Virus record (IMG/VR): IMGVR_UViG_3300029969_000011
Strand: one strand, 5' to 3'
From: a virus
Taxonomy: Duplodnaviria > Heunggongvirae > Uroviricota > Caudoviricetes
Length of the DNA: 64,000 bases
Made by a program: the position numbers and the translations under genes. The notes under the pieces are model-generated. The model was not told where the DNA came from and did not search any database. It was given only the letters and a program-made list of their open reading frames with translations. Shown in pieces: positions 1 through 64,000 of the stretch (positions within the stretch are counted from its first letter, which is position 1; each line of letters opens with the position of its first letter).

Positions 1-72
1 TTTCTATATATATTATATCATAATATATAAAAAAAGTCAAAGAATTTTTAGTTCTTTGACTCTCAAAATCAG

Positions 73-708
73 TTATGTGAACTCAATATCATAGATTTTC
101 TTGGAGAATTTATGTCTCTTAAAGGTAATATGACCGCCGATTTCAAGTCTTTCCCAGTCTCCCTCTGATATTTTATAGGTCTGATATTCTCCTTCCTCAT
201 CTACTCCGATAACTTCGTACCATTTATCTGTGCCGCGGCGCCGCTTATCTCCGAGTTGAGGGTTGTCAACATCATATGGAAGGTCGCAAGGCTTTTCGCA
301 AGGAGTAGACCCCTCTAATCCGCTATTATCTATTGAGCCATTGTTGCACCATTCATTAGTCTTGTAATGATAGCGGGTAGTATAGTAATACTCATAATGA
401 TACTTCTCAGAATGATAGTGTCCATCTGAGTCTGTGTATGCAGACTTGTCAACTACCTTCTTCTGATGTCGTATTTGTTCTGTCCAAATATCATATGCAT
501 CTGCTGGCGGCCACCATTCAGATGTATGTGAGCAAGCTTTATAGCGTTGTACAGGTATATCCCAGTTCCAACGCAGATGCTCGATTGTCATTGAACCTGT
601 GACTGGTATGGAGAGAAATATGATAATACTCGCAAGTATAGTTATAGCTATTGCTCCGATACAGCCCTCTTCGTGGTCGTAATAAAACTCTTTAATACGC
701 TCTATCAT
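73..708 (-). CDS. hypothetical membrane protein (N-terminal TM helix)
   Basis: 211-aa ORF; hydrophobic N-terminus GAIAITILASIIIFLSIPVTG; tiles with neighbouring minus-strand ORFs. Confidence 0.45.
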   Translation of the reverse strand: MIERIKEFYYDHEEGCIGAIAITILASIIIFLSIPVTGSMTIEHLRWNWDIPVQRYKACSHTSEWWPPADAYDIWTEQIRHQKKVVDKSAYTDSDGHYHSEKYHYEYYYTTRYHYKTNEWCNNGSIDNSGLEGSTPCEKPCDLPYDVDNPQLGDKRRRGTDKWYEVIGVDEEGEYQTYKISEGDWERLEIGGHITFKRHKFSKKIYDIEFT

Positions 709-1016
709 AGCTTATTGTATCCTTTCTCTTGATGCTCCGCCGCCAAGTCAAGAAGAGACTGCGGAGCGACTCGTCCCTCTTTCTCATAGTACCTGTTAAT
801 TTGTGCTGGTCTTGCGATAAGAGTTGTGACCAGCCTGTTTGTGATTGCATTATAGATGATAATGATGCCAGTATCGGTTACGCAATGTATCTCAGGACCG
901 TCTTTATGACCTCTATCCCAGTAGAACTTTTCAATAACATTGCCATAACCGATGACATCGTGGATGAACTTCTCGCGTGAGCTACGCTCATTTTTATAAT
1001 GGCTTGTTCTCTCCAT
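705..1016 (-). CDS. hypothetical protein
   Basis: 103-aa ORF, 4-nt overlap with downstream gene, same strand as operon. Confidence 0.4.
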   Translation of the reverse strand: MERTSHYKNERSSREKFIHDVIGYGNVIEKFYWDRGHKDGPEIHCVTDTGIIIIYNAITNRLVTTLIARPAQINRYYEKEGRVAPQSLLDLAAEHQEKGYNKL

Positions 1017-1317
1017 TTCTTATAAGCTCCTCTCTGTAAGGACATCCTTCGCAAGTATCTGTGTTACATTCGCCGCACCAAGCGTTTGCAGGAATAGGAT
1101 TTTCAATGGGCATATTTTCATAAGGCTTTTTAAGTTCTCTTTCCATAAACTCTTCGTCCTCCTTCTGTACTCTCTTAAACTCTGCGATTACTTTTTCGCT
1201 AAAACCTTGGAATGGTCTGTACTCATATTTGCACCCCTCACAAGTGCTGGCACCGCATTCGCCGCACCAAACACCAAGAGCGTTCCAACCTATTCCATCT
1301 TTGTGTAAGCCACTCAT
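994..1317 (-). CDS. Cys-rich zinc-ribbon protein (two CGEC...CEGC motifs)
   Basis: 107-aa ORF with duplicated CxxC-x-CxxC modules. Confidence 0.45.
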   Translation of the reverse strand: MSGLHKDGIGWNALGVWCGECGASTCEGCKYEYRPFQGFSEKVIAEFKRVQKEDEEFMERELKKPYENMPIENPIPANAWCGECNTDTCEGCPYREELIRNGENKPL

Positions 1318-1658
1318 TCCATTTCCTCCATTTCCTTTTCAAGGAGCTTCTTGAACTCCATAACTCTCTGAATGTACCAAGGCTCCTCCATAGTCTTCTC
1401 GATAAGCTCCTTGTTATTCTCAATCCACTCAACGCACTGGCGGCGAGTCTTCTGGATAGTAATGCAAGTACCAGAGTAGAGGTCTGTTGCCGCCCACTTA
1501 GTCCAGCCTGCACGCTTAGTGCAAATCTTGTGGAAACCGATTGTGTAGTCGTCATTTGCCCAACCAGAGACAATCTTAATGGGCTTTTCAGCCTTGTCTA
1601 TAAGTCTGATTGGGAATGTGTGCATATGAAAACCCATTAAGATACCTCCTTTAATCAA
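1314..1658 (-). CDS. hypothetical protein
   Basis: 114-aa ORF tiling between 994..1317 and 1651..2502; alternative-frame ORFs 1212..1640/1238..1573 rejected. Confidence 0.4.
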   Translation of the reverse strand: MIKGGILMGFHMHTFPIRLIDKAEKPIKIVSGWANDDYTIGFHKICTKRAGWTKWAATDLYSGTCITIQKTRRQCVEWIENNKELIEKTMEEPWYIQRVMEFKKLLEKEMEEME

Positions 1659-2502
1659 TCCATTTAAGTAAAATCTGACAATGCGTATTGTCTACGAGGT
1701 CTATGTCGAAGTCCTCCTTAACCTTTTCCTTTACGAAAGGAAGGATATACTGTCTTGCATAGACGATTTCATAGTTGCCGTTCTCGATTATTTTATTGAG
1801 TAAGTCCTCAAAGTAGATTGGGAAATAGTTTTCTCTTACTTCTCTCTCCCAGTTCTCGATATAACGATACTTCATAAGGAAGTGAAGAACGTCTTTATTT
1901 TCAACTTCACAGCTTCTTTCATCTGCATCATAGCCGTTATGAACAAGGAAATTCTGCCACTGTTTTGTATCAAACTCGTGTATTTTATCATAATACTTGT
2001 TCCAATATTCATTACGGAAATTATGAATACCGCTCTGTGTATGTTCTACTATTGGGTTAACAAGATTTACAGACCTGTCAACCATCATATCTCTGATAGC
2101 GATATACTTATAGTTATCATTAAGAACGTGATTCCAGAAGTCATCAATTTCCTCATCAGTGCAGTAAGAATAAACCTCGTGGATAACGCTACTAAGATTA
2201 AGGAGATAATTCTCTTTTACTTGAACTCCTCCAAGGTTTACTGCCGCCTTCATAAAAGGACAGTTTGTTAATGCCCTGTCGAGCATCTTCTCGTTATTAT
2301 CGACTCCGATGAATTTAACGTTCTCATTATGCTGAAGATACAACTGCTGATAAGCTTTGTCGATAAGTGCTCCGTCAGCACAACCGAAGTCAACAACTGC
2401 GTCTATCTTTTCATTTTCAAGAAGTGGTATCCAGAACAGTTTGTCGTCAAGCGACTTCTGCATACCTTCTATATATGTTGTATAATTATCAATAGCTGTC
2501 AT
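1651..2502 (-). CDS. class I SAM-dependent methyltransferase
   Basis: 283 aa; motif I VVDFGCADGALID (DxGxGxG-like); preceded by consensus promoter. Confidence 0.55.
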   Translation of the reverse strand: MTAIDNYTTYIEGMQKSLDDKLFWIPLLENEKIDAVVDFGCADGALIDKAYQQLYLQHNENVKFIGVDNNEKMLDRALTNCPFMKAAVNLGGVQVKENYLLNLSSVIHEVYSYCTDEEIDDFWNHVLNDNYKYIAIRDMMVDRSVNLVNPIVEHTQSGIHNFRNEYWNKYYDKIHEFDTKQWQNFLVHNGYDADERSCEVENKDVLHFLMKYRYIENWEREVRENYFPIYFEDLLNKIIENGNYEIVYARQYILPFVKEKVKEDFDIDLVDNTHCQILLKWID

Positions 2503-2534
2503 TTAACATCTTTCCTTTCATCTTTTCTATATAT

Positions 2535-2563
2535 ATTATAACATAAAATATAAAAAATGTCAA
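2535..2563 (-). promoter_or_regulatory. σ70 consensus promoter (TTGACA 2558-2563, 17-bp spacer, TATAAT 2535-2540, read on minus strand)
   Basis: Reverse complement of 2535-2563 reads TTGACA-17 nt-TATAAT; one instance of the repeated intergenic cassette. Confidence 0.6.
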
Positions 2564-2608
2564 ATTTTTATTAAAAAGAAAAGGAGCATTACTGCTCCTT
2601 TCTCTCTT

Positions 2609-3055
2609 TTATTCTCCCTTATTTCTTGCGTCTACTGGAATGTCATCGACAGAAGGTATGTCCTCAATAACATCAAAGTCATTGCAGGCATATTCATTCC
2701 ACCAGTTTGTCCACTTATTATTAGCCCAATACTGAGCATCAGTTAAATCGCTATTATATTTCTCGACCTCATCCCAAAGGTTAGGGTCTTCAGCACCATT
2801 TTCCCAAAGCGTTATACGAGCTGACAGTCCTCTATAGCGACTATCCCACTCTTTATAAGAAGTTTCATAACCACTTTTTGACCTTTCTGTTGCCGCAGTA
2901 CCTGCTAATGCTATCGTGCCGCCGCCTCCTATGAAGAGACAAAGTATTACCATCCAAGCTCCAGCATCTGGTATCCAATCGGTTAATGAAGATGGAAGGA
3001 GAAGACCTAAAAGTCCGATAGCTAACATTGATATTAATATAATTCCGAGTATCAT
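2609..3055 (-). CDS. membrane protein, tandem paralog 1
   Basis: 148 aa; N-terminal TM; shares YK[EK]WD[ST]R...LWE[NQ]G..D..L...........L.D[AE]QYW[AS].N.WTNW[WF]N[ED].AC..FD motif with 3057..3485. Confidence 0.5.
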   Translation of the reverse strand: MILGIILISMLAIGLLGLLLPSSLTDWIPDAGAWMVILCLFIGGGGTIALAGTAATERSKSGYETSYKEWDSRYRGLSARITLWENGAEDPNLWDEVEKYNSDLTDAQYWANNKWTNWWNEYACNDFDVIEDIPSVDDIPVDARNKGE

Positions 3056-3056
3056 A

Positions 3057-3485
3057 TTATTCCTCGCTTTCTATCATATTCTTTGGTATTTCAATCTTAT
3101 CAAAATGCTGACAAGCGCTGTCATTAAACCAGTTTGTCCAAAGATTAGAGCTCCAGTATTGCTCATCTACAAGCTCTACGTTGAAATTTGTTATGTCGCT
3201 GAAAAGAGTATTGTCTGCATTGCCCTGTTCCCACAGGTCTATTCTTTCTTCCAGTGCCGCGCGTCTGGTATCCCACTTTTTATACGAGTTGTCATACTGA
3301 CACTGTTCTATGGGAATTGCAAAAGCACAAATTGCACTTGCTCCAATGCCGCATATACAAAGCAGCTGAGCAAATAGAGCCACTCCAAAATGGTTGTCAA
3401 AATAGCAACGGTCCTTCTTTAAACCTATCACTCTTATAACATAGGCAATAATGATTGCGCTTATAAAGATTAACATAAGTATCAT
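3057..3485 (-). CDS. membrane protein, tandem paralog 2
   Basis: 142 aa; paralogous to 2609..3055. Confidence 0.5.
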   Translation of the reverse strand: MILMLIFISAIIIAYVIRVIGLKKDRCYFDNHFGVALFAQLLCICGIGASAICAFAIPIEQCQYDNSYKKWDTRRAALEERIDLWEQGNADNTLFSDITNFNVELVDEQYWSSNLWTNWFNDSACQHFDKIEIPKNMIESEE

Positions 3486-3487
3486 AA

Positions 3488-3943
3488 TTAGTCCTCCTTA
3501 ATAGATGTTCCTCTTATATCTGACATAAACATAACATACTGGTCAATAACTTCCTGCAAAAATTCATTTGCAGAAACTTCTTCCCATTCTTTTTCCCATT
3601 CCTTTACAGGGTCTTCTGCTTCACAAGCCTTTGAGAAAATAGTATCTATCTCAACTGTTGGTACAGATGGGCCGCCATTATCATTGTCCATAGAAGTCTT
3701 GAGCACAGGAATCTGAAACTCATTAAATGAGACACCAAGTGCTCTATATACTTCAAATGGCACAGAATAAACGAATACTACTCGATTGTCTTTACGATTA
3801 CGATAAGCTTTACCAACTAAAGGCTTTAATCTTTCTTTCTGTATCTCGCGTCTCTGTTCTGAAAGATGAAAAAGCTCACTGTTAATCCTTATTGACTCTT
3901 CATTGAGTTCGTGATATTTTTCTTTTATCTCTTTTAATGTCAT
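3488..3943 (-). CDS. hypothetical protein
   Basis: 151-aa ORF. Confidence 0.45.
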   Translation of the reverse strand: MTLKEIKEKYHELNEESIRINSELFHLSEQRREIQKERLKPLVGKAYRNRKDNRVVFVYSVPFEVYRALGVSFNEFQIPVLKTSMDNDNGGPSVPTVEIDTIFSKACEAEDPVKEWEKEWEEVSANEFLQEVIDQYVMFMSDIRGTSIKED

Positions 3944-3955
3944 ATTGTTTCCTCC

Positions 3956-4327
3956 TTACCACCAAACAAGGTTATAAAATTCTTCTGGAAATGTGCCGTC
4001 AGCGAACTTTTTATCTGCTATCTCAGTTATCTTCTTAGCAAGATAATTTATTCTATCAGCATCTTTTTCGCCTTCTTCTGCATACTCTTCGCTGTCAAAA
4101 TAAAAGGTATCACTATCGCATCTTTCAAAAGACTCATTACCATACATCTGAGCATAATTTCTCCATACGATGTCACCGATAATCTCAATGTCTCTTGCCT
4201 GAGCTTCAGTAAGCTGTACGTGCTCATACCAAATCTGTCTATGATTTGGCAGCCCCATTTCCTCACAGAATATATCTGTCAAATCGCGGCAATCTATTAC
4301 TGGTATATTTTTAAATGACTCATGCAT
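3956..4327 (-). CDS. hypothetical protein
   Basis: ORF 3956..4390 trimmed to internal ATG (4327) preceded by GGAGAG RBS to avoid 70-nt overlap. Confidence 0.4.
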   Translation of the reverse strand: MHESFKNIPVIDCRDLTDIFCEEMGLPNHRQIWYEHVQLTEAQARDIEIIGDIVWRNYAQMYGNESFERCDSDTFYFDSEEYAEEGEKDADRINYLAKKITEIADKKFADGTFPEEFYNLVWW

Positions 4328-4898
4328 TAGCTTCTCTCTCCTTCTCATCAATAATATAATGAATAACATTGTAAGCTTCGGGCCAGCCATATACGTGACC
4401 TACGCGTTCATCATCTTCATTCCAAGGATAACCCATACAAAGTGGAGTATATGAAATATCTCCCACAAGATTATCCATACAATCGTCAAGTAATATGTCA
4501 AGTTTGAGAAGTTGCTTCTGACGAATGTTTATAGTGTGACTTTCAACATATCCTTCAGGGAAGAAGCTAAGATTACGAGATAAGTGCTTAATCTTTTTGC
4601 GTAAATTCTCAGGCAAAGAACTGGTTACAAAGTAAATTTCGTGTCCCTCTTGGTAAAGTTTCTTAATATACTTCTTTGCATACTTGATAAGTTTAACCTT
4701 TTTCCACATATACTTAGACTCAAAGGCTTCCTTAACAAGACGAGAATAGCCGACTGGCAAATTTTTCTCCAGCCAATACTCCTTTACATCATCAATTTTT
4801 AAATTGAGATTTGGTATTCTCTCGTTTAAATACTCGATAACTGCTTCAGTAGTATTAACAACTACATTATCGAGGTCTATACCGATTTTTAATGTCAT
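4320..4898 (-). CDS. HAD-superfamily 5'(3')-deoxyribonucleotidase-like protein
   Basis: 192 aa; N-terminal IGIDLDNVV matches HAD motif I (DxDx[TV]). Confidence 0.45.
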   Translation of the reverse strand: MTLKIGIDLDNVVVNTTEAVIEYLNERIPNLNLKIDDVKEYWLEKNLPVGYSRLVKEAFESKYMWKKVKLIKYAKKYIKKLYQEGHEIYFVTSSLPENLRKKIKHLSRNLSFFPEGYVESHTINIRQKQLLKLDILLDDCMDNLVGDISYTPLCMGYPWNEDDERVGHVYGWPEAYNVIHYIIDEKEREANA

Positions 4899-5284
4899 TC
4901 ATTATCCTCCTCTACAGGGACCCACATTGTCTTAGTTACTTCCTTATATTCGCACTTTTCCGCCACTTGAGCATCATACTCAGGAATACCATAGCTATCA
5001 TGATAAGCAAAGGTCATCATATAGTTTTCATTATCTTCAATTTCAAAGATATAATCTCGCCAGATATATCCGTGGTCGAAGTATTCACCATCTTGACTCT
5101 CATAAGGAAAGACCTCGTAGTTAAAGAGTACAGCAATTTCATCAGAAGTAATCGTTATTCCTGACCTGAACTTCTCCTTTAATCTTGAAGCTATATACTC
5201 CATTTCCTTATTGGCTTCTTCCTCATTATTATTGACCCTATAATTATTGTAATTTTCAATTAACTCCGCATAATCGTATCCCAT
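4895..5284 (-). CDS. hypothetical acidic protein
   Basis: 129-aa ORF. Confidence 0.4.
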   Translation of the reverse strand: MGYDYAELIENYNNYRVNNNEEEANKEMEYIASRLKEKFRSGITITSDEIAVLFNYEVFPYESQDGEYFDHGYIWRDYIFEIEDNENYMMTFAYHDSYGIPEYDAQVAEKCEYKEVTKTMWVPVEEDNE

Positions 5285-5285
5285 T

Positions 5286-5951
5286 TTAATCCTCCTTATT
5301 TAACCTATTCTTTAAACAGAACTTATCATAAAGCAAATCTATCTTCGCAATATCTCGCTGTGTTAATATTGAAAATGTATGTGCTTTATAATGAAGATTA
5401 GCTATCTTTTGTGCCCCTGTCATCGCCTTTATATCAACAGGACGATGGCGTTTATCATATATAAATATTAAGTCCTCTTTGATAATTTCAAAGACAATGG
5501 TATCACATATCTTACGGTTCTGCGGCGCGCCATTCTTTCTGAGAGTTCCGACCTCGACGCCGCCGTAGCGATTTATAATGTTACGATAAAGCTTGACTGC
5601 TTCTTCATTATCTGCATAACAACGCCACTCGGCACTTTCGATGCCATACTTCAAGAACATATCCTTGAACATCTGAATAGCATCTTTCATAAAGGTTCTG
5701 TTGTGCTTTCTGAAAGCCATCAGTCCGAAGTTCATTGCACGCTTTGAGGGTTCATATACCCAGTATGAGAAGAAACCGACTACTTCTCCCTGTTCATTGA
5801 CAGAAACAAACTGATACTGATTATCGGGTTTGTCTGCTATATCAGGTATGCCAGGGGTAGTATCATAATAATACATATAATCTGGGTCATACCAAGTCTC
5901 AGCAATCTTTTCCTTTAGCTGAGCTTCATATAATATTGCAGGTTTAATCAT
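5286..5951 (-). CDS. hypothetical protein
   Basis: ORF 5286..6020 trimmed to ATG 5951 with AGGAAGGAGA RBS. Confidence 0.4.
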   Translation of the reverse strand: MIKPAILYEAQLKEKIAETWYDPDYMYYYDTTPGIPDIADKPDNQYQFVSVNEQGEVVGFFSYWVYEPSKRAMNFGLMAFRKHNRTFMKDAIQMFKDMFLKYGIESAEWRCYADNEEAVKLYRNIINRYGGVEVGTLRKNGAPQNRKICDTIVFEIIKEDLIFIYDKRHRPVDIKAMTGAQKIANLHYKAHTFSILTQRDIAKIDLLYDKFCLKNRLNKED

Positions 5952-5965
5952 TTTATTCTCCTTCC

Positions 5966-6154
5966 TTATTTCAAAAAGAATTGTACGAAATCGAAGTTTA
6001 TCTTTAAACACTCCTTGCATAGATGCACTTCTTTATGTTCTACCAAAAACAGACCTCTCTTTGGGTAGAGAACTATTCTATTATCAGTATGTTCACTATA
6101 TGAGATTTTCTTTTTACATCTATCGCAATAATATTCTATAGTTTCCTTTTTCAT
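5966..6154 (-). CDS. small C4 zinc-ribbon protein
   Basis: CDRC...CKEC; start at ATG 6152-6154 with GAGGGCGG RBS. Confidence 0.35.
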   Translation of the reverse strand: MKKETIEYYCDRCKKKISYSEHTDNRIVLYPKRGLFLVEHKEVHLCKECLKINFDFVQFFLK

Positions 6155-6387
6155 TAGCCGCCCTCGTTTTTCTTTCTTAAATAAAACTCGAAGCCGCAGT
6201 TGCAAACAAATCCTTTGTATAAGATTCCTGCTCGCGGCGGCGCAAATATAACGAACTTCATCCAGTGCTTTGGACATTTATACCGTCCGCTATTGCCATC
6301 ATCATTGGCATTTGCAACGTGTACTCTAAAGAAAGAACCAAGTTCGTCAAGCTCTTCCTTTGTAAAACTATATGTCTTGTCAACCAT
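6154..6387 (-). CDS. hypothetical Cys-containing protein
   Basis: 77-aa ORF. Confidence 0.35.
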   Translation of the reverse strand: MVDKTYSFTKEELDELGSFFRVHVANANDDGNSGRYKCPKHWMKFVIFAPPRAGILYKGFVCNCGFEFYLRKKNEGG

Positions 6388-6813
6388 TTACTTCACCTCT
6401 GGCTTCTCCTTAAAGAACTTACGAATATTGAACCATTTGTTCTTAGTGATGTGCCCGATGTCAGTAATAATGCCGTCAGTGATTTTTATTCTGAGATACT
6501 TATTAGGTAAATCTTCCCACTTGTTTACACCGATTACCTTTAGAACTTCTCTTATCAGTTCATCGGTATAAGGATAGCTTATATATTCTGTTGGTCCAAG
6601 TGATGGAGTAGTGAAATGACCGAACTGAGTTGTGAAATCAGAGCAATAGTCTGGTGTTGAAAGAGAAGGGTGCGCGTCATCATAGAATATAGTTCTTATG
6701 TAAAAGAACAATGGCCCTGTGCCGTCGTAGAGACCAAGACAAGTGGACTCTATCTGTGCATTATAAATTCCGTCAACCATTACTTGTCCTCCTCGTTGAG
6801 GTACTTGATGCAC
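6388..6813 (-). CDS. hypothetical protein
   Basis: 141-aa ORF. Confidence 0.4.
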   Translation of the reverse strand: MHQVPQRGGQVMVDGIYNAQIESTCLGLYDGTGPLFFYIRTIFYDDAHPSLSTPDYCSDFTTQFGHFTTPSLGPTEYISYPYTDELIREVLKVIGVNKWEDLPNKYLRIKITDGIITDIGHITKNKWFNIRKFFKEKPEVK

Positions 6814-7349
6814 TCATCAACCTTTGCATTGAAATCCTCAATAACCTGCTCAATAGAAACAGGTGTGCAGTTATGTGCATCTGCCGCCACGTTGTACATA
6901 TAAGGTCTGTCCTCGAAGAACTTATCCTTGCTATGAGTGTGACCGAAGATGTTGATTACTGCTCTATGAGGGTCCTGCTCAAGACCTGCTGTGAGTGTAG
7001 GATAATGGCAGAGGAAGAATGTTCTCTTCTTGTACTTAAGACGGAGTGCGTCAGCAATCTCGACAATATTATCCCAGTTGTCATACTCATCAATCTTAGC
7101 AGGCGTATCGTGATTTCCTACAATAAGATGAATCCTGCCCTTCAGAGTGTAGAGAACGTCCTTAATGAACTCCCAATCTGTGCCGAGGAAGAAGTCTCCA
7201 ACAACATAGATGTCGTCCTCATCTGTAACAGTCTTATTCCAATTTTCAATGAGAGCCTTATGCATCTCATTAATGTTGCTGAACCCTCTCGGTCCAAATA
7301 CGAACTCTCGGTCATGACCAAAATGGCAATCGCTAATAAAATAAATCAT
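6780..7349 (-). CDS. calcineurin-like metallophosphoesterase
   Basis: MIYFISDCHFGHD...VVGDFF...GNHD motifs; start ATG 7349 with GGAGG RBS. Confidence 0.65.
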   Translation of the reverse strand: MIYFISDCHFGHDREFVFGPRGFSNINEMHKALIENWNKTVTDEDDIYVVGDFFLGTDWEFIKDVLYTLKGRIHLIVGNHDTPAKIDEYDNWDNIVEIADALRLKYKKRTFFLCHYPTLTAGLEQDPHRAVINIFGHTHSKDKFFEDRPYMYNVAADAHNCTPVSIEQVIEDFNAKVDECIKYLNEEDK

Positions 7350-7499
7350 TTTAATCCTCCTTTTCAACAGATGCCGCCTCAGCCTTGAACAGAAAAACCT
7401 GCTCACGCATTTCCTTATTAGCATCTTCTAACTTTTCAAAAGCCTTTATTCTTATCCACTTGTGATTAAATTTTGCATATACTACAAACATTATCTCAC

Positions 7500-7578
7500 T
7501 TCTTTCTCATTTTCTATATATATTATATCATAATATAAAAAAAAAGTCAAAGGTTTTTACGCCTTTGACTTTCATAAA
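7500..7578 (-). promoter_or_regulatory. fused intrinsic terminator + σ70 promoter cassette
   Basis: Minus-strand reads GAAAGTCAAAGGcgtaaaaaCCTTTGAC-T9 hairpin, then TGATATAAT extended -10. Confidence 0.6.
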
Positions 7579-9156
7579 TTAGTCTTCCTTCTTCTCGATT
7601 AACTTACTGCCGAGAACGCCACCGAGGATTGACTGAATGTCAATACCTGTTGAGCCCTTCAAGCCATCATTAACCTGATTGAGGGTTGTCATTATATCGC
7701 CTGTGAGCTTAGCTGTGTTACCTTCACCGTACATAGTGATTTTGTCAATCTGTGCCATAGGTGATGCGATTGCTCCAGCGATTGCAGGAAGCTGCTCGAA
7801 GTAAACCTTGAGTGCTTCAATCTGCATATCCATCTTAGCAGCGTCGCCGTACTGCTTCATAGCTTCAGCCTTCTTGAGGATACCCTCGGCTTCAGCCTCT
7901 GCCTTAGCAAGGAGAGCTGCCGCTTCAGCTTCACCCTTTGCCTTAATACCTGCTGCTTCAGCTTCCATAGCTGCCTGCTGTGCGAGAGCGGCTGCCTTAC
8001 GTGCCTCTGCCTTCTGCTGCTCTTCGTAAAGAGCTGCTTCTGCAGCGACCTTCTTAGCTTCTGCTTCACGCTCTGCCTGAACCTTCTGAGCCTCTGCCTG
8101 ACGCTCAATTTCGTTCTTCTTAGCTTCTGCTGACTTCTGACGCTCGAACAAGTCTGCTTCTGCCGCCTTCTGTGTTTCGATGAGACGAGCTTCAGCTTCC
8201 TGCTGTCTTGCGTACTTGTCTGCTTCTGCCTTCTTCTTGATTTCTGCTTCAAGAGCCTTCTCGGTGATGGCTACATTACGCTCCTTCAACTCGATTTCCT
8301 TTTCGAGCTTAGCAAGGTTTGCATCAGCGGTTGTAGTCTCAACAGTCTTACGCTGTTCCTGCTCCTGAATCTGGTATGCAGCGTCGGCTTCTGCCTTCTT
8401 GATGTCTGCCTGCTTCTTGAGTTCTGCCTTCTGAATAGCAAGCTCATTCTTCTTCTTAGCGATTTCTGTGTCTGCCGCAACCTGTGCATCGTTGGCATCC
8501 TTCTGTGCCTTAGCCTGAGCGATTGCGATTTCCTTTTCAGCATCTGCCTTAGCGATTGCCGCCTTCTTCTGAATCTTTACGGTATTGTCGATACCGAGGT
8601 TCTCGATAAGTCCCTGCTCATCAGAGAAATTCTGAACATTGAATGAAACAATTTCGAGACCCATAGCCCTGAAGTCAGGACCTGCATTTTCCGCAACCAT
8701 TTCTGCGAACTTCTTTCGGTCATTTACCATCTCTTCCAAGGTCATCTGACCGATGATTTCACGCATATTACCTTCAAGCACTTCTCGTGCTACCTTCGCG
8801 ATGTCTGTGACGTCCTTATTAAGGAAGTTCTCTGCCGCGATTGATAAAAGTTCTGGATTGCTGGATACCTTTACGTTTACATTACCATCAGCAATTACAT
8901 TGATGTAGTCTGCCGTTGGAACTGAGTTGGAAGTCTTTACGTCTATCTGAATTAACTGGAGAGTTAACTTATCCAATCTTTCGAGGAATGGAATCTTGAT
9001 AGATGACTTACCGATGACGGTCTTTTTACGAAGACCTGAGATGATGAATGCGGTGTCTGGCGGAGCCTTTACATAACCCGTCGCTATAATTACGATGAGT
9101 AAGATGATGGCGAGACCGCCGAGAATGAGTCCAAGATTAGCTAAAATTACTGACAT
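7579..9156 (-). CDS. flotillin-like SPFH/band-7 domain protein
   Basis: 525 aa; N-terminal TM, SPFH core, long Ala/Glu/Lys-rich coiled coil (EA repeats) typical of flotillin/YqiK. Confidence 0.65.
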   Translation of the reverse strand: MSVILANLGLILGGLAIILLIVIIATGYVKAPPDTAFIISGLRKKTVIGKSSIKIPFLERLDKLTLQLIQIDVKTSNSVPTADYINVIADGNVNVKVSSNPELLSIAAENFLNKDVTDIAKVAREVLEGNMREIIGQMTLEEMVNDRKKFAEMVAENAGPDFRAMGLEIVSFNVQNFSDEQGLIENLGIDNTVKIQKKAAIAKADAEKEIAIAQAKAQKDANDAQVAADTEIAKKKNELAIQKAELKKQADIKKAEADAAYQIQEQEQRKTVETTTADANLAKLEKEIELKERNVAITEKALEAEIKKKAEADKYARQQEAEARLIETQKAAEADLFERQKSAEAKKNEIERQAEAQKVQAEREAEAKKVAAEAALYEEQQKAEARKAAALAQQAAMEAEAAGIKAKGEAEAAALLAKAEAEAEGILKKAEAMKQYGDAAKMDMQIEALKVYFEQLPAIAGAIASPMAQIDKITMYGEGNTAKLTGDIMTTLNQVNDGLKGSTGIDIQSILGGVLGSKLIEKKED

Positions 9157-9183
9157 ATTTTTGTCCTCCTTAATATTTTAACA

Positions 9184-9363
9184 TCAGCCATCGCAGTGGT
9201 CTGGTGTTATTGTCAAGTTGCCTACGGCGAAGTTTCTCGCCACTCTGAGTGCCCGCTCTGTCTCTTCGAGCCGCTTTTCAAGTTCCCTTATATACGCGAC
9301 TGTTTGAGGCGGGCTGGTTTCAATCATTGTCTTGAGTTCCCAATCTGTTAACTTCTTATACAT
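9184..9363 (-). CDS. small hypothetical protein (59 aa)
   Basis: ATG 9361-9363, MYKKLTDWELK..., below ORF-track length cutoff. Confidence 0.3.
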   Translation of the reverse strand: MYKKLTDWELKTMIETSPPQTVAYIRELEKRLEETERALRVARNFAVGNLTITPDHCDG

Positions 9364-9541
9364 AGATTACATACACTCCATTCCTATGTTTTATTAGGTT
9401 TACTCTGCGTTGAGCATATTCAACCCATTGAGATTTATTTCCAACGGCGATGCCCTCAAAAAGAACATCGTCGTGAAAAGTCAAGCGGATACTTACTTCA
9501 GCGAAAGCTTCAAGAGCCGCTATTAGATTCTCCAGTGTCAT
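9356..9541 (-). CDS. hypothetical protein
   Basis: 61-aa ORF. Confidence 0.35.
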   Translation of the reverse strand: MTLENLIAALEAFAEVSIRLTFHDDVLFEGIAVGNKSQWVEYAQRRVNLIKHRNGVYVIYV

Positions 9542-9740
9542 TGTCGTACTCCTTTACGATTGTGACCATATCCTTATTAACGCCAGTCTTCATCACAAAG
9601 TCAGTAAGGATACCTTCGATAGTATTATCGAGTTCCTTTTCTGATTTAGCTGTAAGATATGTCCATGACTTATGCTCTGTATTGCCGCTGAGTCCTTCAG
9701 CGGAAGGAGCTGTGAATGTTACCTTTACATTAATATCCAT
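9510..9740 (-). CDS. hypothetical protein
   Basis: 76-aa ORF. Confidence 0.4.
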   Translation of the reverse strand: MDINVKVTFTAPSAEGLSGNTEHKSWTYLTAKSEKELDNTIEGILTDFVMKTGVNKDMVTIVKEYDNDTGESNSGS

Positions 9741-9751
9741 ATGAGTCCTCC

Positions 9752-10684
9752 TTATCTGCTCTTAAGCATATCTCTTACGTATGTCATTGTAAGGCTACCG
9801 CAAATCTTACCAAAGTTCTCGCAAGCTGCGACTACCTCTGGCTCCTCCTTACGGCAATCCTCATACATCATCTTAGGAAGTACCTTTGCGATTGCTCCCA
9901 TATCGTGCTCGTCCCAATCAGGTCTAAGCTGACCCTCATCGACAAGCTTCTGAAGACACTTCTCAGTTCTACGAGCAGTTGCAACACTTGCTATGTACTG
10001 TCTCTCAGCCTCTCTCTTCTTGAGCTCCTCTGGGTCTACAGGCTTGTGATGGTCCTGATGAACCTCGGAAAACTTCTCTGCGACAATCTTAAGGTATGAA
10101 GGAGTTCTGCTGTTCTTGTTGTCAAGTCTGTCCTGAGACTTAATAACGACGCCCTCACCACAAGGCTCTGCGCCGAGCATAGACTGACCTACAAGCTGGT
10201 AAACAGTATCCCAACCTCTGAACTCACCTGTGTAGAAGATAGGAACAAAGTAGATTACCTGCTGAGTAAGCTGTACTGCGTTCTCAAGTCCCTTGAAGAT
10301 TGCGTATGTGTCCTCGTGAGGGAGGTACTCCTCTGTCTGAGTATCCCATACGTCGAACATATAGAAGTTCTTGTATCTGTTCTCAGGGTACTTGATTGTA
10401 TGCTTTGTAAGCCACTCGCCGAAGATTACATATCTGCCGTGCTGTGTAAGCATATCAATCTGAGAAACGTTGAGCTGCTGTGCCCAGTTCCAGAAACCGT
10501 TGAGTGTGTTAGCCTCATTAAGCTGGTTCTTACGAGAAAACGCAAGAACAGTATTTGTTGTGGGGTCATATGTGAATGATGCATTTGAGCCGTCAACCTT
10601 CTCGGTAATCGTTACCTGCTCACCGAGTGAAAAGACGGTATCATACTTCTCCTTGAAACGCTCGATATCTACATACTTTTTCAT
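9752..10684 (-). CDS. ATP-dependent RNA ligase (T4 Rnl2-like)
   Basis: 310 aa; N-terminus MKKY...; nucleotidyltransferase motif I TEKVDGSN (KxDG); size and layout like Rnl2. Confidence 0.65.
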   Translation of the reverse strand: MKKYVDIERFKEKYDTVFSLGEQVTITEKVDGSNASFTYDPTTNTVLAFSRKNQLNEANTLNGFWNWAQQLNVSQIDMLTQHGRYVIFGEWLTKHTIKYPENRYKNFYMFDVWDTQTEEYLPHEDTYAIFKGLENAVQLTQQVIYFVPIFYTGEFRGWDTVYQLVGQSMLGAEPCGEGVVIKSQDRLDNKNSRTPSYLKIVAEKFSEVHQDHHKPVDPEELKKREAERQYIASVATARRTEKCLQKLVDEGQLRPDWDEHDMGAIAKVLPKMMYEDCRKEEPEVVAACENFGKICGSLTMTYVRDMLKSR

Positions 10685-10749
10685 TTCTTTTTACCTCTTT
10701 CTCATTTTCTATATATATTATATCATAAAATATAAAAAATGTCAAATTT

Positions 10750-11118
10750 TTATATGAATTTTCCGCCGTTAATTATTCTTAGGTCCTTGTATTCAGGGAG
10801 TTCGAGAAGTTCATCATCATTTATTGCTCGATAATAACCATTATTTGTAGGGAAACAAACAGCAGTTTTGTCACATACAAGTTTACCACAGATACGGCAT
10901 ATTCTACCAACGCAGAGTCCGTACCAGTCGTCATAGTTAATGAGAACTTTCTCATAGTCATGCTTATGGTTAGCTTTCTTAACCTTTTCTTTTACCTTCT
11001 TCTTACCTGTTGAAGGTTTATTTTGCGCCGCCTCACCATAAAAATTATTAAGAGAAGAGCGACTGCCGCCCTCTCCATCCCAACATTCATTTACCTTTCT
11101 GTAATCTCCCTTGCCCAT
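10750..11118 (-). CDS. Cys-rich hypothetical protein
   Basis: 122 aa; CVGRICRICGKLVCD. Confidence 0.4.
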   Translation of the reverse strand: MGKGDYRKVNECWDGEGGSRSSLNNFYGEAAQNKPSTGKKKVKEKVKKANHKHDYEKVLINYDDWYGLCVGRICRICGKLVCDKTAVCFPTNNGYYRAINDDELLELPEYKDLRIINGGKFI

Positions 11119-11341
11119 TAGCTACCTCCATATCTTTTCTTGTTTTCCGTGCCCACTTATTCCATTTTTCGATAGCTTCTTTGCTTGATTTTACATTGAT
11201 AACTTCATACATTTTAACTGACATTGGACAGTTATGTGTCCTGCATTTTATAATCCAGTAAAAGTATGAAGCCATTCCGATTATCTCTTCCTGCTTTTTA
11301 GAGATTGTCATTTCATTATCACAATAAGGACATCTTTCCAT
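11087..11341 (-). CDS. small zinc-ribbon protein
   Basis: CPYCDNE...C..HNC. Confidence 0.4.
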   Translation of the reverse strand: MERCPYCDNEMTISKKQEEIIGMASYFYWIIKCRTHNCPMSVKMYEVINVKSSKEAIEKWNKWARKTRKDMEVANGQGRLQKGK

Positions 11342-11631
11342 TACTTCGTCTCCTCAAAATCTTTTACACCGATGCCGATTAAATCTCCTATACCATAAAA
11401 GAGGTCATCGCCGTTAGAATGTAACGGAACGCCAAGGCATCTCTTATGCTTACCAACATTCGGCGGTCCCATATCTCTGACCTGTGACTCGAAACTTACT
11501 TTGTCAATAGTAAATTTTTCAGTAAAGACAAGTCCACAGCTTCGACATTTATAATAACGTGTACCGTCATAATACTTTTCTCTTCCCATTATGTCCTCCT
11601 TAATATACCAGACCAGAGTGACACATTCCAA
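11341..11631 (-). CDS. small zinc-binding hypothetical protein
   Basis: 96 aa; CRSCG. Confidence 0.4.
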   Translation of the reverse strand: MECVTLVWYIKEDIMGREKYYDGTRYYKCRSCGLVFTEKFTIDKVSFESQVRDMGPPNVGKHKRCLGVPLHSNGDDLFYGIGDLIGIGVKDFEETK

Positions 11632-12004
11632 AGACCAATGTCTCTGGCGTATGGATTATCTCTCTGAACATATTAACTTCTGTAAGATAATCTCTGAAAG
11701 TTTTTGCAATGCGCCGCCCTTCCTTACAGAGAATGATATTCTTCGGCGGCTCATAGTAACCATACACACTCCAGTCCTCAGCTTCTTTGATAAAAAGATG
11801 GTCTACATCAAGAATAACAAGAGCTATTCTGGTCATACCAATGAGCTTAGTCATATCGTGTATCTGTGTATTTGTATCTGCCGCTGTAGGCTTAATGTAA
11901 ATTGCGGAGTTTACTTCTGTATCAATAGGAAGTATAAACTCCTTCTTATACTTTTCAAGAATAGTAAAAGGAATATCCTTTAATTTCATTATTGTAAACT
12001 CCAT
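11600..12004 (-). CDS. hypothetical protein
   Basis: 134-aa ORF. Confidence 0.4.
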   Translation of the reverse strand: MEFTIMKLKDIPFTILEKYKKEFILPIDTEVNSAIYIKPTAADTNTQIHDMTKLIGMTRIALVILDVDHLFIKEAEDWSVYGYYEPPKNIILCKEGRRIAKTFRDYLTEVNMFREIIHTPETLVFGMCHSGLVY

Positions 12005-12120
12005 TTATTTTTCTCCTTTAACTGATTTTCTATATATATTATAACATAAAATAAGCGGAAAGTCAAATTTTTTATTGACTCTCCGCTTTTATAGTTAAAT
12101 ATTACGTTTCAGTTGTCGCG

Positions 12121-13278
12121 TCAATTTTCGCTGGGCTTTGCGCTTGAGTCCTTCTGGACGCCGAAGCCTTTCGCCATAAGCATTGCCATCAAAAAATCCT
12201 TATTGTCGCCGCCAGACTTATCGCTGAGCATAAGGAAAGGAAGCATTGCATTCATGTCCATTGTGCCGCCGTTAGCATTGTTCATCATAGAGAACATAAG
12301 CATAGAGCTCATATCTGTATTACCGTCGCTGAACATAAGGAAAGGAAGTATGTTGCCGAATGGATTCTCAGCATTTGCATTTGTGCCGCCGAACATATCC
12401 ATAGGTGTCATAATCTTAGTGTAGAAATCGAAACCGAAGATAGACTTCTTAGGTGCGAAAGTCTTGATTTCATTGCTCTTAGGCTCAACAGCAACGATAG
12501 CTGTCTTTGCGTTCTCCTTTACGACAAGAGGAGTTCTGTCAGCAGGGTGAAGGATTACATCACCAACTGCAAGCTGTGACTTAGACACAGGCATTGCAAA
12601 GATAGGAATGTCCATTACCATATCAGATACATTGGTAAGTGAACCGTCCTCATTATATACGTTATATGTTACGCCGTCTTCTGCCTTAAAAGCGATACCG
12701 TTGAAAGAATACTTGATGGTATTTGTATCTACCTTACCGAACATAAAGTCGCCCATTAACTTTTTCATATTCATTGATTTTTCCTCCTTAATAACTTCTA
12801 TACTTTTGCCATTTTTAAACACTATTTTAGGCTCTGAATTTACATCACTCAAAGAGAATGAATGTATTGCATCGCCTATTGTTACTACGTCATCTTTCTT
12901 CACATAGAGTGAAGAAGGTTCGTATTTAACATATACTGGCTCACACTTTTTAATGTCGTAATCTATAATTTTAGACCATGCGCCAAGTGCGCTAAGAGCC
13001 TCGAGTTTAGCAGGCATACACTTGTAATTAACGTCTCGAAATACTTCTAAGACCTGCATCCAGCTATCGCCATAAGGGTCTTTCTTAATTGTTCCCATAG
13101 ACACGGAATCAACATCTGACAAATGCTGAGTTACACGAGCATTGGTCAATACCTTGATTTTGTCACCAACGGCTAAGCCATTAAGTGTAGCAACTTCGTA
13201 GTAATAGACCTTTGCGTCAGGACTATAATTACCGTCTCTATTAGGGAAGATAGCTGCAATAAAATCGCCTTTAGCCAT
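12121..13278 (-). CDS. hypothetical protein with Met-rich repetitive C-terminus
   Basis: 385 aa; repeats PFLMFSDGN/PFLMLSDKSGG; strong GGAGGAAGAA RBS. Confidence 0.45.
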   Translation of the reverse strand: MAKGDFIAAIFPNRDGNYSPDAKVYYYEVATLNGLAVGDKIKVLTNARVTQHLSDVDSVSMGTIKKDPYGDSWMQVLEVFRDVNYKCMPAKLEALSALGAWSKIIDYDIKKCEPVYVKYEPSSLYVKKDDVVTIGDAIHSFSLSDVNSEPKIVFKNGKSIEVIKEEKSMNMKKLMGDFMFGKVDTNTIKYSFNGIAFKAEDGVTYNVYNEDGSLTNVSDMVMDIPIFAMPVSKSQLAVGDVILHPADRTPLVVKENAKTAIVAVEPKSNEIKTFAPKKSIFGFDFYTKIMTPMDMFGGTNANAENPFGNILPFLMFSDGNTDMSSMLMFSMMNNANGGTMDMNAMLPFLMLSDKSGGDNKDFLMAMLMAKGFGVQKDSSAKPSEN

Positions 13279-13516
13279 TTCTTCCTCCTTCTTTCCTGTT
13301 AATACTTCAAGATTAAAAGCTGGTGTGCTAAATGATACTGATATACTTTTATTGGTCTACCACGGCATTTCAAGCATACCGCTGCAGGAACAAACTGAAT
13401 CGTAAGAAGTCTCAACTTTTAGGTCTGAAACTTCCCCGAAGTCAATCTGAATTTTCTCGCCTTTTGAATTTGTGCCCCAACCTATAAGTTTATAGGTCTA
13501 TGGCATAGTAGGGTAC

Positions 13517-14359
13517 TCACTGTACATTCTCATTCCTCCAGATTTCGTCGCTTAACGCACGCTTAATGATGAGGAATTTCTGCTCGTCCATACTGTCAAG
13601 AACAGACTGGTCAAAGTTTAGACCCTCTTCTCTGTACTTAGCGAGCCAAGCATCTGCCTCTTCAACGATACGCTTACCAAGGTCCTTAGCCTGAGCCGCA
13701 GAGTAGTTGATTTGTCTATCCTTAACACCAAGGATTTCACCCCAGTATCTCTGCATATTCAAGTCTGAACCCTTAAATGGGTTAAGAATGTACGCGTAGT
13801 CTTCCTGCTTAAATTTTGAAAGCATAGCAAGCAATCTCATTTCGTGAGAGAGCTGCTTTGAAGCATAACCGTACTTCTCGACTTCCTCGACCTGAACTGG
13901 ATAAGGGTGGTCAAGAGCATTAAACTTTTCCTTAATCTGACCGACAATAGCCTTTAATGCAGACTCTTCATTTGCGTGTGCAATAGCGTCCCTATTAAGA
14001 ATAAACCAGAACATAGGGCTGTAATCTGGATTTACCCAGAACCAGTCTGAGTAAAGAAGCTCAACAAAGTTTGAAGAACCCTTCTTCCACTGGTCAACGA
14101 TAAGACGAATGTCCTTAACATCGACCTGACCGTTGAAAGGCATTTCTTCAACATGGCTTACAGGCTTTGAGTTGAATACAATATCCCTCAGTGAAGGAAC
14201 GACAACTGCCTTGTAATCGTAGTCACTCTTAGGTCGTCTCAGATTGTAGTTCTGAGCACCGTATAGAGCGATAAAGATTACATTAAAACCTCTTTTCTGA
14301 AGCTCCCTGACTGCAACGTGCATAAGCTCCTCTTCTGGCATTATCACTTTCTCGTCCAT
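13517..14359 (-). CDS. Pol-beta-superfamily nucleotidyltransferase (NTP_transf_2-like)
   Basis: YGAQNYNLRRPKSDYDYKAVV matches the hG[GS]x9-13Dh[DE]h nucleotidyltransferase signature. Confidence 0.4.
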   Translation of the reverse strand: MDEKVIMPEEELMHVAVRELQKRGFNVIFIALYGAQNYNLRRPKSDYDYKAVVVPSLRDIVFNSKPVSHVEEMPFNGQVDVKDIRLIVDQWKKGSSNFVELLYSDWFWVNPDYSPMFWFILNRDAIAHANEESALKAIVGQIKEKFNALDHPYPVQVEEVEKYGYASKQLSHEMRLLAMLSKFKQEDYAYILNPFKGSDLNMQRYWGEILGVKDRQINYSAAQAKDLGKRIVEEADAWLAKYREEGLNFDQSVLDSMDEQKFLIIKRALSDEIWRNENVQ

Positions 14360-14423
14360 TTTCTTCTCTCCTTTCCTTTATTATAATAATATTATATCAT
14401 AGATTATTTATAAAGTCAAATTT

Positions 14424-14906
14424 TTAACTGTATCTGTAAGCTACAAAGATAACGTTATTCTCCTTCTCGACTTCTTCCAGTGTTTTCTTCATCACTGACC
14501 AGTCGCCGCCACCAAGACCGCAACCAAAAAGATAAGGAATAGCTATCGGCATCTGAGCGTAATCAGCAGGAATACATTCAAGTTCTCTGTAGCCGAGTAT
14601 CATATCAGTAAAACCGTCCTTTACTGCCTGATAATCTGTATAGCATTTATCTCTGCCATAGTCATCTTGACCAAAGATATTCCATATTTCGTGTCCATCT
14701 GCGGTCCAAGCACAACCTGTACCTAATGGAGACTTGTGATTGATAGCCCAGTATTCATCAATGAACTCCTTATAGACATCAAAGACTTCGGGATAGCGGT
14801 CTTTAATTGTCCTTGCTAAGCCGCCGCCCATAACTCCTCGACAGTTTACCTGATGAGCTATAATGTGTACGTCTGTATTTAAAACATCACCGTGGGTAAT
14901 TATCAT
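14424..14906 (-). CDS. macrodomain protein (ADP-ribose binding/hydrolase)
   Basis: GDVLNTDVHIIAHQVNCRGVMGGGLARTI aligns to the macrodomain GDI..vDvIVNAAN..l.GGGGV..AI motif; later GCGLGGGDW; start ATG 14906 with GGAGGAAG RBS. Confidence 0.6.
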   Translation of the reverse strand: MIITHGDVLNTDVHIIAHQVNCRGVMGGGLARTIKDRYPEVFDVYKEFIDEYWAINHKSPLGTGCAWTADGHEIWNIFGQDDYGRDKCYTDYQAVKDGFTDMILGYRELECIPADYAQMPIAIPYLFGCGLGGGDWSVMKKTLEEVEKENNVIFVAYRYS

Positions 14907-15202
14907 TCGTCTTCCTCCTTTATTCCATAATCGTCCCATTCCGCATCATCGGGAATCCAGGTCCAGCTATCTTCAAGGGCAGTTCGATAAGATGTAACAA
15001 CTACTCTGTGCTGCTTATATGCAACCGCATTTATATCAAAAGGATGGTCTAATATCCACTTGTCGATATAATCACCGAAGTCTTCTTCCTCAGATAGCTC
15101 ATAAAGATTTATAGGGCTTATAGGAGTATCCCTATCTTCAGGCTTTGCAAAGAACCATACCATTAATGTTCTCAATCGGTCAACCTCCAATTTATGTATC
15201 AT
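14903..15202 (-). CDS. hypothetical acidic protein
   Basis: 99-aa ORF. Confidence 0.4.
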   Translation of the reverse strand: MIHKLEVDRLRTLMVWFFAKPEDRDTPISPINLYELSEEEDFGDYIDKWILDHPFDINAVAYKQHRVVVTSYRTALEDSWTWIPDDAEWDDYGIKEEDE

Positions 15203-15393
15203 TAGTCCTCCTTAAGTGTCTGCTTGACATCATCAACTGTAAACTTTATACCCATGCCAGTGCTTTTGAGGAAATCTGTTGCCTTCTTTGTATCCTCTTC
15301 AGACTCAATATCTTCATCAAAATAAATGATAAGATACCAGAGCATAAAGATTACAAGTGCCGCCGTAAATAAAATTGCTATCATAATCTTCAC
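15202..15393 (-). CDS. small membrane protein
   Basis: 63 aa; TM segment IMIAILFTAALVIFMLWYLIIYF. Confidence 0.4.
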   Translation of the reverse strand: MKIMIAILFTAALVIFMLWYLIIYFDEDIESEEDTKKATDFLKSTGMGIKFTVDDVKQTLKED

Positions 15394-15463
15394 TCCTTTT
15401 CACTTTCTATAAATATTATATCATATATAATAAAAAAAGTCAAAGCTTTTATAGCTTTGACTC

Positions 15464-15730
15464 TTAGAAAATTTTGTACGGCGGCACTATAAGGTCGCAT
15501 CTACCCTCTCCGGACCAGTAAAATCTAATCCACGGTTTGGGTTTACGCCATTCGCCGCCCCAGCCTTCGCTGATTTTTATTTGCCTTAGTTTAAGTTCGT
15601 CCTTAATTTCAGAAGATAATGGTGGGATATATGCGTTAAAATATATTGTTACGCCACTATACCCATTACAACTTGCCTTATCAATCCAATATGCAAGATA
15701 CTGGTATTGAATATGGTTAATGAGCCCCAT
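15464..15730 (-). CDS. hypothetical protein
   Basis: 88 aa; GGAGGAATTG RBS. Confidence 0.4.
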   Translation of the reverse strand: MGLINHIQYQYLAYWIDKASCNGYSGVTIYFNAYIPPLSSEIKDELKLRQIKISEGWGGEWRKPKPWIRFYWSGEGRCDLIVPPYKIF

Positions 15731-15779
15731 TACAATTCCTCCATATAAAAAAAATAGAGCAGACTAACGTCTACTCTTT

Positions 15780-16346
15780 TAAAACGGTAGTTTTTAAGAA
15801 CACGATTGCCAGTCAATAGCCTTGACTGTTGGCTTAAACTGTAAAGTATAGCGCAATGCTTCCTTAACTGTTTTACTATCATTTGATTGTTCAAAAATAG
15901 TTGCTGATGCAATCGTAATATAAGAACTCGACTTCCTGCTGGGTCCACCAGACTTTTCCTTCCATTACCCTGAAGGGGGATAGGTTCTTATACCTATAAG
16001 CAAGTCGTCATGGTGACTAACCAGTGCCATACCATTTCAGATATGGGAATTTTACTATGACGTTTCCGACGCATCGGATTCGCCGTCACCCTGTCCGAAG
16101 ACCATAGGTGACTTCCTGTTATCTAAATTCATATCAAATCTATTATAGAAGATTGCTGATAGAAGTCGAAACCATTTTTTATTTTAACGAGGGCGCGGCA
16201 CCACGTCCTCATCTTGCTCAGTGAGCTTTCTTTATTTATAGGACGTTGCTCTACGTCCATTCTCTCGTAAGTCAATACGAAGACTATTGCCCTCGTACTG
16301 TTGTATTTATAAGTGGGATTTTACTCCCACCCATACAACATTTTCA
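15780..16346 (-). ncRNA. candidate structured non-coding RNA (possible Y-RNA-like partner of the TROVE protein)
   Basis: About 560 nt with no credible ORF (15730..15948 judged spurious), locally GC-richer with many short inverted repeats; ends in a hairpin + T-run terminator at about 15745-15780; directly downstream of the Ro60-like gene. Confidence 0.3.
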
Positions 16347-17828
16347 TTACTTCCAAGAATATACATCCTTAGAAAGTATCTTGACCATAGCCTCATAAGC
16401 ATTGCACTCGATGAGTTCTCTAAGGTCATTGAATGGACCTACACCAGAACCGCTGCAGTAACTGATGTTATCGTAGATAGTACCGATGTAGTTGTCCTGA
16501 CGTGCCTCAACATTCCAGCTTACGACCTTAGTCTCAGGGAGACCAGCCTCGCGAAGCTTCTTGTTCCACTTACCGACAATGGAGTCAGCAGTGTCTGGAC
16601 GTACGTCGTAGTCGAACTGACCGTCTGATATAACTACAAGAGCCTTTGGAACCTCGCGGGTTCTTACAGCAGTCTTATAGATAAGCTCGAAAGCCTTATC
16701 AAGGTTAGTGTTGTAACCCATGTCAGTTGACATTACCTTTCTAAGACACTCCTCAAGTCCCCAGCTATCCTCGAGGGATATGAAGTGAGGATTGTTAGTG
16801 AATGTCATATAAAGGTTGTGGTATGCACCCTTATTACGCTGAGCGAAGTAAGTTGCAAGACCAACAGAAGTTGCCATAGGCTGACCTAACATGGAGCCAG
16901 ATACATCTGCCATTACGACAACATCGTACTCTCCGCTAACGTAGTTAGGAAGAGCCTTCCACTGAGCTTCGTCTACAGGGTCAAGATGGTAACGAGAGCT
17001 ACCATACATATACTTGTACACGATGTCGTATGGGTAAAGAGTAGAAGCATTTACCTTAGCCTCGCCCTTTTCAAGGGAAGCCTTGTAAGCTGCAAATCTC
17101 TCCTGACAACGCTTGTTGTAAGTCTTGATATATCTGCTCATTGCAACAGATGGAACAGACTGGAAGTCTATCTCATCCCACTTACCAGCAGACATCTTTG
17201 TCTCGACGACGCCGATGTGTGCACGAAGCTTTGCAAGAGTCTTACGATATGTACGCTCGGTAAGACCGAGGTAACGACAAGCTCTACGACCAAGCTTACG
17301 AGTCTCCTGAGAAGAAGTATTGATAGATGGCATCCACTTAGCAAGGATGGAGATAGGCTGGTTCTTAGCCATACCCTCTGCATCAGCACGAAGCTGCTTG
17401 GAGATAAACTCCCATACCTTTGCCTCAATTACTGGATACTTTCCGTTAAGGAAGATGAAAAGGTCATCCCATCTACCTGTATCAACAATGGTCTGAAGAT
17501 TGCGGACAATCTTCTGAGGGTCGATACGACCGAGTTCTGCAAGCAGAATACGACCGATACGTCTCTCACCAAGACCACAGTCTCTGATGTTACGAGCGTA
17601 AAGGATAAGGTTATCTGCAAGAGTAGGGTTCTCCTGTCTTGCTGCCTTCCAATCGCTGATTATAGCGGAAGCATCTCTCTTTCTCATACCACCTATCTTT
17701 GCATAGATGTCAAGAAGAGCGCCGCCGTTTGTTGAACTATATGCGAGTCCACCGTTTTCGGTAAGTGTCTGATTAGCCATTGCCTTAGCTGCGTTTACGA
17801 AATTACTCATTACACATCTCTCCTTCAA
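16347..17828 (-). CDS. Ro60-like protein (TROVE-like helical N-terminal region + vWA domain)
   Basis: 493 aa; C-terminal vWA MIDAS VVVMADVSGSM (DxSxS); N-terminal ~300 aa helical region consistent with a TROVE module. Confidence 0.5.
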   Translation of the reverse strand: MKERCVMSNFVNAAKAMANQTLTENGGLAYSSTNGGALLDIYAKIGGMRKRDASAIISDWKAARQENPTLADNLILYARNIRDCGLGERRIGRILLAELGRIDPQKIVRNLQTIVDTGRWDDLFIFLNGKYPVIEAKVWEFISKQLRADAEGMAKNQPISILAKWMPSINTSSQETRKLGRRACRYLGLTERTYRKTLAKLRAHIGVVETKMSAGKWDEIDFQSVPSVAMSRYIKTYNKRCQERFAAYKASLEKGEAKVNASTLYPYDIVYKYMYGSSRYHLDPVDEAQWKALPNYVSGEYDVVVMADVSGSMLGQPMATSVGLATYFAQRNKGAYHNLYMTFTNNPHFISLEDSWGLEECLRKVMSTDMGYNTNLDKAFELIYKTAVRTREVPKALVVISDGQFDYDVRPDTADSIVGKWNKKLREAGLPETKVVSWNVEARQDNYIGTIYDNISYCSGSGVGPFNDLRELIECNAYEAMVKILSKDVYSWK

Positions 17829-17900
17829 GATAATTATTTTTGTTTGCTGTTTTTATCTTACTTATATATTATACTATAAAATATAATTTTTGTCAAATAT

Positions 17901-18455
17901 TTAATTGCACCTGTCTTCGTAAAAGGTTGCTACCCTACGAAAAATAGAGTCTGGCGCCGCCACAAATTCCTTCTGCCACTCTCTTTTGAAAGTTTTGAAG
18001 TATTCATCGACTTCCATATCGCCGAAAACATAAACTCTTATATTATTTCGTCTTGAGAAAACTTGTCTATGATAGACTATCTCCTTAAAGACTTCTAAGT
18101 CTCGCTTATCCTTAATCGAAATCGTAAGTCCATCAATGCCCCAGAGGTTCTTTTCTCTTTTATAAAGATACTCATATAACTCATAAGCATTGGTATAAAC
18201 ATACACCTTTTTGATATTAGGATAAGTTCCTTTTAAAAAGGAAGCTGTCATACAAGGGTCTGCATATGCAAATGGTTCGCCGCCCGTCAAGAAAATGTTT
18301 TCAGCTTCTTCAAGCTCTTCATTCGTAACGACGGGAATTTCATTTACATTATACTGCTTATTGCAACAAAGCGGGCAATTTCTATCACAACGATTTGTAA
18401 TCATTATGTGAATATTACGCTTCGTTATATCTGTCTTTTCATTTAATTGAGCCAT
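17901..18455 (-). CDS. radical SAM activase, NrdG-like (anaerobic RNR activating protein) or QueE-like
   Basis: 184 aa; CDRNCPLCCN = CxxxCxxC followed by CN as in NrdG (CPGCYN); GGEP motif. Confidence 0.5.
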   Translation of the reverse strand: MAQLNEKTDITKRNIHIMITNRCDRNCPLCCNKQYNVNEIPVVTNEELEEAENIFLTGGEPFAYADPCMTASFLKGTYPNIKKVYVYTNAYELYEYLYKREKNLWGIDGLTISIKDKRDLEVFKEIVYHRQVFSRRNNIRVYVFGDMEVDEYFKTFKREWQKEFVAAPDSIFRRVATFYEDRCN

Positions 18456-18695
18456 TTAAACTCGTCCTTTCCATTTGATTTTCTATAAATATTATACTAT
18501 ATTTTATAAAAAAAGTCAAATTTTTGAGGGAAAAATAAGGGCAACGTCGCAACGCTACCCTTACTCAGCTTTCGCTGATGGTATCAATTTAAACACGATA
18601 GGTTTGTGGCGGACCGCCGCCTGTATAAACGGGGGAGTCGAACCCCACGTAACCAATTTCTGAGGGTTTACATTTGGTTTGCTGAACTATCGTTA

Positions 18696-18787
18696 TGGCG
18701 ACGAAGTGAGGTGTCGAGCCCCATACCGCTCATCACGGTACCAACTGCTTTCAAGGCAGTGCTCAAGGCCGCTTGAGATACTCCGCC
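18696..18787 (-). tRNA. tRNA-Ser (anticodon TGA), class II
   Basis: CCA+G73; T-arm; long variable arm (taccg/cggta); anticodon loop reads tttcaag on plus strand (codon TCA); acceptor pairs with two G-U. Confidence 0.5.
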
Positions 18788-18999
18788 ATTATCAAGATAC
18801 GTTTTTTTCTCGTGCCTCTGCCAATTGGGCTACTCCCCGATATGCTGCCCGAGACAGGAATCGAACCGTTACCCTCCGCCTTCTTCAGGCGGCGTGCACA
18901 CCTATGCACTACAAGGGCAGTCTGGTCGGGGAGGATGGGATTCGAACCCACACTCATCGTGCTCCTAACGCATTAATTGAGTAGCTGACGTATCTTTAT

Positions 19000-19075
19000 T
19001 GGTGCCGAGGGGGAGAGTCGAACTCCCTACGCCAAGCTCTTCAGGCTTGCGCTCTACCAGTTGAGCTACCTCGGC
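19000..19075 (-). tRNA. tRNA-Phe (GAA)
   Basis: Perfect cloverleaf: acceptor gccgagg/cctcggc, T-arm gggag-agtcgaa-ctccc, anticodon loop tcttcag (codon TTC), CCA encoded. Confidence 0.75.
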
Positions 19076-19208
19076 ATTATCAAGACAGTTATACTTATAA
19101 ACTCTACCCGTTGAGCTACGCGACGCGAACGCCACGGTGGGATTCGAACCCACATCCCCCTTTGTGCAAAAAAGAAAAAGTTTTAAGTGTTTTGCTGAAC
19201 TGCCTTAT

Positions 19209-19285
19209 TGGTCGGGGCGGTGGGATTCGAACCCACAGAATCGTGATTTTGAGTCACGCACGTTTACCAGTTACGTCACGCCCCG
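19209..19285 (-). tRNA. tRNA, anticodon CAA (Leu-type anticodon) with class I (short variable arm) body
   Basis: Perfect acceptor cggggcg/cgccccg, T-arm, D-arm acgt-ttaccagtt-acgt; anticodon loop ttttgag (codon TTG); 5-nt variable loop. Confidence 0.55.
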
Positions 19286-19412
19286 ATATAAAATGCAAAA
19301 TATGAAGAGGATACCACACCCTGCAGAGGCCCATATTTATTTATATCCCGCACCATAAGCTTCTTCGCGCTTCAATCCGTCGACTGTCCTCATGGCCATC
19401 CGTGCGGTTTTC

Positions 19413-19488
19413 TGGGTGGAAAGATGAGATTCGAACTCACACCTTCATGGGCCACAACCATGCGCTCTACCATTAAGCTACTCACCAC
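19413..19488 (-). tRNA. tRNA-His (GTG)
   Basis: Anticodon loop gccacaa (codon CAC); extra 5' G-1 and C73 discriminator + CCA characteristic of tRNA-His. Confidence 0.7.
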
Positions 19489-19595
19489 ATCAATTCCGAC
19501 TTTAACCCAAGTCGGCAGGGTTAAATAAAACCAAATCTGCCTCCACACAGTGGAGTTAGCTGTAGACAATAGCACTGAACATAACTATTCCTACT

Positions 19596-19671
19596 TGGTC
19601 TCGGTTATAGGACTCGAACCTATGACTTTCTCCTTGTAAGGGAGACACTCTCGCCGCTGAGTTAAACCGAG
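19596..19671 (-). tRNA. tRNA-Val (TAC)
   Basis: Perfect acceptor ctcggtt/aaccgag, T-arm atagg-actcgaa-cctat, anticodon loop ttgtaag (codon GTA). Confidence 0.7.
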
Positions 19672-19698
19672 ATTATCAAGACTCTCTATACCTTGCGG

Positions 19699-19772
19699 TT
19701 CCGGAAGGGGGATTCGAACCCCCATATGTACGATTTTAGGTCGTATGACTTAGCCACTTTGTCTATTCTGGA
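19699..19772 (-). tRNA. tRNA-like, anticodon region TAA with irregular loop (C33?)
   Basis: T-arm ggggg-attcgaa-ccccc, acceptor tccggaa/ttctgga; anticodon stem tacga/tcgta with loop ttttagg. Confidence 0.35.
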
Positions 19773-19920
19773 AAGGAATATTGCTGAAGAGTCTTTATTT
19801 GGTTCGGGTATGCTTATCGGAGTCAAGTACTCGCAGTTCCTCTTTCGAGGTATTTTCTTCGGAGTAAAGACCTTAAGGTTCGCGTAACCTCTCGTGCCCT
19901 AACCCATATCCGAAACCCGA

Positions 19921-19997
19921 TGGTGCCGTTAGAGGGACTCGAACCCACACTAACCAGTTCCTAAGACTGGCGCCTCTGCCAATTGGGCTATAACGGC
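19921..19997 (-). tRNA. tRNA, anticodon TAG (Leu-type anticodon) with class I, Gln-like body
   Basis: Perfect acceptor gccgtta/taacggc + CCA, anticodon stem ccagt/actgg loop tcctaag (codon CTA), 5-nt variable loop, 3-bp D-stem. Confidence 0.5.
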
Positions 19998-20061
19998 ATT
20001 GTTAAACAGTTCGAGTTACGGTCAAACTGAAGGTAAGCACCGATTAAGCAGCCAGATACTC

Positions 20062-20292
20062 CTATTCAGAATAATCAAGCTTTTCAATTCTTTTCATATC
20101 GGAATATGTAACCTGCTTCCAACCACTCTTAGGGTGGTTAAAGGCACACATCCAGCAGGAACAATGAATTTTACCTTTGGCTAACTTTCCGTCGCAATCA
20201 CAAAACCAATGATGAGTTTCATCAATGATATGTCTTTTGCGAGCTATGTGTTGTCTTCTCTGATAACGATAGTATGCTCTATCTCTTTCCAT
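20062..20292 (-). CDS. Arg-rich zinc-finger protein inside the tRNA array
   Basis: 76 aa; basic N-terminus, HxxxC...CxC...CxxC cluster. Confidence 0.4.
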   Translation of the reverse strand: MERDRAYYRYQRRQHIARKRHIIDETHHWFCDCDGKLAKGKIHCSCWMCAFNHPKSGWKQVTYSDMKRIEKLDYSE

Positions 20293-20432
20293 TGTGCCGC
20301 CCTCCGAAAAATTATAATAACGAATATAGGCAACCCACTACTTACTTTCCTTACCAGCGTAAATTAAGCACCTTCGCTACGTATTGCTACTACCTCAGTA
20401 TTTAATTTACTATGCCCTTCCCTCGATATTCG

Positions 20433-20975
20433 TTACTTAGTAATTCTGTTTGCGATACCAGAAGCAGCGTAGCTGTCTGGCTTGATAGCAACCTCGAAGC
20501 CGCAAGTCTTAATCCAAGAGGTAATCTCAGTAATAAGCTGATTTGTCTTACCTGCGTGACCAATGTCAGCGTGGACAGCGAAAGTAAATCTTCCGTCATT
20601 AGACATTTGCTCAAGGTCAATATCATAGTCGATAAGAGCATAAGCAAGAGCATCTACGAAACCTGTTGCGTTCTCAATAGAACGAGAAGTCTCTTCCTGT
20701 ATCTTAGTCTTAAGAACTCTTATCTTTGGTATATCTTGCTTGCGATAGAAGAAAATGCCGCCATCACCGATACGGTGAACAGCAATTACTTCCACCATTC
20801 TTGTGCACTTGTGGTTCTGGCTATCTGTACCCACAGTTATTTCGTATGAGGCGTTAGGTGCCTTTGCGATGTAGTCGGCTACAATAGAGCCTATCTGTGA
20901 ATAACGAACCTTCTCACCATTACCACGAGTAAATATCTTCTCGGTAATCACGGTTAATCTCTCCTTTATATTCAA
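20433..20975 (-). CDS. YkuK/DUF458-like RNase H-fold protein
   Basis: 180 aa; VGTDSQ and AVHADIGH motifs resemble the GTDSQ/HADSN signatures of the YkuK family. Confidence 0.4.
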   Translation of the reverse strand: MNIKERLTVITEKIFTRGNGEKVRYSQIGSIVADYIAKAPNASYEITVGTDSQNHKCTRMVEVIAVHRIGDGGIFFYRKQDIPKIRVLKTKIQEETSRSIENATGFVDALAYALIDYDIDLEQMSNDGRFTFAVHADIGHAGKTNQLITEITSWIKTCGFEVAIKPDSYAASGIANRITK

Positions 20976-21107
20976 ATATTCAAGACAGTTATGTTAGCTA
21001 CCTTTTGATTAAAATTCAAATGCTTTTAAAGAATTGCTGGACTGTCTTAGTGGTGATAATACGTGCCGCGGCACCACAGACCGCTATATGTGGTCGCACG
21101 TATTCTC

Positions 21108-21194
21108 TGGTCGGCTCGGTGGGACTCGAACCCACACGCCCTTGCGGGCACCAGCTCCTTAGGCTGGCGCGTCTGCCAATTCCGCCACGAGCCG
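21108..21194 (-). tRNA. tRNA-Leu (anticodon AAG), class II
   Basis: 87 nt; perfect acceptor cggctcg/cgagccg + CCA; long variable arm gccc-ttg-cgggc; anticodon loop tccttag (codon CTT). Confidence 0.55.
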
Positions 21195-21262
21195 ATTTAT
21201 CAAGACTCATCTTGTGTTTTTATATGCCCAAAAAACTTTCAGAGTTGCTGCTGAGTCTTATC

Positions 21263-21339
21263 TGGTCGGAGATGCGGGACTCGAACCCACGGCCTCTCGC
21301 TCCCAAGGCGAGCGCTCTACCAAACTGAGCTAATCCCCG
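21263..21339 (-). tRNA. tRNA-Pro (TGG)
   Basis: Anticodon stem ctcgc/gcgag, loop tcccaag (codon CCA); D-arm gctc-taccaaact-gagc; CCA encoded. Confidence 0.65.
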
Positions 21340-21409
21340 ATTAATTGGCGGCTTCAGGGACGCTACAAGATAACCAACCGCCAGAGTTATCACGCACTTA
21401 ATGTCCCAA

Positions 21410-21486
21410 TGGTCGGCGAGATGGGATTCGAACCCACACTGAATGGATTTTAAGTCCATTGCCTCTGCCTGTTGCGCTACTCGCCG
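21410..21486 (-). tRNA. tRNA, anticodon TAA (Leu-type anticodon) with class I body
   Basis: Perfect acceptor cggcgag/ctcgccg + CCA; anticodon stem atgga/tccat loop ttttaag (codon TTA); 5-nt variable loop. Confidence 0.5.
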
Positions 21487-21606
21487 ATAAGCCTATTAAA
21501 TAGGCTACAAGATATAACCCCTTTTACCGCGGGGCAGTCTCCCCAATATAATTGGTTGGGGAGATAGGAATTGAACCTACAAAAGTGAGTTGCTGATATA
21601 TCTTAG

Positions 21607-21683
21607 TGGTCACGCCAGCGAGGCTCGAACTCGCATTTTAGCCTTGAAAGAGCTACTTCCTACACCTGTTAGAAGATGGCGCG
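21607..21683 (-). tRNA. tRNA-Glu (TTC)
   Basis: T-arm gcgag-gctcgaa-ctcgc, anticodon loop ttgaaag (codon GAA), CCA encoded. Confidence 0.6.
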
Positions 21684-21835
21684 ATTCATCAAGATGTGCT
21701 TTTACCTCTCATGAGGATTTGAACCTTACCGTCCCCTTTTTGGGGCTGTGCTACCAGATTACACCATAACGCCGAGAGGATTTAAAATGGCGGCGTTAAA
21801 AACTTTAAAGAAAAAGTTGCTGACACATCTTTATT

Positions 21836-21909
21836 TGGTTGCGCAGACAGGACTCGAACCTATATCAACGGATAATGACTCCGTTATGCTACCTTTGCAC
21901 TACCGCGCG
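21836..21909 (-). tRNA. initiator tRNA-fMet (CAT)
   Basis: Anticodon loop taatgac (anticodon CAT); 5' CGCGCGG / 3' CTGCGCAACCA with C1·A72 mismatch, as in bacterial initiator tRNA. Confidence 0.6.
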
Positions 21910-22760
21910 TTCTCTTTATTTTCTATAATTATTATAGCATAAATTATAAAAAATGTCAAATTTTTGATTTCTAAGTCATTTCGTAAGCACTCTCACCGCG
22001 TGAAGGTAGACTTAATTGAGAGTATTTCTTCAACAATCTTGGGTGCCGCCACATCTCCTGCACACAGGAGACAGGGTACTCGAACCCCTCCATCGCCAGT
22101 TGCTGAAAGGAATTTCAACCTAATCTCATTAGTTATAAAGCCACTGAGCTGTAGCTATGCGAATAATTTGCCGCAATCAACGGGCGACTATTCTAATCGC
22201 CGTCATAACCAACACAAGTTATGAACCATTGTAATGTCGTCAGGTTCCCACACTTACGCAGTAAACGCGCCGCTTAACCACTTGGTTTAGGTATGTTCAT
22301 AACCAAGAAATTTTCCCTTTTACATCGTCAGCAGTAGATGTCGTAATTTTATCGGTACTTCCCCGAATGGACATTGCGTGCCTATCGTACTCACGGTAAT
22401 GTACGTAACCGCTGCCGTGCCAGCCAATACACGGATTTATACTGCCATCACACAGTCGGGCAGGTCTGTGATGGGTCTCTGCCCAATTTGGTTTTTGTGG
22501 TTTTAAACAGTCCAATGAGTAAACCTCAACTCAACTGTAGAGAATATTTGGTGGTTCGCTCTCTCTCAGCGAAGGTGTAAAGGGAGTTTAAACCACTTCC
22601 TCGTGGGGTTTTAACGTCTTTTCCTTGACAAGTCTCGCCGCAACCAGTACCATTTAAGGTACGCCAATCACTACGGGTTGCACATCCTTACTTTACCTGC
22701 CCAACAGGTCGGCGGTTGGACCCGCCAGTGTCCCTTTTATTCTCTTTAAGTAATTGGCAA

Positions 22761-22835
22761 TGGTGTGGGATAGGAGAATCGAACTCCCACCGCCTGTTTG
22801 GAAGACAGGAATACTGACCGTTATACGAATCCCAC
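22761..22835 (-). tRNA. tRNA-Gly (TCC)
   Basis: Perfect acceptor gtgggat/atcccac + CCA; anticodon stem cctgt/acagg, loop ttggaag (codon GGA). Confidence 0.65.
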
Positions 22836-23045
22836 ATTAGTTCTTATTTTTAAGTATAATTTATTATAACATATTCTAAGAAAAAAGTCAAATTTTTAAT
22901 AGTGATTGTCTTTGTAGGGGTCTGTCTTCTTCTTATCATGGGTTGCGGCGATGATGTCTGGCATAACCTCTATGAGCTTCCAAAGAAGTACGGTTACGCA
23001 AACAACTATTAGGTACTGCATCAGACAGACCTCCTTTCAAGACAT

Positions 23046-23120
23046 TGGTTTCTCCGCTTGGATTCGAACCAAGGAATGGCAGTTTTAGAGACTGCTGTCT
23101 TAAGCCTCTTGACGACGGAG
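23046..23120 (-). tRNA. suppressor tRNA, anticodon CTA (reads TAG); tRNA-Gln-like body
   Basis: Perfect acceptor ttctccg/cggagaa + CCA; T-arm cttgg-attcgaa-ccaag; anticodon stem gcagt/actgc, loop tttagag = C-U-CUA-A-A; 3-bp D-stem, variable loop CATTC as in E. coli tRNA-Gln. Confidence 0.7.
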
Positions 23121-23125
23121 AATTA

Positions 23126-23201
23126 TGGTTGCCGCTCTGGGAATCGAACCCAGTAAGACGGAGTTAGAGTCCGTTGTCCTCGCCAACTAAACGAAGCGGC
23201 A
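23126..23201 (-). tRNA. second suppressor tRNA, anticodon CTA (reads TAG)
   Basis: Perfect acceptor tgccgct/agcggca + CCA; T-arm ctggg-aatcgaa-cccag; anticodon stem acgga/tccgt, loop gttagag (anticodon CUA); 3-bp D-stem. Confidence 0.65.
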
Positions 23202-23342
23202 AAATTCTCCAAGACGCCTTTACATTTACCTTTTAAACATTTTAAGTGTTCTATTGTAAGAAATGATTGCAGGATGCGTCTTTCATTCTTATAAAATAAT
23301 TATAACATATTTTATAAAAATTGTCAAATTTTTGAGTGCTTA

Positions 23343-23606
23343 TTAGTCTACAGCAGTTGTAGTAGTTGTCTCTGTTGTAGTCTCTTCTGCCTCAGTTTCT
23401 GTGGTAGTAGTTGTTTCTTCGGTAGCCTCAGTTGTCTCCTCTGCTACTGTTGTAGCTTCAGTTGTTTCAGCTTCTGTTGTTTCAACTTCTGTTGTAACTA
23501 CTGTTGTGGTTTCACTGTTGCTTCCGCTATCCTTTGATGTATCGCAAGAAACAAAAGTTACAGCCATAGCGCCTGCCATAAGACAAGCTAAAATAGCCTT
23601 CTTCAT
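23343..23606 (-). CDS. small secreted lipoprotein, Thr/Glu-rich
   Basis: 87 aa; signal peptide + TFVSC lipobox-like; (ETT)n low-complexity tail; located inside tRNA array. Confidence 0.45.
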   Translation of the reverse strand: MKKAILACLMAGAMAVTFVSCDTSKDSGSNSETTTVVTTEVETTEAETTEATTVAEETTEATEETTTTTETEAEETTTETTTTTAVD

Positions 23607-23949
23607 TGTGTTTCACCTCTTTGCTTTTTAAATAAGAACCCTTGCTTGTATATCGAAACCTCGTATTATATCCACAGTCACATCGTGATTTACTCCCACA
23701 CAAGAGGGCTACCATGGAGAAGGGGCACGCCCCGAGATGGGCGGCAATAATCATAGAACGCTATACGAAAAGCATAACGTACTAAGGAACTCTTTCCACA
23801 CGTGGTGGATGAGCTATCGTATTTCTACGACCCCGCACAGCGGGTAGAAGTCATAATGACCTCTTAACAGTAATTTTGATTGAGCCGCGTTTCCTCTTTT
23901 AAGTCTGACTAACTGCGGTAAAAAATCCAGACTTCAAAATTACTTTTAA

Positions 23950-24043
23950 GAAATCATTATGGCGCGGTCGGGGAGACTCGAACTCCCACACCGATTGCTC
24001 GATTACTCATAGTTTAGCAAACTACTGCCTTACCAAATTAGGC
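23950..24043 (-). tRNA. tRNA-Ser (GCT), class II
   Basis: CCA + G73; perfect acceptor gcggtcg/cgaccgc; long variable region; anticodon loop ttagcaa (codon AGC). Confidence 0.5.
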
Positions 24044-24188
24044 TTACGACCGCATTATCAAGATACGTTTTTTCGATATACGTTGTTCTACCAGTTGAAC
24101 TACTCCGCCATATTGGCGACGGAGGCAGGACTTGAACCTACACCTACGGCGTGATAGGCAATCTATTGCTTGCTGACGTATCTTAGTT

Positions 24189-24266
24189 TGGTGTGCCTGA
24201 TGGGACTCGAACCCATGACCCCCTGATTAAAAGTCAGGTGTTCTATGCCAACTGAACTACAGGCAC
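24189..24266 (-). tRNA. tRNA-Lys (TTT)
   Basis: Perfect cloverleaf; acceptor gtgcctg/caggcac; anticodon loop ttaaaag (codon AAA). Confidence 0.75.
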
Positions 24267-24366
24267 ATTAACATCCGCTGAGCATCTTATTGGAACGCTT
24301 TCACCATGCGAGACCTCTATTGTTTATTTGCTGGCAGAATTTGAACCATTAACCATAGCGAATATT

Positions 24367-24442
24367 TGGTGGGACGCCTGAGATTCGAACTCAGATAAGC
24401 TCGGTTATGAGCCGAGTGCACTAACCATTGTACTAACGTCCC
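24367..24442 (-). tRNA. elongator tRNA-Met (CAT) or tRNA-Ile2 (CAT, lysidine)
   Basis: T-arm ctgag-attcgaa-ctcag; anticodon stem ctcgg/ccgag, loop ttatgag (anticodon CAT). Confidence 0.6.
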
Positions 24443-24490
24443 ATTAAAGAAAGGAAAGGGGCATACTTTCAAGATGGCTATGCCAGACCA

Positions 24491-24564
24491 CTAAGTTATT
24501 GGCTTCGGCAAAGGGAGTCGAACCCCTATCAACAGAGCCAAAATCTGTTGTCCTACCATTAGAC
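24491..24564 (-). tRNA. tRNA-Gln (TTG)
   Basis: G73 + CCA; anticodon stem acaga/tctgt, loop gccaaaa (codon CAA); 3-bp D-stem GTC/GAC. Confidence 0.65.
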
Positions 24565-24601
24565 GATACCGAAATCTATGGAGTCATAAAGACTCCAAAT
24601 A

Positions 24602-24961
24602 TTACTTTTTGTTAGTTTTGTCTTTGCCTTTATCTTTATCTTTATCTTTATCCTTGTCTTTTCCTTCGGTATCTTCTTTGGTTTCTTCTTTTGCCATTGT
24701 AGAAGTCCAGCCAACCATCTGTTCAGCTAACCAGCCTGGGAGTCCAAAATATACTTCTCCCAAAACTTCATTTATTTCTGTGAGGTAAACCCAGCCTTCG
24801 CCAGGGATGTTGGCTCTACATTTTGCTTTACCCTTACCTTTGTCAACATATTCTGACTTCAGATATTCGATAAGCTCATCTACTGTCATACCATAAGTAG
24901 CTTCTTTTCTTACGTCTTTTTCAGACTTTTTAGTTACTTTGGTTATCTTTTCGACTTTCAT
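24602..24961 (-). CDS. hypothetical protein with C-terminal (DK)n repeat
   Basis: 119 aa; the DNA microsatellite ctttat(c) encodes DKDKDKDKDK. Confidence 0.4.
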   Translation of the reverse strand: MKVEKITKVTKKSEKDVRKEATYGMTVDELIEYLKSEYVDKGKGKAKCRANIPGEGWVYLTEINEVLGEVYFGLPGWLAEQMVGWTSTMAKEETKEDTEGKDKDKDKDKDKGKDKTNKK

Positions 24962-25006
24962 TTTCTCACCTCACTATAAATATTATATCATATTTTATTT
25001 AAAAAG

Positions 25007-25471
25007 TCAAATTTTTGAAAACTCTTGAATATCATAATCGTGGTTTCTAAACCACTTATGTATCATAAGTCTCTCAGAACAAAGCTGTTCAGGTTTCTCA
25101 TAAACTATGAGAGCGGCAACAGGTTCTTCTTCAAAATGTAAGAAGTCTTGAACCCGATGTCCAATGCTTTCAAACCTCTCCATTATATTATCATAATTGA
25201 GGTATTTGAGCTGTAAATAATAATCGTGCAGAAAGTTACAAGTGTTTGGATTCTGCTTACATGACTTGCCGCCACACTCAGCGATGTTCTGAAAATCTGG
25301 TACAAATGGCTCTGCTCGGCACCCAATAAGGACACCATTCTTATCAACATAAGTTGACTTCATATCGCCGTTAATATGATACCAAGCAGGGTCAGATATT
25401 GCTGTACTTAATGGAATGATATTAGGAGTAAAGAATCTTATTTGGTAAAAATAAGATGTTACTATTTTCAT
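25007..25471 (-). CDS. hypothetical protein
   Basis: 154-aa ORF. Confidence 0.4.
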   Translation of the reverse strand: MKIVTSYFYQIRFFTPNIIPLSTAISDPAWYHINGDMKSTYVDKNGVLIGCRAEPFVPDFQNIAECGGKSCKQNPNTCNFLHDYYLQLKYLNYDNIMERFESIGHRVQDFLHFEEEPVAALIVYEKPEQLCSERLMIHKWFRNHDYDIQEFSKI

Positions 25472-25602
25472 TCCTCGCCGCGACCTTCACCTTCAAGGGA
25501 TACTATCTTCTCCCAACACTCAGGGCAAAGTGTAGCCTCTTCATCAACTGATTCAAAAGGCTTGCCGCACTCTTCACAGATTACTTCATATGTATCAGCC
25601 AT
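25469..25602 (-). CDS. small zinc-ribbon protein (44 aa)
   Basis: MADTYEVICEECGKPF...CPECW; GGAGCG RBS; below ORF-track cutoff. Confidence 0.35.
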
Positions 25603-25667
25603 TTAAAATCGCTCCTTTTTAATAATGTAATAATATTATATTATATTTTATTTAAAAAGTCAAATTT

Positions 25668-25970
25668 TTAATTGGTCTTTTCAGCGAAAGTCCAAGCCTT
25701 TCTTCCGTCAGCAAGAATATAAATTCCATTTATCTGGAACTTCTCAGGCTTCTCATAAACAATCTCAACCTTGTGCTTAACGCCGTCAAGTCTGTCCTGC
25801 TCAAGGCTTGTTCTGAACTCCTTACCGCTCATCTTAAAAATTTGATTGTCGGTAACTTTAAGTGATGTTACCCCATTCTCATCTTCAACTTTTTCGAGCA
25901 TTGTTACATTCATAAGAACCTTAGACTTTACTATATCCCAAGGCTGGAATCCTCTCTGTTTTAAATCCAT
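25668..25970 (-). CDS. hypothetical protein
   Basis: 100-aa ORF. Confidence 0.4.
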   Translation of the reverse strand: MDLKQRGFQPWDIVKSKVLMNVTMLEKVEDENGVTSLKVTDNQIFKMSGKEFRTSLEQDRLDGVKHKVEIVYEKPEKFQINGIYILADGRKAWTFAEKTN

Positions 25971-26407
25971 TACTTTTCCTCCTTAAAATCGTTCCTTAGT
26001 TTCATCAAGGTGTAACCAAGCTGATTACGACCTACGCCGCGGCAACTGGGACAAGTGCATATACCCCAGTATCTATCGTGCCAAGTTGTAGCTTCAACAA
26101 GAGTCTCATCACCAGTTTCAAGGAGAGCTTCCTTTAACTCTGGGTTTTGAGTAAACTTCTCATAAAGAACATCGTACATAACTTGGTCTTTAACCTGTTC
26201 CCAGTCAGGACGAAGGTTTGCACTTCTACCCATAGACTTAGCAAAAGAAGGTGGTCTGTCCGCATACTTCTCTGCATTTTCAGGCTCTTTCTGTGATTGA
26301 AATGCCGCCTCGGAGTTAGTAAAATGAATACCCTTATAAGTAAAAGAGGACGCATAAAAGTTACTTAAGAAACCATATTTGCCTATATTACCTGTAAAAT
26401 GTATCAT
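25970..26407 (-). CDS. NADAR-domain protein (YbiA/DUF1768-like)
   Basis: 145 aa; GKYGFLSNFY...EAAFQSQK...RPDWEQVKDQVMYDVLYEKFTQNPELKEALLETGDETLVEA...WG...GRNQLGYTLMKLR matches the NADAR consensus. Confidence 0.6.
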   Translation of the reverse strand: MIHFTGNIGKYGFLSNFYASSFTYKGIHFTNSEAAFQSQKEPENAEKYADRPPSFAKSMGRSANLRPDWEQVKDQVMYDVLYEKFTQNPELKEALLETGDETLVEATTWHDRYWGICTCPSCRGVGRNQLGYTLMKLRNDFKEEK

Positions 26408-26500
26408 ATATTTCCTCCCGTTTGATTTTCTATAAATATTATATAATAATATTTTTAAAAAGTCAAATTTTTAATCATAATATTCCGTTGCAAATTTATC

Positions 26501-27064
26501 CTATTCATTTTCCAGCCACTCTTTTGTCTGTGCTTTATGGATATAATCCAGCACTTCATTACAAATACGAGTGTATCCTTCTTCAGTACCGTCCATTATC
26601 CAGTAGTAAATATCGTGGCTTTCAAGGAATTTCTTTATTCTGACATCAATCTCTTTCGCTTCTTCCTCTGTCTGATTCCTGCCAACAGGATTGTAAGGCT
26701 TTTTTCGATTGATAAAAAAGTTAATGTTATCATAAGTATTAAACACATCCATTACTAAATGTTCGTAGTGCGGGCCCAAGACTGGGTTCTGATTATAAAA
26801 TACGCCGAGCGGCAATGGGCTATCTGTGATGATAACATCCACCTGGTCGCGGCACCTGTCCATTTTATAGGACTGTTTACCGAAAACATATTCCTGACAT
26901 CTTAATGCTGAATAGTTCTTCTCCCAAGTTTTATCCTTAGCAAACTCAGTTATCAACTCGCAATTAACACCTTTCATCTTTAATTGACTAAAAATAAAAG
27001 CTGCCGCCGTAGACTTTCCTGCACCGGGGCCTGCAAATAAGTTTATGACTATTGGCTTCTTCAT
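26501..27064 (-). CDS. P-loop NTPase / nucleotide kinase-like protein
   Basis: 187 aa; Walker A FAGPGAGKST. Confidence 0.5.
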   Translation of the reverse strand: MKKPIVINLFAGPGAGKSTAAAFIFSQLKMKGVNCELITEFAKDKTWEKNYSALRCQEYVFGKQSYKMDRCRDQVDVIITDSPLPLGVFYNQNPVLGPHYEHLVMDVFNTYDNINFFINRKKPYNPVGRNQTEEEAKEIDVRIKKFLESHDIYYWIMDGTEEGYTRICNEVLDYIHKAQTKEWLENE

Positions 27065-27162
27065 TGGCTTTCCCTCCTTTCTGATTATATAAATATTATA
27101 TCACAGAAAAAATAAAAAGTCAAGAAAAAGAAAGAGGGATTCTTCCGAACCCCTCAAAGCTA

Positions 27163-27657
27163 TTAACCAGTAATAGCTTCCTCTATACCACCTGGTGTAG
27201 TCTCAACTTCGTCATCAAGCTCATCAGCAAGCTCTTTAATCTGAGCCTGAATGAGTCCACGCTGATGTTCAAGTATTGTCTTGACTGTTGCAGCATAGCT
27301 GCCGTCTGCCCAGTCCTTAATCTCCGCGTCAATATTACCAAAGTTAAAGCTTGTATCGCCAACCTTAATAATGACATCCTTCTTCTTTGTTTCAAGGTTC
27401 TCAAGCATACGATTAATCATCGCAGCCTTCTTAGAGAGCTTGCAAATCTGTGCTTCCTTACTGTTCTTTCCTGGCTCTGGCTCAGGTTCTGGCTGAGGAG
27501 GGAAAGGAGGGAAAGGAGGAGGAGGACATGGAGGAACTGGAGGGAATGGATAATCTGGTGGCATTGGAGGGAATGGAGGGCAAGCTGGTCCTAAGTACAT
27601 ACCAACGTCGCCGCACTTACAGCCGTTCTTTTTAGAATAATCTGGATACTGATACAT
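27163..27657 (-). CDS. proline-rich hypothetical protein
   Basis: 164 aa; PPFPPMPPDYPFPPVPPCPPPPFPPFPPQPEPEPEP tract. Confidence 0.4.
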   Translation of the reverse strand: MYQYPDYSKKNGCKCGDVGMYLGPACPPFPPMPPDYPFPPVPPCPPPPFPPFPPQPEPEPEPGKNSKEAQICKLSKKAAMINRMLENLETKKKDVIIKVGDTSFNFGNIDAEIKDWADGSYAATVKTILEHQRGLIQAQIKELADELDDEVETTPGGIEEAITG

Positions 27658-27775
27658 ATCAGAGTTCTAAGGCTTATCAATATTTGGCATTAAAATTCCC
27701 CCTATAAATAAATTAGGGTATCCGAAGATACCCTTCTTATATAAGGTAAAAATTGCCTTTGGGAATTATAATCTT

Positions 27776-28681
27776 TTAGTGCGCCGCCTTATCAGCTTCG
27801 TGAAGACGCTCAAGGTCACGCATAAAGTCTGCACTATAACGAGCTGCCATCTTCTCCATATACTTCTCGCCCTTGTAGTGGTCCATATGGTGGTTGATTA
27901 AAAGAACGATATAGTGATTACGGTCAGAGCAACCAGTATGAGATAAGTAGAAGTATGCTCCTACATTCTCATGGTTATAGAAGTGTGCCTCTTCTGTAGG
28001 GTTGTTGCGAGCGTCGTGATAAACCTTGCAGTAAGGCTTACCAATATCGTGGAAGAGTGCCGCAGTTCTTACTAAGTCAGAACGAGTTGAGTCTCTTACT
28101 GTCTTATTCATCTCGTCAACGATATACTTCTCTGCCGCTCTCATATGTGCGCCGATAGTTAAAGAGTGGTGATGATTATCGTGAGGGATATTATCAGCTT
28201 CGAAAAGCATTTCTCCTATTACATCGAAGTTATTATCATTACCGAAAGTCATTATCTTATCCCAACCCTCAGAGTAGTCAGGTACCTCGAAGCTTCTAAG
28301 CATACGGTCGAGAACGAACTCAGGAACGACACGCTCACGGGAAGCATTACGCTCCTTTACAACCTCGAAAGGAGGTACGCAAAGAACGCATATCTTTACA
28401 AGGTCAGGTATCTTAGATAACTCCTTTAAGAAGCCTATACGACGCTTAGCATTGACGTTTGTTGCGTCATAGTAAACATCGACATTAGCCTTTAAAAGGT
28501 CGCGAGTACGAGTTAACATTAAGTTGAATACTTCTGCGTTATGAGTCTGGTCATTAACGTCTCCAAATACGTCCTGCCGTATCTGGTCAGAAGATACATA
28601 AGCTGCTTCAGAGAAGTAAGCCTTATATAAAGTAGACTTACCAGAGCCAGGGAGTCCTACAGTGAAAAATAATCTTGGCAT
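27776..28681 (-). CDS. polynucleotide 5'-kinase (T4 Pnk-like) fused to an HD-domain phosphohydrolase
   Basis: N-terminus LFFTVGLPGSGKST plus downstream kinase region resembling T4 Pnkp; C-terminus HHHSLTIGAHM...LFHDIGK = HD motifs; start ATG 28681 with AAGGAGA RBS. Confidence 0.6.
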   Translation of the reverse strand: MPRLFFTVGLPGSGKSTLYKAYFSEAAYVSSDQIRQDVFGDVNDQTHNAEVFNLMLTRTRDLLKANVDVYYDATNVNAKRRIGFLKELSKIPDLVKICVLCVPPFEVVKERNASRERVVPEFVLDRMLRSFEVPDYSEGWDKIMTFGNDNNFDVIGEMLFEADNIPHDNHHHSLTIGAHMRAAEKYIVDEMNKTVRDSTRSDLVRTAALFHDIGKPYCKVYHDARNNPTEEAHFYNHENVGAYFYLSHTGCSDRNHYIVLLINHHMDHYKGEKYMEKMAARYSADFMRDLERLHEADKAAH

Positions 28682-28683
28682 AT

Positions 28684-28908
28684 TTAGTCTCCTTTCCATT
28701 TTACAAATCCGCCAATGTTAATAATGAAATATGCTATATACATTAAAACCATTGGCAAATTAAATACTCCTACAATATTGACCGCTATCCATAGGAAGTT
28801 TCCTATTATCCAAGCTATCCAACCAATACGCTTTTTTAACATAATGAGGATATTTCCGCCGAGACTAAAGATAGCTCCAAGAATAGAAAGTATCAATATC
28901 AAATTCAT
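28684..28908 (-). CDS. small multi-TM membrane protein
   Basis: 74 aa, three hydrophobic segments. Confidence 0.4.
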   Translation of the reverse strand: MNLILILSILGAIFSLGGNILIMLKKRIGWIAWIIGNFLWIAVNIVGVFNLPMVLMYIAYFIINIGGFVKWKGD

Positions 28909-28991
28909 TTTATCACCTTTGATATAAATATTATACTATAAATCAGAAAAAAAGTCAAAGGTTTTTAAGCCTTTGACTTATAAAAGTTAGA

Positions 28992-29134
28992 TTAGTCCTT
29001 ATTAGGTTCCTCATCTTTATCTTCTTCTTCTTCCTTGTTTGCTGCGGCAAGAGCTGCTGCTTCGATTTCTTTCAAAGTACCAGCATCAATGAACTCTCTT
29101 CTTGTGCCGCCACCGATAATCATATCCATGTTCA
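28992..29134 (-). CDS. small acidic protein (47 aa)
   Basis: ATG 29132-29134 with GGAGGCAG RBS; below ORF-track cutoff. Confidence 0.3.
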
Positions 29135-29734
29135 TTATTCTGCCTCCTTTACCTTATAGTATGTTCCAGTACCCCAATCATTAGGCTGTGAACTAAGAAG
29201 TACGTATTTTGTTCCTTCTAATTCGTAGTATGTATTCTCTGCGAACGCTGGTGAGTATGTAGTAGTTGAAGTAAATTCTACTGGAGTAAATACATAAGAG
29301 CCTTCTGCTCCACTTCTTGTATAGAATGTTCCAGTTCCCCAACCTGCTGGCTGTTCAGTTAATGCTACTGCACTCTGTTCATTTGAATCATAGTAGATGC
29401 CAGATTCAAAAGCTGGTGAGTATGTAGTAGTTGAACTAAATGTCACAGCCTCATACTCTGGAGTTGGCTCTGGAGCATTAGTATCCTCTGCCCAAGTCTC
29501 AAAAGCCTGTGCGTAAGCAACTACACCTGCACCCATAAGTTCCTGCTTTGTTCCTGGCTGAGGGTAAATAGTTTTCTCGAAGCCTTCAATAGTAGGCTTA
29601 GTCTTACTATCACCAACTGCCAATGACTGAGCAGGCTGTGGCTTTGTACTCTGCTGATATTCAGCTTCACGATATGCCGCAGGACCATAGAAGGACTCCT
29701 TAATTCCATGCATTGGTCTTGAATTATAAGTCAT
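29135..29734 (-). CDS. hypothetical protein with internal tandem ~45-aa repeat
   Basis: Repeat ...STTTYSPAFE..YY...........QP..WGTGT.Y... occurs twice; start trimmed to ATG 29734 with GGAGGG RBS. Confidence 0.4.
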   Translation of the reverse strand: MTYNSRPMHGIKESFYGPAAYREAEYQQSTKPQPAQSLAVGDSKTKPTIEGFEKTIYPQPGTKQELMGAGVVAYAQAFETWAEDTNAPEPTPEYEAVTFSSTTTYSPAFESGIYYDSNEQSAVALTEQPAGWGTGTFYTRSGAEGSYVFTPVEFTSTTTYSPAFAENTYYELEGTKYVLLSSQPNDWGTGTYYKVKEAE

Positions 29735-29791
29735 TGTTTTCCCTCCTTTATTAAGAATAAGCAGAAACCTCTGCTTCAAAATAAAGTAGAT

Positions 29792-29980
29792 TTATATAAC
29801 ATTTCCTCTAACTATTATCTCTCTCTGTACATAATAATAGTCACATCCGCCGCCTTGCTTTAATCTTTCGCCCATTTCTTCTGCTTGATACTGCTCTTCA
29901 AAAACTTGATAAAGTTTTGCACTTATAGAGTTATAACTTCCGATGTATAAAAGATAACAAAACATAATCAGCACCTCCAT
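29792..29980 (-). CDS. small hypothetical protein
   Basis: 62-aa ORF. Confidence 0.3.
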   Translation of the reverse strand: MEVLIMFCYLLYIGSYNSISAKLYQVFEEQYQAEEMGERLKQGGGCDYYYVQREIIVRGNVI

Positions 29981-30027
29981 ATACAGGTTGCGCCGCGACC
30001 CTCAAAATTAAAGACCGCGGCTTAGTT

Positions 30028-30339
30028 TTAACGATACTGGTGATAGAAGGATTGAACGAATCTATCCCATTCCTTATTGATAAGATTGCATATTTTCTCT
30101 GCATCCTTCTTATTCTTGAACACACAGTGAGGGAAACCTGTGCGACCCTTTATCGTGCCGCCATTGACAGCACAGTAGCGAAGATACTCAGGGTAAGTAA
30201 AACCGAGGAGTCTTGCGGCGAGGACGCCATATGAACCACGGAGAATTAAGTTTGGATTTTTGTCGTGAAAGTCTTCTGTAAGACCAATCGTATAATTGAC
30301 AAGTTCACAGTCTTCACGAACTGTAAAAGCCTTTTCCAT
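30028..30339 (-). CDS. hypothetical protein
   Basis: 103-aa ORF. Confidence 0.4.
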   Translation of the reverse strand: MEKAFTVREDCELVNYTIGLTEDFHDKNPNLILRGSYGVLAARLLGFTYPEYLRYCAVNGGTIKGRTGFPHCVFKNKKDAEKICNLINKEWDRFVQSFYHQYR

Positions 30340-30878
30340 TAAAATACTCCTTCCGCATAATATTTTGTATTACAATATTCACAACTCATTGTACTTAAAC
30401 TAATTGTGCCGCCGCAGCGTTCACAAGTAGGTACAGGTTTAAGTCCTTGTAACATAGGTATTTTCTTCTCCTCATCTTCTGGCTTTTTAATTCTCTTAAC
30501 CCAGTCTTTACATAAGTCAACAAGAAGAGTTTCTCCCCCAAAACAACTGTCATTACACATCTCAAGGAAAGGAGCTCGTCCAACAGAGAAAGTATTTCTC
30601 CAAGGTATCTTATAGGAATAGAATTTCTTTTCCCAGTAGATGAGAATGAAAAGCTTCTCGTCGAAAAGATTAAGCTGTTGAAAAAGTTTTATTTTTCTGT
30701 CATATTCTCTTAATACAAATTCCTCTACCCTATCCATTTGCTGATGATGGCTAAGACCACAGACCATAGTTGCAGGATAATCTTCTCTATATGGCCATTG
30801 TCCCATTTGAACTACTGGATAGCCATTAAATGTAACTATCTCATGAATAGCCTCATCATTAGTTTTAACACATCTCAT
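30339..30878 (-). CDS. hypothetical protein with C-terminal zinc ribbon
   Basis: 179 aa; CERCGG...CEYCN. Confidence 0.4.
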   Translation of the reverse strand: MRCVKTNDEAIHEIVTFNGYPVVQMGQWPYREDYPATMVCGLSHHQQMDRVEEFVLREYDRKIKLFQQLNLFDEKLFILIYWEKKFYSYKIPWRNTFSVGRAPFLEMCNDSCFGGETLLVDLCKDWVKRIKKPEDEEKKIPMLQGLKPVPTCERCGGTISLSTMSCEYCNTKYYAEGVF

Positions 30879-31198
30879 CAGAATATCTCCCTTCTCAGAG
30901 CTTCAAGTTCAGCCCTTTCAGTTGCATCTATAGAGCAAGTCTTAAGAAGTGCTTCAGGAACGCCGCAACTTTGTGCAATTAAATCATTAATCTTCATAAT
31001 GAAGCCGCCACAATCATTCGCTTCCTTATCAAAAGTTATCTGAATACGCTGTGACTTAGGAACGTAGTCAGGAATTATATACTTGCTTACTGTGCTAACT
31101 GAACGTCCTACAGCTTCAGCAACCCTTGCCTTTACTTTAAATTCACAATAAAGCTCGTTAATAAGCTCTATCTCTTCCTGTGTAACTTTATTAGCCAC
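30878..31198 (-). CDS. putative HTH DNA-binding protein
   Basis: 106 aa; AEAVGRSVSTVSKYI helix-turn-helix-like. Confidence 0.4.
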   Translation of the reverse strand: MANKVTQEEIELINELYCEFKVKARVAEAVGRSVSTVSKYIIPDYVPKSQRIQITFDKEANDCGGFIMKINDLIAQSCGVPEALLKTCSIDATERAELEALRREIF

Positions 31199-31412
31199 AA
31201 TACCTCTCTCCTTTCGACTTCACAAATTCACGAAATTCCTGTTTATTTTTTAAGTTCATTTCTTCTCTTGGATTCTTATTATCAGACATAATGAATATAG
31301 GTTCTTCATCAAGATTCAAGCCTGTCACTCTATTCGCAAGGATTTCAATGTTTTTAGCTAAGAGTGAGGCGATATGTCCGCTATCGTTAGCAGAAACAAT
31401 AGCTACTCTCAT
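31191..31412 (-). CDS. hypothetical protein
   Basis: 73-aa ORF. Confidence 0.35.
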   Translation of the reverse strand: MRVAIVSANDSGHIASLLAKNIEILANRVTGLNLDEEPIFIMSDNKNPREEMNLKNKQEFREFVKSKGERYCG

Positions 31413-31413
31413 A

Positions 31414-31671
31414 TTATTCCTCCCTTTCCTTTAACCAAGCTGACTTACCAGTCTTGGAAATGTAAAGCCAGTTCTCCATCATTTCTCCTTCAGGATAGCC
31501 CTCGACTAACTTTACCTTTAAATCGAGATTAGCTGTCTGAGAGAGAAACTCTTTTTTCTTCATTTTAATTGAATGTTCTTTTTCTTCGCCGTAGGAATTG
31601 ACTGTTGTAATCATAAGATTAAAACGTGAAGCCAAAGCCTGCTCAGCGAGGACTCTATTTGTTCCCGTCAT
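31414..31671 (-). CDS. hypothetical protein
   Basis: 85-aa ORF. Confidence 0.35.
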   Translation of the reverse strand: MTGTNRVLAEQALASRFNLMITTVNSYGEEKEHSIKMKKKEFLSQTANLDLKVKLVEGYPEGEMMENWLYISKTGKSAWLKEREE

Positions 31672-31755
31672 TCTAATCTCTCCTTTACTTTTATAATAAT
31701 ATTATACTATAAAATATAAAAAAAGTCAAAGCTTTTTTAGCTTTGACTTTCTTAA

Positions 31756-32089
31756 ATCAGTTTTCATTTGCTTCCTAATTAGAAGTATCTTCGGCAGGCG
31801 TTGCTTCTGAGAAATTAAGGAAGAGACTGTCGTCAATACAATTGACTATTTTTGTAACTCTACCTCCCTCATCTACATCAAACTGAACAACCTGTCCATT
31901 GAGGTTTTCCCAGTTTGGTGTGTCTGCCGCCTGAAGGATACCTGCGATTCCATTTAAGTCTTGTATTATAATTGGACCTACGGGATAATGCTGCTCTTTA
32001 GTTGCAACTACAAGCTATACTCCCATTACCCATTCGTCACCGTTCTTTGCAAGTCCAAGATATGTACCAGTAATCTTACCATTCATCAT
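31756..32089 (-). CDS. hypothetical protein with in-frame TAG codons (missed by ORF track)
   Basis: ATG 32087-32089 with GGAGGAG RBS; reads MMNGKITGTYLGLAKNGDEWVMGV-TAG-LVVATKEQ... to a TGA; only TAG interrupts the frame. Confidence 0.4.
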
Positions 32090-32104
32090 TAGAAAATCTC
32101 CTCC

Positions 32105-32815
32105 TTAGAAAATTGTTTCTTTACTATCATCTGCAATCATACGCACATCATCGTAAAGGATTATTCCGTCTGGAGTTACCTTATCAACGTGGTAATGACC
32201 ACAATAATGTTGTTTATAAATAGTTTCATTTAAAACCTTATCAAGCATAAGGTCAGATACAGTAGATTTGAAACCAAGAAAGTTACAAATCTTTGAGCCG
32301 CCAGTGTGAGAAAAGACATAATCTACTGTGCCGCGATAGCAAGAAAGATTAGCCTTTGCTATCTCAACTTCTTCCTCTGTTATTTGCTCCTGCTCCCACC
32401 AAGAGGTATGTGGATGACGATAACGCTTACCGTCAATAAATATATCGTGTGAGTCTGCCCCATTCATAACAAGACAATCCTGACCACACAGATGATATAT
32501 TTTACCAGTCATAGCGTAGTAGATAGAATCAGAAACTTGATAGCACTCTTCGCCGCCGAATGTAGTGGTAGGAAGCTGTTCAATTCTGTCGTAGTTCTCG
32601 TGATTACCAAGGACACAGAAAGTTGTCCAAGGCTTATCGTTCAAAAACTTTTGCCAAAATCTCTCCTGAGAACTATCAGCCCAAATGAAACCTGCGTCTC
32701 CCATTATGACAAGAATATCTTCTTTAGTCAAATCATTACATTTAAAATGGCGGCTATTTAATTTTGACATATCGAGACCACCGTGGGTGTCTCCTGTGAC
32801 AAATAATCTTGCCAT
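32105..32815 (-). CDS. calcineurin-like metallophosphoesterase
   Basis: 236 aa; GDTHG...GDAG...GNHEN motifs. Confidence 0.65.
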   Translation of the reverse strand: MARLFVTGDTHGGLDMSKLNSRHFKCNDLTKEDILVIMGDAGFIWADSSQERFWQKFLNDKPWTTFCVLGNHENYDRIEQLPTTTFGGEECYQVSDSIYYAMTGKIYHLCGQDCLVMNGADSHDIFIDGKRYRHPHTSWWEQEQITEEEVEIAKANLSCYRGTVDYVFSHTGGSKICNFLGFKSTVSDLMLDKVLNETIYKQHYCGHYHVDKVTPDGIILYDDVRMIADDSKETIF

Positions 32816-32827
32816 AAAAATCTCTCC

Positions 32828-33091
32828 TTATTCGTGAATATAGTTGCCGTCGCCGCCCTCGATATTTATCCAAGGTTCAACAACAGAATAAAGGTCATTA
32901 TCACTCTCGAACCAGATGTCATCGCCCCACTCAGCGTGAGCCATTAAAACACCAAGAAAACTTCTTGCGTCGACTCTGTAACGACCATTGCTATGGACAA
33001 GCTCCATACGACTTTCATCATTTAAAAAGTTTAACTTTCTACTGAAAGCTTCAACGTCCTTATAACCATCGAGATAAATTCTTACTCTCAT
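32828..33091 (-). CDS. hypothetical protein
   Basis: 87-aa ORF. Confidence 0.4.
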   Translation of the reverse strand: MRVRIYLDGYKDVEAFSRKLNFLNDESRMELVHSNGRYRVDARSFLGVLMAHAEWGDDIWFESDNDLYSVVEPWINIEGGDGNYIHE

Positions 33092-33253
33092 TCTCTTTCC
33101 TCCTTACTTAGAGTTGCCGAAGAAACCATCAAGGACAGCTTTAGTAAGGACATATACAATTATGCCAAATAATATCAATCCCATTTGAATTTCTCCTTTC
33201 ATCTTTTGATATAAAAATTATATCATAAAAGAAAGGGAAAGTCAAATAATTGA

Positions 33254-33643
33254 TTATCCCTTTCTGATGTTATATCCATACTGGTCGGAGTGATAAAATT
33301 CTATCCAGTATTTTTCTTTTTCGGTCTGTTCTTCTTTTGGGCAAACCTCTACGATTTCCCAAGTGAAGTTCTCCAAACCTTCTTTGAACATAGCGTCATA
33401 GATTTGACCAGCTATTCGTTCAATATTACAGCCGCGCTTAGCATGGGTACGCCAACGGTCTATAAACTTTGTTGTTTTACCAATATAAACTTTTTCATCA
33501 TTTATATTAGTAATCTTATAAATGCCGCCCTTATCTTTCTTGTCACCAAGAACTCGTTTAAAGAGCTCCTCTATTTGAGTTTTATAGTAAGTCTCATATA
33601 GGAGTTTATAAAAGATTTCTGGACGGGAGAAGCCAGGTGCCAT
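33254..33643 (-). CDS. GIY-YIG homing endonuclease (possibly the C-terminal part of a TAG-readthrough fusion starting at 34285)
   Basis: GIYKITNINDEKVYIGKT...R..H, catalytic E near the end; no RBS at its ATG and the frame stays open upstream through three TAGs to ATG 34285. Confidence 0.55.
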   Translation of the reverse strand: MAPGFSRPEIFYKLLYETYYKTQIEELFKRVLGDKKDKGGIYKITNINDEKVYIGKTTKFIDRWRTHAKRGCNIERIAGQIYDAMFKEGLENFTWEIVEVCPKEEQTEKEKYWIEFYHSDQYGYNIRKG

Positions 33644-34285
33644 AGACTTTAACTTAGCTATATCTGAAAGAGTTAAAGTATCGAGAGTAATGTGATAGAA
33701 GTCGCGTTGCTTACGAACTTCCTCATCTTTCTTAAACTAAGCTACGATTGCCGCCTGTCTTTGTTCAAAGGCTTTAATTTCTTCAGTCAACGCCGCCTTT
33801 TTCAAATTTATTTCGTCGCTGAACGTCTAAAAATTTACAGCCAACTGCTCCTTATCTTTCTCATATTGAGCCTGAACACCAGCTATCTTCTTTTCTCGTT
33901 CTGCTGTCGCCGCGGCAACGATTTCAGCATTTTCTTTTTGACGCTCAAGTTCAGCTTCCCTATCCATTTTAGCATACTCTTCACGAGTTGCTATATATTG
34001 TGCGTCAAGTCTTTGTACATCGGTATTATATTGAGCTTTCTTCTCTTCGAGCATACAGGTGTATTCTCTTAATGATGCCTGTTTTCCTGCAATCTCCTTT
34101 TGGATTTCATCCGTCATTTCCTTGACGGCGGCATCTTTCTTCTCAATAAGTCCTTTCTTAACTTTCTCCTATTCGGAAGAAAACTTTAGCTTACCTTTAA
34201 GAGACTTAACCGATAGAATATCGCAGACGGCATATGTAATGCCGCCACACACGATACCAAGTAATATGACCAATATCCATATCAT
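33644..34285 (-). CDS. TM + coiled-coil protein interrupted only by TAG codons
   Basis: ATG 34283-34285 with AGGGGTG RBS; MIWILVILGIVCGGITYAVC TM then coiled coil; TAGs at about 34169, 33827 and 33737 are the only stops; contains ORF 33827..34117. Confidence 0.4.
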
Positions 34286-34611
34286 TCAGTATTCACCCCT
34301 GAAGCTAAATCAATTCCCACTATAAATGGATATTGAGCAGATAGATTATAACCATGTCCATCTTTACATTGGGAGTTAAATTTCTTGATATAAAAACTAC
34401 GCCACTCATTTAATTTTTCGTTTGGAAATTCTCCTATTATATAAAATAGAAAATTCTCTTTCCCATACTTTTCCATTTCGTTGAGAAGTAAAGGATTTTC
34501 TTTTATTTCTTCTTTAATATAATGGCGATATATGATTTTAGGACTTTCAATTGTTTTACCCACATATATCTTTCCATTAATTAAATTTTTAAGATAGTAT
34601 AAGTATCCCAT
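34282..34611 (-). CDS. GIY-YIG homing endonuclease
   Basis: 109 aa; GYLYYLKNLINGKIYVGKT = GIY...YIG motif. Confidence 0.55.
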   Translation of the reverse strand: MGYLYYLKNLINGKIYVGKTIESPKIIYRHYIKEEIKENPLLLNEMEKYGKENFLFYIIGEFPNEKLNEWRSFYIKKFNSQCKDGHGYNLSAQYPFIVGIDLASGVNTE

Positions 34612-35432
34612 TACTCCATTTCAGCTCCACAGTCTGGGCAGTACTTAGTTTTCTCCTGAAATGCTCCTTCACATTCTGAACACCAGTAATATGTACACAT
34701 ACCACTTGGAGTACTATCGTGCATTTTAGCCCATTCATATACATCTATCCAGCGACCCTTTGGACGCCAAGTAAATTCCTTAATAGGCTTATGTCTACCG
34801 CAGCAATCCTTTGCGCTTTCTGGACAAGCCTTAATCTGTCCTGCTTCACACTTAGGCACAAGAACAGTAGAAAGTATTGCCTTTTCTTCATCAGAAATCT
34901 GTCGTGCCGCCAAGACCTCTCTTGTCATACCATTGGCAACCTCATGGATTTCCTTTGAAGCTCTGCTACACATACGCTCATTACAGAAGTGCATAAACGC
35001 TCTTAAATTAAAAGTAATATAGATTACTGTTGGAGTAGCATTAGGAAGAACGTCACGAGCATCTTCGGTTCTTACTCCTTTACCAATCATTAGTTTATAC
35101 TCAGCAAGAGCATTGTCGCAGTAATAACTGAGTTCTTCTTTAAGTTCTGCTGGTACTCCATCTAATGCCCAGTCTAAATCATCGTAAGTTACATAGCGCT
35201 GAGACTGTTGTGAATATGAAGCGATTCTATGTCTTACAATCTGATGAGAACAAACTCTTGAAATTCCTTCTACCCTAAAAGTAAATGAGCAATGTTCAAG
35301 AACAGAATGATGCCCCGAACGAATACAACCCTTTATAACATTAAGGTCAGGTTCACTATCATAACAAGCTGCTGCCGCCTCAGCACAAACATATAACGGA
35401 TTAGGTGTATATCCTACAAGTGTTACTTTCAT
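34611..35432 (-). CDS. thyX: flavin-dependent thymidylate synthase ThyX with C-terminal zinc-ribbon extension
   Basis: 273 aa; ThyX signature RHRIASYSQQSQRY (RHRxxxxxxxS); C-terminus CSEC...CPDCG. Confidence 0.75.
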   Translation of the reverse strand: MKVTLVGYTPNPLYVCAEAAAACYDSEPDLNVIKGCIRSGHHSVLEHCSFTFRVEGISRVCSHQIVRHRIASYSQQSQRYVTYDDLDWALDGVPAELKEELSYYCDNALAEYKLMIGKGVRTEDARDVLPNATPTVIYITFNLRAFMHFCNERMCSRASKEIHEVANGMTREVLAARQISDEEKAILSTVLVPKCEAGQIKACPESAKDCCGRHKPIKEFTWRPKGRWIDVYEWAKMHDSTPSGMCTYYWCSECEGAFQEKTKYCPDCGAEME

Positions 35433-35448
35433 TCTTTATCTTCCTCCA

Positions 35449-36006
35449 TTACTTCTCGCTTAGGTTTATTTCTTCATTGTTCATAGACTCAAATAAGATT
35501 GCATCATCAATCATACGCGAAACATCAGTATAAAGTATTGGAGTGTAATTCCAATGTTCCATACTGAGGTTCAAGATATTGTTTTTGAATCTTTCCTTTT
35601 TCTTACTTAAAGACTGCGCCGCCGCATAGTATTTTACTTCATGACTTCCGAAGTTTCGTGGTTCTACGGCGATAATAGCTGGCTGTTCCTCGCCACATAT
35701 CTCGCCAATTGTGTATCCACCGACACAGATGGTTCGTGAAATTCCAAAATTTAGCCATTTTTCTTTTGAAAAAAATCCTGATGGAAGGTCTTCCCCATAG
35801 TCGATTATCTCCAATGTGCCCGTGAGCTGCGATATGACTTCTTTTATTTTATCTTCACCAGCTTCTTTATTAACAAAGTTTCCGATAATAAGAGCAATAT
35901 CATCTGGTTTTATAACCGAACGCCAGTTCTTAATTACTCTCTGTGTGATTTTCTCATCTGTCAATAGATTTGCGTCAGCACAGATATAAACTTTTCCCAT
36001 AGCCAT
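35449..36006 (-). CDS. hypothetical protein
   Basis: 185-aa ORF. Confidence 0.4.
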   Translation of the reverse strand: MAMGKVYICADANLLTDEKITQRVIKNWRSVIKPDDIALIIGNFVNKEAGEDKIKEVISQLTGTLEIIDYGEDLPSGFFSKEKWLNFGISRTICVGGYTIGEICGEEQPAIIAVEPRNFGSHEVKYYAAAQSLSKKKERFKNNILNLSMEHWNYTPILYTDVSRMIDDAILFESMNNEEINLSEK

Positions 36007-36200
36007 TTCCTCCTTTTCATTCTTTTATTAAATTATAACACAAATATTTTAAAAAGTCAAATAATTAAAAAAAAGAGTAGTCAATGACTACTCCTTTCGT
36101 TTGCGTGTTCCCATTTCGATATTTTCTGTTTTTGCCTTTTTACTTTTCTCGCTTACGCAATTGAGTTGCCAAGTCAATCACATATCTTTTCTAATGGGTA

Positions 36201-36701
36201 TTAGATAGTGCGGAAGTGGTTATATTTTCCATCTCCCCACCATTGGTTGCAAGTCCAGCCTGCAAATGTGTCGGGGTTGTTAAAGTAATAATCTACAGCG
36301 TCTGCCATCGCTGAGTAATGGATTGAGCCGCCGCAGAAATAATCTGAATATTTATTAAATCCCCAAGGAGCACAAGTCTGGTCGAGTACTGCTTCAACCG
36401 AACCAGGCCAACGAGAATCATTTACCATATTCATTACTGAAGCTACGATTTTTGCTCTTTCGTAGACATCAGGCATTCCACCGTATTCACTTGCGACAAT
36501 CTTGCAAAGCAATGTGTAATCATAATCGCTAACTACAGGAGCGGTTGCATTGCTTACATACGGATTTACTATTTCTAAATTTGGATTACATTCGCTACAT
36601 TTTCTACACTCAATATCGTTTGTATCTGTGATTTCATAACAAGTTGAATCAACCCAGTGACAAGTTGACTTATGTATATAGTGTGTACTTGGTTTGTACA
36701 C
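36201..36701 (-). CDS. cell-wall hydrolase (SleB/Hydrolase_2-like)
   Basis: 166 aa; LLCKIVASEYGGMPDVYERAKIVASVMNMVN resembles the SleB-family core. Confidence 0.45.
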   Translation of the reverse strand: MYKPSTHYIHKSTCHWVDSTCYEITDTNDIECRKCSECNPNLEIVNPYVSNATAPVVSDYDYTLLCKIVASEYGGMPDVYERAKIVASVMNMVNDSRWPGSVEAVLDQTCAPWGFNKYSDYFCGGSIHYSAMADAVDYYFNNPDTFAGWTCNQWWGDGKYNHFRTI

Positions 36702-36725
36702 TGTGTACTCTCTTGGTGTCTCTGC

Positions 36726-37088
36726 CTATGTTGGTGCCGCTTCAGTAACTTCGGCAGTTGTTACTGGTGCCGCCGGCTCAGTTTCTTCAACTGAGGAAGT
36801 GGATGTGCTTGTGAGTGTTGTAGTTGTGGATGTGCTTGTGAGCGAAGTTGTGGATGTGCTTGTGGTTGTAGTTGAGGTAACAGTGGTAGCTGTTGTGACT
36901 GGAGTTGTTGTAACTACTGTTGTAGTTGTTGACTCAGTTATTTCAGTAACCATTGCCGCCTTTACTGGCAGGTTTGTGCCGTGAGCTTTGTCAGTTCTTA
37001 CCACGGTAGGTGTCGCTAAACAAAGCACGACAGCAGCTGCAAGAACTGCTGTCGCAACCTGAATTGTTCTTTTTACAGTTATTTTCAT
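36726..37088 (-). CDS. secreted Thr-rich low-complexity protein
   Basis: Start ATG 37088 with GGAGG RBS; signal peptide MKITVKRTIQVATAVLAAAVVLCLA; (T/S/V)-rich repeats. Confidence 0.45.
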   Translation of the reverse strand: MKITVKRTIQVATAVLAAAVVLCLATPTVVRTDKAHGTNLPVKAAMVTEITESTTTTVVTTTPVTTATTVTSTTTTSTSTTSLTSTSTTTTLTSTSTSSVEETEPAAPVTTAEVTEAAPT

Positions 37089-37203
37089 TATAAATTCCTC
37101 CTTTTCGTCCTTGCGGACTATGAGGGGAACACGCATTTATACCGCCCGTTTAGCGGACGGCGATATATTTAAGTAGAAAATTATATAACCCCTTATATAA
37201 AAT

Positions 37204-37704
37204 TCATACTGAAATATCATTTTCAATTAAATCATCGAAGCCCCAAAAGACAATTCTTAATTTTTCTTCGGTAATATGAGCACAGTATCCTCGAACCCCT
37301 CTTACTGGAGTATGAAAAATAGCTGTGTAAACTACACCTTTTATTATTTCTTGTTCAGAATAAAGTTCTTTTAGTTCTTCAAGAATTTCAAGGTAATCAT
37401 CTGGATTACTTAAATCATCATATGTGGATAAGTAATTTAATGCTACTGCAAACACGTCAAATGGCTCAGCCAAACCAATAAAGGTACGTGGCTCTATTAT
37501 AGGAACTTGTGCAAAGTATTCAGTAGGAATATCTACCTTAAACCCCGCTTCTCTTAGTTGCTTTTTAACTAAAGCAAGTAGAATAACTTTTTCTCCTTCT
37601 GATAAATTAAACATCGGAGTTTTACATTCTACCAAAGCCATATGTGCCGCGAGAGCAATTTCTATTACATAGTCCTCATTATCACATAATACTTTCGTTT
37701 TCAA
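37204..37704 (-). CDS. hypothetical protein
   Basis: 166-aa ORF, 4-nt overlap with helicase gene. Confidence 0.4.
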   Translation of the reverse strand: MKTKVLCDNEDYVIEIALAAHMALVECKTPMFNLSEGEKVILLALVKKQLREAGFKVDIPTEYFAQVPIIEPRTFIGLAEPFDVFAVALNYLSTYDDLSNPDDYLEILEELKELYSEQEIIKGVVYTAIFHTPVRGVRGYCAHITEEKLRIVFWGFDDLIENDISV

Positions 37705-38819
37705 AACTCAATCATCTCCGTGGTGGACTTATCAAAGATTCTGCCCGCCTCGGCTGATTTCGGAAGTGCTCTGTGACCTTTCTTAGTTCTTGGAGCAATA
37801 GCATTACACCAATATAATGCGTTCTCTGCTCTTGTTGCTGCGACGTATGAGATTTTACGTTCCTCTTCATTATAGAGACGTGCGCCTGTAACAATTACAT
37901 TTTTATTTTCAAGACCTTTAGCTGAATGAATAGTGAGAACCTTAACACGATTACTTGTTAAAAGTGCTGCGAGTTCATCCAAATCAAGGTCTCCCTTTTT
38001 AAAGGTGACGTTTGGAATTTTTCTACTGTTTAAAATATCCTGTGCCGCCGCAAGCTCATTATTGGTTCTGGTTAATATAAACCAAGAACCCCAGTTCTGT
38101 GAAAGCTCCAGTTCTTCAAGAGCTTCAATAAACGGCATACGCTCTTCTTTTCCTTCAAGAATACCTACCCTCGTTTTAACTGGCATTGAACTTGGACTTA
38201 GCTTTGTGTAAGAGTCCAAGAAACTTTCTGCAAAGCGAACAATGTTTGGTGCATTGCGGTAGTTTTCAGTTAAGTAATATTTTTTGAAATCGGTATCTTT
38301 CCACATAGAAATTAGGTATTCATCTGTACAACCTCGGAAGCCGTAGATAGCTTGTCTGTTATCTCCTACGAAAAAGATATTTTCGGTTGGAATTTTCATT
38401 AAAAATTGATATTCCAGAGGGCTTAAATCCTGACACTCATCAATAAGTAAATGCTTGATTTTAGGAAACTTTGAAGAAGGTATCTTTACTGCCCTTAGAA
38501 GAATAGCATCAAAGTCATAATCGTCAAGATACTTTTGAGTATCAATGCCGTTAATAGTACAAATCTTATTACCATAAGAATGGATAGTACCGATAAAAGC
38601 TCCTGATGCCGCCCCGCCTATACGACGTTTCATTTCATCAGCCGCCATATTAGTAAATGATATTGCAACTATATCTTGTGGAAAAACATTTTTTTCTTCT
38701 ATTAGAACTCGAACCCTTTCAGTTAAAACTCTTGTCTTTCCGCAGGCTGCGGTTGCGAGGCATAGTATTTTAGGCTCTTCAGCATAAATAACTTTCTTTT
38801 GTCTTTCATTAAAATTCAT
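37701..38819 (-). CDS. compact UvrD/PcrA-like helicase
   Basis: 372 aa; N-terminal CLATAACGKTRVLTERV...AISFTNMAADEM (UvrD motifs I/Ia) and C-terminal VLTIHSAKGLE (motif VI). Confidence 0.55.
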   Translation of the reverse strand: MNFNERQKKVIYAEEPKILCLATAACGKTRVLTERVRVLIEEKNVFPQDIVAISFTNMAADEMKRRIGGAASGAFIGTIHSYGNKICTINGIDTQKYLDDYDFDAILLRAVKIPSSKFPKIKHLLIDECQDLSPLEYQFLMKIPTENIFFVGDNRQAIYGFRGCTDEYLISMWKDTDFKKYYLTENYRNAPNIVRFAESFLDSYTKLSPSSMPVKTRVGILEGKEERMPFIEALEELELSQNWGSWFILTRTNNELAAAQDILNSRKIPNVTFKKGDLDLDELAALLTSNRVKVLTIHSAKGLENKNVIVTGARLYNEEERKISYVAATRAENALYWCNAIAPRTKKGHRALPKSAEAGRIFDKSTTEMIEF

Positions 38820-38885
38820 TCATACCTCTCCTCCAATTTGATTACTGTAAACATTATACCACAAGAAAAAGAAAAAGTCAATCAT

Positions 38886-39458
38886 TTAAGATTGACTTTC
38901 TTCTTCATCAAGTATTGCATCTTCCAAATTGGCAGCTCGTCTTTCCAAAACACCAATCTTATATATTAATTCATTCATATTAGGTTCTGCTGGACGCTCT
39001 TGCCATTCAGGAAGTGCAGGATAACGTCTTTTAAGAACATTATAAGTAATTCTATCGTAGTTAATGCCAGACTCATCGTGATAACCTTGATAAATAAAGT
39101 AAATGAAGTCGGGTCCTATAAGCCCCTCTGCAACTAACTCTTGATATTCTTCCCAAGTTTCATTGTAGTGATAAGGAAGGTATTCCCATTTATAGGTTAC
39201 ATCATTTGAATCTGTATCCTTGATATTGCCGCGAGCAAATTCTCGTGCAACTAATTCATCAATCTTAGCTTCTGTTAATGAAGCAATAAAACGATAGACA
39301 GTTTGTTTATCTTCATCACCATTAACATTAGAAAAGTCAAAATTCATTTCTGCTTTTCTTTCTCCGTCATTAGGCTCAAAAGTATATGTTTTCGGGGTGG
39401 CCTTTTCACCAGGCTCAGCCCCGATATCATATTTAAACTTCTTTGTAAAATCAGACAT
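38886..39458 (-). CDS. hypothetical protein
   Basis: 190-aa ORF. Confidence 0.4.
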   Translation of the reverse strand: MSDFTKKFKYDIGAEPGEKATPKTYTFEPNDGERKAEMNFDFSNVNGDEDKQTVYRFIASLTEAKIDELVAREFARGNIKDTDSNDVTYKWEYLPYHYNETWEEYQELVAEGLIGPDFIYFIYQGYHDESGINYDRITYNVLKRRYPALPEWQERPAEPNMNELIYKIGVLERRAANLEDAILDEEESQS

Positions 39459-40610
39459 TATTCATCGCTCCATAGAATTGCTGGAGATAATCTTCTGCTT
39501 TCTTATCAATTATGTAGAAATCAGCGCCATGCTTCTTTGGCAAGAATGTTGGCCAATCCCACCAAAAAACTCCAGCGAAGTATGGGTCGTCTTTGAATAC
39601 TTCCATACAAGACATATAGAAATTCAACTGTTCATCTTCATCATATGAGAGGCTTTCTGTAAAGTCCCAAGGATGAGCAGAAGCATTCATTACTGAGCGG
39701 CATCCTACTTCCATAAAAATAAATTGTTTGCCGCGGTCCTTCGCAATAGCATCAAGACGATAACGAATTTCCCACCATCTTTTTACAAGAGAGTCGTAGC
39801 TATTATCTACTGGTCCATCGAGGTACTCTGCACCGACTGGATAATAAGCAGAAGTGCCAAGATAATCACAAAGCTCAAACCATTGCTGGTCATCTTCATG
39901 GTCATGATTAGTGTTGTAAACAATTTTACCTTTATAAACACGACGGACTTCTTTAATTATATATTCCCAGTCATACTTACGGTGTTCAGTGCCAAGCATT
40001 TCACAGCCGATACATAGCATTTCTGCTCCACACTCTTGTGCTATTTCTGCGTAGTTGAGGATAAAGTTTTTATAGCTTTCAAACCAAGGGCCCCAATAAG
40101 CATTTAGGTCGTCCATATTGAGGTCTGGGAAGCCGATATGGGCTCTCCAAACATTATCTCTTGAATGTACCATAGGTTTTAAACAAACTTTAACCCCACG
40201 TTTATGCGCCGCCCTGACAAATTCTTTAATATCGCCTTCCGTTGGCGTTGCCAAGTGGTCTGCATAAATTCGAGTTGAATGATATGTGTCTTGATAGTTT
40301 ACTATTGTTAAGCAAACCCAATTATTATTAAGCTTATACATACGCTCCTGAGATTCTATTCCCTCAGCAGATTTAATTTCGCCTCTATTTGCGAAGTATC
40401 CATAAGTCATACCCCACATCTTCTCATTTTTATTGACTAGCGGCACAGGAGTCTTTGCTGTAGGGAAGGGTTCCCAAGGAAGTGCCGCCGAGATAAAAGG
40501 TGCACCGTCTGAATATCCGATATTAGGCCCACCGATATATGATGTTAATCCAGTCGCTCCATCGGTTCCATAGAACTAAGGAGGATTTGGATATATCATT
40601 TCTGTACTCA
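39451..40610 (-). CDS. TIM-barrel glycoside hydrolase with one in-frame TAG
   Basis: ORF 39451..40446 (GTG start in track) extends in frame to ATG 40608-40610 (GGGAGGG RBS) across a single TAG at about 40573; sequence features suggest a glycoside hydrolase. Confidence 0.45.
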
Positions 40611-40703
40611 TTTGCTATATCCCTCCCAAAAAATTTCACTATTTAAATAAGGTATCATACCTTATATTATAATATTAACATAAATTTTGAAAAAAGTCAA
40701 ATA

Positions 40704-41807
40704 TTAAACTGGTTCGTTGTATATAAATTCTGTTAATGAATTGCCATTATAAATAACTTCTGTCATTTGATTTCCGTCATAATAAAATGGAACACCAGTT
40801 GGAGGTGGTGGCGGATTTTCTGGTATATCAAGCATAACTGGAATATACGGGAATCCGTTATTTCTGTTCGGGTCAATGTGCCAATCTGTTGTTGCAGCTG
40901 AGTCAGTGCTGATTATGAAACCTTTGCTGTCAAGGTCGCTTTTGGACTTCATTTCTATTGTAGTTGCGCCAATTGTGCCTGTAGGTAATGTACCGCTGTA
41001 TTTATCAGTATTAACTAAGACGGAACTCATTTGTCCATAGTCCAAACGGAATCCGCCGGAAATATCGGCATTTATAACAGTCTTTTGAAAAGTAGTAATA
41101 TAAGAAAATCCAGCTATACCAGATACGTTACCTTCAATATAACAATAGTAAAAAGCACCATATAACTCATAATCATTGTTTTCATAGGTTGCACGAATAT
41201 TACAATATCTAATTCCAGCTTGCCAGTTCACTCCATTTGTAATCGAGCCGTCACCATTAAATGTTAGATTAAAACTACATACATCGATATATCCTAACAT
41301 ATATGTAACGTCAATTATAGCATTATATTCTTGACCAACAGAATATTTCTAAGCTGCTTCAAGACTACCTAAAAAACGACAATACCTTATAAAAGTTCCA
41401 CTACCAGAAGTTTGTGCTGAAGCCAATAATGCCACCGAAGCTCTCTATGAAGTATTTCCAGTCATATGTGCTGCAACACCATTAGAATCGACTATGAAAT
41501 CAATGAAATCAAGATATTCAACTCGACCACTGGCTTCATGTCCAGAAATTATAAATCCATAGTAGCTATAAGTGCCTGAAGTATTAGTAACTTTGGCATT
41601 TTTTATCTACCAGCCATTACCGTTGATAAATCCACGCAGCGGTATGTTATGCACTTCTCCATCTGTGTAGTAGTCACGCATATCAAATACGCCGCCACCC
41701 TCTGGTAATTCAGTATACTTATTATCTGCTGTGGTGCATTGTAGAAATTCTTCCCAAGTCGTAGGCTTGTAAGGGTCTGCAGATGTGCCGCTGCCCGTTA
41801 TCGCCAT
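40704..41807 (-). CDS. tail-associated structural protein with in-frame TAG codons
   Basis: Frame-2 ORFs 40704..41300 and 41607..41807 joined across TAGs; ATG 41805-41807 with GGAGGTGG RBS overlapping the TAA of the upstream fibre gene (TAATG). Confidence 0.45.
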
Positions 41808-44800
41808 TAATTTCCACCTCCATCGACAAAGTACATAATACCAGGTTCAGTTGCTTCAGAAGCAGACTAAACAACTTGAATTGGAATTTGAGTTAATAAT
41901 GCTTTGAGTGCTTCAAGCTATTTGAAACTAAATGATATTTCTTCATTAGTATTTGGATTACTTAAAGTAATACCACTTTCACCGCCTACCACTTCTGCTT
42001 TAATTCTAATACCATTATATAATCTAAATTCTGAATCATCAGTAATTTCTACAATAGGATTATTAGCATAGCTATTCAAGTGAGCATTACTATTATAGTA
42101 ATATCTATATACTATTGTAATAGAATCGTTAGAATTTAAAATAATACTCTCATACTGGTCAACAATCTATCCACTTAAGAAAGTTTCAAAATCAGCATAG
42201 TCAGCACCTGCTTCAAACTGTTTAATAAATTCATATTTATCAGTTAAATCATAAGTCTCAGTAGGAGTAAAAGTATAGCTCAAATGAGAATATGCTCCTT
42301 GGCTCCAACCTTCTCTAAGTACACAGTTAACAGGTCCGTATGCCTGAATAATTGGAGACTAATCCCAAGTCTCAGTACCAACTCTATCTGCTGTTTGAAT
42401 TGGACGATACCATTCTTTACCTAAATGTTGTGCCGCGCCCTAATATACAGAAGTTGTTGCTACTTTGTATCTTGGATGTTCTGCCGCATCATAGGTTCCT
42501 GTTTCTGCATTAGAGAAATCATAAGCTCCTACATTATAAGGTTTAGAAGAACTCTGATTTAAGAAGGTTTGAATATCTTCTGGTAAATCAGCATAAGGAG
42601 TATTAGGATAATTAAGTTTGTAATCAGTAGTATTATTTACAGTATTTTTAACTAAATAACTGTCGTATTCTGCAATAAAATTCTTTACCTTATAATAATA
42701 GTATCCATATCTTTGCTGATAATAAGTAACTGTACAATTAGTTCCAGCAACAACTCGGTCACATTTAAAAGCATTTCTAAAGAATGCTTGTACTTTACTA
42801 TTATTAAAGAAAGTGCTTGCGCTGGTTGATATATATGAATCAATATAAACTGTATATTCAGAAGAAACTAAATCTTTAACATTTTTAACTTCAAGTGACT
42901 CAATGTACTCATATAAGCTAACTTCAGACCAAGAAGTGTAAGCATTTTTTAATACTATCTGATAATTACTATTATCTTCTCCTCCTACTATATTACGGAC
43001 TCCCTTCTTAATGCCTGCTTCCGCACCGCTCATATTAGAAGAGCCTATATATTTATAAATATAATCCTTTTTATCAGTAACAGTATGAGTTTTTGTAATT
43101 GTTATATTAGTAATATCCAAATAATATGAACCTAAATAATAACGATATGTTGTAGAACTACCAGAATAACGTGATAATTGAGCATCTGATTTAAGGGTAA
43201 GAGCAAAATTATTTCCGTATCCAAAAGTATCTCTTATCCAGTCTTTAAATTCTTGTGACTATACTAATGTACTTTCCGTATAATAAGTATTAGAATTAAA
43301 ATACTAAGTTGTATTCCAGTTAATTATTTTAACATTATTAATTGTTAAAGTTTCTGTATATTTTATTGGAAGTTTTGTTTTAGATGTTCCAGTAAATCTA
43401 TTCCAAGTGTAATCATCATTATGAGGGTCGCCATTTGGTAGAGTAGTTGCATTTTTTAATTCAGTCGCAAATTGAGTTTCAATATCAGAAGTTGACATAT
43501 TGCTTAAATCAGTATCAACAACAATTTCGCCCTAAACAGAAATTTCCTTAGTTGTTTCATACATTTTTGGATAATGCTCATATTTAGTTCTACTATACTT
43601 TTCAGCTACAGGATTGACTTCGCTATTTCTTAAAATTACAGTACCGCTCCAAGACTCTAAATGAGTATTGCCGTCAATCTAAATAAAAGAATCATTACCT
43701 TCAAATATTCCCTTAAATCTATCCCATTGACAAATAATCTCACTATGTTTTGGTTCTACTGTTAAACCAAAAGCATACTTAGGGTCAAATTTAATTGCTG
43801 TAGTTCCACTTGGTTCAAAAAAGATAGAAGTCTCTGCAGAACTATCTGGACCAAATCGGAAATATGTACTACTTCCGTCATTAGGAACAATGTCTCCAAT
43901 AAGTTTAGAATTTCCTCCAATTCCATATTTAATTTGAGTTGTACTATTTCCACCACAAGAAGCTACAATACCAATAGTAGAACTATCTCTTGTTGCTAAT
44001 TGCATACCCAATCTACCTGATTCTGAAGAACAGATATGCATACTAACAGGTCCTTCATAAGCAACTAAAGGATAACCTATATACTTTTTCATTATATTTA
44101 AATCATCAAACTTAGTATTTATACTACAATGAGGATGGTCATAATCAAAAGTTCCAATCTAACTATGTTCAATACAGTTAGCTCTTGTACTATAATCTAC
44201 CCAACTACCATTAAAGAAAATATTTGAACTACCATCCCATCCATCATGGTCTTTTCCATTAGTAATGGCACCACTACCAAAAACCATCTGTCCTCTATCG
44301 ACAGAAACACAAGCAGGAAATTCTTCAGTACCTCTCATTCTTACCATAGACCCTGGATGAATATAAACTTGGGTTCTGTAACCTTCCTATAATTTAATTC
44401 CATGATTAGTATCGTGATATCCATTAGAATACTGACCACCATTAATATGAATATCAGCATTACCAGATAAAATTGCTGTCGCATTATTTCTCATTTGTAA
44501 AGTAGCTCTTTCATAAATAGAAACTGTTGCTCCGTCATGAATTTGGAGTATAGGAGAATTATCATTATCTCTGCCACTAAAAGGATTAATATACTTTCTA
44601 ATATCTTCTCTGTCGGGATGAGCCTATCCAAGCCAATAATTAGGTCCTGGATTAGCATACATATCAATTAAACAGTTACCTCTCATTGAAATAGCCGGAG
44701 TGCTACGAGGGTCTGCTCCGCCAAGCATTTCAATTTTTGCAGTTCCTTTAATTTTAATAGTAGGGCTTGTCAAAGTTTCTTCAAAGTCTTCTCCGCCCCA

Positions 44801-45358
44801 CCATTTTATACCACTATATACAGTTTCTTTTGTGCCTATTTCAATTTTTGAGTCTCCATAAATTTTAGCTATAGCAGAATCTGCACTGCTAAAACCATTT
44901 TTTAAATAGGTAATTGGATAATTAAACACGCCCTAAGTTGAGGCAGGTTTTATTGTACCAAAAGCGGTTTCAAATGGAGGTCCTTCAATCATTCCAATTC
45001 CGAAATAAGTTGGTGAAGGAGTTACTCCACCTGTCACAGGAGTTATATTATTATCTTTCCAAAATGGCATACTATAAAGATTACAGTCATTTCCTTTTGC
45101 CCATTCTTTAGGTTCAACATTTCCAGTTCCAGTAAGTAACTGAGAGTAGCTTGCCTTAATCGGAGGAACATCTGCTCCGAGTGGATAAAACCGCTCAGTT
45201 TCAATGTCATAGCGATAAGGGATATTTGTTTCTTCGACTATATATAAATGGTTCTCTTTCTTATCGGTTAAATCGAAAAGGTCTTCATAGGCATAGACAG
45301 TAGTTACGTCATCTTCTGCTGCACCGAAAGGAATCCCATTACGAAATATAATTCCCAT
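41807..45358 (-). CDS. large tail fibre / receptor-binding protein (about 1183 codons) with many in-frame TAG codons
   Basis: Six frame-1 ORF fragments (42440..43120 to 44933..45358) separated only by TAG; hand translation of 41807-42440 shows only TAG interruptions ending at TAA 41807-41809; N-terminus MGIIFRNGIPFGAAEDD paralogous to the gene at 47565. Confidence 0.5.
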
Positions 45359-45435
45359 TTATTATGACCTCCTATCATAGTGTGCCGCCCCTCAGATTTT
45401 TAGAAGGGCGGCGCATTTAATTTATATTATTCTCT

Positions 45436-47565
45436 TTAAGTTTGTGGATGAATTATATTATATAAAGCCTATAAATCTGCCATACTAAAAGTAACGTCAG
45501 TAGTACCATCGCTAAATGTAAATTCAACCTCTGATGTTCCCTATTCAGCTTTAATCGTTGCGCCATCACGAAGACGAAGTTCTGACTCACCATACATTTC
45601 AAATACAGGAGCATGAGTAGATGTAGCTGAAGCAAGTCTTGGAATATCATTTGTAAATTTATATCTAATATGAACGATATAACTACTATTATTACTTTCA
45701 TTATTTATAGTATATGATATTAAAGTTCTATTATATGTAGCAAGTTCATCTAAAAAGTCTTGATATTTAGTAGAAGCCTCAAAATCTGATTTTGACATTG
45801 TTGTATTATTTGTAAAACTATATTCTCCAGTATACTCTCTTGAAATATCTGCCGCCATTGCAAAGTTAGATTCATCATACATCTAAAAGACAGGTTCAGA
45901 ATCATTCTATACAAATACAGTCCAATCTCTTCCTAAATGTGAATTGCTTGGGTGGCCACCATAAATGATATTTTCATTTGCAGGAGTTGTGGTTCTCATT
46001 ATAAATGAGCCACCATGTAATTCGCTATGGAAACTTCCTGATGTTTGAATATAAGCATTATCTCCTTCAATTAAAGCATCTAATGCACTCCATTGGCAAG
46101 TTATTTCAGTCGCTACATTTGGAGTAAAAGATATAGCACAGCTACCCTTTGGTGAGTAATTAATACTTGAAACACCATTTGGACAATAGTTAAAAACTGT
46201 ATTACTACTGCCGGCTGGTTCAATGTTGTAAGCTGCGACAGCATTTTTGCCGTGACACATATTAAACATTACTATTGCGCCGCTATCTGTACCAATCTTA
46301 ATATCTTCATAACCATATCCACTCCAGTCAATGGATGTATAAGCACCGCCACTTGGAGCTATTTTTGCAGCTAAATATCCGCTATCACCAATTGATAAAT
46401 GAGTTTTACCCATGATATTTAATGTAGGCTAAAAAAGTTTTGGCATTAAAGTAGAAGGAAGACTACCTGGGCTAACACTGGAATTATAAATAAAATTACG
46501 ATGATTATATAATCTATAGGAAAAACTAATTATACGACTACTTAAAGTGGCACCAAAATCATGGTCACTTGAATTATAATCATAAATTCCATTATGAATA
46601 CCATGCTATGCAGTTATTAAAAGTTTACCAGGACCGTCTCCACTGCTACTACTTTCAAGAGCAATCATTGGTCCATATTCGCCGCCATAGGTACCTGTTG
46701 ACCTTGTCATTCTAATCATTGCGCCCGGTTCCATATATAAACCAGTTCTTATTTGACCAGAATTAATCTGTTTACCATTAAGGTCAGTTAATGCTCCACC
46801 ACGGATAACAACATCTGCATTACCAGCCATTTCAAGACCCGCACTGTCTGCCATTTTAATAATAGAAGCGCCTTCCATTATAACCGTACTTGAATTTGAC
46901 ATATGGAAATATGGAAAAATTTCTGCATCACTTAAACGAGTATAGTTACTACCATAAGGAGAGTAACCTTGATAGGCATAATAAGCAACTTCAGACAGAC
47001 ATTTGTCACCAGAGCTATGCCTTGGTAAAGCGCGAGTATAGGTCTTCTAATTATTATGGTCCTAATAGGCATACATTTCAAAAATACCGGCTCCAAGCAT
47101 TGAGATGACAGGAGAACTTCCTTCTCTTTTCATCATCTATAGTAATGGAGAACCATACATAAAGAACTTGGCATTATTTTTATTTTCGCCCCAATATAAT
47201 TCTGAAACATCAGTTGTACTTCCTATTTCTATTGCTGTCATAGAAGTTTTCAATTTTGCAATGGATGAAACAGCGCCAGGACTTCCTATTGTCTCTGCAA
47301 ACCAAAAGCTATGAGGCTTTACTCCACCTTCTCCGTCACCTATTACTATTTCATTCTCATCTGCCGCGATATTAAAAGTTGCAGACAAAGGAACAAACTC
47401 TCTGTTCTCAACATCCCAATAATACTCAGTATTATCAGAAGTAGTAACATATAAATGATTTGTTTCTTTATTTGGCAGATTAGTTAAATCCTCAAAATTA
47501 GTTACAATAGTAACATCTTCTTTCGCCGCCCCAAAAGGTCTACCATTTCTAAATATAACTCCCAT
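45436..47565 (-). CDS. tail fibre paralog (about 709 codons) with in-frame TAG codons
   Basis: Frame-0 ORFs 45541..45882, 45907..46413, 46606..46902, 47137..47565 joined across TAGs (verified at 45541, 45883 and 45907); ends at TAA 45436-45438; GAGGAGG RBS; N-terminus MGVIFRNGRPFGAAKED. Confidence 0.5.
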
Positions 47566-47958
47566 TAAGTATCAACCTCCTCTTCTGCATCAGGGTCGAA
47601 TTCGGGGTGGTCTTCCTAATAAGCTGCGACAAGTTTATCATACTTAGTCATTAATTCATTTACTTTGTTAAGTAAATATTCAACAGCATCAGAAAACTCT
47701 ATATCTGTAACAAAGAATATTTGGTCTTTGTACTAATTCATAAAGTCTGGCTGTTCAGCGAGAGCAACATAATCATCCCAGGTTATGTCCTACTCATGCA
47801 TTTTACGCTGTTCATTTGCCATTTCCTTTGCACCTCCGTACAATTTGTTTTCTACATAATAAAGTAGAGATTTGAGTCGAAACGTCTAATCCTTTACTTA
47901 TTGATATTATAGCATAAAAATAGAGAGAAGTCAAGTGTTGACTTCTCTCTTTTTAATA

Positions 47959-50900
47959 TTAGCTTATATGCTTATCTATTCTTGTAATTGTAAGAGCTTC
48001 TGTTGGTATATTTGTTGCTTTCCAAGCTGAAGATTGACGTCCAGAGCTCTCATTTGGCCATAAGAATGTATATGGAGAATTAGCAATTTTCTTTCCATAG
48101 AACATTGGATAATGGAAGTCACAATCTCCATTTGGATTGTCCCAATTATGTCCATTATGGTCTACGTTGCCTTTTCCAGTAGGCATATCTGCCGCCGCAC
48201 CAATGATAATATAACCAATAGGAGGACGATTAAATATCCACTCTCCATTACTTACCCAGCAATTATCTATATTATGAGCTAAATATCTTGCTTCTGTTGA
48301 ACTTGTTGCAACGTCTTTGGCTATTTCTCCCCAGTTGAATAATATAAAAGCAGTATGACTTAAATCAGCATAAACATCTTTTTCATAGCTATCATTTTGA
48401 GCTTCATAGTCATAACAAATTGGTATAATAAATACCTAACGAGCATGACGTACATTAGAAACAAATGCGTCTCCATAATCGGCAATATCAGTCATTACAC
48501 AAGGTTCTAAAGCCGGATTTACTCTATTTGGATACTAAGCTAATGCAAATGCATTACCATAAATTAATCCAATTGACTCAATAAAAGCATTAATTTTAGC
48601 CATACCTCTTACTTCATTATTTACATCTATTAAGTCTGTCATATAAGAAGTAGCAACTCTTCCACTTGATGCATCGCCATTTATATTAATAAAATTAGTG
48701 AATAATCCTTGAGTATACCAACCACCAGTTACAGTATAAGATTGTCCATCCCAAGTATAAGTTTGGGCTGCTACTGCGTTAAGAGGAATAGTTCCATCCT
48801 TTACCCCTGAACTTAAAGTTAATCTTCTTGTTCCTTTTAATCCTCCATATCCACTATTTACAGTATCTATAAGATAACGGAATTGACTTTCATATCCTAC
48901 ACTTGGGTCTTGGTTAGCAGCTGAAGACCAGCACATTCCAGTATTATTGATTCCTTGTGAAATTCTGCCTTGAATCAATCCATTTGGACGTGCGCCACCA
49001 GAAGTAACATATGTCATTGAGCCACTACTACCAGTTTCTCCAGCTATTGTAAGATAAGAATAGCAGCCAAGACCTGAACGGACAATTGTTGTGCTTGCAC
49101 TTTCACTAACTTCTTTCAGCTCTCCTGTACAAGGTGCTGTTAAAGACTCTGTTGGTTTAAGCATATTTGAAAGCTAAATTAAATCTCTATATTTTTCTCC
49201 TGATTTATCTGTTAAACTTGGCTATAAATATTGAATACCTATTCCAGTTTTTCTTCCATAAACAGTATCCTTAAGAACAAAGCTTGGAGAATAACGATAT
49301 GTCGCTCTTGAGCAACATTCAAGATGCAAATTTAATGGCTAATAATTAGTATAATCACTAACACCGCCAGGCAATGAACCATCAATACCTTTAACATATG
49401 CCTTATCTGTATTAACTTTAGATGGGTCAAAATTAATCATTATTAATTCTAATTCTGCAACAGAATTATTAGGCATAGCAAGAACCTTAGTCGCATCATA
49501 CTTATAAGTAGCTCTACCGCTACTTTTGTTAGAGATAATTATTTCTGCCAAACTAAATTCATTAGAACCAGCTTCTCTATAATAAGCATAATAAGTTGGA
49601 TTATACATAATTATATTTAAATCTTTAATAAATTCAAAATCTGCTCCATTTGCTACCATATTATCTAATGTTTTCAAATACCATCCATCTCTTGTAGAAC
49701 CAGTATTTGCACTTGAAGCATCTACAGAAATATTATAGAAAAATGGATGTACCATTTTCTTTCCCTATATCTGTGATTTTGAAGTTGGGTTATCAGCAAC
49801 ATCAAAAGCAACTGTTGATTGATATAAATCCCATAAATTTAAAGATGTTGTACTATTATTTTGGCCGCCATTTGGATATGCGCCAGTTTTATTCCAAGAA
49901 GAACAAAATGACTCCCAATCAGTATAGTCCAATTCTCTACTATAATTACTTAAATTATTATAAATTGGTACTTTAATTTGTCTTGCTCCACTACCTTTCT
50001 AAATATTAACATAAAGATTTGTTAAAGTATATCCCTGGCACATTGAAGCAAATTTATCTCCAACAAGTTTTACCTAAGTCTGTCCATCAAGACCAAGTAA
50101 CAAATTAATCAAATTTACTTCACTGGTAATTTTATTAAGTTGTTTAATAATAGTATTGATAGCATCTACAATACCATCATCTCTCCAAACAGCCTCAACT
50201 AAAGCGTCGCAAACCTATCCAAGAACCCAAAAATTCTTATCTAAATCTTCTACTTCCACTCTACGAGAGTAGCGAGGCATAAGTAAATTCAAATAACTAC
50301 TGAGTTTAGATAGTCTATTTGAAGGGAAAATACCTGTCTCTTTAACATATGCAATAAAATCTTCTTTAGTTACATATGCTTTTTGAGTTTCATTTCTTTT
50401 ATTAATCTAATCTACAATAACCAAAATTTTTGTAGATAGTCTTGCGTCTATTAAAATTCCACCATCATAATGGACGGTATCCGCTTTATTTACAAAGTCA
50501 GTAGCACATTCAGTAAGAGTCTTTCCCTAAGCATTAAAATAACAAGTATATTCTTCTCTTTCAGGCTATGGAGTACCACTTTCTGGATAATATGATGTAT
50601 CAAAACAATCTAAGTATAATGTTCCATTTGTTCTCTTAACAATAGGAATGGACTAAGAGTGATAATTTATTGAACCATCTACATAATCTAATAAGACATC
50701 ATGTCTTCCTTCATTTTCATCCCATATGCGGTCAACTACAGTAGCTATTGAATTGTTCCACTTAACAGGGTCTAATTCTGTAATTTCCTGTATATCTCCA
50801 TATTCAAAAACTCTATTGAAAAATCCAACTGGCTAAGTAGCAGAACCTGTTGAATAAACAGCATACATAGCGAGACTAATTCTTGCATCATCTATACCAA

Positions 50901-51321
50901 GAACGCCATCATTACCGAAATCAAGTAAATCATAAAGCTGTTCGAGAGTAAGATTACCAACAAGGTATTCATCTTCAGGAATGTCGCCACCTTCTTCAAG
51001 AATTTTATTAGTAAAGTCCATATTCTTGATATGCATCGGAATCTCATCGTGGCGTGCTTCTCTATACTCAAGTCCAAGTTTATTAATTAAAGGTCTTGGA
51101 TTCAAATAGTCTGGTAGTGTTCCTGTTGCATCAGCCTACAAAAGAGTTCTTCTATACTAATCATCGAAAAGAGCTCTACTACCACCTATAGTATTATCAC
51201 CATTTTTAGTTTCGTCTATGTATAAATTAGTAGTAAGCTAATCAATTATACTATCCCAATCTATCATACCATTCGCATCTTTTTCAAGAAGGGTAGGCTC
51301 TAATATAATATCTTTACTCAT
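47959..51321 (-). CDS. large virion/tail protein (about 1120 codons) with in-frame TAG codons
   Basis: Frame-0 fragments 47959..48186, 48535..49164, 49339..49755, 50833..51105 plus upstream extension to ATG 51319-51321 (GGAGGAGG RBS); TAGs verified at 51136, 51157, 51238 and 48535; ends TAA 47959. Confidence 0.4.
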
Positions 51322-51683
51322 CTTCTTCCTCCTCCTTCTTTCCTATCACCCTTTCCCAAATCTTCTTTAGGGAATCAAAGCCATTCATACTAATGAACGC
51401 AATAATAAAACCATTAAGAACACTTGCCGCGATAGTAGCAAAACTAATAACAACGCCAGGTGCAAGGAATGGAATTATAACAGCAATGATTAGAGCAATA
51501 ATTAATGTTAATATCTAAGTAGGGAATTTCTTAGGTACTACATTTTTCATAACTTCAACTATAATCATAGTCAAAAATGCCATAGCACTTATTGAGCCTA
51601 AAGTTCCTAAACCTAAAGCTGCAAAAATACTCTCCATTGTTATCCCTCCTTTAAATTAAGGGGAGGTTTAACTCTCCCCTTTA

Positions 51684-52919
51684 TTATTTCTTAACAATTT
51701 TCATTTGAAGTTTATCAATCTTTCTACCATAGATACCTGCATAATCCTAAGTTCCAATTACCCAAGGTAAATAAGGACCGCCAACAGTAGATACTCTATA
51801 CTGAACTTCATATCCATTGACGCCAGTGAGATATGCCTGAACTCCGTCAATCATATAAGCAGGAAGTCCTGCATAACCATTATACCAGTCATTAGCATTA
51901 TACTTAGTTATCCAACCAAGCCAGCCGCCACCAATAATGTGAACACGATAATGGAGAACTCCTTCTGAAGCTTTCGCCATTAAACATCTTATTGGAGCAT
52001 AATTAATACCAGCATATCCCATATCATTTGAATCATTACAATTCTTTATTTCTCCAAGCCAAGAATTTGTACGGACTTTATAAATTACATCAATCTACTT
52101 CTTAGCTGGTGCAGCAGGAGTTGCTGGTTTAGCCGGAGTTGTTGGAGTAGGAGCTGGAGTAGCTGTTGGATATACAGCTTCACCTTTACTATTATAAATA
52201 GTATAACCTTCCTTCCAAGCTTTTTTAGCATTATCAAGAGAAGTATAAGCTCCAATCTAAGACTTAGTATCTGCCCAACTCTTACGAATACGGTACATTT
52301 CAGATGTTGATGGAGTTGTGCCGCCCTTCAACTTATTCAACTCTGCTATACAATTAGCTTTAAAAGTTGCCCAGTGAGGGAGGATATAAATTGGACACCA
52401 CTTGTATGGGTGCTTGCGAGTATTAAGATAATCGTTGCTTCCAGTAACACCATCACGAACATTAAGCCAATGAGTATGAGTGAAAAGATTATCTTCAACA
52501 TTGAGATTATATTTGTTAAGTAAATAAGCTACTAACTTCGCACAGTTAGCTTCTGCCTTTGCAGAATTTCCGATTACTTCTATAGCAATAGTTTTTCTAT
52601 TACCATTACCGCCGCCGTCAGCTGCGTGCCAACCACTTAAAGTAAGAGGGAGGCCCTACCAAGCACAATAATCATCAACGTAGAAATGAACTCTTACGTC
52701 ATTCATATTGCCGTTAACTGTTGCACGAGTATACTACTCTGCAGGAGTAGTATTTGAAGCTACTGAAATAGCCTCAGTATTATGAACAGTAACGCCCAAC
52801 GGAACAGCAGGAAGATTATAACCCGGCATATCAATACCATAAGGATTATGGTTTGTTAAAAGATATTCATAGACCTTTAACCCATTCCAAGTAAAGGTTT
52901 TATCCGGTGTAAGTGGCAT
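51684..52919 (-). CDS. endolysin: N-acetylmuramoyl-L-alanine amidase (Amidase_2/PGRP) + PT-rich linker + C-terminal cell-wall-binding domain, with in-frame TAGs
   Basis: ATG 52919 with GGAGG RBS; VHFYVDDYCAW-TAG-GLPLTLSGWHAADGGGNGNRKTIAIEVIG...THTHWLN...KWCP = Amidase_2 motifs; PTATPAPTPTTPAKPATPAAPAKK linker; frame-2 ORFs 52734..52919 and 51747..52022 joined; ends TAA 51684. Confidence 0.6.
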
Positions 52920-53080
52920 TATATCAACCTCCTTTATAGGAATAATCCTATTATTTCCTCTTATAAGTAGAAAAAGTCACAAGGACTTATAATAAATCCC
53001 TGTGACCTCTCTGTATATATAACTATTAATTGCAAAGCGGTTGAAGGGGCGCCGCCTGAGCCAGAGCAATTATATAGTTT

Positions 53081-55717
53081 TTAATAAGTTCTGAACTGTA
53101 GCTTATAAATTGAAGGTGTTGCATTATTTTGGCTTGAAGATGTTTCAATACCAACGAGATACTTACCAGAGTTTGGAAGTTCTCCGAGCATTATACCCTC
53201 AATATCATTTTGACTTGCTGTTCCATTATGAACAAAAGACATTGTGTATACTCCATTCTCTGCACCATTCATATGGTCGAGGAGCATTGAAATATACTAA
53301 GCGGTTGTTTTATTCTAATCATATGGGATAAGATGAACTTTAACTTCTGTACTTGTCCAGTCTCCTTCTGAAAGAGCACAGGTTGAAATAACACGGTCTG
53401 AAGCAAAGTCAAGAACACGATTAATGAACATTGCTTTTACAGGAGTTAAAAAGTTCTAATTGTTATCTCTTGCTTGCGGCTGGAAATTAAGACCAGAATG
53501 GAAACCAGTCGCACCATTGATAAGGCACATCTTACCATTATTAGTAGTGTCTAAAATTATCCACTCGTAAGAATCAACGTAGACATTATCCCAATAATAC
53601 TGAATAACATGAAAGTCATTGTTTGGGTCAATAACATAAGTATATTGACCCAAAGTATCAAGCATTTCCTATACGGTTAAATCTCCTGACATAAGTGTCT
53701 CAGGGATTTGAGAAATGACTTTAATCTGAGCACCGCCCTGCGGCATATGTAAAATTCCACTCATTTAAATCACTCCTTAATAATATGTAATTTCAAGCAT
53801 TATATCTCTATTACCTGTAATTACATCTTCTACTCTTACGCAACTATTCCATTCATTATCGTAATGAAGAGTAAAGTTTGGAGCACCTTCTGGACCAGAT
53901 GTAGTATCTGTAATTGAAGTTTTATTTGTAGTACCATTACTAATCTATAACCAGAAATAACCTGTTTTAATAACAAGACCAGGGCTATTACGACTAATTA
54001 CAGTATAACGAATTAACATATAATTTTTAGTAGTATCTACAACAACATCTACTTTGTCATGACCACAAATAGTAATAACTTTTCCATCATTACCTGCTCT
54101 TGCAAAAGTTGCGCCAACAACACTTGCATCGGTAATCATTGGTCGATAAACTCTATCTATCGCACCAGCATCATGAGTAACTGAAAATACTAAATTTAAA
54201 TTAGTCGGTCCAGTAAGGGTAAATGTTGTTTCACCATTATAGTTATCACAAATCTTTGTGCCGCTGTCTCGGTTATAAAGATTTAAAGCATATGTGGTAC
54301 TTGAACCACCAGTACATCCTGATAATTTGTAAGTTCCTGCTGGTAAAGCTTCTTTAATTTCAATTGATGCGCTACCAGAAGAACCATACTATTGACCATT
54401 TGTTACAACGTAGACGCTTCCATCCTAACGTTTATAAACAGTATATCCAGTTGCTTCAGTAACAGTACCTAATGTAATCAAGTTAGAAGAAATATCTGCA
54501 TTATCACATTTACTCTGTAGCGCCGCAACATCTGCTGCACTTGCTTTATTATTAAGAGCTGCTGTAATAACCTTATTCTGAACAGGATTTTCAGAAGCTA
54601 AACTTAAAGTATCATCAACTGTAATTACAGGAGTTACAGAAGTATATGAACCTTCAACTACAAGTAACATAGGAATATCAACTGAAGGCTGTTCACCATA
54701 TGCCTTAAATACGATTGAACCATTATTGATTGCCTGAATAATCATTTTAGCACCAAGCAAACCATTAAGCTGGTTCTCAGTAATTCCTGCCGCCGGACCA
54801 ACATCAATAAAGTTTGTTGTATTGATTGCCGCATTGCTATATGTATAATTATATGAACCGTCCTGCTGCTGTACCCAGTTAGCTGCTGAAAGTACGAAGC
54901 TATACTGCTCACTTCTGATTGTTACATCACCCGCATCAACATCTGCGCCCTCACTAAATAAAACAATTAAATGTTTATTGGCGTTAATTGTTGTACCAGT
55001 AATACTAATACCATCAGCACCAGGAGCACCGTCATCACCGTCTGTACCTGCAGGACCAGTCTGACCGTCAGCACCATTAGTTACTGTGAATGTTGATGTC
55101 GTGTTATTACTATAAGTAATAGTGTATGTATCTACAAGGCCAGTTGTATCAGTCTTTGTAACAGAAGTAATACCTCTACCGGCAGGACCTGTTGCACCAG
55201 TTGCACCATTAGTACCATTTATACCGTTTGTAACTGTAAATGTTGAACTTGAGCCTGATGTGTATGTGATAGTATATGTATCAACATTATCAACTGTAGC
55301 TGTTTTTGAAATAGAAGCAATACCTCTACCAGCAGGACCTGTTGCACCAGTTGCACCAATAAGTGAAGCTAAGAAATCTGCTTCTGAACCTTCATTACCT
55401 GCATCAAGCCAAATTTCATATGCAGAAGCACCGTCTTCTCCATCCTGACCATCTGTACCATCTTGTCCATTAGTACCGTCAGTACCATTAGTACCATCAG
55501 CACCATTAGTAACTGTGAATGTATCTGAGTTACCATTTGTATATGTAATTGTATATGTATCAACAAGACCAGAAGTACTGCTCTTTGTAATTGATGAAAT
55601 ACCATTACCGGCAGGACCTTGTAAGTTACCTGCATCAATAAATCCATTTACTGCCGCGGGGTCAGAACTGTTGGTGTAAACCCAAAGATGTCCGTTAATT
55701 ACATAACAATCACCCAT
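53081..55717 (-). CDS. collagen-like / β-repeat tail fibre (C-terminal portion), with in-frame TAGs
   Basis: Frame-1 ORFs 54425..55717 (GTDGTNGQDGTDGQDGEDG collagen-like tract; repeated [SG]xVDTYTIxYTNG...TFTVTNG modules), 53945..54139, 53456..53665, 53081..53287; 54140-54424 checked open except TAG; ends TAA 53081. Confidence 0.45.
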
Positions 55718-55762
55718 CTGCTGACCGCTTGAAGGAAGATTACTTGAACTTGAAAGCTCTCC

Positions 55763-56419
55763 CTTAATGATAACTGATGTACCATCTGCGCCCTTTACAA
55801 CACCTGCATCAAGTGATTGGTTATTGCTAAGAGTGATGATAAGGTGTCCAGAAGCATTAACTGTTGCTCCAGTAATTGAAACACCATCAGTACCGTTTGT
55901 ACCATTAATACCATTAGTACCATTAGTACCGTTTGTTACAGTAAATGTTGTTGTGTTTGTATCGGTAAATGTAATTGTATAGGTATCTACATTACCTGAT
56001 GTACTTGTCTTTTCGATTGAAGCGATACCTACGCCATTTGTTCCATTAGTACCATTTGTTCCGTTTGTACCATTGGTACCATTTGTAACAGTGAAAGTAG
56101 CGTGTCCACCATTTGTATAGTTAATGGTGTATGTATCAACATTACCCTCTGAAACAGGACCAGTAATAGAAGAAATACCATTACCAGTTGCACCCGTTGC
56201 ACCAGTCTGACCAGTAGAACCTTTAGAACCATTGGTTACTTCATAAGTTGAGGGAGAACCGGTTGTATAGTTTATTTGGTATGTATCAGTTGCACCTTCA
56301 ATACCTGGCTAATCGCCGCCTGTACTTGAAAGCCAAACTATAGATTCAATACCTTTTCCGTCTTTACCAGCTGGACCTTGGCCGCCACCGCCACCATTAA
56401 CGAAAGGATTAAAACTCAT
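55763..56419 (-). CDS. collagen-like repeat fibre protein (N-terminal portion or separate paralog)
   Basis: ATG 56417-56419 with GGGAGGTGAG RBS; MSFNPFVNGGGGGQGPAGKDGKG...(NGT)n with the same VDTYTI.YTNG...TFTVTNG repeats; one TAG; in-frame TAA at 55763-55765. Confidence 0.4.
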
Positions 56420-56435
56420 TTATCTCACCTCCCAT

Positions 56436-56718
56436 TAATATATGAACCATATTTTTTTAGTACATCCTGTTTTAAAAGTGACTGAATGTATCATCATATG
56501 GTTTGCTCCATCATAAGGGGTAATGAATTGTCCAGTAGATGGAACAATATTTGGAACGCCGTTAATTGTCAACTCTTCTCCGGCTGACTCTTCGAAGGCA
56601 ATAAACTGAATTTTGCACTATTGACCTGGAGGAACAGTTCCAGTCAATTCCTTAAAAAGTAAAGGAACAATATTCTCGTCTGCCTAAGCAGTAATTTCAA
56701 CACAAGCATACTGTGCCA
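56436..56718 (-). CDS. hypothetical protein with two in-frame TAGs
   Basis: ATG 56716-56718 overlapping the upstream TAA (TAATG), GGAGGGG RBS; MAQYACVEITA-TAG-ADENIVPLLFKELTGTVPPGQ-TAG-CKIQF... Confidence 0.35.
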
Positions 56719-56967
56719 TTAGATTTCCCCTCCTAATTCGTTAAAAATTTCTTTTATTTTATCTAAATCATTCTCATCATCAAATACAACAGTTATTACA
56801 TCTCCCATTTTATACTAAGCACTTAATATGCCAATGAGAGATTTACCGTTAATAACTCTTTCACCAGACTGAATATGTATTGATGAATGAAGTTGACTTA
56901 AATCCCAGTTTAACATAGTAGCTGTTCTTGCTACAATATCTCTATTTAATTTATATTGAAGTTTCAT
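56719..56967 (-). CDS. HPr/Crh-like phosphocarrier-fold protein with one in-frame TAG
   Basis: ATG 56965-56967 with AAAGGAGGAA RBS; ...LNRDIVARTATML...IHIQSGERVINGKSLIGILSA-TAG-YKMGDVITVVFDDENDLDKIKEIFNELGG aligns to HPr (GLHARPA...KGKSVNLKSIMGVMSLG...ITI.AeG.De..A); His15 replaced, Ser46 retained. Confidence 0.4.
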
Positions 56968-57046
56968 TCTCAATTCCTCCTTTAATATAATAACATTCTG
57001 TACAACAATAGTCAACATTTCGATTACAATAGCAATTAAATTGTTG

Positions 57047-57075
57047 ACTTTTTACCTCAATTATGTTATACTTAG
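57047..57075 (+). promoter_or_regulatory. σ70-like promoter for plus-strand operon (TTGACT-17-TATACT)
   Basis: ttgactttttacctcaattatgttatact in divergent intergenic region. Confidence 0.5.
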
Positions 57076-57102
57076 ATGAAAATAAAAAATGAGGTGAAGA
57101 AA

Positions 57103-58044
57103 ATGAATGTAATCACAAAAGCTTTGCTCGAAGCAAAACTTGAACATCATAATCTTAACTTGTTCTATCCTATCGGCTATGGAAATGAAGCCGAAACAAA
57201 TATGAGAATAGAACAAAAAATAAGCGAGTTCCTTAACCGATATGGCAAATATGCAGAAACTCATACATTTGTTTTAGAATATCACGACGATATCATAAGT
57301 GCTATGTGTTACAGAATGTTAAAAGCTATATCTGCTATGTCTACACCTATTAATTTGGTCATATATGGCAAGCGCCGCAAGACCAAAGATATTGTGAGGG
57401 GAGTAAAGAGAATCGGCAATTACCGATTGAAGAAATTAATGAAGCAAGAAAAAGCTATCTATATTTCTCCCTTTAATCCTCTATATAAAGTAACTGACTC
57501 TAAGGACATCTTCAGAGATTTCCCTAATGTTACTTGGTATCCAATGAAAGAATTTACTCCGTATCAATTGAAGGCAATTAGATTATTTTATCATCTTGGA
57601 TATATTAAGAATGATATAATTGAAAATGATACTATTATAAATAATCTTCAGCATTGGTGTGAATGTAGCTATTCAATGGAAAATCACGCTTGGGAAAATA
57701 TGAGCTTCCACTTTAATGACAATATTATTGAACCTTATGAGAGAGACATAATAGTCCTTTTCTTGACTCCTTCTCTCGAAAAGAATACAATATTATTGAG
57801 GGAAGTTGAGAAAACAGATTCGATTGTGCTCTACAAGTTCCCTGACAATGTAAGTGATGAAATACACGATAAAATAATTGACCAGCTCAGACAATATTCT
57901 ATCTTTATTAAGAGTCATTCAAATGCTTACGGCTATTTAAATGACATTGATAAAGGAATTACTATTGAAGAATATCAAGAATTTTTCGGCAGTCATATAA
58001 CTATATTAAATGAAAATAGCATAAAGGAGGAAGAAAATGTTTGA
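57103..58044 (+). CDS. hypothetical protein
   Basis: ORF 57076..58044; preferred start ATG 57103 after GAGGTGA RBS. Confidence 0.45.
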   Translation: MNVITKALLEAKLEHHNLNLFYPIGYGNEAETNMRIEQKISEFLNRYGKYAETHTFVLEYHDDIISAMCYRMLKAISAMSTPINLVIYGKRRKTKDIVRGVKRIGNYRLKKLMKQEKAIYISPFNPLYKVTDSKDIFRDFPNVTWYPMKEFTPYQLKAIRLFYHLGYIKNDIIENDTIINNLQHWCECSYSMENHAWENMSFHFNDNIIEPYERDIIVLFLTPSLEKNTILLREVEKTDSIVLYKFPDNVSDEIHDKIIDQLRQYSIFIKSHSNAYGYLNDIDKGITIEEYQEFFGSHITILNENSIKEEENV

Positions 58045-58540
58045 TATAAAAATTTTTATAGTAAATGGATAGGGCGGCTCAGGTAAAACTACTTTTGAGA
58101 ATTTTGTAGCTTAGGCTTGTGAAGGCGATGTCGCCGCCGTCTCAATGATTGATTATACAAAGCAATGTGCCGCCAAGCTTGGTTGGAATGGAGCCAAAGA
58201 AGATAAGGACAGACGTTTTCTTAGTAATTTAAAAGATGCTCTTACAGCTTGGGATGACAGCCCATTCCTTACCACTTGTGCTATGGCTCATATGGCAATT
58301 AAAGAAGGTTGTGAAATTGTCTTTATCGACGCAAGGGAGCCTGATGATATTGACAGATTAAAGGAAGCATTTAGTTGCCTTACAGTCCTTGTAAAAAGAG
58401 GAGGTCAGAAAGACTATGGAAATCATGCTGATGATGACGTTTTTAATTATAATTATGACATCGTTATTGAGAATAATGGAACGCTCGATGAACTTCGTGC
58501 TTCGGCAGAAGAGTTCGTCAAAATGACGAAAGGAGAATAA
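58037..58540 (+). CDS. P-loop NTPase with two in-frame TAGs
   Basis: ATG 58037 after AAAGGAGGAAG RBS; MFDIKIFIVNG-TAG-GGSGKTTFENFVA-TAG-ACEG... is in frame with ORF 58145..58540; TAG-to-Q completes Walker A GQGGSGKT. Confidence 0.45.
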
Positions 58541-58541
58541 T

Positions 58542-59048
58542 ATGATATTAAATTATTACACTGATGGCGCCGCAACAATGAGAAAGGTCAACAATGAATA
58601 TGTCCGTGAAGCTGGCGGCTGGGGCGTTATTTGTCTTGATGAGGATATGAAAGAATATAATCGTCTCTCTGGCGGCGAGAAGGAAACCACAAACAATCGT
58701 ATGGAGTTAATGGCTATATGGAACGCCCTCAATCTTGCGGAATATGAGACTCGTTTTGAGAAAGGTCCATGCACAGTTAATATCTATTCTGACAGCGCTT
58801 ATTGCATAAATATCTTTACTCAATGGATAAAGGGTTGGATAGCAAGAGGTTGGAAGAAAGCAGATAAAAAGCCAATCGAAAATCTTATTCTTATTCAGCA
58901 GATATGGGACAAGATGAATCAAGTTGCAGGTGAAGGCTCATTTAATTCTGTTAATTTTATTAAGGTAAAAGGACACGATGACGTTTACTGGAATAATGAA
59001 GCAGATAAATTAGCTGTCGCCGCGAAGGAGGAGATAGCCAATGGGTAA
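58542..59048 (+). CDS. rnhA: ribonuclease HI
   Basis: 168 aa; YTDGA, TNNRMEL, YSDSAY, KGHDD, NNEADKLA = RNase H catalytic D-E-D-H-D motifs. Confidence 0.75.
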   Translation: MILNYYTDGAATMRKVNNEYVREAGGWGVICLDEDMKEYNRLSGGEKETTNNRMELMAIWNALNLAEYETRFEKGPCTVNIYSDSAYCINIFTQWIKGWIARGWKKADKKPIENLILIQQIWDKMNQVAGEGSFNSVNFIKVKGHDDVYWNNEADKLAVAAKEEIANG

Positions 59049-59337
59049 TATGTTTCATCCCGATTTATTACCAGAGTCAAGCGACCCAGAAGGTTCAAAA
59101 AGATATGAAGCTACAATCTTTGTTAATTACTTCCCTGCTGAAAAAGAGGGCGTAAAACATATTGATTTAATATCTACTAATAAATTATTTATTGTTCAAG
59201 CATACGGTCCTGACTTCAAAAAAATATCATCAAGTGTATTTGATGGTATCGTTCTCAAAGAAAAGAATGGTAGTTATTCTTGGTGGAGACATATAAAAGC
59301 AAAATATCGTTATCCAATAATTAAATATGAAGATTAA
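59041..59337 (+). CDS. hypothetical protein
   Basis: 98-aa ORF. Confidence 0.4.
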   Translation: MGNMFHPDLLPESSDPEGSKRYEATIFVNYFPAEKEGVKHIDLISTNKLFIVQAYGPDFKKISSSVFDGIVLKEKNGSYSWWRHIKAKYRYPIIKYED

Positions 59338-59395
59338 GTCAAGAGTAAAATCTTGACTTTTCTTTTTATTTGTGCTATAATTATAATATAAATGA
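59338..59395 (+). promoter_or_regulatory. fused intrinsic terminator + σ70 promoter cassette (plus-strand version)
   Basis: gtcaagag-taaaa-tcttgac + T-run; TTGACT (in hairpin 3' arm)-17 bp-TATAAT; AAAGGAG RBS before 59413. Confidence 0.55.
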
Positions 59396-59412
59396 GAAAG
59401 GAGTAAAGCTTA

Positions 59413-59718
59413 ATGAGCTGTATTAATTGTGAATATGCAAGAAGAGCAGAAAATAAAGAATATGTAGGTTGCTGCTTACTTGTAAAACTTTCTTATGCGC
59501 ATCCTGCGAGATTTGCTTATGAAGGCGACCAGTTATTTGACTTCTATGAAAAAGACAGTATATGTACTGGCTGGGTAAATTTAAGTTATAGACCAGATGA
59601 AACAGGTAAAGAAGGAATGATAACAAACTATATTCCTTGTTTTAAGAAAGATGACGTTTGTAAACATTTTAAAGAAAAAGGATATACAGGAGGATTATTA
59701 GATGAGTATGATTATTGA
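59413..59718 (+). CDS. Cys-rich hypothetical protein
   Basis: 101 aa; CINCEY...GCC. Confidence 0.4.
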   Translation: MSCINCEYARRAENKEYVGCCLLVKLSYAHPARFAYEGDQLFDFYEKDSICTGWVNLSYRPDETGKEGMITNYIPCFKKDDVCKHFKEKGYTGGLLDEYDY

Positions 59719-60832
59719 TGGTATCGACTTTGAAAATCTTGAGGCGGAGAAGTATTGGTCTTTCCCCAAGACATACAAGGGTGATAAGCAGGCGGACACC
59801 AAGAATATGATTATGTCTGGTAATTATATTGGTGCAGAGAAAAAGGACGGACATTATGCTCGTTTCATTAAGGATATGGACGGCAATATGAGACTTCAGG
59901 GAAGAAGCGAGAGCGTAAATGGCGGCTATCTTAATAAGATAGAATGGGTTCCTCAGTGTCAGGATTTCTTCAACAGCCTTCCTAACGGAACAGTTCTTCT
60001 TGGAGAACTTTATTTCCCTACACAGCGCGGTTCTCGTAAGGTTACTACAATTCTTGGTTGTTTAAAGGATAAAGCTCTTGAACGTCAGGAGAAGGGCGAA
60101 AAGCTTCATTACTACGTTTTTGATATATGGGCATATAATGGTAAGTCTCTTCTTGATACTCCATTCCAGACAAGAATTGAGCAGTATCTTGATTATGAAA
60201 TACTTGACCTTTTTAAGGGCGAAGATTATGTAGAAGATGCTTGCTACTATGAAGGACAGGAGCTCTGGGATAACCTCGGTAAGATTCTCAATGAAGGCGG
60301 CGAGGGAGTAGTAATTACTCAGAAAACTGCTAAGGCGGCACCAGGTAAGCGTACTGCTCGTAAGACATTAAAGGTTAAAATGGAAATTGAGCAGACTATT
60401 GATGCTTTCCTTGACGGAAATTACAAGCAACCAACTCGTCTTTATAATGGTAAAGAAATAATGACTTGGCCCTATTGGGAGAACGAAAAGACTATGGAAA
60501 AGTCTAATATTAACCGTTACAAGGATTACAATGACGGACTTCCTTGGGTTCCTGTTACAAAGCCATATTACTATGGTTGGGCTTCTGCCGTATCAATTTC
60601 TGTTATGAAGGACGGTAAGCCATTCCATATTGGCTGGATAAGCGGTATTACAGATGAAATGAAGGAAGGTATTATCAAGACTCCTGATAAGTATATCGGT
60701 AACGTTTTTGAAATAACCTGTATGGAAGTTGAGAAAATCGACGGCAATTATTCACTTCGTCACGGAAAGTTCGTTGCGCCGCGCCCCGATAAAAATGCTA
60801 AGGATTGCACCTTCGACCAAATAGACTCTTAA
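59702..60832 (+). CDS. ATP-dependent DNA ligase
   Basis: 376 aa; motif I AEKKDGHYARF (KxDG), motif III LLGELYFP, motif IV EGGEGVVITQK, motif V LKVKME. Confidence 0.65.
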   Translation: MSMIIDGIDFENLEAEKYWSFPKTYKGDKQADTKNMIMSGNYIGAEKKDGHYARFIKDMDGNMRLQGRSESVNGGYLNKIEWVPQCQDFFNSLPNGTVLLGELYFPTQRGSRKVTTILGCLKDKALERQEKGEKLHYYVFDIWAYNGKSLLDTPFQTRIEQYLDYEILDLFKGEDYVEDACYYEGQELWDNLGKILNEGGEGVVITQKTAKAAPGKRTARKTLKVKMEIEQTIDAFLDGNYKQPTRLYNGKEIMTWPYWENEKTMEKSNINRYKDYNDGLPWVPVTKPYYYGWASAVSISVMKDGKPFHIGWISGITDEMKEGIIKTPDKYIGNVFEITCMEVEKIDGNYSLRHGKFVAPRPDKNAKDCTFDQIDS

Positions 60833-60919
60833 AAATCTATAAGAAGTTGAGTACGAAATCACTTAATCTTTAGAGGAGAGACTTTATGTCTCTCTATTTT
60901 TTTTAAGAGGTGAGTGGTT

Positions 60920-61765
60920 ATGAAAGAGTATTTTCTAACTCCGATAGAAATTAAGGAGCCTCCACGTCATACACAGATTCATCCTCGTTGTTATACTTGT
61001 AAGAAATTCCCTGTTTGTAATCTTAGAGAAGATTACTTAAAAACTGCATTACTTATGCAGAGAATACTTGGTGACCCATAGGACGATAGAGAATTGGGTT
61101 ACTACAATAGCTCTTGGGGCAGAGTGCCTGGATACAAGGGCTATAATTTTGAAAACCCAGGCGAATACTTCCCAGAGACTATTACAACAGAAAAGAATAC
61201 TGGTACTTTCAAAGAAGCTAAGTACCGCAACAAAGATATAGTTCAGTTCATTTATGATATTGAAGGTTACTTTGTTTTATTCAATGCTGTATATGATTAG
61301 GACGACGGAGTATTTGACTTCAGCGAAGGAAGGGAAATCTATTACGGATTAAAGTATACTCTTAGCGATGACTCTATGGTAGAGCTTGCCGTTGGTCTTG
61401 AATCTTGGCGTCTCGAAATGATAGCACACGAAGAGGATTCAAAAGATTTGGAGGTCATCAACACAACTTATTTCTCCGCAAAATTAGAATGTGATTTCTA
61501 TGAATGGGAGAAAGGTTTGACAGAAGAAGAAGGAATCAAGCGTATGATTGCTTTCTTCCCTAACGGTATTCCTTGTAAGGATGGTACTTATTACCATTTA
61601 GCTACTTTCCACATTGAACCACATAAGGTTCCTTGCTATCACCCAGAAAACGGAAAAGTTGCATTTGCTCCTATGCCTTATCCTGTATTTATTCCTCCAA
61701 GATGTAAAAAAGATTTACCTCGCCCACCAAGAAGAAGAGGCGACATTTGTGAATCAGATTTCTAA
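60920..61765 (+). CDS. hypothetical protein with two in-frame TAGs
   Basis: ATG 60920; ORFs 61094..61300 and 61376..61765 are in frame with it (offsets 174 and 456 nt), separated by TAG at about 61079 and about 61298. Confidence 0.4.
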
Positions 61766-61794
61766 AGGGGAACAAAAGTTAATTAACTTGTTCC

Positions 61795-62159
61795 GCCGCG
61801 GCGGGATACATTTTGAGCGAGAAGTGTCTTTTGAGGATTTACACGGAAAAGGACAAACGTTACTTCGTTTTGATTTTGCTTTATATCGTAATAATAAAAT
61901 ATGTTGTCTGGTAGAATATGACGGAATACAACATTTTCAATATACTCCACATTTCCATAAAAATCTTGCTGGTTTTAAGAAGTAGCAAGAATGGGATAGA
62001 AGAAAAAATAGTTATTGCTTAATGCATAAAATTCCTCTTATTCGAGTTCCATATTGGGATTTAGAAGATTTAACCCTAAAGAAGGTTTTATCTGACCCCT
62101 CTTATTAGGTTAAAAGCAAATATCATATAGATGATTTAAAACGACAAGGGGTGAGAAAA
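61795..62159 (+). CDS. Vsr/DUF559-like endonuclease-fold protein with two in-frame TAGs (start uncertain)
   Basis: Latter half of ORF 61614..61985 (GIHFEREVSF...LVEYDGIQHF) continues across TAG 61986 into ...KIPLIRVPYWDLEDL... to TGA about 62157. Confidence 0.3.
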
Positions 62160-62632
62160 TGAGCGAAGTATTAATAGCAGCTATTTTTGCTGGATTAGGT
62201 GGTTTAGTAGGCGCAGTCGGAAAAGTTATTGTTGATGTAATTCGAGCCAAGCACGAGCCTGATTAGGCAGACTTGGAATTAAAAGACGAACTACAGCGTG
62301 AAAAAGAAAAGAACGACACGGCAATCGCAACTTTCACAGACTTCGGGAAAGACATCAAGAAATGTGTGGAAGATATGAAAACGGAAATGAATTAGAAATT
62401 TGAGGATATGAATGAAAAGATTACTGATTACAGAGAAGAAACTCGTAATATAAATAAATCTGAATTAAGACATTCAATTACTCAAATTTATTATGAACGC
62501 AAAGATGCAAAAACCCTTGACCTCAGAACAAAAGATGACCTTTGTTCTTTATATGAAGCGTATAGTTCAATCGGTGGCAATTCATTTGCACACGAGCTGT
62601 ATGAAGAAATGATGAGTTGGGACGTCAAATAA
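62159..62632 (+). CDS. membrane-anchored coiled-coil protein with two in-frame TAGs
   Basis: ATG 62159 overlapping the upstream TGA; N-terminal TM VLIAAIFAGLGGLVGAVG; in frame (249 nt) with ORF 62408..62632. Confidence 0.4.
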
Positions 62633-62754
62633 TAAAAGAGTGGCCACGGCGCCACTCTTTTTTTATACTTTAACCTGATTTTGATAAAATCATTTCTAAT
62701 TTATTAGATGAACTTGTTGTCAATTTTACTTGTTATTACACTCCAAGTGAATAA

Positions 62755-62790
62755 TTTGACTTTTACAAATTTTTGGAGTATAATATTTAT
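62755..62790 (+). promoter_or_regulatory. σ70 consensus promoter (TTGACT-17-TATAAT)
   Basis: ttgacttttacaaatttttggagtataat upstream of nrdH-like gene. Confidence 0.5.
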
Positions 62791-62821
62791 AGAATAAATT
62801 AGAAAAGGAGTGAGTGCAAGT

Positions 62822-63040
62822 ATGGAAAGTATTACATTGTATTCAACAGGATGCCCAAAGTGTAATGTTCTTGAAAAGAAATTAACTGCCGCCGGCATTG
62901 AGTATGAGGTCGTAACTGACGAGAAAGTCATTGCAGATGTATGCGATACTATTGGTACAGATTTTCTTCCTATTTTGGAAGTAAATGGTGAATATTATGA
63001 TTTTGCTGCGGCAATAACATGGGTAGGTGAAAGAAGCTAA
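62822..63040 (+). CDS. nrdH: NrdH-like glutaredoxin (thioredoxin fold, CPKC)
   Basis: LYSTGCPKCNVLEKKL redox motif; immediately upstream of nrdD. Confidence 0.55.
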   Translation: MESITLYSTGCPKCNVLEKKLTAAGIEYEVVTDEKVIADVCDTIGTDFLPILEVNGEYYDFAAAITWVGERS

Positions 63041-64000
63041 TGCAGATAAATATTAAAGTTTCAAAGAATTTCACAACATAGTGGAATAAATTACAGAATG
63101 AGTTCGGCACTCAACTTGCAGACTTAAATGGTTTTGGGGATGAATAGCTTTCTTACGGTGACTTCATTGATAATTTCGTTGATGTCCCCGTTGTTGCAGA
63201 CAGCTCAATTGACTCAAACAGTAATGTAAGAAGAAAAGATATGGTAACTCTCCTTTCTGAAATGCCTAAGCCTCACAGAAAGCTTATGTCATTCCAGAAG
63301 ATTTATTACGAAATGCAGAAGGAATATGGTTTTAAGGCTGCTAATGAGTGGTTGCGCCGCGATTGGATGGGAGAAATCTATATGCACGATGCAGACACAG
63401 CAACATTCAAGTCCTATTGTTTTGCTTATGATTTAAAGGATTTGGCAGAAAAAGGACTATTCTTCCTTGGAGATACCTTCAATCCTAAGCCTCCTAAGCA
63501 TTTGACTACTTTTGTTGATTTCGTAAAGGAATATATTAACTTTGCAAGCAATAGAACTTCAGGAGCCGTTGGCTTACCAAACCTTATTCCTTATATGTAT
63601 TACTTCTGGAAGCAGGATTGGAACTGTGCTTATCTTGGTATGCAACAGTTTGAAGACTATGCAAAACAGAATATTCAGAGATTTATTTATGCTGTTAACC
63701 AGCCTTGCGTAAGAGATGGTCAGCAGTCAGCATTTACAAATACTTCTGTATTTGATAGAGAATATCTTATGGCGCTTTTCGGCGGTTCAGAGTTCCCAAA
63801 TGGTGATATGATGGTTGACCACATTGAAGGAATTATGGATTTCCAAAAGATGTATATGGAAGTTATGGCAGACGTTCGTCACGAGAATATGTTCACTTTC
63901 CCTGTTTCTACCATGTCTATGGTAAGAAAGAATGGTAAGTTCCTTGACGAAGAATTTGCAGAATGGGCTATCAAGCATAATATGCAATGGTCTGATAGTA
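63039..64000 (+). CDS. nrdD: anaerobic ribonucleoside-triphosphate reductase NrdD (5' portion, runs off window), with in-frame TAGs
   Basis: ATG 63039; ...WMGEIYMHDADTATF...FNPKPPKHLTTFVDF resembles E. coli NrdD HERGDIHYHDLDYSPF...EPPKSISTA; two TAGs near the N-terminus; partner NrdG-like activase at 17901..18455. Confidence 0.55.

What the first reader, a model, noticed from the sequence alone, without database searches (positions are those of the whole stretch)
14424..26407. Macrodomain + NADAR pair: candidate counter-defence against ADP-ribosylating (DarT-like) host systems
A macrodomain protein (14424-14906) and a NADAR/YbiA-family protein (25970-26407) are both encoded. Macrodomains (as in DarG) reverse thymidine ADP-ribosylation by DarT2. 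NADAR enzymes were shown to reverse guanine ADP-ribosylation by DarT1. Carrying both suggests a phage antitoxin-mimic strategy against DarTG-type abortive-infection systems or other ADP-ribosyltransferase defences.
Basis: partly seen in the sequence, partly recalled or inferred. Interest (0 to 1): 0.7.

Follow-up and report, generated by a model that had tools for sequence, protein, structure and literature searches.

The report
Phage macrodomain and NADAR de-ADP-ribosylases
This phage carries two separate early genes for enzymes that remove ADP-ribose from nucleic-acid bases, most likely to undo DarT-type host defence, a strategy already shown experimentally in phage T4 and others.

Summary

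The two genes are not a linked module. They lie 11.5 kb apart with a tRNA array between them. Each has its own copy of a 16-member consensus early promoter. The macrodomain is conserved across the phage clade, while the NADAR is sporadic. T4 already carries a validated NADAR plus macrodomain combination, so this is a new member of known kinds. Rival roles in RNA repair or NAD/ADP-ribose metabolism are not excluded. Separately, the window shows TAG stop-codon recoding in its late genes.

The parts
14424..14906 (-). Stand-alone macrodomain protein (160 aa) of the ALC1-like (TARG1/DarG/SCO6735/Poa1p) class. Motifs: H18-Q-V-N21, G24-V-M-G-G-G-L-A31, F78-G-Q80, G128-C-G-L-G-G-G-D-W136.
14903..15202 (-). 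99-aa acidic ORF with no family assignment. Its stop overlaps the macrodomain ATG (ATGA), so it is probably co-translated in the same small operon. It is conserved upstream of the macrodomain in close relatives only.
15202..15393 (-). 63-aa hydrophobic ORF, the first gene of the same small operon.
15404..15443 (-). Zero-mismatch copy of the extended early promoter TTGACT-N17-TATAATATTTATAGAAA, driving the 63aa-99aa-macrodomain operon. It is preceded by a hairpin whose 3' arm contains the -35 box.
25970..26407 (-). Stand-alone YbiA-type NADAR protein (145 aa). Catalytic or binding residues E33, K40, E105, D111 and W114 are present. It also has a CxCxxC insert (C117, C119, C122) together with His110.
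26427..26466 (-). Zero-mismatch copy of the same extended early promoter. Its 3' end lies 20 nt upstream of the NADAR ATG, with a GGGAGG ribosome-binding site in between.

Best explanation
The window encodes two unlinked, stand-alone ADP-ribosyl glycohydrolases that the phage makes at the start of infection to strip ADP-ribose from nucleic-acid bases modified by host ADP-ribosyltransferase defences.

The macrodomain (14424-14906) is a Gln-type member of the ALC1-like class. By analogy with SCO6735 and T4 Tk.4/AdfM, Asn21 and Gln80 position the distal ribose and a water molecule cleaves the thymine (possibly uracil) N-glycosidic link made by DarT2-like enzymes.

The NADAR (25970-26407) is a YbiA-type enzyme. 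By analogy with AdfN-Bas32, YbiA and the oomycete NADAR, Glu33 and Glu105 hold the distal ribose and Lys40 the phosphate, and the enzyme removes ADP-ribose from guanine (possibly cytosine) as deposited by DarT1-like or pierisin-like enzymes. Together the two would cover T/U- and G/C-linked modification.

Shown here: the folds, motif conservation, homology to validated enzymes, separate consensus promoters and standard-code coding. Inferred: the substrates, early timing, and that the host carries such a defence.
For: - NADAR family assignment: Pfam 1.3e-30; TIGR02464 above its cut-off; full-length alignment to YbiA 2b3w and to 8bau with SE..FQ..K and E....D..WG conserved.
- NADAR residues E33, K40, E105, D111 and W114 are invariant in 32 aligned sequences, including AdfN-Bas32. 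These are the residues mapped as ADPr-binding or catalytic in PMC11543638.
- The NADAR is 41% identical, E=2e-34, to bas32_0066, the AdfN-Bas32 protein that neutralises DarT1.
- Macrodomain motifs: HQVN in 117/120 homologs and [F]GQ in 118/120.
- The GQ motif aligns with BT1257 'IGQHG'. This corresponds to SCO6735 Gln85-x-Gly87, the structural equivalent of DarG K80 and TARG1 K84. The Q85A mutant is dead, and SCO6735 cleaves T-ADPr DNA and rescues cells from DarT.
- hhalign places Q80 on Gln84 of T4 Tk.4/AdfM (97.9%). Loss of Tk.4 sensitises T4 to DarTG2. hhalign to PhiKZ AdfM gives 98.6%.
- T4 carries both AdfN and AdfM, and Bas62 carries both a NADAR and a GQ-type macrodomain.
- Both genes sit behind zero-mismatch copies of a 16-member sigma-70-type promoter (expected by chance 0.01). 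Both lie in the block without TAG recoding and end in TAA, which is consistent with early expression by host RNA polymerase.
Against: - No function test was possible.
- The host is unknown, so the presence of DarTG or similar systems is unverified.
- E. coli YbiA and T4 gp30.3 were active on G-ADPr in vitro but did not rescue DarT1 toxicity in one study. YbiA-type chemistry therefore does not guarantee counter-defence in vivo.
- The macrodomain lacks the DarG/TARG1 lysine. It also lacks the SCO6735 Lys34 equivalent (Gly28 here).
- The macrodomain's conserved neighbours are RNA-repair-like genes. In relatives the NADAR sits next to NAD-salvage genes.
- The NADAR is not conserved across the clade (97% and 82%, then at most 57% identity), whereas the macrodomain is (94% down to 40% in a smooth series). 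The two are not co-inherited as a unit.
Confidence: 0.6

Rival explanations
1. RNA-repair housekeeping. The macrodomain acts like Poa1p and dephosphorylates or processes ADP-ribose-1''-phosphate or Appr>p released when a Tpt1/KptA-type enzyme removes 2'-phosphates during tRNA repair. The NADAR processes other ADP-ribose by-products.
Against: No KptA/Tpt1, 2H phosphoesterase or sirtuin was found among the 50 window ORFs scanned against Pfam. None appears in the precomputed Pfam annotations of 10-kb flanks in five related lineages. From established knowledge, a PNK plus Rnl2-type ligase pathway leaves no 2'-phosphate, so it would generate no Appr>p. Poa1p has Gly where this family has the invariant Gln. 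The synteny may only reflect shared ancestry within one phage clade, because more distant homologs sit among nucleotide-metabolism genes instead.
Confidence: 0.14
2. NAD+/ADP-ribose metabolite control. One or both enzymes act on small NAD-derived molecules (immune signals such as cyclic ADPR isomers, or ADPr recycling for NAD+ reconstitution) to counter NAD-depleting or NAD-signalling defences, rather than on modified nucleic acids.
For: In relatives the NADAR gene is flanked by isochorismatase (nicotinamidase-like) and AAA_28 genes (L006-L008). In L009 it directly abuts NAMPT and NAD synthase genes. In the window it follows the AAA_28 kinase. A 74-aa membrane ORF (28684-28908) matches the position, length and adjacency to the AAA_33 kinase gene of an ORF flagged as a weak NMN_transporter hit in relatives, though its homology was not checked. 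Iyer et al. [quoted passage not shown]
Against: The window has no NAMPT, NadE or nicotinamidase. The AAA_28 protein is a highly conserved core kinase of the clade, annotated inconsistently as adenylate, deoxynucleoside or nicotinamide-riboside kinase, with no PDB or NCBIfam match. Among the papers read here, every experimentally tested NADAR acted on base-linked ADPr in DNA or RNA, and none reports NADAR or ALC1-like macrodomain cleavage of cADPR-type signals.
Confidence: 0.12
3. RNA de-ADP-ribosylation. The enzymes remove base-linked ADP-ribose from tRNA or mRNA rather than from phage DNA, as part of the surrounding RNA-protection island.
For: TARG1-like macrodomains efficiently reverse U-ADPr on RNA. 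NADARs are the only hydrolases found to reverse G-ADPr on RNA, and YbiA-type NADARs also remove C-ADPr. The genomic setting lies among tRNA and RNA-repair genes.
Against: No phage example is known. The only evidence is contextual. Homologs validated in phages act in defence against DNA-modifying DarT1 and DarT2.
Confidence: 0.1

Closest known systems
AdfN-Bas32 (bas32_0066, phage IrisVonRoten/Bas32), an orphan phage NADAR that is an anti-DarTG1 factor (PMC11825919)
   Same: Stand-alone phage NADAR of about 145-149 aa. It is 41% identical over the full length (E=2e-34). It has the same E/K/E/D/W residue set and is of the Glu (YbiA-like) rather than the His (T4) type.
   Different: Only 41% identity. 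The window protein has a CxCxxC insert plus His110 that AdfN-Bas32 lacks. It comes from an unrelated, uncultured, TAG-recoded phage. Its activity is untested.
T4 Tk.4/AdfM and PhiKZ gp104/AdfM, phage macrodomain anti-DarTG2 factors (bioRxiv 10.1101/2025.11.20.689424; PMC13309987)
   Same: Stand-alone phage macrodomains of about 155-162 aa, homologous by hhalign (97.9% and 98.6%), with a conserved Asn in the H/x-x-x-N motif. T4 Tk.4 has Gln at the position aligned with Q80. T4 also co-carries a NADAR (AdfN).
   Different: Identity is only 21-27%. PhiKZ AdfM is Lys-type (FPTK), unlike this protein. No nuclear-import context applies here.
SCO6735 (Streptomyces coelicolor) and BT1257, the Gln-type subclass of ALC1-like macrodomains (PMC9411070)
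   Different: About 20% identity. The loop after GQ is 3 residues shorter than in BT1257. The SCO6735 Lys34 and Gly87 equivalents are Gly28 and Asp82 here. SCO6735 and BT1257 are cellular proteins, not phage proteins.
DarG (DarTG2 antitoxin) and DarG1 (the NADAR antitoxin of DarTG1)
   Same: They share the same two hydrolase superfamilies and the same predicted chemistry of reversing base ADP-ribosylation.
   Different: No adjacent DarT gene. The macrodomain has no C-terminal DarT-binding domain and no catalytic Lys. The NADAR has Glu, not the Asp typical of DarT1-associated NADARs, and no N-terminal extension. NCBIfam DarG scores 55.8 bits against a cut-off of 250.
E. coli YbiA / TIGR02464 (riboflavin-intermediate N-glycosidase; G- and C-ADPr hydrolase in vitro)
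   Same: It is the best solved-structure match by sequence (2e-18). The window protein scores above the TIGR02464 cut-off.
   Different: The context is a phage early gene rather than the LexA-controlled dinG-ybiB operon. YbiA did not rescue DarT1 toxicity in vivo.

Membership tests
Macrodomain superfamily | Three-layer alpha/beta/alpha macro fold | tested here: met
Macrodomain superfamily | Pfam PF01661 gathering score | tested here: not met
   15.1 bits against a cut-off of 22, E=0.022, N-terminal 34 residues only. Many homologs do carry a precomputed PF01661 hit.
Macrodomain superfamily | ADP-ribose-binding loops (Asn-x6-Gly-Gly and a Gly-rich phosphate loop) | tested here: met
   N21, G27-G28-G29 and G128-C-G-L-G-G-G134 are invariant or nearly so in 45-120 homologs.
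ALC1-like class, Gln-type (SCO6735/BT1257; T4 Tk.4) | Gln at the position of DarG K80 / TARG1 K84, held by the conserved Asn | tested here: met
   Q80 is invariant (118/120). It aligns with BT1257 GQHG and with T4 Tk.4 Gln84. The equivalence to K80/K84 is taken from PMC9411070. It was not checked on 3-D coordinates here.
ALC1-like class, Gln-type (SCO6735/BT1257; T4 Tk.4) | Hydrolysis of thymidine-linked ADP-ribose on ssDNA | not testable with these tools
   Needs an enzyme assay.
DarG (DarTG2 antitoxin) | Catalytic lysine (K80 in T. aquaticus DarG) | tested here: not met
   FGQDD aligns with FPTKK/FPTKD; there is no Lys.
DarG (DarTG2 antitoxin) | C-terminal DarT-binding domain and an adjacent DarT gene | tested here: not met
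   The protein is 160 aa with a single domain. The PADLOC DarG match covers profile positions 4-143 of 329 only. No ART was found in the scanned ORFs.
DarG (DarTG2 antitoxin) | NCBIfam NF048014 equivalog cut-off | tested here: not met
   55.8 bits against a cut-off of 250.
AdfM (phage anti-DarT factor, macrodomain) | Orphan phage-encoded macrodomain homologous to validated AdfM proteins | tested here: met
   hhalign 98.6% to PhiKZ gp104 and 97.9% to T4 Tk.4. It is a stand-alone gene in a phage early region.
AdfM (phage anti-DarT factor, macrodomain) | Protects the phage from DarTG2 | not testable with these tools
   Needs plaque or toxicity-rescue assays.
NADAR superfamily (PF08719) | Pfam gathering score and conserved Glu/Lys/(Glu|Asp|His)/Asp/Trp residues | tested here: met
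   107.3 bits against a cut-off of 35.1. E33, K40, E105, D111 and W114 are invariant. The residue roles come from PMC11543638.
YbiA subfamily of NADAR | Glu at the position of oomycete NADAR E125, and the TIGR02464 cut-off | tested here: met
   LVEAT aligns with YbiA LVEHT and 8bau LYEAS. The score is 92.4 bits against a cut-off of 73.7.
DarG1 (DarT1-associated NADAR antitoxin) | Asp at that position, an N-terminal extension and an adjacent DarT1 gene | tested here: not met
   The residue is Glu105. The protein starts 8 residues before the conserved core. The neighbours are an AAA_28 kinase and a 100-aa ORF.
AdfN (phage anti-DarT factor, NADAR) | Orphan phage NADAR homologous to a validated AdfN | tested here: met
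   41% identity, E=2e-34, to bas32_0066. Only a distant, sub-threshold similarity to T4 gp30.3 (PF08010, 28.4 bits against a cut-off of 36).
AdfN (phage anti-DarT factor, NADAR) | Removes guanine-linked ADP-ribose and protects from DarTG1 | not testable with these tools
   Needs assays.

The most novel reading that the evidence does not exclude
The HQVN/FGQ macrodomain family, found in about 1,700 sequenced phages and biochemically uncharacterised apart from its distant Gln-type relative T4 Tk.4 (21% identity), may act in this clade as part of an RNA-protection island. That island comprises a Ro-like vWA protein, an RlaP-like nucleotidyltransferase, an RNA ligase, a Pnkp-like kinase and 19 tRNAs. 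In this reading the macrodomain, together with the YbiA-type NADAR, removes base-linked ADP-ribose (U-, G- or C-ADPr) from tRNA or mRNA. That would be a phage 'RNA de-ADP-ribosylation repair' activity, for which I know of no example.
Probability: 0.1. Interest if true: 0.6.

Novelty: new member of a known kind. Interest (0 to 1): 0.27.

Why it matters
If the prediction holds, the AdfN/AdfM counter-defence strategy extends beyond model coliphages and Pseudomonas jumbo phages. It would then also operate in an uncultured, TAG-recoded gut or rumen phage clade with assembled contigs of up to about 176-193 kb, which may approximate its genome size. That implies nucleic-acid ADP-ribosylation is a common defence in those hosts too. 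It would also add a YbiA-type NADAR with a putative His/Cys3 metal site, and a Gln-type macrodomain, to the set of candidate broad-spectrum de-ADP-ribosylases. The concept itself is already established, so the gain is incremental.

Tried and rejected
- Megablast of 13-28 kb against 50,697 phage records found only tRNA-sized matches, so no cultured close relative exists.
- Pfam alone failed to call the macrodomain.
- I first concluded that the macrodomain lacked a catalytic residue, because pairwise, PDB and hhalign alignments put Asp81 opposite the DarG/AdfM lysine. I revised this after the BT1257/SCO6735 and T4 Tk.4 comparisons showed the invariant Gln80 is the functional equivalent.
- I looked for KptA/Tpt1, 2H, sirtuin or ART genes to support an RNA-repair or self-modification role. 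None was found in 50 scanned ORFs or in the flanks of related loci.
- I tested whether the two genes co-localise in relatives. No fetched locus has both within +/-10 kb. This is uninformative, because they are 11.5 kb apart in the window.
- A viral-contig scan with the intervening RNaseH-like protein, meant to bridge the two genes, found nothing.
- The adjacent AAA_28 kinase gave no PDB or NCBIfam match. Its homologs carry inconsistent names, so a NadR-like role could not be established.
- ICP1 AdfB was checked and is not a macrodomain.


Full report
**Observation**

Both ORFs exist on the minus strand at the stated coordinates. The macrodomain ORF is best read from the ATG at 14906, giving 160 aa. 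That ATG overlaps the stop of the upstream 99-aa ORF as ATGA, and all homologs are 155-163 aa and begin MII... The NADAR ORF is 25970-26407, 145 aa.

**NADAR**

- The assignment is unambiguous. Pfam PF08719 gives E=1.3e-30. NCBIfam TIGR02464 (YbiA-type domain) gives 92.4 bits against a cut-off of 73.7.
- There are full-length alignments to E. coli YbiA (2b3w, 2e-18) and the oomycete NADAR 8bau (1e-11).
- Schuller et al. map several ADP-ribose-binding or catalytic residues in the oomycete enzyme: E43, K50, E125, D130 and W133 (PMC11543638). These correspond here to E33, K40, E105, D111 and W114. All five are invariant in a 32-sequence alignment.
- The Glu at position 105 places the protein in the YbiA subfamily. 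It is neither the Asp type associated with DarT1 nor the His type of T4.
- T5-like coliphages carry a homolog. The HdH2 gene is 98% identical at the DNA level to bas32_0066 of phage IrisVonRoten, which is BASEL phage Bas32.
- The window protein is 41% identical to bas32_0066 (E=2e-34). AdfN-Bas32 neutralises DarT1 and restores plaquing of three phages on DarTG1 hosts, and it is specific for guanine-linked ADPr (PMC11825919).

**Macrodomain**

- Pfam Macro is below threshold. The other evidence is strong:
  - PHROG 335 gives 1.7e-34.
  - The PADLOC DarG model gives 4e-16 across the whole domain.
  - A 45-sequence family profile hits BT1257 (2e-16), Mtb DarG (2e-16), Poa1p (1e-14), SCO6735 (1e-12) and TARG1 (3e-8).
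- The family conserves HQVN (117/120), [F]GQ (118/120) and GCGLGGGDW.
- Pairwise, PDB and hhalign alignments showed that the DarG/AdfM 'FPTK' lysine is absent.
- The profile alignment places FGQ on BT1257 'IGQHG'. Published work on SCO6735, the 54%-identical relative of BT1257, shows three things (PMC9411070):
  - Its Gln85-x-Gly87 occupies the structural position of DarG K80 and TARG1 K84.
  - The Q85A and N27S mutants lose activity.
  - SCO6735 hydrolyses T-ADPr ssDNA faster than DarG and rescues cells from DarT.
- hhalign also puts Q80 opposite Gln84 of T4 Tk.4 (97.9%). A 2025 preprint names Tk.4 AdfM because its loss sensitises T4 to DarTG2.
- PhiKZ gp104, the other published AdfM, is homologous (98.6%) but is Lys-type (PMC13309987).

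**Genomic setting**

- The window is a phage. Genes at 1-57 kb run on the minus strand. They include ThyX, a UvrD-like helicase, a DNA ligase and GIY-YIG endonucleases, plus 19 tRNAs at 18.8-24.6 kb.
- The two genes are 11.5 kb apart with the tRNA array between them.
- Each gene sits behind a zero-mismatch copy of an extended sigma-70-type promoter, TTGACW-N17-TATAATATTTATAGAAA. The window has 16 copies against 0.01 expected by chance. Fifteen are on the minus strand between 1 and 38.9 kb.
- The macrodomain is the third gene of a small operon (63 aa, 99 aa, macrodomain). The NADAR is the first gene after its promoter.
- Both genes end in TAA and contain no in-frame TAG. The 41.8-56.4 kb block only makes sense if TAG is read as sense. 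I infer that both genes are early genes expressed by host RNA polymerase, as expected for counter-defence enzymes.

**Conservation and context in relatives**

- Macrodomain homologs fall in a smooth series (94, 93, 85, 68 ... 40% identity).
- In relatives down to 50% identity the macrodomain keeps the same neighbourhood. It consists of a DUF458 RNaseH-like gene, a DUF2828/vWA (Ro-like) gene, the macrodomain, a 280-aa nucleotidyltransferase, an AlaX-like gene, an RNA ligase and a Band_7 gene.
- At 42% identity (L012/L013), and in Bas62, the macrodomain lies among nucleotide-metabolism genes instead.
- The NADAR has homologs at 97% and 82% identity and then drops to at most 57%, so it is a sporadic accessory gene.
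- In its closest relatives the NADAR follows isochorismatase and AAA_28 genes. In a 56%-identical relative it abuts NAMPT and NAD synthase genes.
- Homologs of both families are common in cultured phages: 1,730 records for the macrodomain and 859 for the NADAR, out of 50,697. Some phages carry both, including PBS1/AR9, Bas62 and T4.
- Iyer et al. 2022 had already reported that Macro and NADAR domains co-occur in DNA viruses more often than chance.

**Interpretation**

The best-supported reading is that these are two independent early de-ADP-ribosylases. One is a Gln-type ALC1-like macrodomain acting on T- (and perhaps U-) linked ADP-ribose. The other is a YbiA-type NADAR acting on G- (and perhaps C-) linked ADP-ribose. 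They would be analogous to AdfM and AdfN and would neutralise DarT2- and DarT1-like defences. I put this at about 0.6.

Three rival readings remain, all resting mainly on gene context:
- **Clean-up of ADP-ribose-phosphate by-products of tRNA repair.** This is weakened because no KptA/Tpt1, 2H or sirtuin was found in the window or in related flanks. From established knowledge, a Pnkp plus Rnl2-type pathway also makes no 2'-phosphate.
- **Action on small NAD-derived signals or NAD+ recycling.** The window lacks NAD-salvage enzymes, and the adjacent AAA_28 kinase could not be assigned.
- **Repair of base-ADP-ribosylated RNA.** TARG1-like macrodomains and NADARs do this in vitro, and the genes sit in an RNA-repair-like island. 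No phage precedent exists.

**Novelty**

Published work covers AdfN (2025) and AdfM (PhiKZ 2026; T4 preprint 2025). T4 uses both enzymes against DarTG1 and DarTG2 respectively. This locus is a new, divergent member of those kinds in an uncultured TAG-recoded phage.

Three features are mildly new:
- the Gln-type active site in a very large phage macrodomain family;
- a CxCxxC insert in the NADAR that covaries with His110 (46 of 47 sequences with the insert have His, against 9 of 72 without it), which suggests a metal site;
- the shared early-promoter regulon.

Noticed in passing
window 23046-23122 and 23126-23201 (tRNAs); 41807-56419 (- strand): There are two tandem tRNAs with a CUA anticodon (amber suppressors). 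The late-gene block is only readable if TAG is treated as sense: ORFs of 1183, 711, 1128, 430, 227 and 880 aa contain 13, 9, 18, 5, 4 and 4 in-frame TAGs, and all end in TAA. The 430-aa ORF (51684-52976) matches Pfam Amidase_2 (8e-13) across two of its TAG codons. This indicates stop-codon recoding of late, structural and lysis genes. The 1-41 kb block, including the macrodomain and NADAR, uses the standard code.
   Followed up: partly
window: 16 sites, e.g. 1-40, 2524-2563, 7511-7550, 10706-10745, 15404-15443, 18480-18519, 21920-21959, 26427-26466, 62756-62795: An extended consensus promoter, TTGACW-N17-(TG)TATAATATTTATAGAAA, occurs 16 times (0.01 expected by chance). Fifteen copies are on the - strand within 1-38.9 kb, and none is in the TAG-recoded block. 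Several are preceded by a hairpin whose 3' arm contains the -35 box (15465-15435, 28979-28952), forming terminator-promoter cassettes.
   Followed up: partly
window 18844-24573 (- strand): An array of 19 tRNA genes (Leu x6, Met x2, Phe, His, Val, Pro, Glu, Gly, Ser, Lys, Gln, plus the two suppressors) is interspersed with small ORFs and a DUF458 RNaseH-like gene (20433-20975).
   Followed up: no
window 9752-10684, 13517-14359, 16347-17828, 17901-18455, 27776-28699: A set of RNA-repair-like genes surrounds the finding: an Rnl2/DRB0094-type RNA ligase, a nucleotidyltransferase weakly similar to RlaP (E=0.003; PHROG 388 at 1e-11), a DUF2828/DUF7788 vWA protein (PHROG 'RNA-binding protein', Ro-like), a small radical-SAM protein, and a Pnkp-like kinase fused to an HD domain. 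Most of this set is syntenic in related contigs.
   Followed up: partly
window 25970-26407, residues H110, C117, C119, C122: The NADAR carries a CxCxxC insert after the D..WG motif. Among 120 homologs the insert covaries with a His just before the catalytic Asp (46 of 47 sequences with the insert have His; 9 of 72 without it do). This suggests a His/Cys3 metal site that is absent from YbiA, the oomycete NADAR and AdfN-Bas32.
   Followed up: partly
window 14903-15202 (- strand): A 99-aa ORF with a strongly acidic C-terminus is translationally coupled (ATGA) to the macrodomain gene. It has no Pfam, PHROG or PADLOC match. It is present upstream of the macrodomain in close relatives (85-113 aa) but is replaced by a metallophosphatase in a 50%-identical lineage. 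Whether it cooperates with the macrodomain, for example as a DarT-binding or DNA-mimic partner, is unknown.
   Followed up: no
window 26501-27064 and 28684-28908 (- strand): An AAA_28 kinase lies directly upstream of the NADAR. It is a highly conserved core gene of this clade (thousands of homologs; contigs of 176-193 kb), and sources name it variously as adenylate, deoxynucleoside or nicotinamide-riboside kinase. A 74-aa two-TM ORF overlaps the start of the kinase-HD gene. It matches, in length and position, an ORF flagged as a weak PnuC/NMN_transporter hit in related contigs, though its homology to that ORF was not tested.
   Followed up: partly
window 7579-9156 and 39451-40446 (- strand): A 525-aa SPFH/Band_7-flotillin protein and a GH113 glycoside hydrolase are encoded in the early block. 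Both are unusual phage cargo. The Band_7 gene is syntenic in relatives.
   Followed up: no

What the first reader, a model, noticed from the sequence alone, without database searches (positions are those of the whole stretch)
15731..17828. Ro60-like TROVE–vWA protein adjacent to a ~560-nt terminator-bounded non-coding tract (candidate Y-RNA-like RNA)
The 493-aa protein has a clear vWA MIDAS (DVSGSM) C-terminal domain after a ~300-aa helical region, the Ro60/Rsr architecture. Immediately downstream on the same strand (15780-16346) is the only long protein-free tract outside the tRNA array. It is locally GC-richer, with numerous short inverted repeats, and ends in an intrinsic terminator just before the next gene's RBS. 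Bacterial and phage Rsr orthologs are typically encoded next to Y-RNA-like RNAs with a tRNA-like module.
Basis: inference. Interest (0 to 1): 0.6.

Follow-up and report, generated by a model that had tools for sequence, protein, structure and literature searches.

The report
Phage Ro60-like protein with modular partner RNA
A stop-codon-recoded phage encodes a ring-shaped Ro60-like RNA-binding protein, followed by a ~600-base structured non-coding RNA built from the same "helix + CAGCAA" module that recurs around this protein's gene in very different phages, making it a probable new variant of a Ro60/Y-RNA particle.

Summary

The tract matches no Rfam Y_RNA, YrlA, ROOL or GOLLD model and has no tRNA-like module. 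Its only Rfam match is a sub-threshold 6A motif. Its two large domains are each closed by a 9-10 bp helix followed by AUCAGCAA. The same signature marks at least 8 spacer elements in the upstream tRNA array, several of them permuted-tRNA, YrlA-like. It also marks the gene's own 5' leader and small hairpins flanking DUF2828 genes in Mycobacterium, Bacillus, Listeria, Staphylococcus and E. coli phages (21 modules against 2.9 expected).

I read the tract as an unusually large Y-RNA-like partner without a tRNA module, inside an RNA-repair and tRNA locus. Binding is inferred, not shown. It is a new variant of a known kind.

The parts
17868..17896 (-). Promoter-like site (TTGACA-17-TATAAT, 12/12) for the Ro60-like transcription unit
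   Evidence: conserved upstream of the gene in L001, L015 and L051
17826..17860 (-). 5' leader mini-module. Helix UAAGAUAA/UUAUCUUG with a loop containing ACAGCAAAC; the 3' strand abuts the RBS AAGGAGAG (17825-17818)
   Evidence: conserved in L001, L002, L015, L051, L055; analogous modules sit just upstream of the gene in L028, L040, L039, L041
16347..17828 (-). Ro60-like protein gene (DUF2828 + vWA/MIDAS). Probable true start is the ATG at 17810 (487 aa)
16274..16339 (-). Two hairpins right after the stop codon: H0 16339-16300 (loop GUAAAA) and H1 16299-16274 (loop GCAAUAG). Both are conserved in all relatives that have a tract
   Evidence: H1 has 2 compensatory pairs
16166..16263 (-). Insert specific to the window lineage, with two 6A-motif-like hairpins (RF02925: 16263-16216 at 36.5 bits, gathering 41.2; 16214-16166 at 22.3 bits). 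The tail of the second hit overlaps the start of domain 1
   Evidence: absent from the L020/L022/L035 lineage
15927..16170 (-). Domain 1. Multi-helix domain closed by UUCGACUUCU (16170-16161) / GGAAGUCGAG (15936-15927), followed by AUCAGCAAU (16160-16152). It includes hairpin P5 (16046-16027, loop UGAAAU) and a GGGUAA-loop hairpin followed by AAAAGUC
15801..15917 (-). Domain 2. Three-hairpin domain closed by UACGAUUGC (15917-15909) / GCAAUCGUG (15809-15801), followed by AUCAGCAAC (15908-15900). It is a paralogue of the tRNA-array spacer element at about 18693-18595
15748..15796 (-). Hairpin UUAAAAAC-UACC-GUUUUAA (coordinates approximate), then an intrinsic terminator (15777-15756) with a U8 run. 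The RBS and ATG of an 88-aa ORF follow at once
18595..24185 (-). tRNA array (19 tRNAs) whose spacers carry at least 8 'helix + CAGCAA' modules. Approximate spans: 24185-24059, 21831-21691, 21605-21508, 21260-21201, 21049-20981, 19795-19678, 19207-19081, 18996-18794, 18693-18595. Several contain a T-arm, an acceptor-like hairpin and a D-arm in permuted (YrlA-like) order

Best explanation
The gene encodes a phage Ro60-like RNA-binding protein: a TROVE-type helical ring plus a vWA/MIDAS domain, in sequence family DUF2828/phrog_850. One promoter (17896-17868) probably drives a transcript that holds a short leader hairpin, the gene, and a ~600-nt non-coding RNA ending at the terminator 15777-15756.

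The RNA is modular. It has two conserved 5' hairpins, a lineage-specific insert resembling the 6A motif, and two multi-helix domains. Each domain is closed by a 9-10 bp helix immediately followed by AUCAGCAA.

That 'helix + CAGCAA' unit is the common denominator of the small RNAs encoded around DUF2828 genes. These include the YrlA-like permuted-tRNA mimics in this phage's tRNA array, the gene's own leader, and ~60-nt hairpins next to the gene in phages of five bacterial genera.

I infer three things. First, this unit is the docking site of the Ro60-like protein. Second, the tract is a large Y-RNA-like partner lacking a tRNA module (YrlB-like in concept), whose inserted domains recruit or mimic other factors. 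Third, the particle acts in quality control, repair or protection of tRNA and other RNA during infection, together with the RNA ligase, kinase/HD phosphatase, nucleotidyltransferase and macro-type phosphatase encoded nearby. A leader module abutting the RBS would allow autoregulation.

Shown here: the fold, the non-coding status, the conserved structure, the shared signature and its strand- and locus-specific enrichment. Inferred: co-transcription, protein binding, and function.
For: Protein.
- DUF2828 E 1.9e-32 and DUF7788/vWA; phrog_850 'RNA-binding protein' E 1e-113.
- AlphaFold2 model pLDDT 90.5.
- Foldseek top 5 are all Ro60/TROVE, E 2e-8 to 1e-4, about 500 aligned columns.
- MIDAS residues are invariant.

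RNA.
- No ORF, z -9.4, terminator.
- A divergent homologue exists in L020/L022/L035 (nhmmer E 6e-21).
- Independent MFE folds of the two lineages give the same architecture.
- On 6 helices and 48 pairs: 99% of cells are paired, 12 pairs changed on both sides, 0 of 500 shuffles reach this, and slid controls give 0-2.

Signature.
- Window 15-26 kb, minus strand: 10 modules against 0.35 expected (maximum 3 in 100 shuffles). Opposite strand: 0. Rest of window: 2 against 1.7.
- Ten diverse DUF2828 loci: 21 against 2.9 on the gene strand, 2 against 3.2 on the opposite strand.
- Tandem modules abut the gene in the Listeria, Staphylococcus, Mycobacterium, Bacillus and Felix-O1-like E. coli phages sampled, one phage per genus.
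- In Moostard the middle module is the YrlA-like RNA downstream of the 'Ro-like' gene (37.9 bits).
- Domain 2 is a paralogue of an array spacer module.

Context and literature.
- RNA ligase, AAA_33+HD, RlaP-like nucleotidyltransferase and phosphatase genes lie nearby.
- Phage Ro60 with Y-like RNAs is documented (PMC4201824, PMC12135203). TROVE proteins in phage RNA-repair contexts are described in PMC7824862.
Against: - Rfam YrlA and Y_RNA do not match the tract at E<=10.
- The tract has no T-arm or D-arm.
- The bacterial Ro-binding motif GNCGAA(N)G does not sit next to the closing helices. A GGCGAAU occurs inside one hairpin but is not conserved in place in the other lineage.
- The A-rich run (AAAAAC) that precedes the 3' strand of most small modules is missing in both tract domains.
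- Close relatives with 79-81% identical protein have almost no tract (L015, L051), so the RNA is dispensable for the protein.
- Only two independent lineages, plus a reduced third, are available. The helices tested were hand-picked from MFE folds.
- No expression or binding data exist.
- The helix + CAGCAA unit could equally be an RNase processing signal.
Confidence: 0.5

Rival explanations
1. The helix + CAGCAA unit is a processing or punctuation signal, for example a cleavage site for RNase III, RNase E or the RNase H-like protein encoded in the array. It would be used to cut tRNAs and small RNAs out of long transcripts. On this view the tract is simply two more units of that processing system, and the Ro-like protein is only a neighbour.
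For: In the tRNA array the modules lie exactly between a tRNA 3' end (ACCA-AAUA) and the next tRNA 5' leader (GAUAAU). An RNaseH_like (PF04308) gene sits inside the array here and in relatives. The tract domains lack the A-rich 3' element.
Against: The modules also occur next to DUF2828 genes where no tRNA is within several kb (L028, L040). They occur in tandem directly abutting the gene in Listeria and Staphylococcus phages. One sits in the gene's own leader. Enrichment follows the DUF2828 locus and its strand.
Confidence: 0.2
2. The tract is an independent large 'ornate' RNA of the ROOL/GOLLD kind, which are phage-borne and lie near tRNAs. Its function would be unrelated to the Ro-like protein.
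For: About 600 nt long, highly structured, in a phage next to a tRNA array. ROOL averages 581 nt and is often near tRNAs and in phages (PMC5737381).
Against: No ROOL or GOLLD match even at E<=10 with permissive filters on a 901-base search. The tract splits into two separately closed domains carrying the locus-wide CAGCAA signature. It varies greatly in length among close relatives (145 to about 870 nt, or absent), unlike a conserved large fold.
Confidence: 0.1
3. The tract is a cis-acting 3' UTR or leader. It would stabilise the Ro-like mRNA and control read-through of the terminator at 15777-15756 into the 88-aa ORF (15464-15730), which has no promoter of its own.
For: The terminator is followed at once by an RBS and ATG. 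The next promoter comes only after that ORF (15443-15415). The ORF co-occurs with the tract in the window lineage and the L020 lineage, and with a shorter RNA in L002.
Against: L001, L019 and L030 have a 308-nt version of the RNA without the ORF. About 600 nt with two closed multi-helix domains is far more than an attenuator needs. No alternative terminator/antiterminator pairing was seen.
Confidence: 0.12
4. The tract is decaying remnants of tRNA-array spacers and has no function.
For: It is variable or absent among close relatives. In L035 its 3' end is replaced by tRNA fragments.
Against: Twelve compensatory pair changes and 99% pairing maintained between lineages. Loop sequences are conserved (UGAAAU, GGGUAA, GCAAUAG).
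Confidence: 0.05

Closest known systems
Bacterial and mycobacteriophage Ro60 (Rsr) with YrlA/YrlB Y RNAs (Chen et al. 2014, PMC4201824; Rfam RF02553)
   Same: A Ro60-fold protein with vWA/MIDAS, encoded next to structured small RNAs whose 5' and 3' ends form a closing helix. Some of these RNAs carry a permuted tRNA-like domain (here in the tRNA array). The locus sits among RNA-repair genes. In Mycobacterium phage Moostard, a 36%-identical 'Ro-like RNA binding protein' gene is followed by a YrlA-like RNA.
   Different: The protein is in the DUF2828 sequence family, not Pfam TROVE. The tract is about 600 nt against about 100 nt. It has no tRNA-like module and scores nothing with RF02553. The motif next to the closing helix is CAGCAA rather than GNCGAA(N)G. 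There are at least 10 modules rather than 1-2.
Thermus phage phiLo Ro60 with Yrl1/Yrl2 (PMC12135203; PDB 9KOP, 9L5Y)
   Different: Sequence identity is only 14-17%. The phiLo Yrls are small RNAs that the authors picked out by a CGAA motif. No tRNA array, and no large multi-domain RNA.
ROOL and GOLLD large phage-associated RNAs (PMC5737381)
   Same: Size class (~580 nt), phage context, proximity to tRNA genes, function unknown.
   Different: No covariance-model match. The tract is modular, with length varying between relatives, and it shares a signature with the small RNAs of the locus.
6A RNA motif (Rfam RF02925)
   Same: The hairpin with loop GUAGAGCA followed by GAAAGCUCACUGAG at 16263-16216 matches nearly the whole 52-nt model (36.5 bits, E 3e-5 in the local search).
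   Different: It falls below the gathering score of 41.2. It covers only 48 of about 600 nt and occurs only in the window lineage. The biology of 6A is unknown to me, and the paper's supplement was not available.

Membership tests
Ro60 / TROVE-vWA proteins | Ring of helical (HEAT-like) repeats with the TROVE fold | tested here: met
Ro60 / TROVE-vWA proteins | Sequence match to Pfam TROVE or to solved Ro60 chains | tested here: not met
   Pfam returns DUF2828, DUF7788, VWA_2 and VWA only. phmmer and a 43-sequence profile find no Ro60 chain in the PDB.
Ro60 / TROVE-vWA proteins | C-terminal vWA domain with a MIDAS motif (DxSxS...T...D) | tested here: met
Ro60 / TROVE-vWA proteins | Binds Y RNAs or misfolded RNAs | not testable with these tools
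   Needs RIP, EMSA or a structure.
DUF2828 / phrog_850 phage 'RNA-binding protein' | Full-length profile match | tested here: met
   PF11443 E 1.9e-32. phrog_850 E 1e-113 over residues 7-492. 707 phage records hold homologues.
YrlA Y-RNA-like (Rfam RF02553): the tract | Covariance-model score at or above the gathering score (69 bits) | tested here: not met
   No YrlA or Y_RNA match at E<=10 in 15600-16500.
YrlA Y-RNA-like (Rfam RF02553): the tract | tRNA-like domain (T-arm, D-arm, acceptor-like stem) | tested here: not met
   No ARAGORN or Rfam tRNA signal in the tract. No GGUUCRANYCC hairpin by eye.
YrlA Y-RNA-like (Rfam RF02553): the tract | Closing helix of the 5' and 3' ends carrying the Ro-binding motif GNCGAA(N)G | tested here: inconclusive
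   Closing helices are present and covary, but they are followed by AUCAGCAA. GGCGAAU lies inside an internal hairpin and is not conserved in place.
YrlA Y-RNA-like (Rfam RF02553): the tract | Encoded next to a Ro60 orthologue on the same strand | tested here: met
   The tract starts 1 nt after the stop codon.
YrlA Y-RNA-like: spacer elements of the tRNA array | Model score and permuted tRNA-like layout | tested here: inconclusive
   24056-24168 scores 33.4 bits (E 2e-4) and 19101-19157 scores 31 bits, both below 69. By inspection the order is T-arm, 7-bp acceptor-like stem with GCCA, then D-arm.
Helix + CAGCAA module (defined here) | A helix of 8 bp or more, CAGC[AU]A within 0-3 nt of the 5' strand, on the gene strand, at a DUF2828 locus | tested here: met
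   Both tract domains qualify. Enrichment is 10 against 0.35 and 21 against 2.9, with 0/100 shuffles reaching the observed count in each test.
Helix + CAGCAA module (defined here) | A-rich run (AAAAAC-like) just before the 3' strand | tested here: not met
   Present in most small modules but absent in tract domains 1 and 2.
6A motif (RF02925) | Score at or above the gathering score (41.2 bits) | tested here: inconclusive
   36.5 bits with full model coverage at 16263-16216; a second copy scores 22.3 bits.
ROOL / GOLLD | Covariance-model match | tested here: not met
   None at the gathering threshold on the whole window, and none at E<=10 on the tract.

The most novel reading that the evidence does not exclude
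DUF2828-type phage Ro60 proteins recognise an RNA module that I could not find described: a closing helix followed by CAGCAA, usually with an A-rich 3' side. The module is conserved from mycobacteriophages to Felix-O1-like, P100-like and staphylococcal phages. It would serve as a portable scaffold into which different 'passenger' RNAs are inserted: permuted tRNA mimics, a whole tRNA-like gene, or, in this window, two large non-tRNA domains. A copy in the gene's own leader, next to the RBS, would give feedback control.
Probability: 0.35. Interest if true: 0.7.

Novelty: new variant of a known kind. Interest (0 to 1): 0.55.

Why it matters
Ro60/Y-RNA particles are known in animals, bacteria and a few phages, but what phage versions do is barely understood. 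This locus suggests three things.

- The very common phage 'DUF2828 / RNA-binding protein' family (707 phage records) is a Ro60 by fold.
- It comes with its own recognisable RNA module. The module is also present in phages of laboratory hosts sampled here (a Felix-O1-like E. coli phage, a Pecentumvirus of Listeria and a staphylococcal phage), so protein-RNA binding can be tested directly.
- The module can carry very different inserts, including a ~600-nt two-domain RNA.

The finding also ties Ro60-like proteins to phage tRNA arrays and RNA-repair enzymes in a stop-codon-recoded phage, where tRNA integrity should be critical.

Tried and rejected
- **Rfam searches.** The gathering threshold on the whole window gave only tRNAs. 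At E<=10 on the tract there was no Y_RNA, YrlA, ROOL, GOLLD, OLE, RNase P or intron match. A passing resemblance of AAAAGUC(C/U)GG to RNase P CR-I was dropped for that reason.
- **Missed TAG-recoded gene.** All frames of the tract are stop-rich. A 132-141-codon TAG-readthrough frame in L020/L022 is shifted by a 1-nt indel between those two loci and is broken by TAA/TGA in the window.
- **72-aa GTG ORF 15730-15948.** It runs through the terminator and is not conserved, so it was rejected.
- **blastn of the tract against 50,697 phage genomes.** No match.
- **Pattern scans of IMG/VR for conserved tract blocks.** Either no match or two chance hits.
- **Pattern scan of 185,579 species genomes.** It gave 54 hits, most in one conserved protein-coding region of Bacteroidota and the rest scattered. 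None shows similarity to the tract beyond the pattern block.
- **Structure-aware alignment.** The MAFFT X-INS-i and Q-INS-i modes are not installed. Plain MAFFT misregisters several helices. Covariation was therefore counted on extracted helix strands.
- **Covariance model of the ~60-nt module.** Abandoned because MAFFT would not keep the 3' strands in register. A permutation test was used instead.
- **Aligning CAGCAA to the YrlA GNCGAA position through the Rfam model.** The model aligns only the tRNA-like core reliably, so no conclusion was drawn.
- **A promoter-like TCGACT-16-TATAAT inside the tract (16169-16142).** It is not conserved in the other lineages and is treated as coincidence.
Full report
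**Setting**

The window is part of a large phage genome that reassigns TAG.
- Long late genes at 39.4-56.4 kb carry up to 17 in-frame TAG codons each, while the early region has almost none.
- Two tRNAs with a CUA anticodon lie at 23046-23201.
- Nearly all genes up to 57 kb are on the minus strand.
- The finding lies just downstream, in transcription order, of a 19-tRNA array at 18844-24573.

**The protein**

The ORF 16347-17828(-) is real. Its start is probably the ATG at 17810, giving 487 aa. An AAGGAGAG RBS lies at 17825-17818, and homologues begin MSNF and are 483-487 aa long.

By sequence the protein is not a recognisable TROVE protein.
- Pfam gives DUF2828 (E 1.9e-32) plus DUF7788/vWA, not TROVE.
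- PHROGs gives phrog_850 'RNA-binding protein' (E 1e-113).
- HMMER against PDB sequences finds no Ro60, either with the single sequence or with a 43-sequence profile.

By fold it is a Ro60.
- The AlphaFold2 model has mean pLDDT 90.5 and pTM 0.89.
- The five best Foldseek matches are all Ro60/TROVE structures aligned over about 500 columns: phiLo TROVE 9KOP (E 2.3e-8), Xenopus Ro 1YVR, phiLo Ro60 9L5Y, D. radiodurans Rsr 2NVO and human Ro60 9NEN.
- The MIDAS residues D308, S310, S312, T374 and D402 are invariant in 43 homologues.

The family is common. It occurs in 707 phage records, including mycobacteriophages where it is annotated 'Ro-like RNA binding protein' (36% identity), and in Bacillus, Listeria, Staphylococcus, Campylobacter and Felix-O1-like enterobacterial phages. 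The protein half of the finding is therefore right in substance and is not new.

**The tract is non-coding and structured**

- All six frames of 15731-16346 are broken by TAA/TGA, even with TAG read through.
- The minus strand folds to -193 kcal/mol against -146 +/- 5 for shuffles (z -9.4). The plus strand gives z -6.2.
- A terminator (9-bp stem, U8) lies at 15777-15756. The RBS and ATG of an 88-aa ORF follow directly.
- A perfect consensus promoter lies upstream of the Ro-like gene (17896-17868), and no terminator separates the gene from the tract. Co-transcription is likely but is inferred.
- The GC content of the tract (0.396) is barely above the window mean of 0.383.

**Comparative evidence**

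- Near-identical copies occur in L014, L017 and L018.
- A divergent lineage (L020, L022, L035; protein 81-84% identical) has a homologous tract that lacks window tract positions about 78-172 (nhmmer E 6e-21).
- L001, L019 and L030 carry a reduced 308-nt version. It keeps the first hairpin, the domain-1 closing helix followed by UUCAGCAAU, a GGGURA-loop hairpin and AAAGUC.
- Other close relatives have only 75-160 nt after the gene (L015, L051, L052, L054, L055).
- L002 has a ~100-nt RNA with a 16-bp stem.
- L003 has a 680-870-nt tract that starts with a T-arm-containing element.
- The position after the gene is therefore a variable RNA slot.

Independent MFE folds of the window and of L020 give the same architecture. 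On six helices extracted from both lineages (48 pairs), the counts are as follows.

| Measure | Result |
|---|---|
| Cells paired | 99% |
| Pairs changed on both sides | 12 |
| Shuffles reaching this | 0 of 500 |
| Same measure in slid registers | 0-2 |

Two caveats apply. Effectively only two lineages are compared, and the helices were hand-picked.

**What it is not**

- Rfam finds no Y_RNA, YrlA, ROOL, GOLLD or other large-RNA match in the tract, even at E<=10.
- The only notable hit is the 6A motif at 16263-16216 (36.5 bits against a gathering score of 41.2), with a weaker tandem copy. Both lie in the insert specific to the window lineage.
- There is no tRNA-like module.
- Searches of phage genomes, IMG/VR and one genome per bacterial species found no further tract homologues.

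**The link to Y-like RNAs**

Sub-threshold YrlA matches occur inside the tRNA array, not in the tract. They lie at 24056-24168 (33.4 bits, E 2e-4) and 19101-19157 (31 bits).

Reading those spacers shows a repeated design.
- A 9-10 bp closing helix, typically UAAGAnnnn / nnnnUCUUG.
- CAGCAA directly after the 5' strand.
- Inside, a T-arm, a 7-bp acceptor-like hairpin (with GCCA in one case) and a D-arm in permuted order. This is the hallmark of YrlA (PMC4201824).
- One module (18996-18794) even holds a complete tRNA-Leu-like sequence in the loop of its acceptor-like stem.

Both large domains of the tract have the same base.
- Domain 1 is closed by UUCGACUUCU / GGAAGUCGAG, followed by AUCAGCAAU.
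- Domain 2 is closed by UACGAUUGC / GCAAUCGUG, followed by AUCAGCAAC.
- Both closing helices covary between lineages.
- Domain 2 is a sequence paralogue of the array spacer at about 18693-18595 (nhmmer E 1.4e-3).
- The leader of the Ro-like gene is itself a mini-module (17860-17826). Its 3' strand abuts the RBS, and it is conserved in relatives.

**Statistics and generality**

Modules were counted with fixed criteria: a helix of at least 8 bp with at most 1 G-U pair, CAGC[AU]A within 3 nt of the 5' strand, and a span of at most 260 nt. Expected values come from 100 dinucleotide-preserving shuffles.

| Region | Modules observed | Expected |
|---|---|---|
| Window 15-26 kb, minus strand | 10 | 0.35 (maximum 3) |
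| Window 15-26 kb, plus strand | 0 | 0.29 |
| Other 46 kb of window, minus strand | 2 | 1.7 |
| Ten diverse DUF2828 loci, gene strand | 21 | 2.9 (0/100 shuffles reach 21) |
| Ten diverse DUF2828 loci, opposite strand | 2 | 3.2 |

Individual phages show the following.

| Phage (locus) | Modules |
|---|---|
| Listeria phage LP-083-2 (L113) | Three in tandem, 74-280 nt upstream of the gene |
| Staphylococcus phage S-CoN_Ph6 (L114) | Three in tandem immediately downstream |
| Mycobacterium phage Moostard (L056) | Three downstream; the middle one is the YrlA-like RNA (37.9 bits) |
| Bacillus phage Tsamsa (L057) | Two between the tRNA array and the gene |
| Felix-O1-like E. coli phage warpig (L112) | In the first tRNA spacers after the gene |

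Most small modules also have an A-rich run before the 3' strand. The two tract domains do not.

The Rfam scans of several of these loci reported no family over the small modules. I found no description of them in the searchable literature, but that search is limited.

**Context**

The window encodes several RNA-repair-type enzymes.
- An RNA ligase (PF09414, 9752-10684).
- A kinase-like AAA_33 + HD phosphohydrolase (27776-28699).
- A RlaP-like nucleotidyltransferase (13517-14359).
- A macro-type phosphatase (phrog_335, 14424-14939).
- An RNase H-like protein (20433-20975) inside the array.

This matches the published view of TROVE proteins as RNA-repair platforms with tRNA-like partners in large phages (PMC7824862). 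It also fits the demonstrated binding of phage phiLo Ro60 to Y-like RNAs, with ternary complexes formed together with host PNPase (PMC12135203).

**Interpretation**

Established here:
- a Ro60-fold protein;
- a conserved, structured, non-coding ~600-nt RNA directly after it;
- a locus-wide, strand-specific RNA module shared by that RNA, by YrlA-like tRNA mimics, by the gene's leader, and by small hairpins next to homologous genes in distant phages.

Inferred:
- the module is the protein's binding site;
- the tract is therefore an oversized Y-RNA-like partner without a tRNA module;
- the particle works on tRNA or other RNA quality control or repair.

The main rival is that the module is an RNase processing signal. 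Lesser rivals are an independent ornate RNA, a cis-regulatory 3' UTR or leader for the 88-aa ORF, and decaying spacers.

**Verdict**

This is a new variant of a known kind (phage Ro60 with Y-like RNAs). The generalisable by-product is the helix + CAGCAA module, which can be tested directly in cultured phages that carry it.

Noticed in passing
window 39451-56419 (late genes); tRNAs 23046-23122 and 23126-23201: TAG is reassigned. Large late ORFs carry 4-17 in-frame TAG codons while early genes carry none, and two tandem tRNAs have a CUA anticodon (ARAGORN labels them 'Pyl').
   Followed up: partly
window 18794-18996 (-): A helix + CAGCAA module has a tRNA-like domain that is split. A 3' half (T-arm + CCUCCCCG-ACCA) and a 5' half (CGGGGAG + D-arm) flank a complete tRNA-Leu(AAG)-like sequence (18844-18919), which sits in the loop of the acceptor-like stem.
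   Followed up: partly
window 17826-17860 (-): The leader of the Ro-like gene is itself a mini helix + CAGCAA hairpin that ends at the RBS. It is conserved in L001, L002, L015, L051 and L055, which suggests feedback control.
   Followed up: partly
window 18700-18787 (-): A type-II tRNA-like sequence (anticodon loop CUUGAAA, apparently Ser-UGA) is missed by ARAGORN. Rfam scores it as tRNA-Sec at 43.2 bits, below the gathering score of 47. Relatives have a tRNA-Ser(UGA) at this position.
   Followed up: no
window 15464-15730 (-); L002 5613-5863: An 88-aa ORF of unknown family lies between two terminators with no promoter of its own. Its homologue in L002 contains an in-frame TAG, which is unusual for the early region.
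   Followed up: no
window 15415-15465 and 18491-18519 (-): Strong terminator hairpins whose descending arm (TTGACT) doubles as the -35 box of a consensus promoter. This 'terminator-promoter' cassette is reused between transcription units here and in L001, L002 and L015.
   Followed up: no
window 9752-10684, 13517-14359, 14424-14939, 20433-20975, 27776-28699 (-): A set of RNA-repair-type genes: RNA ligase (PF09414), RlaP-like nucleotidyltransferase, macro-type phosphatase (phrog_335), RNaseH_like (PF04308) inside the tRNA array, and AAA_33 kinase + HD phosphohydrolase.
   Followed up: partly
window 17901-18455 (-): A small (184 aa) radical-SAM-like protein with CxxxCxxC lies between the tRNA array and the Ro-like gene, and is conserved there in L015 and L016. 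It could be an NrdG-like activase, since an NrdD-like ORF runs off the window end at 63111-64000, or an RNA-modifying enzyme.
   Followed up: no
L035 1060-1235: In this relative the 3' end of the tract is replaced by tRNA-like fragments (a T-arm GUAGGUUCGAAUCCUAC, then the start of a type-II tRNA). This hints at recombination between tract and tRNA-array modules, or at a chimeric assembly.
   Followed up: no
L114 5034-5381 (Staphylococcus phage S-CoN_Ph6): Tiny 'hypothetical protein' CDSs are annotated over the three tandem helix + CAGCAA hairpins downstream of the DUF2828 gene. They are probably mis-annotated non-coding RNAs.
   Followed up: no
window 7579-9156 (-): A 525-aa SPFH/Band-7 + flotillin-like protein encoded by the phage.
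   Followed up: no

What the first reader, a model, noticed from the sequence alone, without database searches (positions are those of the whole stretch)
18600..24570. Large tRNA array with conserved flanks, an initiator tRNA, tRNA half-fragments and internal non-tRNA tracts
About 25 minus-strand tRNA and tRNA-like genes, including an initiator-type tRNA-fMet (C1·A72, CGCGCGG acceptor) at 21836-21909.

Most are preceded on the coding strand by TCTTGATAAT (plus strand attatcaaga). Most are followed by a conserved trailer (plus strand tatcttt/tatcttag before the CCA), suggesting a dedicated processing signal.

Several elements are only 3' halves (T-arm + acceptor + CCA) at about 18924-18951, 19128-19158, 21546-21578 and 24106-24140. 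5' halves (D-arm + acceptor) sit at about 18820-18839 and 24075-24105. Each 5' half lies adjacent to a complementary 3' half but in swapped order.

The array also holds three protein genes (zinc finger 20062-20292, YkuK-like 20433-20975, lipoprotein 23343-23606). It has two GC-richer non-coding tracts, 22140-22760 and 23640-23940, with no tRNA signature; these may be other structured RNAs.
Basis: seen in the sequence. Interest (0 to 1): 0.6.

Follow-up and report, generated by a model that had tools for sequence, protein, structure and literature searches.

The report
Y-RNA-like elements inside phage tRNA array
The odd "half tRNAs" and conserved flanks in this phage tRNA cluster are a dozen copies of a small structured RNA, several with a tRNA-shaped module, that most likely partner the Ro60-like RNA-binding protein encoded next door: a known kind of system, here in an unusually multiplied and previously undescribed form.

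Summary
There are 19 ARAGORN tRNAs plus one Sec-shaped tRNA-Ser(UGA). Both flank motifs are enriched (10 vs 0.74 and 9 vs 1.27 expected).

The interpretation changes. "Trailer" and "leader" are the two strands of one 8-bp RNA helix (AAGACNNN/NNNGUCUU). A conserved (U/A)CAGCAA bulge follows the 5' strand. A covariance model finds 246 copies in the window plus 80 related phage loci, all on the gene strand. Pairing is 97.9% against 37-49% in slid controls.

The helix closes modular RNAs lying between tRNAs. Four carry a T arm, closed acceptor hairpin and D arm, the circularly permuted tRNA mimic of bacterial YrlA Y RNAs; others are minimal.

The gene just downstream (16347-17810) is DUF2828+vWA, and its model matches Ro60 full length. 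A minimal motif copy sits in its own 5' UTR, and copies cluster around the gene. A generalised motif flanks homologues in cultured Bacillus, Staphylococcus, Listeria, Mycobacterium and Felix-O1-like phages.

Best reading: Y-RNA-like partners and cis-sites of a phage Ro-like protein, probably released by tRNA processing. No binding was shown. This is a new variant of a known kind. The two "GC-richer tracts" are conserved unknown structured RNAs.

The parts
18595..24573 (-). tRNA / Y-RNA-like array. It is transcribed from repeated sigma-70-type promoters and ends at an intrinsic terminator.
24059..24184 (-). Element Y1. Helix AAGAUACG (24184-24177) pairs with CGUAUCUU (24067-24060); bulge UCAGCAA. 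Inside: T arm, acceptor hairpin (CUCCGUC-GCCAAUAU-GGCGGAG), D arm. It starts 4 nt after tRNA-Lys CCA and ends 5 nt before tRNA-Ser.
   Evidence: (YrlA model 33.4 bits, full length)
23210..23282 (-). Element Y10, minimal form with bulge variant CCUGCAA. It is the 5' leader of the transcript carrying the two suppressor tRNAs.
   Evidence: (R1 32.7 bits; not in the seed alignment)
21690..21831 (-). Element Y2. Helix AAGAUGUG/CACAUCUU. The inner module is tRNA-like in normal order, with a 5-nt 'anticodon' loop.
21508..21604 (-). Element Y3. Helix AAGAUAUA/UAUAUCUU. Permuted tRNA-like module; acceptor CUCCCCA-ACCAAUUAUAU-UGGGGAG.
21201..21259 (-). Element Y4, minimal form. Helix AAGACUCA/UGAGUCUU; inner hairpin with a UUUGGGC loop.
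   Evidence: (27 bits)
20981..21048 (-). Element Y5, minimal form, directly upstream of the ribosome-binding site of the RNaseH-like gene.
   Evidence: 33.9 bits
19677..19795 (-). Element Y6. Helix AAGACUCU/AGAGUCUU. It encloses ARAGORN's 'tRNA-Leu(UAA)' 19697-19772, which ends CGCA rather than CCA.
19081..19206 (-). Element Y7. Helix AAGGCAGU/ACUGUCUU with a G-U pair. Permuted tRNA-like module whose acceptor is closed by a UUCG loop (no CCA).
   Evidence: (YrlA 31 bits)
18793..18996 (-). Element Y8. Helix AAGAUACG/CGUAUCUU. Permuted tRNA-like module with a second tRNA-like unit (ARAGORN 'tRNA-Leu(aag)' 18844-18919, Rfam only 33.7 bits, non-canonical anticodon loop) nested in its acceptor loop.
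18595..18693 (-). Element Y9, degenerate. Helix ACGAUAG/CUAUCGU, bulge UUCAGCAA, T-arm-like hairpin only.
17826..17859 (-). Element Y11, minimal copy (AAGAUAA-AAACAGCAAAC..-UUAUCUU-G) at the 5' end of the Ro-like mRNA. Its 3' strand abuts the Shine-Dalgarno sequence AAGGAG (17825-17820); ATG at 17810.
   Evidence: same position in 34 of 80 loci; 23.5 bits
16110..16167 (-). Candidate variant element downstream of the Ro-like gene: GACUUCU-AUCAGCAAUC..-GGAAGUC.
   Evidence: (partial, 19.1 bits); weak (fold z-score -0.85)
15803..15915 (-). Candidate variant element: CGAUUGC-AUCAGCAAC..-GCAAUCG, followed by a terminator.
   Evidence: (z-score -3.9)
16347..17810 (-). Ro60-like protein gene (Pfam DUF2828 + DUF7788 + vWA; MIDAS residues D308, S310, S312, T374, D402 invariant).
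20433..20975 (-). RNaseH-like (PF04308, YkuK family) gene inside the array. It is conserved inside the arrays of 12 of 80 related loci.
23046..23201 (-). Two tandem amber-suppressor tRNAs (anticodon CUA).
21836..21909 (-). Initiator-type tRNA-Met (C1 opposite A72), first gene after its own promoter.
18700..18787 (-). Probable tRNA-Ser(UGA) of unusual shape (8-bp acceptor, 6-bp D stem, 4-bp T stem), missed by ARAGORN.
   Evidence: ARAGORN calls tRNA-Ser(tga) at the same place in L001-L003
21975..22760 (-).
23637..23745 (-).
18531..18562 (-). Intrinsic terminator closing the array (AAGGGUAGCGUUGCGACGUUGCCCUUAUUUUU).
17868..17900 (-). Promoter of the Ro-like gene (TTGACA..TATAAT). Near-identical promoters have their -35 boxes at 23327, 22892, 21959 and 18519.

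Best explanation
The array interleaves true tRNA genes with at least 11 copies of a modular Y-RNA-like element.

Shown:
- Each element is closed by an 8-bp helix. Its 5' strand (AAGACNNN) begins 2-4 nt after the CCA of the upstream tRNA. Its 3' strand (NNNGUCUU, then G) ends about 5 nt before the next tRNA.
- The 5' strand is followed by a conserved single-stranded (U/A)CAGCAA bulge.
- The helix encloses one of three kinds of interior: a permuted tRNA-like domain of the YrlA type (T arm, closed acceptor hairpin, D arm), a tRNA-like unit in normal order, or only a small hairpin.
- The element clusters around, and lies on the same strand as, a gene whose product has the Ro60 fold.

Inferred:
- The helix plus bulge is the binding site of that Ro60-like (DUF2828-vWA) protein.
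- The elements are cut out of the polycistronic transcripts by ordinary tRNA processing. RNase P cleavage at the next tRNA would set their 3' end. An endonuclease or 3' trimming of the upstream tRNA would set their 5' end.
- The resulting RNPs work as in bacterial Ro/Y RNA systems. The variable module would tether the Ro-like ring to tRNA-recognising or RNA-degrading/repair enzymes.
- The minimal copy abutting the Shine-Dalgarno sequence of the Ro-like mRNA would let the protein repress its own translation.

Neighbouring RNA ligase, Band-7, NADAR and RNaseH-like genes point to an RNA repair, quality-control or counter-defence role during infection.
For: Helix is real RNA structure:
- Every window copy pairs through different sequences.
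- Unbiased anchor test: 167 of 1006 loose 5' anchors on the gene strand have a complementary 3' anchor, against 4 of 601 on the other strand and 11.6 +/- 3 with random partners.
- Model R1 gives 246 hits at E<=1 in 1.57 Mb, all on the gene strand.
- On 122 distinct hits, 97.9% of cells pair against 37-49% for slid partners. There are 195 double-change cells, and all four Watson-Crick pair types occur at helix positions 6-8. G-U pairs would be mismatches on the opposite strand.
- MFE folding recovers the closing helix and the cloverleaf-like interior.

YrlA-like topology:
- Rfam YrlA aligns full length over Y1, and partially over Y7.
- 22 permuted domains were found across loci.

Ro-like protein:
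- AlphaFold2 model pLDDT 90.7.
- Best PDB matches are full-length Ro60/TROVE structures: 9kop, 1yvr, 2i91, 1yvp, 2nvo. E-values 6.5e-8 to 4.5e-5, TM up to 0.61.
- MIDAS residues are invariant.
- GenBank homologues are annotated 'Ro-like RNA binding protein'.

Link between motif and gene:
- A copy lies in the gene's own 5' UTR in the window and in 34 of 80 loci.
- Element density peaks in the kilobase upstream of the gene and falls off faster than tRNA density: 29 elements per 42 tRNAs at -1 kb, against 2 per 52 at -10 to -8 kb.
- In the 64-kb window all credible copies lie between 15.8 and 24.2 kb.
- The motif or its generalised form flanks the homologous gene in Tsamsa, Staphylococcus phage Alsa_2 (no annotated tRNAs in the fetched region), Listeria LP-083-2, Mycobacterium phage Moostard (one copy coincides with a YrlA hit) and a Felixounavirus.

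Processing: 37 of 135 unique elements start within 8 nt of a tRNA 3' end (mode 2-4). 43 end 3-9 nt before a tRNA 5' end (mode 5).

Context and literature:
- RNA ligase PF09414 and Band_7 lie 6-9 kb downstream.
- Rsr/YrlA are known next to RNA ligases and Band-7 (10.1101/312249).
- Phage Ro60 binds upstream-encoded Y-like RNAs made of a stem plus a bulge motif (PMC12135203).
Against: - No binding, expression or end-mapping data exist; every functional step is by analogy.
- The protein matches neither Pfam TROVE nor any Ro60 sequence in the PDB, even as a profile. The link is by fold only, at 13-16% identity.
- The conserved bulge (CAGCAA) is not the GNCGAA(N)G motif of bacterial YrlA.
- YrlA scores (31-38 bits) are far below the Rfam threshold of 69.
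- About two thirds of elements lack any tRNA-like module.
- Copies also precede another gene (RNaseH-like) and a tRNA operon, which equally fits a general leader or processing element.
- Strict scans find the motif in 59 of 81 sequences, not all.
- R1 was seeded from elements chosen by complementarity. Pairing in its hits is therefore partly built in, though strand bias and pair-type diversity are not.
Confidence: 0.65

Rival explanations
1. The helix+bulge is a Ro-independent punctuation element. It would be a recognition or blocking structure for an endonuclease (host RNase Y/E/III, or the array-encoded RNaseH-like protein), or a 5'-terminal stabiliser hairpin. It would separate tRNAs and mRNAs in these operons. 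The Ro-like gene would merely share the operon.
For: Precise spacing to tRNA ends. Copies lie at the very 5' end of promoter-proximal transcripts (Y10, Y11) and before the RNaseH-like gene (Y5). An RNaseH-like gene is conserved inside 12 of 80 arrays. Most copies are minimal hairpins.
Against: Density tracks the Ro-like gene more than the tRNAs. The motif is present next to the Ro-like gene where no tRNA is nearby (Staphylococcus phage) and in loci without the RNaseH-like gene (68 of 80). It is absent from the many other operons of the window that use the same promoters. The 8-bp helix is too short for RNase III.
Confidence: 0.2
2. The swapped halves are genuine split or circularly permuted tRNA genes. 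Their products would be joined or assembled into functional decoding tRNAs.
For: 3' half precedes a complementary 5' half. In Y1, Y3 and Y8 the acceptor 3' strand is followed by N-CCA and a short AU-rich 'leader'. M. smegmatis YrlA is cleaved by RNase P and receives CCA (10.1101/312249).
Against: No anticodon stem-loop can be formed from the termini; the position is taken by the conserved helix+bulge. 17 of 22 permuted domains have closed acceptor loops without CCA. There is no bulge-helix-bulge junction. Bacteria lack the splicing endonuclease. The same closing helix encloses non-tRNA interiors.
Confidence: 0.03
3. The element is a small self-cleaving ribozyme that trims tRNA 3' trailers, like the HDV-like theta ribozymes of gut phages.
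For: Same niche: it lies immediately 3' of phage tRNAs, in an amber-recoded gut-type phage with suppressor tRNAs (PMC10879173).
Against: No HDV, hammerhead, twister, pistol or hatchet hit at E<=10. The only conserved parts are an 8-bp helix and a 6-7-nt bulge. The interior varies from 18 to more than 200 nt with unrelated content. No nested pseudoknot and no 3' partner region: the next tRNA follows 5 nt later.
Confidence: 0.03
4. The fragments are decaying tRNA pseudogenes left by tandem duplication and deletion, and the flanks are repeated spacer DNA.
For: Some acceptor loops retain CCA plus spacer, as expected after duplication of a tRNA gene. Arrays of this kind turn over quickly.
Against: Compensatory changes keep the closing helix paired across 122 distinct copies. 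Strand specificity is absolute. The motif is conserved between phages whose Ro-like proteins are less than 40% identical.
Confidence: 0.02

Closest known systems
Bacterial and phage YrlA Y RNAs with Rsr/Ro60 (Chen et al. 2014, PMC4201824; Wang et al. 2018, bioRxiv 10.1101/312249; Rfam RF02553)
   Same: Encoded on the same strand within a few kb of a Ro60-type gene. Modular: a terminal stem with a conserved bulge motif on the 5' side, plus a T arm, closed acceptor hairpin and D arm resembling a circularly permuted tRNA. Several copies can occur per locus. RNA ligase and Band-7 neighbours.
   Different: Scores 31-38 bits against a threshold of 69. The stem motif is AAGAC..(N)CAGCAA..GUCUUG rather than GNCGAA(N)G. 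There are 11 or more copies instead of 1-4. Copies are interleaved with, and spaced to the nucleotide from, true tRNAs. Most copies across loci lack the tRNA-like domain; some carry a tRNA-like unit in normal order or nested. One copy sits in the protein's own 5' UTR. The protein is DUF2828, not Pfam TROVE.
Thermus phage phiLo Ro60 with Yrl1/Yrl2 (PMC12135203; PDB 9KOP, 9L5Y)
   Same: Phage-encoded Ro60-fold protein (best structural match here) with Y-like RNAs just upstream of the gene. The RNAs are a 5'-3' stem flanking a bulge that carries a short conserved motif.
   Different: Two RNAs, with a CGAA motif, and not described as embedded in a tRNA array. Binding and a PNPase complex were shown there; nothing was shown here.
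Escherichia phage Bas63 gp130 (PhageMaP preprint, PMC11482910)
   Same: Ro60-like protein by structure, encoded directly beside a run of tRNA genes. The authors guessed that some of those 'tRNAs' are Y RNAs. Felixounavirus homologues of the window protein carry the generalised motif in that run.
   Different: That work reports a phenotype (counter to the ppl defence system) but identifies no RNA. This work identifies candidate RNAs but has no phenotype.
Theta (minimal HDV-like) ribozymes next to phage tRNAs (PMC10879173)
   Same: Small structured RNA immediately 3' of tRNAs in amber-recoded gut phages. Possible role in tRNA 3'-end formation.
   Different: No double-pseudoknot fold, no catalytic-core conservation, variable interior, no Rfam ribozyme hit.
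Band-7-associated tRNA and RtcB-centred RNA repair operons (Burroughs & Aravind 2016, as cited in 10.1101/312249)
   Same: A tRNA-like RNA together with Ro-type or Band-7 proteins and an RNA ligase. The window has Band_7 and RNA ligase 6-9 kb from the Ro-like gene. The Listeria phage homologue lies 1.3 kb from RtcB.
   Different: The ligase here is PF09414, not RtcB. The association in this window is by proximity only.

Membership tests
YrlA (Rfam RF02553) | Reaches the family's gathering score (69 bits) | tested here: not met
   33.4 bits (24056-24168) and 31 bits (19101-19157) in the window. 31-38 bits in L001, L062 and Mycobacterium phage Moostard.
YrlA (Rfam RF02553) | tRNA-like domain in the order T arm, closed acceptor stem-loop, D arm | tested here: met
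   Y1, Y3, Y7 and Y8 in the window; 22 cases across loci. Not met by the minimal elements Y4, Y5, Y10 and Y11.
YrlA (Rfam RF02553) | Conserved GNCGAA(N)G motif near the 5' end (putative Rsr site; PMC4201824) | tested here: not met
   The conserved 5'-side motif is (U/A)CAGCAA. CAGCAA is found in 96 of 135 unique elements. The position is analogous but the sequence differs.
YrlA (Rfam RF02553) | Encoded within about 4 kb of, and on the same strand as, a Ro60 orthologue | tested here: met
   Elements lie 0-6.4 kb upstream and 0.2-0.5 kb downstream of 16347-17810, all on the minus strand. The same holds in 80 loci. The gene is Ro-like by fold only.
YrlA (Rfam RF02553) | Bound by Rsr/Ro60; carries tRNA modifications | not testable with these tools
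   Needs RIP/EMSA and modification mapping.
Ro60 / TROVE + vWA proteins | Sequence match to Pfam TROVE (PF05731) or to solved Ro60 proteins | tested here: not met
   Pfam gives DUF2828, DUF7788 and weak vWA only. phmmer and a 32-sequence profile against PDB sequences find no Ro60.
Ro60 / TROVE + vWA proteins | HEAT-repeat ring plus C-terminal vWA fold | tested here: met
   The model (pLDDT 90.7) aligns over about 520-550 columns to 9kop, 1yvr, 2i91, 1yvp and 2nvo. E-values 6.5e-8 to 4.5e-5, TM 0.33-0.61. vWA-only hits reach TMq of 0.26 or less.
Ro60 / TROVE + vWA proteins | Intact MIDAS motif in the vWA domain | tested here: met
   D308, S310, S312, T374 and D402 are invariant in 32 homologues.
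Theta / HDV-like ribozymes | Nested double pseudoknot (P1, P1.1, P2, P3) with catalytic C in J4/2 | tested here: not met
   No HDV-family hit at E<=10. The single conserved helix is followed 5 nt later by the next tRNA, and the interior is not conserved.
Theta / HDV-like ribozymes | Self-cleavage at the 5' end of P1 | not testable with these tools
   Needs in vitro transcription and a cleavage assay.
Split / circularly permuted tRNA genes | The pieces together restore a full cloverleaf including the anticodon arm, joined at a bulge-helix-bulge junction | tested here: not met
   No anticodon loop. The termini form an 8-bp helix with a one-sided 6-7-nt bulge. The acceptor is closed without CCA in 17 of 22 cases.
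Bacterial initiator tRNA (for 21836-21909) | C1 opposite A72 mismatch | tested here: met
   5' CGCGCGG / 3' CUGCGCA-A-CCA.
Bacterial initiator tRNA (for 21836-21909) | Three consecutive G-C pairs at the base of the anticodon stem | tested here: not met
   The stem ACGGA/UCCGU gives G29-C41, G30-C40 and A31-U39.

The most novel reading that the evidence does not exclude
The Ro-like protein and its many helix+bulge RNAs form a phage-specific machine acting on the tRNA pool. Either the motif recruits the ring in cis to the nascent array, to drive or police maturation and repair of phage tRNAs. Or the tRNA-shaped modules act as decoys or tethers for host tRNA-targeting defence enzymes; some have CCA-bearing acceptor loops that RNase P could open into two-piece tRNA mimics. 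That would make this widespread family a general anti-defence RNP, consistent with Bas63 gp130 countering the ppl system.
Probability: 0.2. Interest if true: 0.8.

Novelty: new variant of a known kind. Interest (0 to 1): 0.6.

Why it matters
DUF2828-type Ro-like proteins occur in at least 707 GenBank phage records. These include Felix O1-like, Twort-like, P100-like, Tsamsa-like, cluster C/L mycobacteriophages and Lak phages. One homologue has a counter-defence phenotype, yet no RNA partner has been defined outside the few YrlA predictions.

A compact, covarying signature (helix GAC-NNN, CAGCAA bulge, NNN-GUC) marks candidate partners in all the lineages sampled. It gives a direct handle for EMSA, CLIP and mutagenesis in cultivable phages.

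It also explains a recurring annotation problem in phage tRNA arrays. The 'pseudo', 'undetermined' and half tRNAs there are often modules of these RNAs. ARAGORN here miscalls at least two such modules as tRNA-Leu.

It suggests that tRNA processing enzymes are used to manufacture non-tRNA regulatory RNAs in bulk.

Finally, it places Ro/Y-type RNPs in amber-recoded gut phages next to the suppressor tRNAs that switch their genetic code.

Tried and rejected
- Rfam at gathering and at E<=10 over 18400-24700: only tRNAs, a sub-threshold tRNA-Sec and sub-threshold YrlA. No RNase P, tmRNA, 6S, group I/II, GOLLD, ROOL or ribozyme family for either tract or for the spacers.
- blastn of the array against GenBank phages: only single-tRNA matches, no syntenic relative.
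- phmmer and profile search of the Ro-like protein against PDB sequences: nothing relevant. Only the fold search connected it to Ro60.
- Helix extension: positions 9-12 and the bases outside AAG/CUU do not pair above the shuffled expectation, so the helix is 8 bp.
- CCA in the acceptor loop as a general feature: rejected, 5 of 22.
- R1 hits on the plus strand at 5116-5195 (20.8 bits, E 0.08) and at 50093-50152 (11.7 bits): treated as chance. They are isolated, and no plus-strand-of-window hit appears among the 246 in the pooled search.
- R1 under-scores long elements (Y1, Y2, Y3 and Y8 are missed at E<=10) because of insert penalties.
- Pattern scan of IMG/VR for the large RNA's invariant block found only 3 contigs, too few for a firm structure.
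- Supplementary tables of Chen et al. 2014 and two Wolin reviews could not be read. Whether the 22 phages listed there carry DUF2828-type proteins is inferred from GenBank 'Ro-like' annotations only.
- The metagenome, genome-contig and representative-protein searches were not used.

Full report
**What is there.**
- The window is part of a phage genome. All genes between about 1 and 57 kb lie on the minus strand.
- ARAGORN and Rfam each report 19 minus-strand tRNAs between 18844 and 24573. They include two tandem tRNAs with anticodon CUA (23046-23201) and a tRNA-Met with C1 opposite A72 (21836-21909).
- A sensitive Rfam scan adds 18700-18787 (tRNA-Sec model, 43 bits, threshold 47). It folds as a class II cloverleaf with an 8-bp acceptor stem, a 6-bp D stem and anticodon UGA. 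ARAGORN calls tRNA-Ser(tga) at the corresponding place in three related phages.
- The array is cut into several transcription units by near-identical TTGAC(A/T)-N17-TATAAT promoters. It ends at an intrinsic terminator at 18562-18531.

**The flanks are one helix.**
The 'leader' is x'x'x'x'-UCUUGAUAAU, then the tRNA.
- In every spacer the variable letters of trailer and leader are complementary: AAGAUACG/CGUAUCUU, AAGAUGUG/CACAUCUU, AAGAUAUA/UAUAUCUU, AAGACUCA/UGAGUCUU, AAGACAGU/ACUGUCUU, AAGACUCU/AGAGUCUU, AAGGCAGU/ACUGUCUU.
- Both half-motifs are enriched in the window: 10 matches against 0.74 expected, and 9 against 1.27; no shuffle of 100 reached either count.
- MFE folding of each spacer on its own recovers the closing helix.

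**The 'half tRNAs'.**
- Inside the helix, Y1 (24184-24059), Y3 (21604-21508), Y7 (19206-19081) and Y8 (18996-18793) contain, in this order: a T arm, an acceptor 3' strand, a loop, the complementary acceptor 5' strand and a D arm.
- The Rfam YrlA (Y RNA-like) model aligns end to end over Y1 (33.4 bits) and over the core of Y7 (31 bits). Both are well below its threshold of 69.
- YrlA RNAs are bacterial Y RNAs whose effector module is a tRNA mimic with a closed acceptor stem and no anticodon loop. They have been described as resembling circularly permuted tRNAs (PMC4201824; bioRxiv 10.1101/312249).
- Other elements differ:
  - Y2 (21831-21690) and Y6 (19795-19677) hold a tRNA-like unit in normal order. 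ARAGORN's 'tRNA-Leu(UAA)' 19697-19772 is the interior of Y6 and ends CGCA, not CCA.
  - Y8 has a second, poor tRNA-like unit (ARAGORN 'tRNA-Leu(aag)', 33.7 bits) nested in its acceptor loop.
  - Y4, Y5, Y10 and Y11 are minimal, with only a small hairpin or loop.

**The neighbouring gene.**
- The ORF 16347-17810, 0.8 kb downstream of the array on the same strand, matches Pfam DUF2828, DUF7788 and weakly vWA. It does not match TROVE.
- It has no sequence-level match to Ro60 in the PDB, even as a 32-sequence profile.
- Its AlphaFold2 model (pLDDT 90.7) finds full-length Ro60/TROVE structures as its eight best PDB matches. These are phage phiLo Ro60 (9kop), Xenopus Ro (1yvr, 2i91, 1yvp), Deinococcus Rsr (2nvo) and human Ro60. 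E-values run from 6.5e-8 to 1.5e-4, with TM up to 0.61 over about 540 columns. vWA-only proteins follow at much lower coverage.
- The MIDAS residues are invariant among homologues.
- tblastn finds homologues in 707 GenBank phage records. Several are annotated 'Ro-like RNA binding protein' or 'RNA-binding protein'.

**Comparative test of the RNA motif.**
- Eighty IMG/VR loci encoding homologues (36-81% identity) were fetched with 10-kb flanks.
- All 673 ARAGORN tRNAs in them lie on the gene strand, mostly upstream of the gene.
- A scan used only the invariant letters as anchors (AAG..CWGC, CTTG). It found a fully complementary partner for 167 of 1006 loose 5' anchors on the gene strand. The opposite strand gave 4 of 601, and randomly drawn 3' anchors gave 11.6 +/- 3.0.
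- Covariance model R1 was built from 36 short elements. It gave 246 hits at E<=1 in 1.57 Mb, every one on the gene strand.
- On the 122 distinct best hits, 97.9% of cells pair, against 37-49% when partners are slid by 1-3 columns. There are 195 cells with changes on both sides. Helix positions 6-8 show all four Watson-Crick pair types, plus G-U pairs that would be mismatches on the other strand.
- Positions beyond the eighth pair do not pair above expectation.
- The conserved core is therefore (U/A)AAGAC-NNN-(N)(N)CAGCAA ... (A)(A)-N'N'N'-GUCUUG.

**Link between motif and gene.**
- A minimal copy (17859-17826) lies between the Ro-like gene's own promoter and its Shine-Dalgarno sequence. The 3' strand of the helix abuts AAGGAG. 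The same arrangement is found in 34 of 80 loci.
- In 48 loci with full flanks, element density peaks in the kilobase upstream of the gene (29 elements, 42 tRNAs) and just downstream of it. It falls to 2 elements per 52 tRNAs at -10 to -8 kb.
- In the 64-kb window all credible copies lie between 15.8 and 24.2 kb, although the same promoters drive many other operons.
- The motif is also found in cultured phages next to the homologous gene:
  - Bacillus phage Tsamsa: four R1 hits in and after its tRNA array, the best 85 nt before the gene.
  - Staphylococcus phage Alsa_2: hits directly after the gene, with no annotated tRNAs in the fetched region.
  - Listeria phage LP-083-2: a variant of the motif.
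- A generalised search (7-bp helix, then N(1-3)CAGC(A/T)A) finds tandem copies beside the gene in four further cases:
  - Mycobacterium phage Moostard: three copies, GGAC-NNN...ACAGCAA...NNN-GUCC; one coincides with a 37.9-bit YrlA hit.
  - Felixounavirus UAB_Phi87: four copies in the tRNA run after the gene.
  - Listeria phage: three copies.
  - Staphylococcus phage: copies directly after the gene.
- The shared core is GAC-NNN / CAGCAA / NNN-GUC.

**How it probably works.**
- Shown: a strand-specific, covarying RNA helix with a conserved one-sided bulge. It has modular interiors, including YrlA-type tRNA mimics. It is spaced to the nucleotide from tRNA ends: 37 of 135 unique elements begin 0-8 nt (mode 2-4) after a tRNA 3' end, and 43 end 3-9 nt (mode 5) before a tRNA 5' end. 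It clusters around a Ro60-fold gene.
- Inferred: the helix+bulge is that protein's binding site. RNase P cleavage at the downstream tRNA and 3' maturation of the upstream tRNA release the elements. The RNPs act like Ro/Y RNA complexes elsewhere, where Y RNA tethers Ro60 to PNPase or other effectors (PMC4201824; PMC12135203). The 5' UTR copy gives translational autoregulation.
- Context fits an RNA repair or conflict role. An RNA ligase (PF09414, 9752-10684), a Band_7/flotillin protein (7579-9156), NADAR (25970-26407) and an RNaseH-like protein (20433-20975) are nearby. The Listeria phage homologue lies next to RtcB and a second RNA ligase. Rsr/YrlA are known neighbours of RNA ligases and Band-7 (10.1101/312249).
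- A Felix-O1-like phage homologue, Bas63 gp130, counters the ppl defence system. Its authors guessed that some adjacent 'tRNAs' are Y RNAs (PMC11482910).

**Rivals.**
- *Ro-independent processing or stabiliser element.* This fits the positions at tRNA boundaries and at transcript 5' ends. It fits poorly with the clustering on the gene, with the motif's presence beside the gene in a phage region without annotated tRNAs, and with its absence from other operons. Estimated at about 0.2.
- *True split or permuted tRNAs.* Contradicted by the missing anticodon arm and by closed acceptor loops without CCA in 17 of 22 cases.
- *Ribozyme of the theta/HDV type.* Contradicted by topology, by the unconserved interior and by the lack of any Rfam ribozyme hit (PMC10879173).
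- *Pseudogene debris.* Contradicted by the covariation.

**The two tracts.**
- Tract 1 (22760-21975) is conserved in L001, L003, L002 and one further IMG/VR contig. It has long invariant blocks, for example ACAUCUACUGCUGACGAUGUAAA and GUGGUUAAGCGGCGCGUUUACUGCG..AGUGUGGGAACC.
- Its indels are not multiples of three, it has no conserved ORF, and a terminal helix shows compensatory changes. It looks like a large structured RNA of unknown family. With five sequences the structure is not established.
- Tract 2 contains a 110-nt element (23745-23637). It is 80-95% identical in phages whose Ro-like proteins are only about 50% identical, and it has three covarying pairs. The whole tract folds with z = -4.4. 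Neither tract matches any Rfam family.

**Novelty.**
- Phage Ro60 homologues with adjacent Y-like or YrlA RNAs are known (PMC4201824, PMC12135203, PMC7824862).
- I found the following in none of the papers I could search:
  - the specific helix+CAGCAA signature;
  - its multiplication to 11 or more copies interleaved with tRNAs;
  - the minimal and nested forms;
  - the copy in the protein's own leader;
  - its presence across DUF2828-type loci of many phage lineages.
- A full-text search for DUF2828 returned no paper on phages or Ro60. I rate it a new variant of a known kind, with interest 0.6.

Noticed in passing
window 40707-56419, minus strand: Six frames of 380-1183 codons are open only if TAG is read as sense (3-18 in-frame TAGs each). 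The 7-27 kb region uses the standard code. This is an amber-recoded phage, matching the two tRNA(CUA) genes at 23046-23201, which have their own promoter and a Y-like leader.
   Followed up: partly
window 21975-22760, minus strand: Conserved non-coding region of about 750 nt between tRNA-Gly and the next promoter. It has long invariant blocks, non-triplet indels and some compensatory pairs in 4 related contigs. No Rfam family matches. Possibly a new large phage RNA.
   Followed up: partly
window 23637-23745, minus strand: A 110-nt element (GCCGCCCAUCUCGGGGCGUGCCCCUUCUCC...ACAAGCAAGGGUU) conserved at 80-95% in at least 10 related loci. It usually lies just upstream of a tRNA-Leu(UAG) or a Y-like element; here it lies upstream of the small T/E-rich lipoprotein-like ORF. 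Unknown family.
   Followed up: partly
window 18700-18787, minus strand: tRNA with an 8-bp acceptor stem, a 6-bp D stem with a 4-nt loop, a long variable arm and a 4-bp T stem (selenocysteine/allo-tRNA-like shape), but anticodon UGA. ARAGORN misses it.
   Followed up: partly
window 19209-19285, 19921-19997, 21410-21486, minus strand: Three well-scoring tRNAs with leucine anticodons (CAA, UAG, UAA) are only 77 nt long, with short variable arms. Bacterial tRNA-Leu is normally class II. Only 21108-21194 (AAG, 87 nt) has the long arm.
   Followed up: no
window 7579-10684 and 25970-26407, minus strand: RNA ligase (PF09414), Band_7/flotillin and NADAR genes flank the tRNA/Ro-like region, a combination typical of RNA repair or conflict islands.
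   Followed up: partly
window 19797-19920, minus strand: A 124-nt spacer begins UCGGGU and ends ACCCGA-ACCA, i.e. an acceptor-like stem plus CCA without a recognisable T loop. It is followed at the usual distance by element Y6, and the same ending is seen in L001 and L003. It could be another tRNA-like RNA.
   Followed up: no
window 24267-24366, minus strand: The spacer between tRNA-Met and tRNA-Lys is closed by a different long-range helix (AAUAUUCGCU/AGCGGAUGUU). It contains a T-loop-like GGUUCAAAUUC and a CCAGCAAAU. It may be a diverged element not captured by the model.
   Followed up: no
L062 21228-21479: A related phage contig carries a tmRNA-like match (43 bits, cut by the locus end) about 10 kb downstream of its Ro-like gene.
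   Followed up: no
window 17901-18455, minus strand: Small radical-SAM-like protein (CX3CX2C; weak PF04055 hit) between the array terminator and the Ro-like gene. It is conserved only in the closest relative, L001.
   Followed up: no
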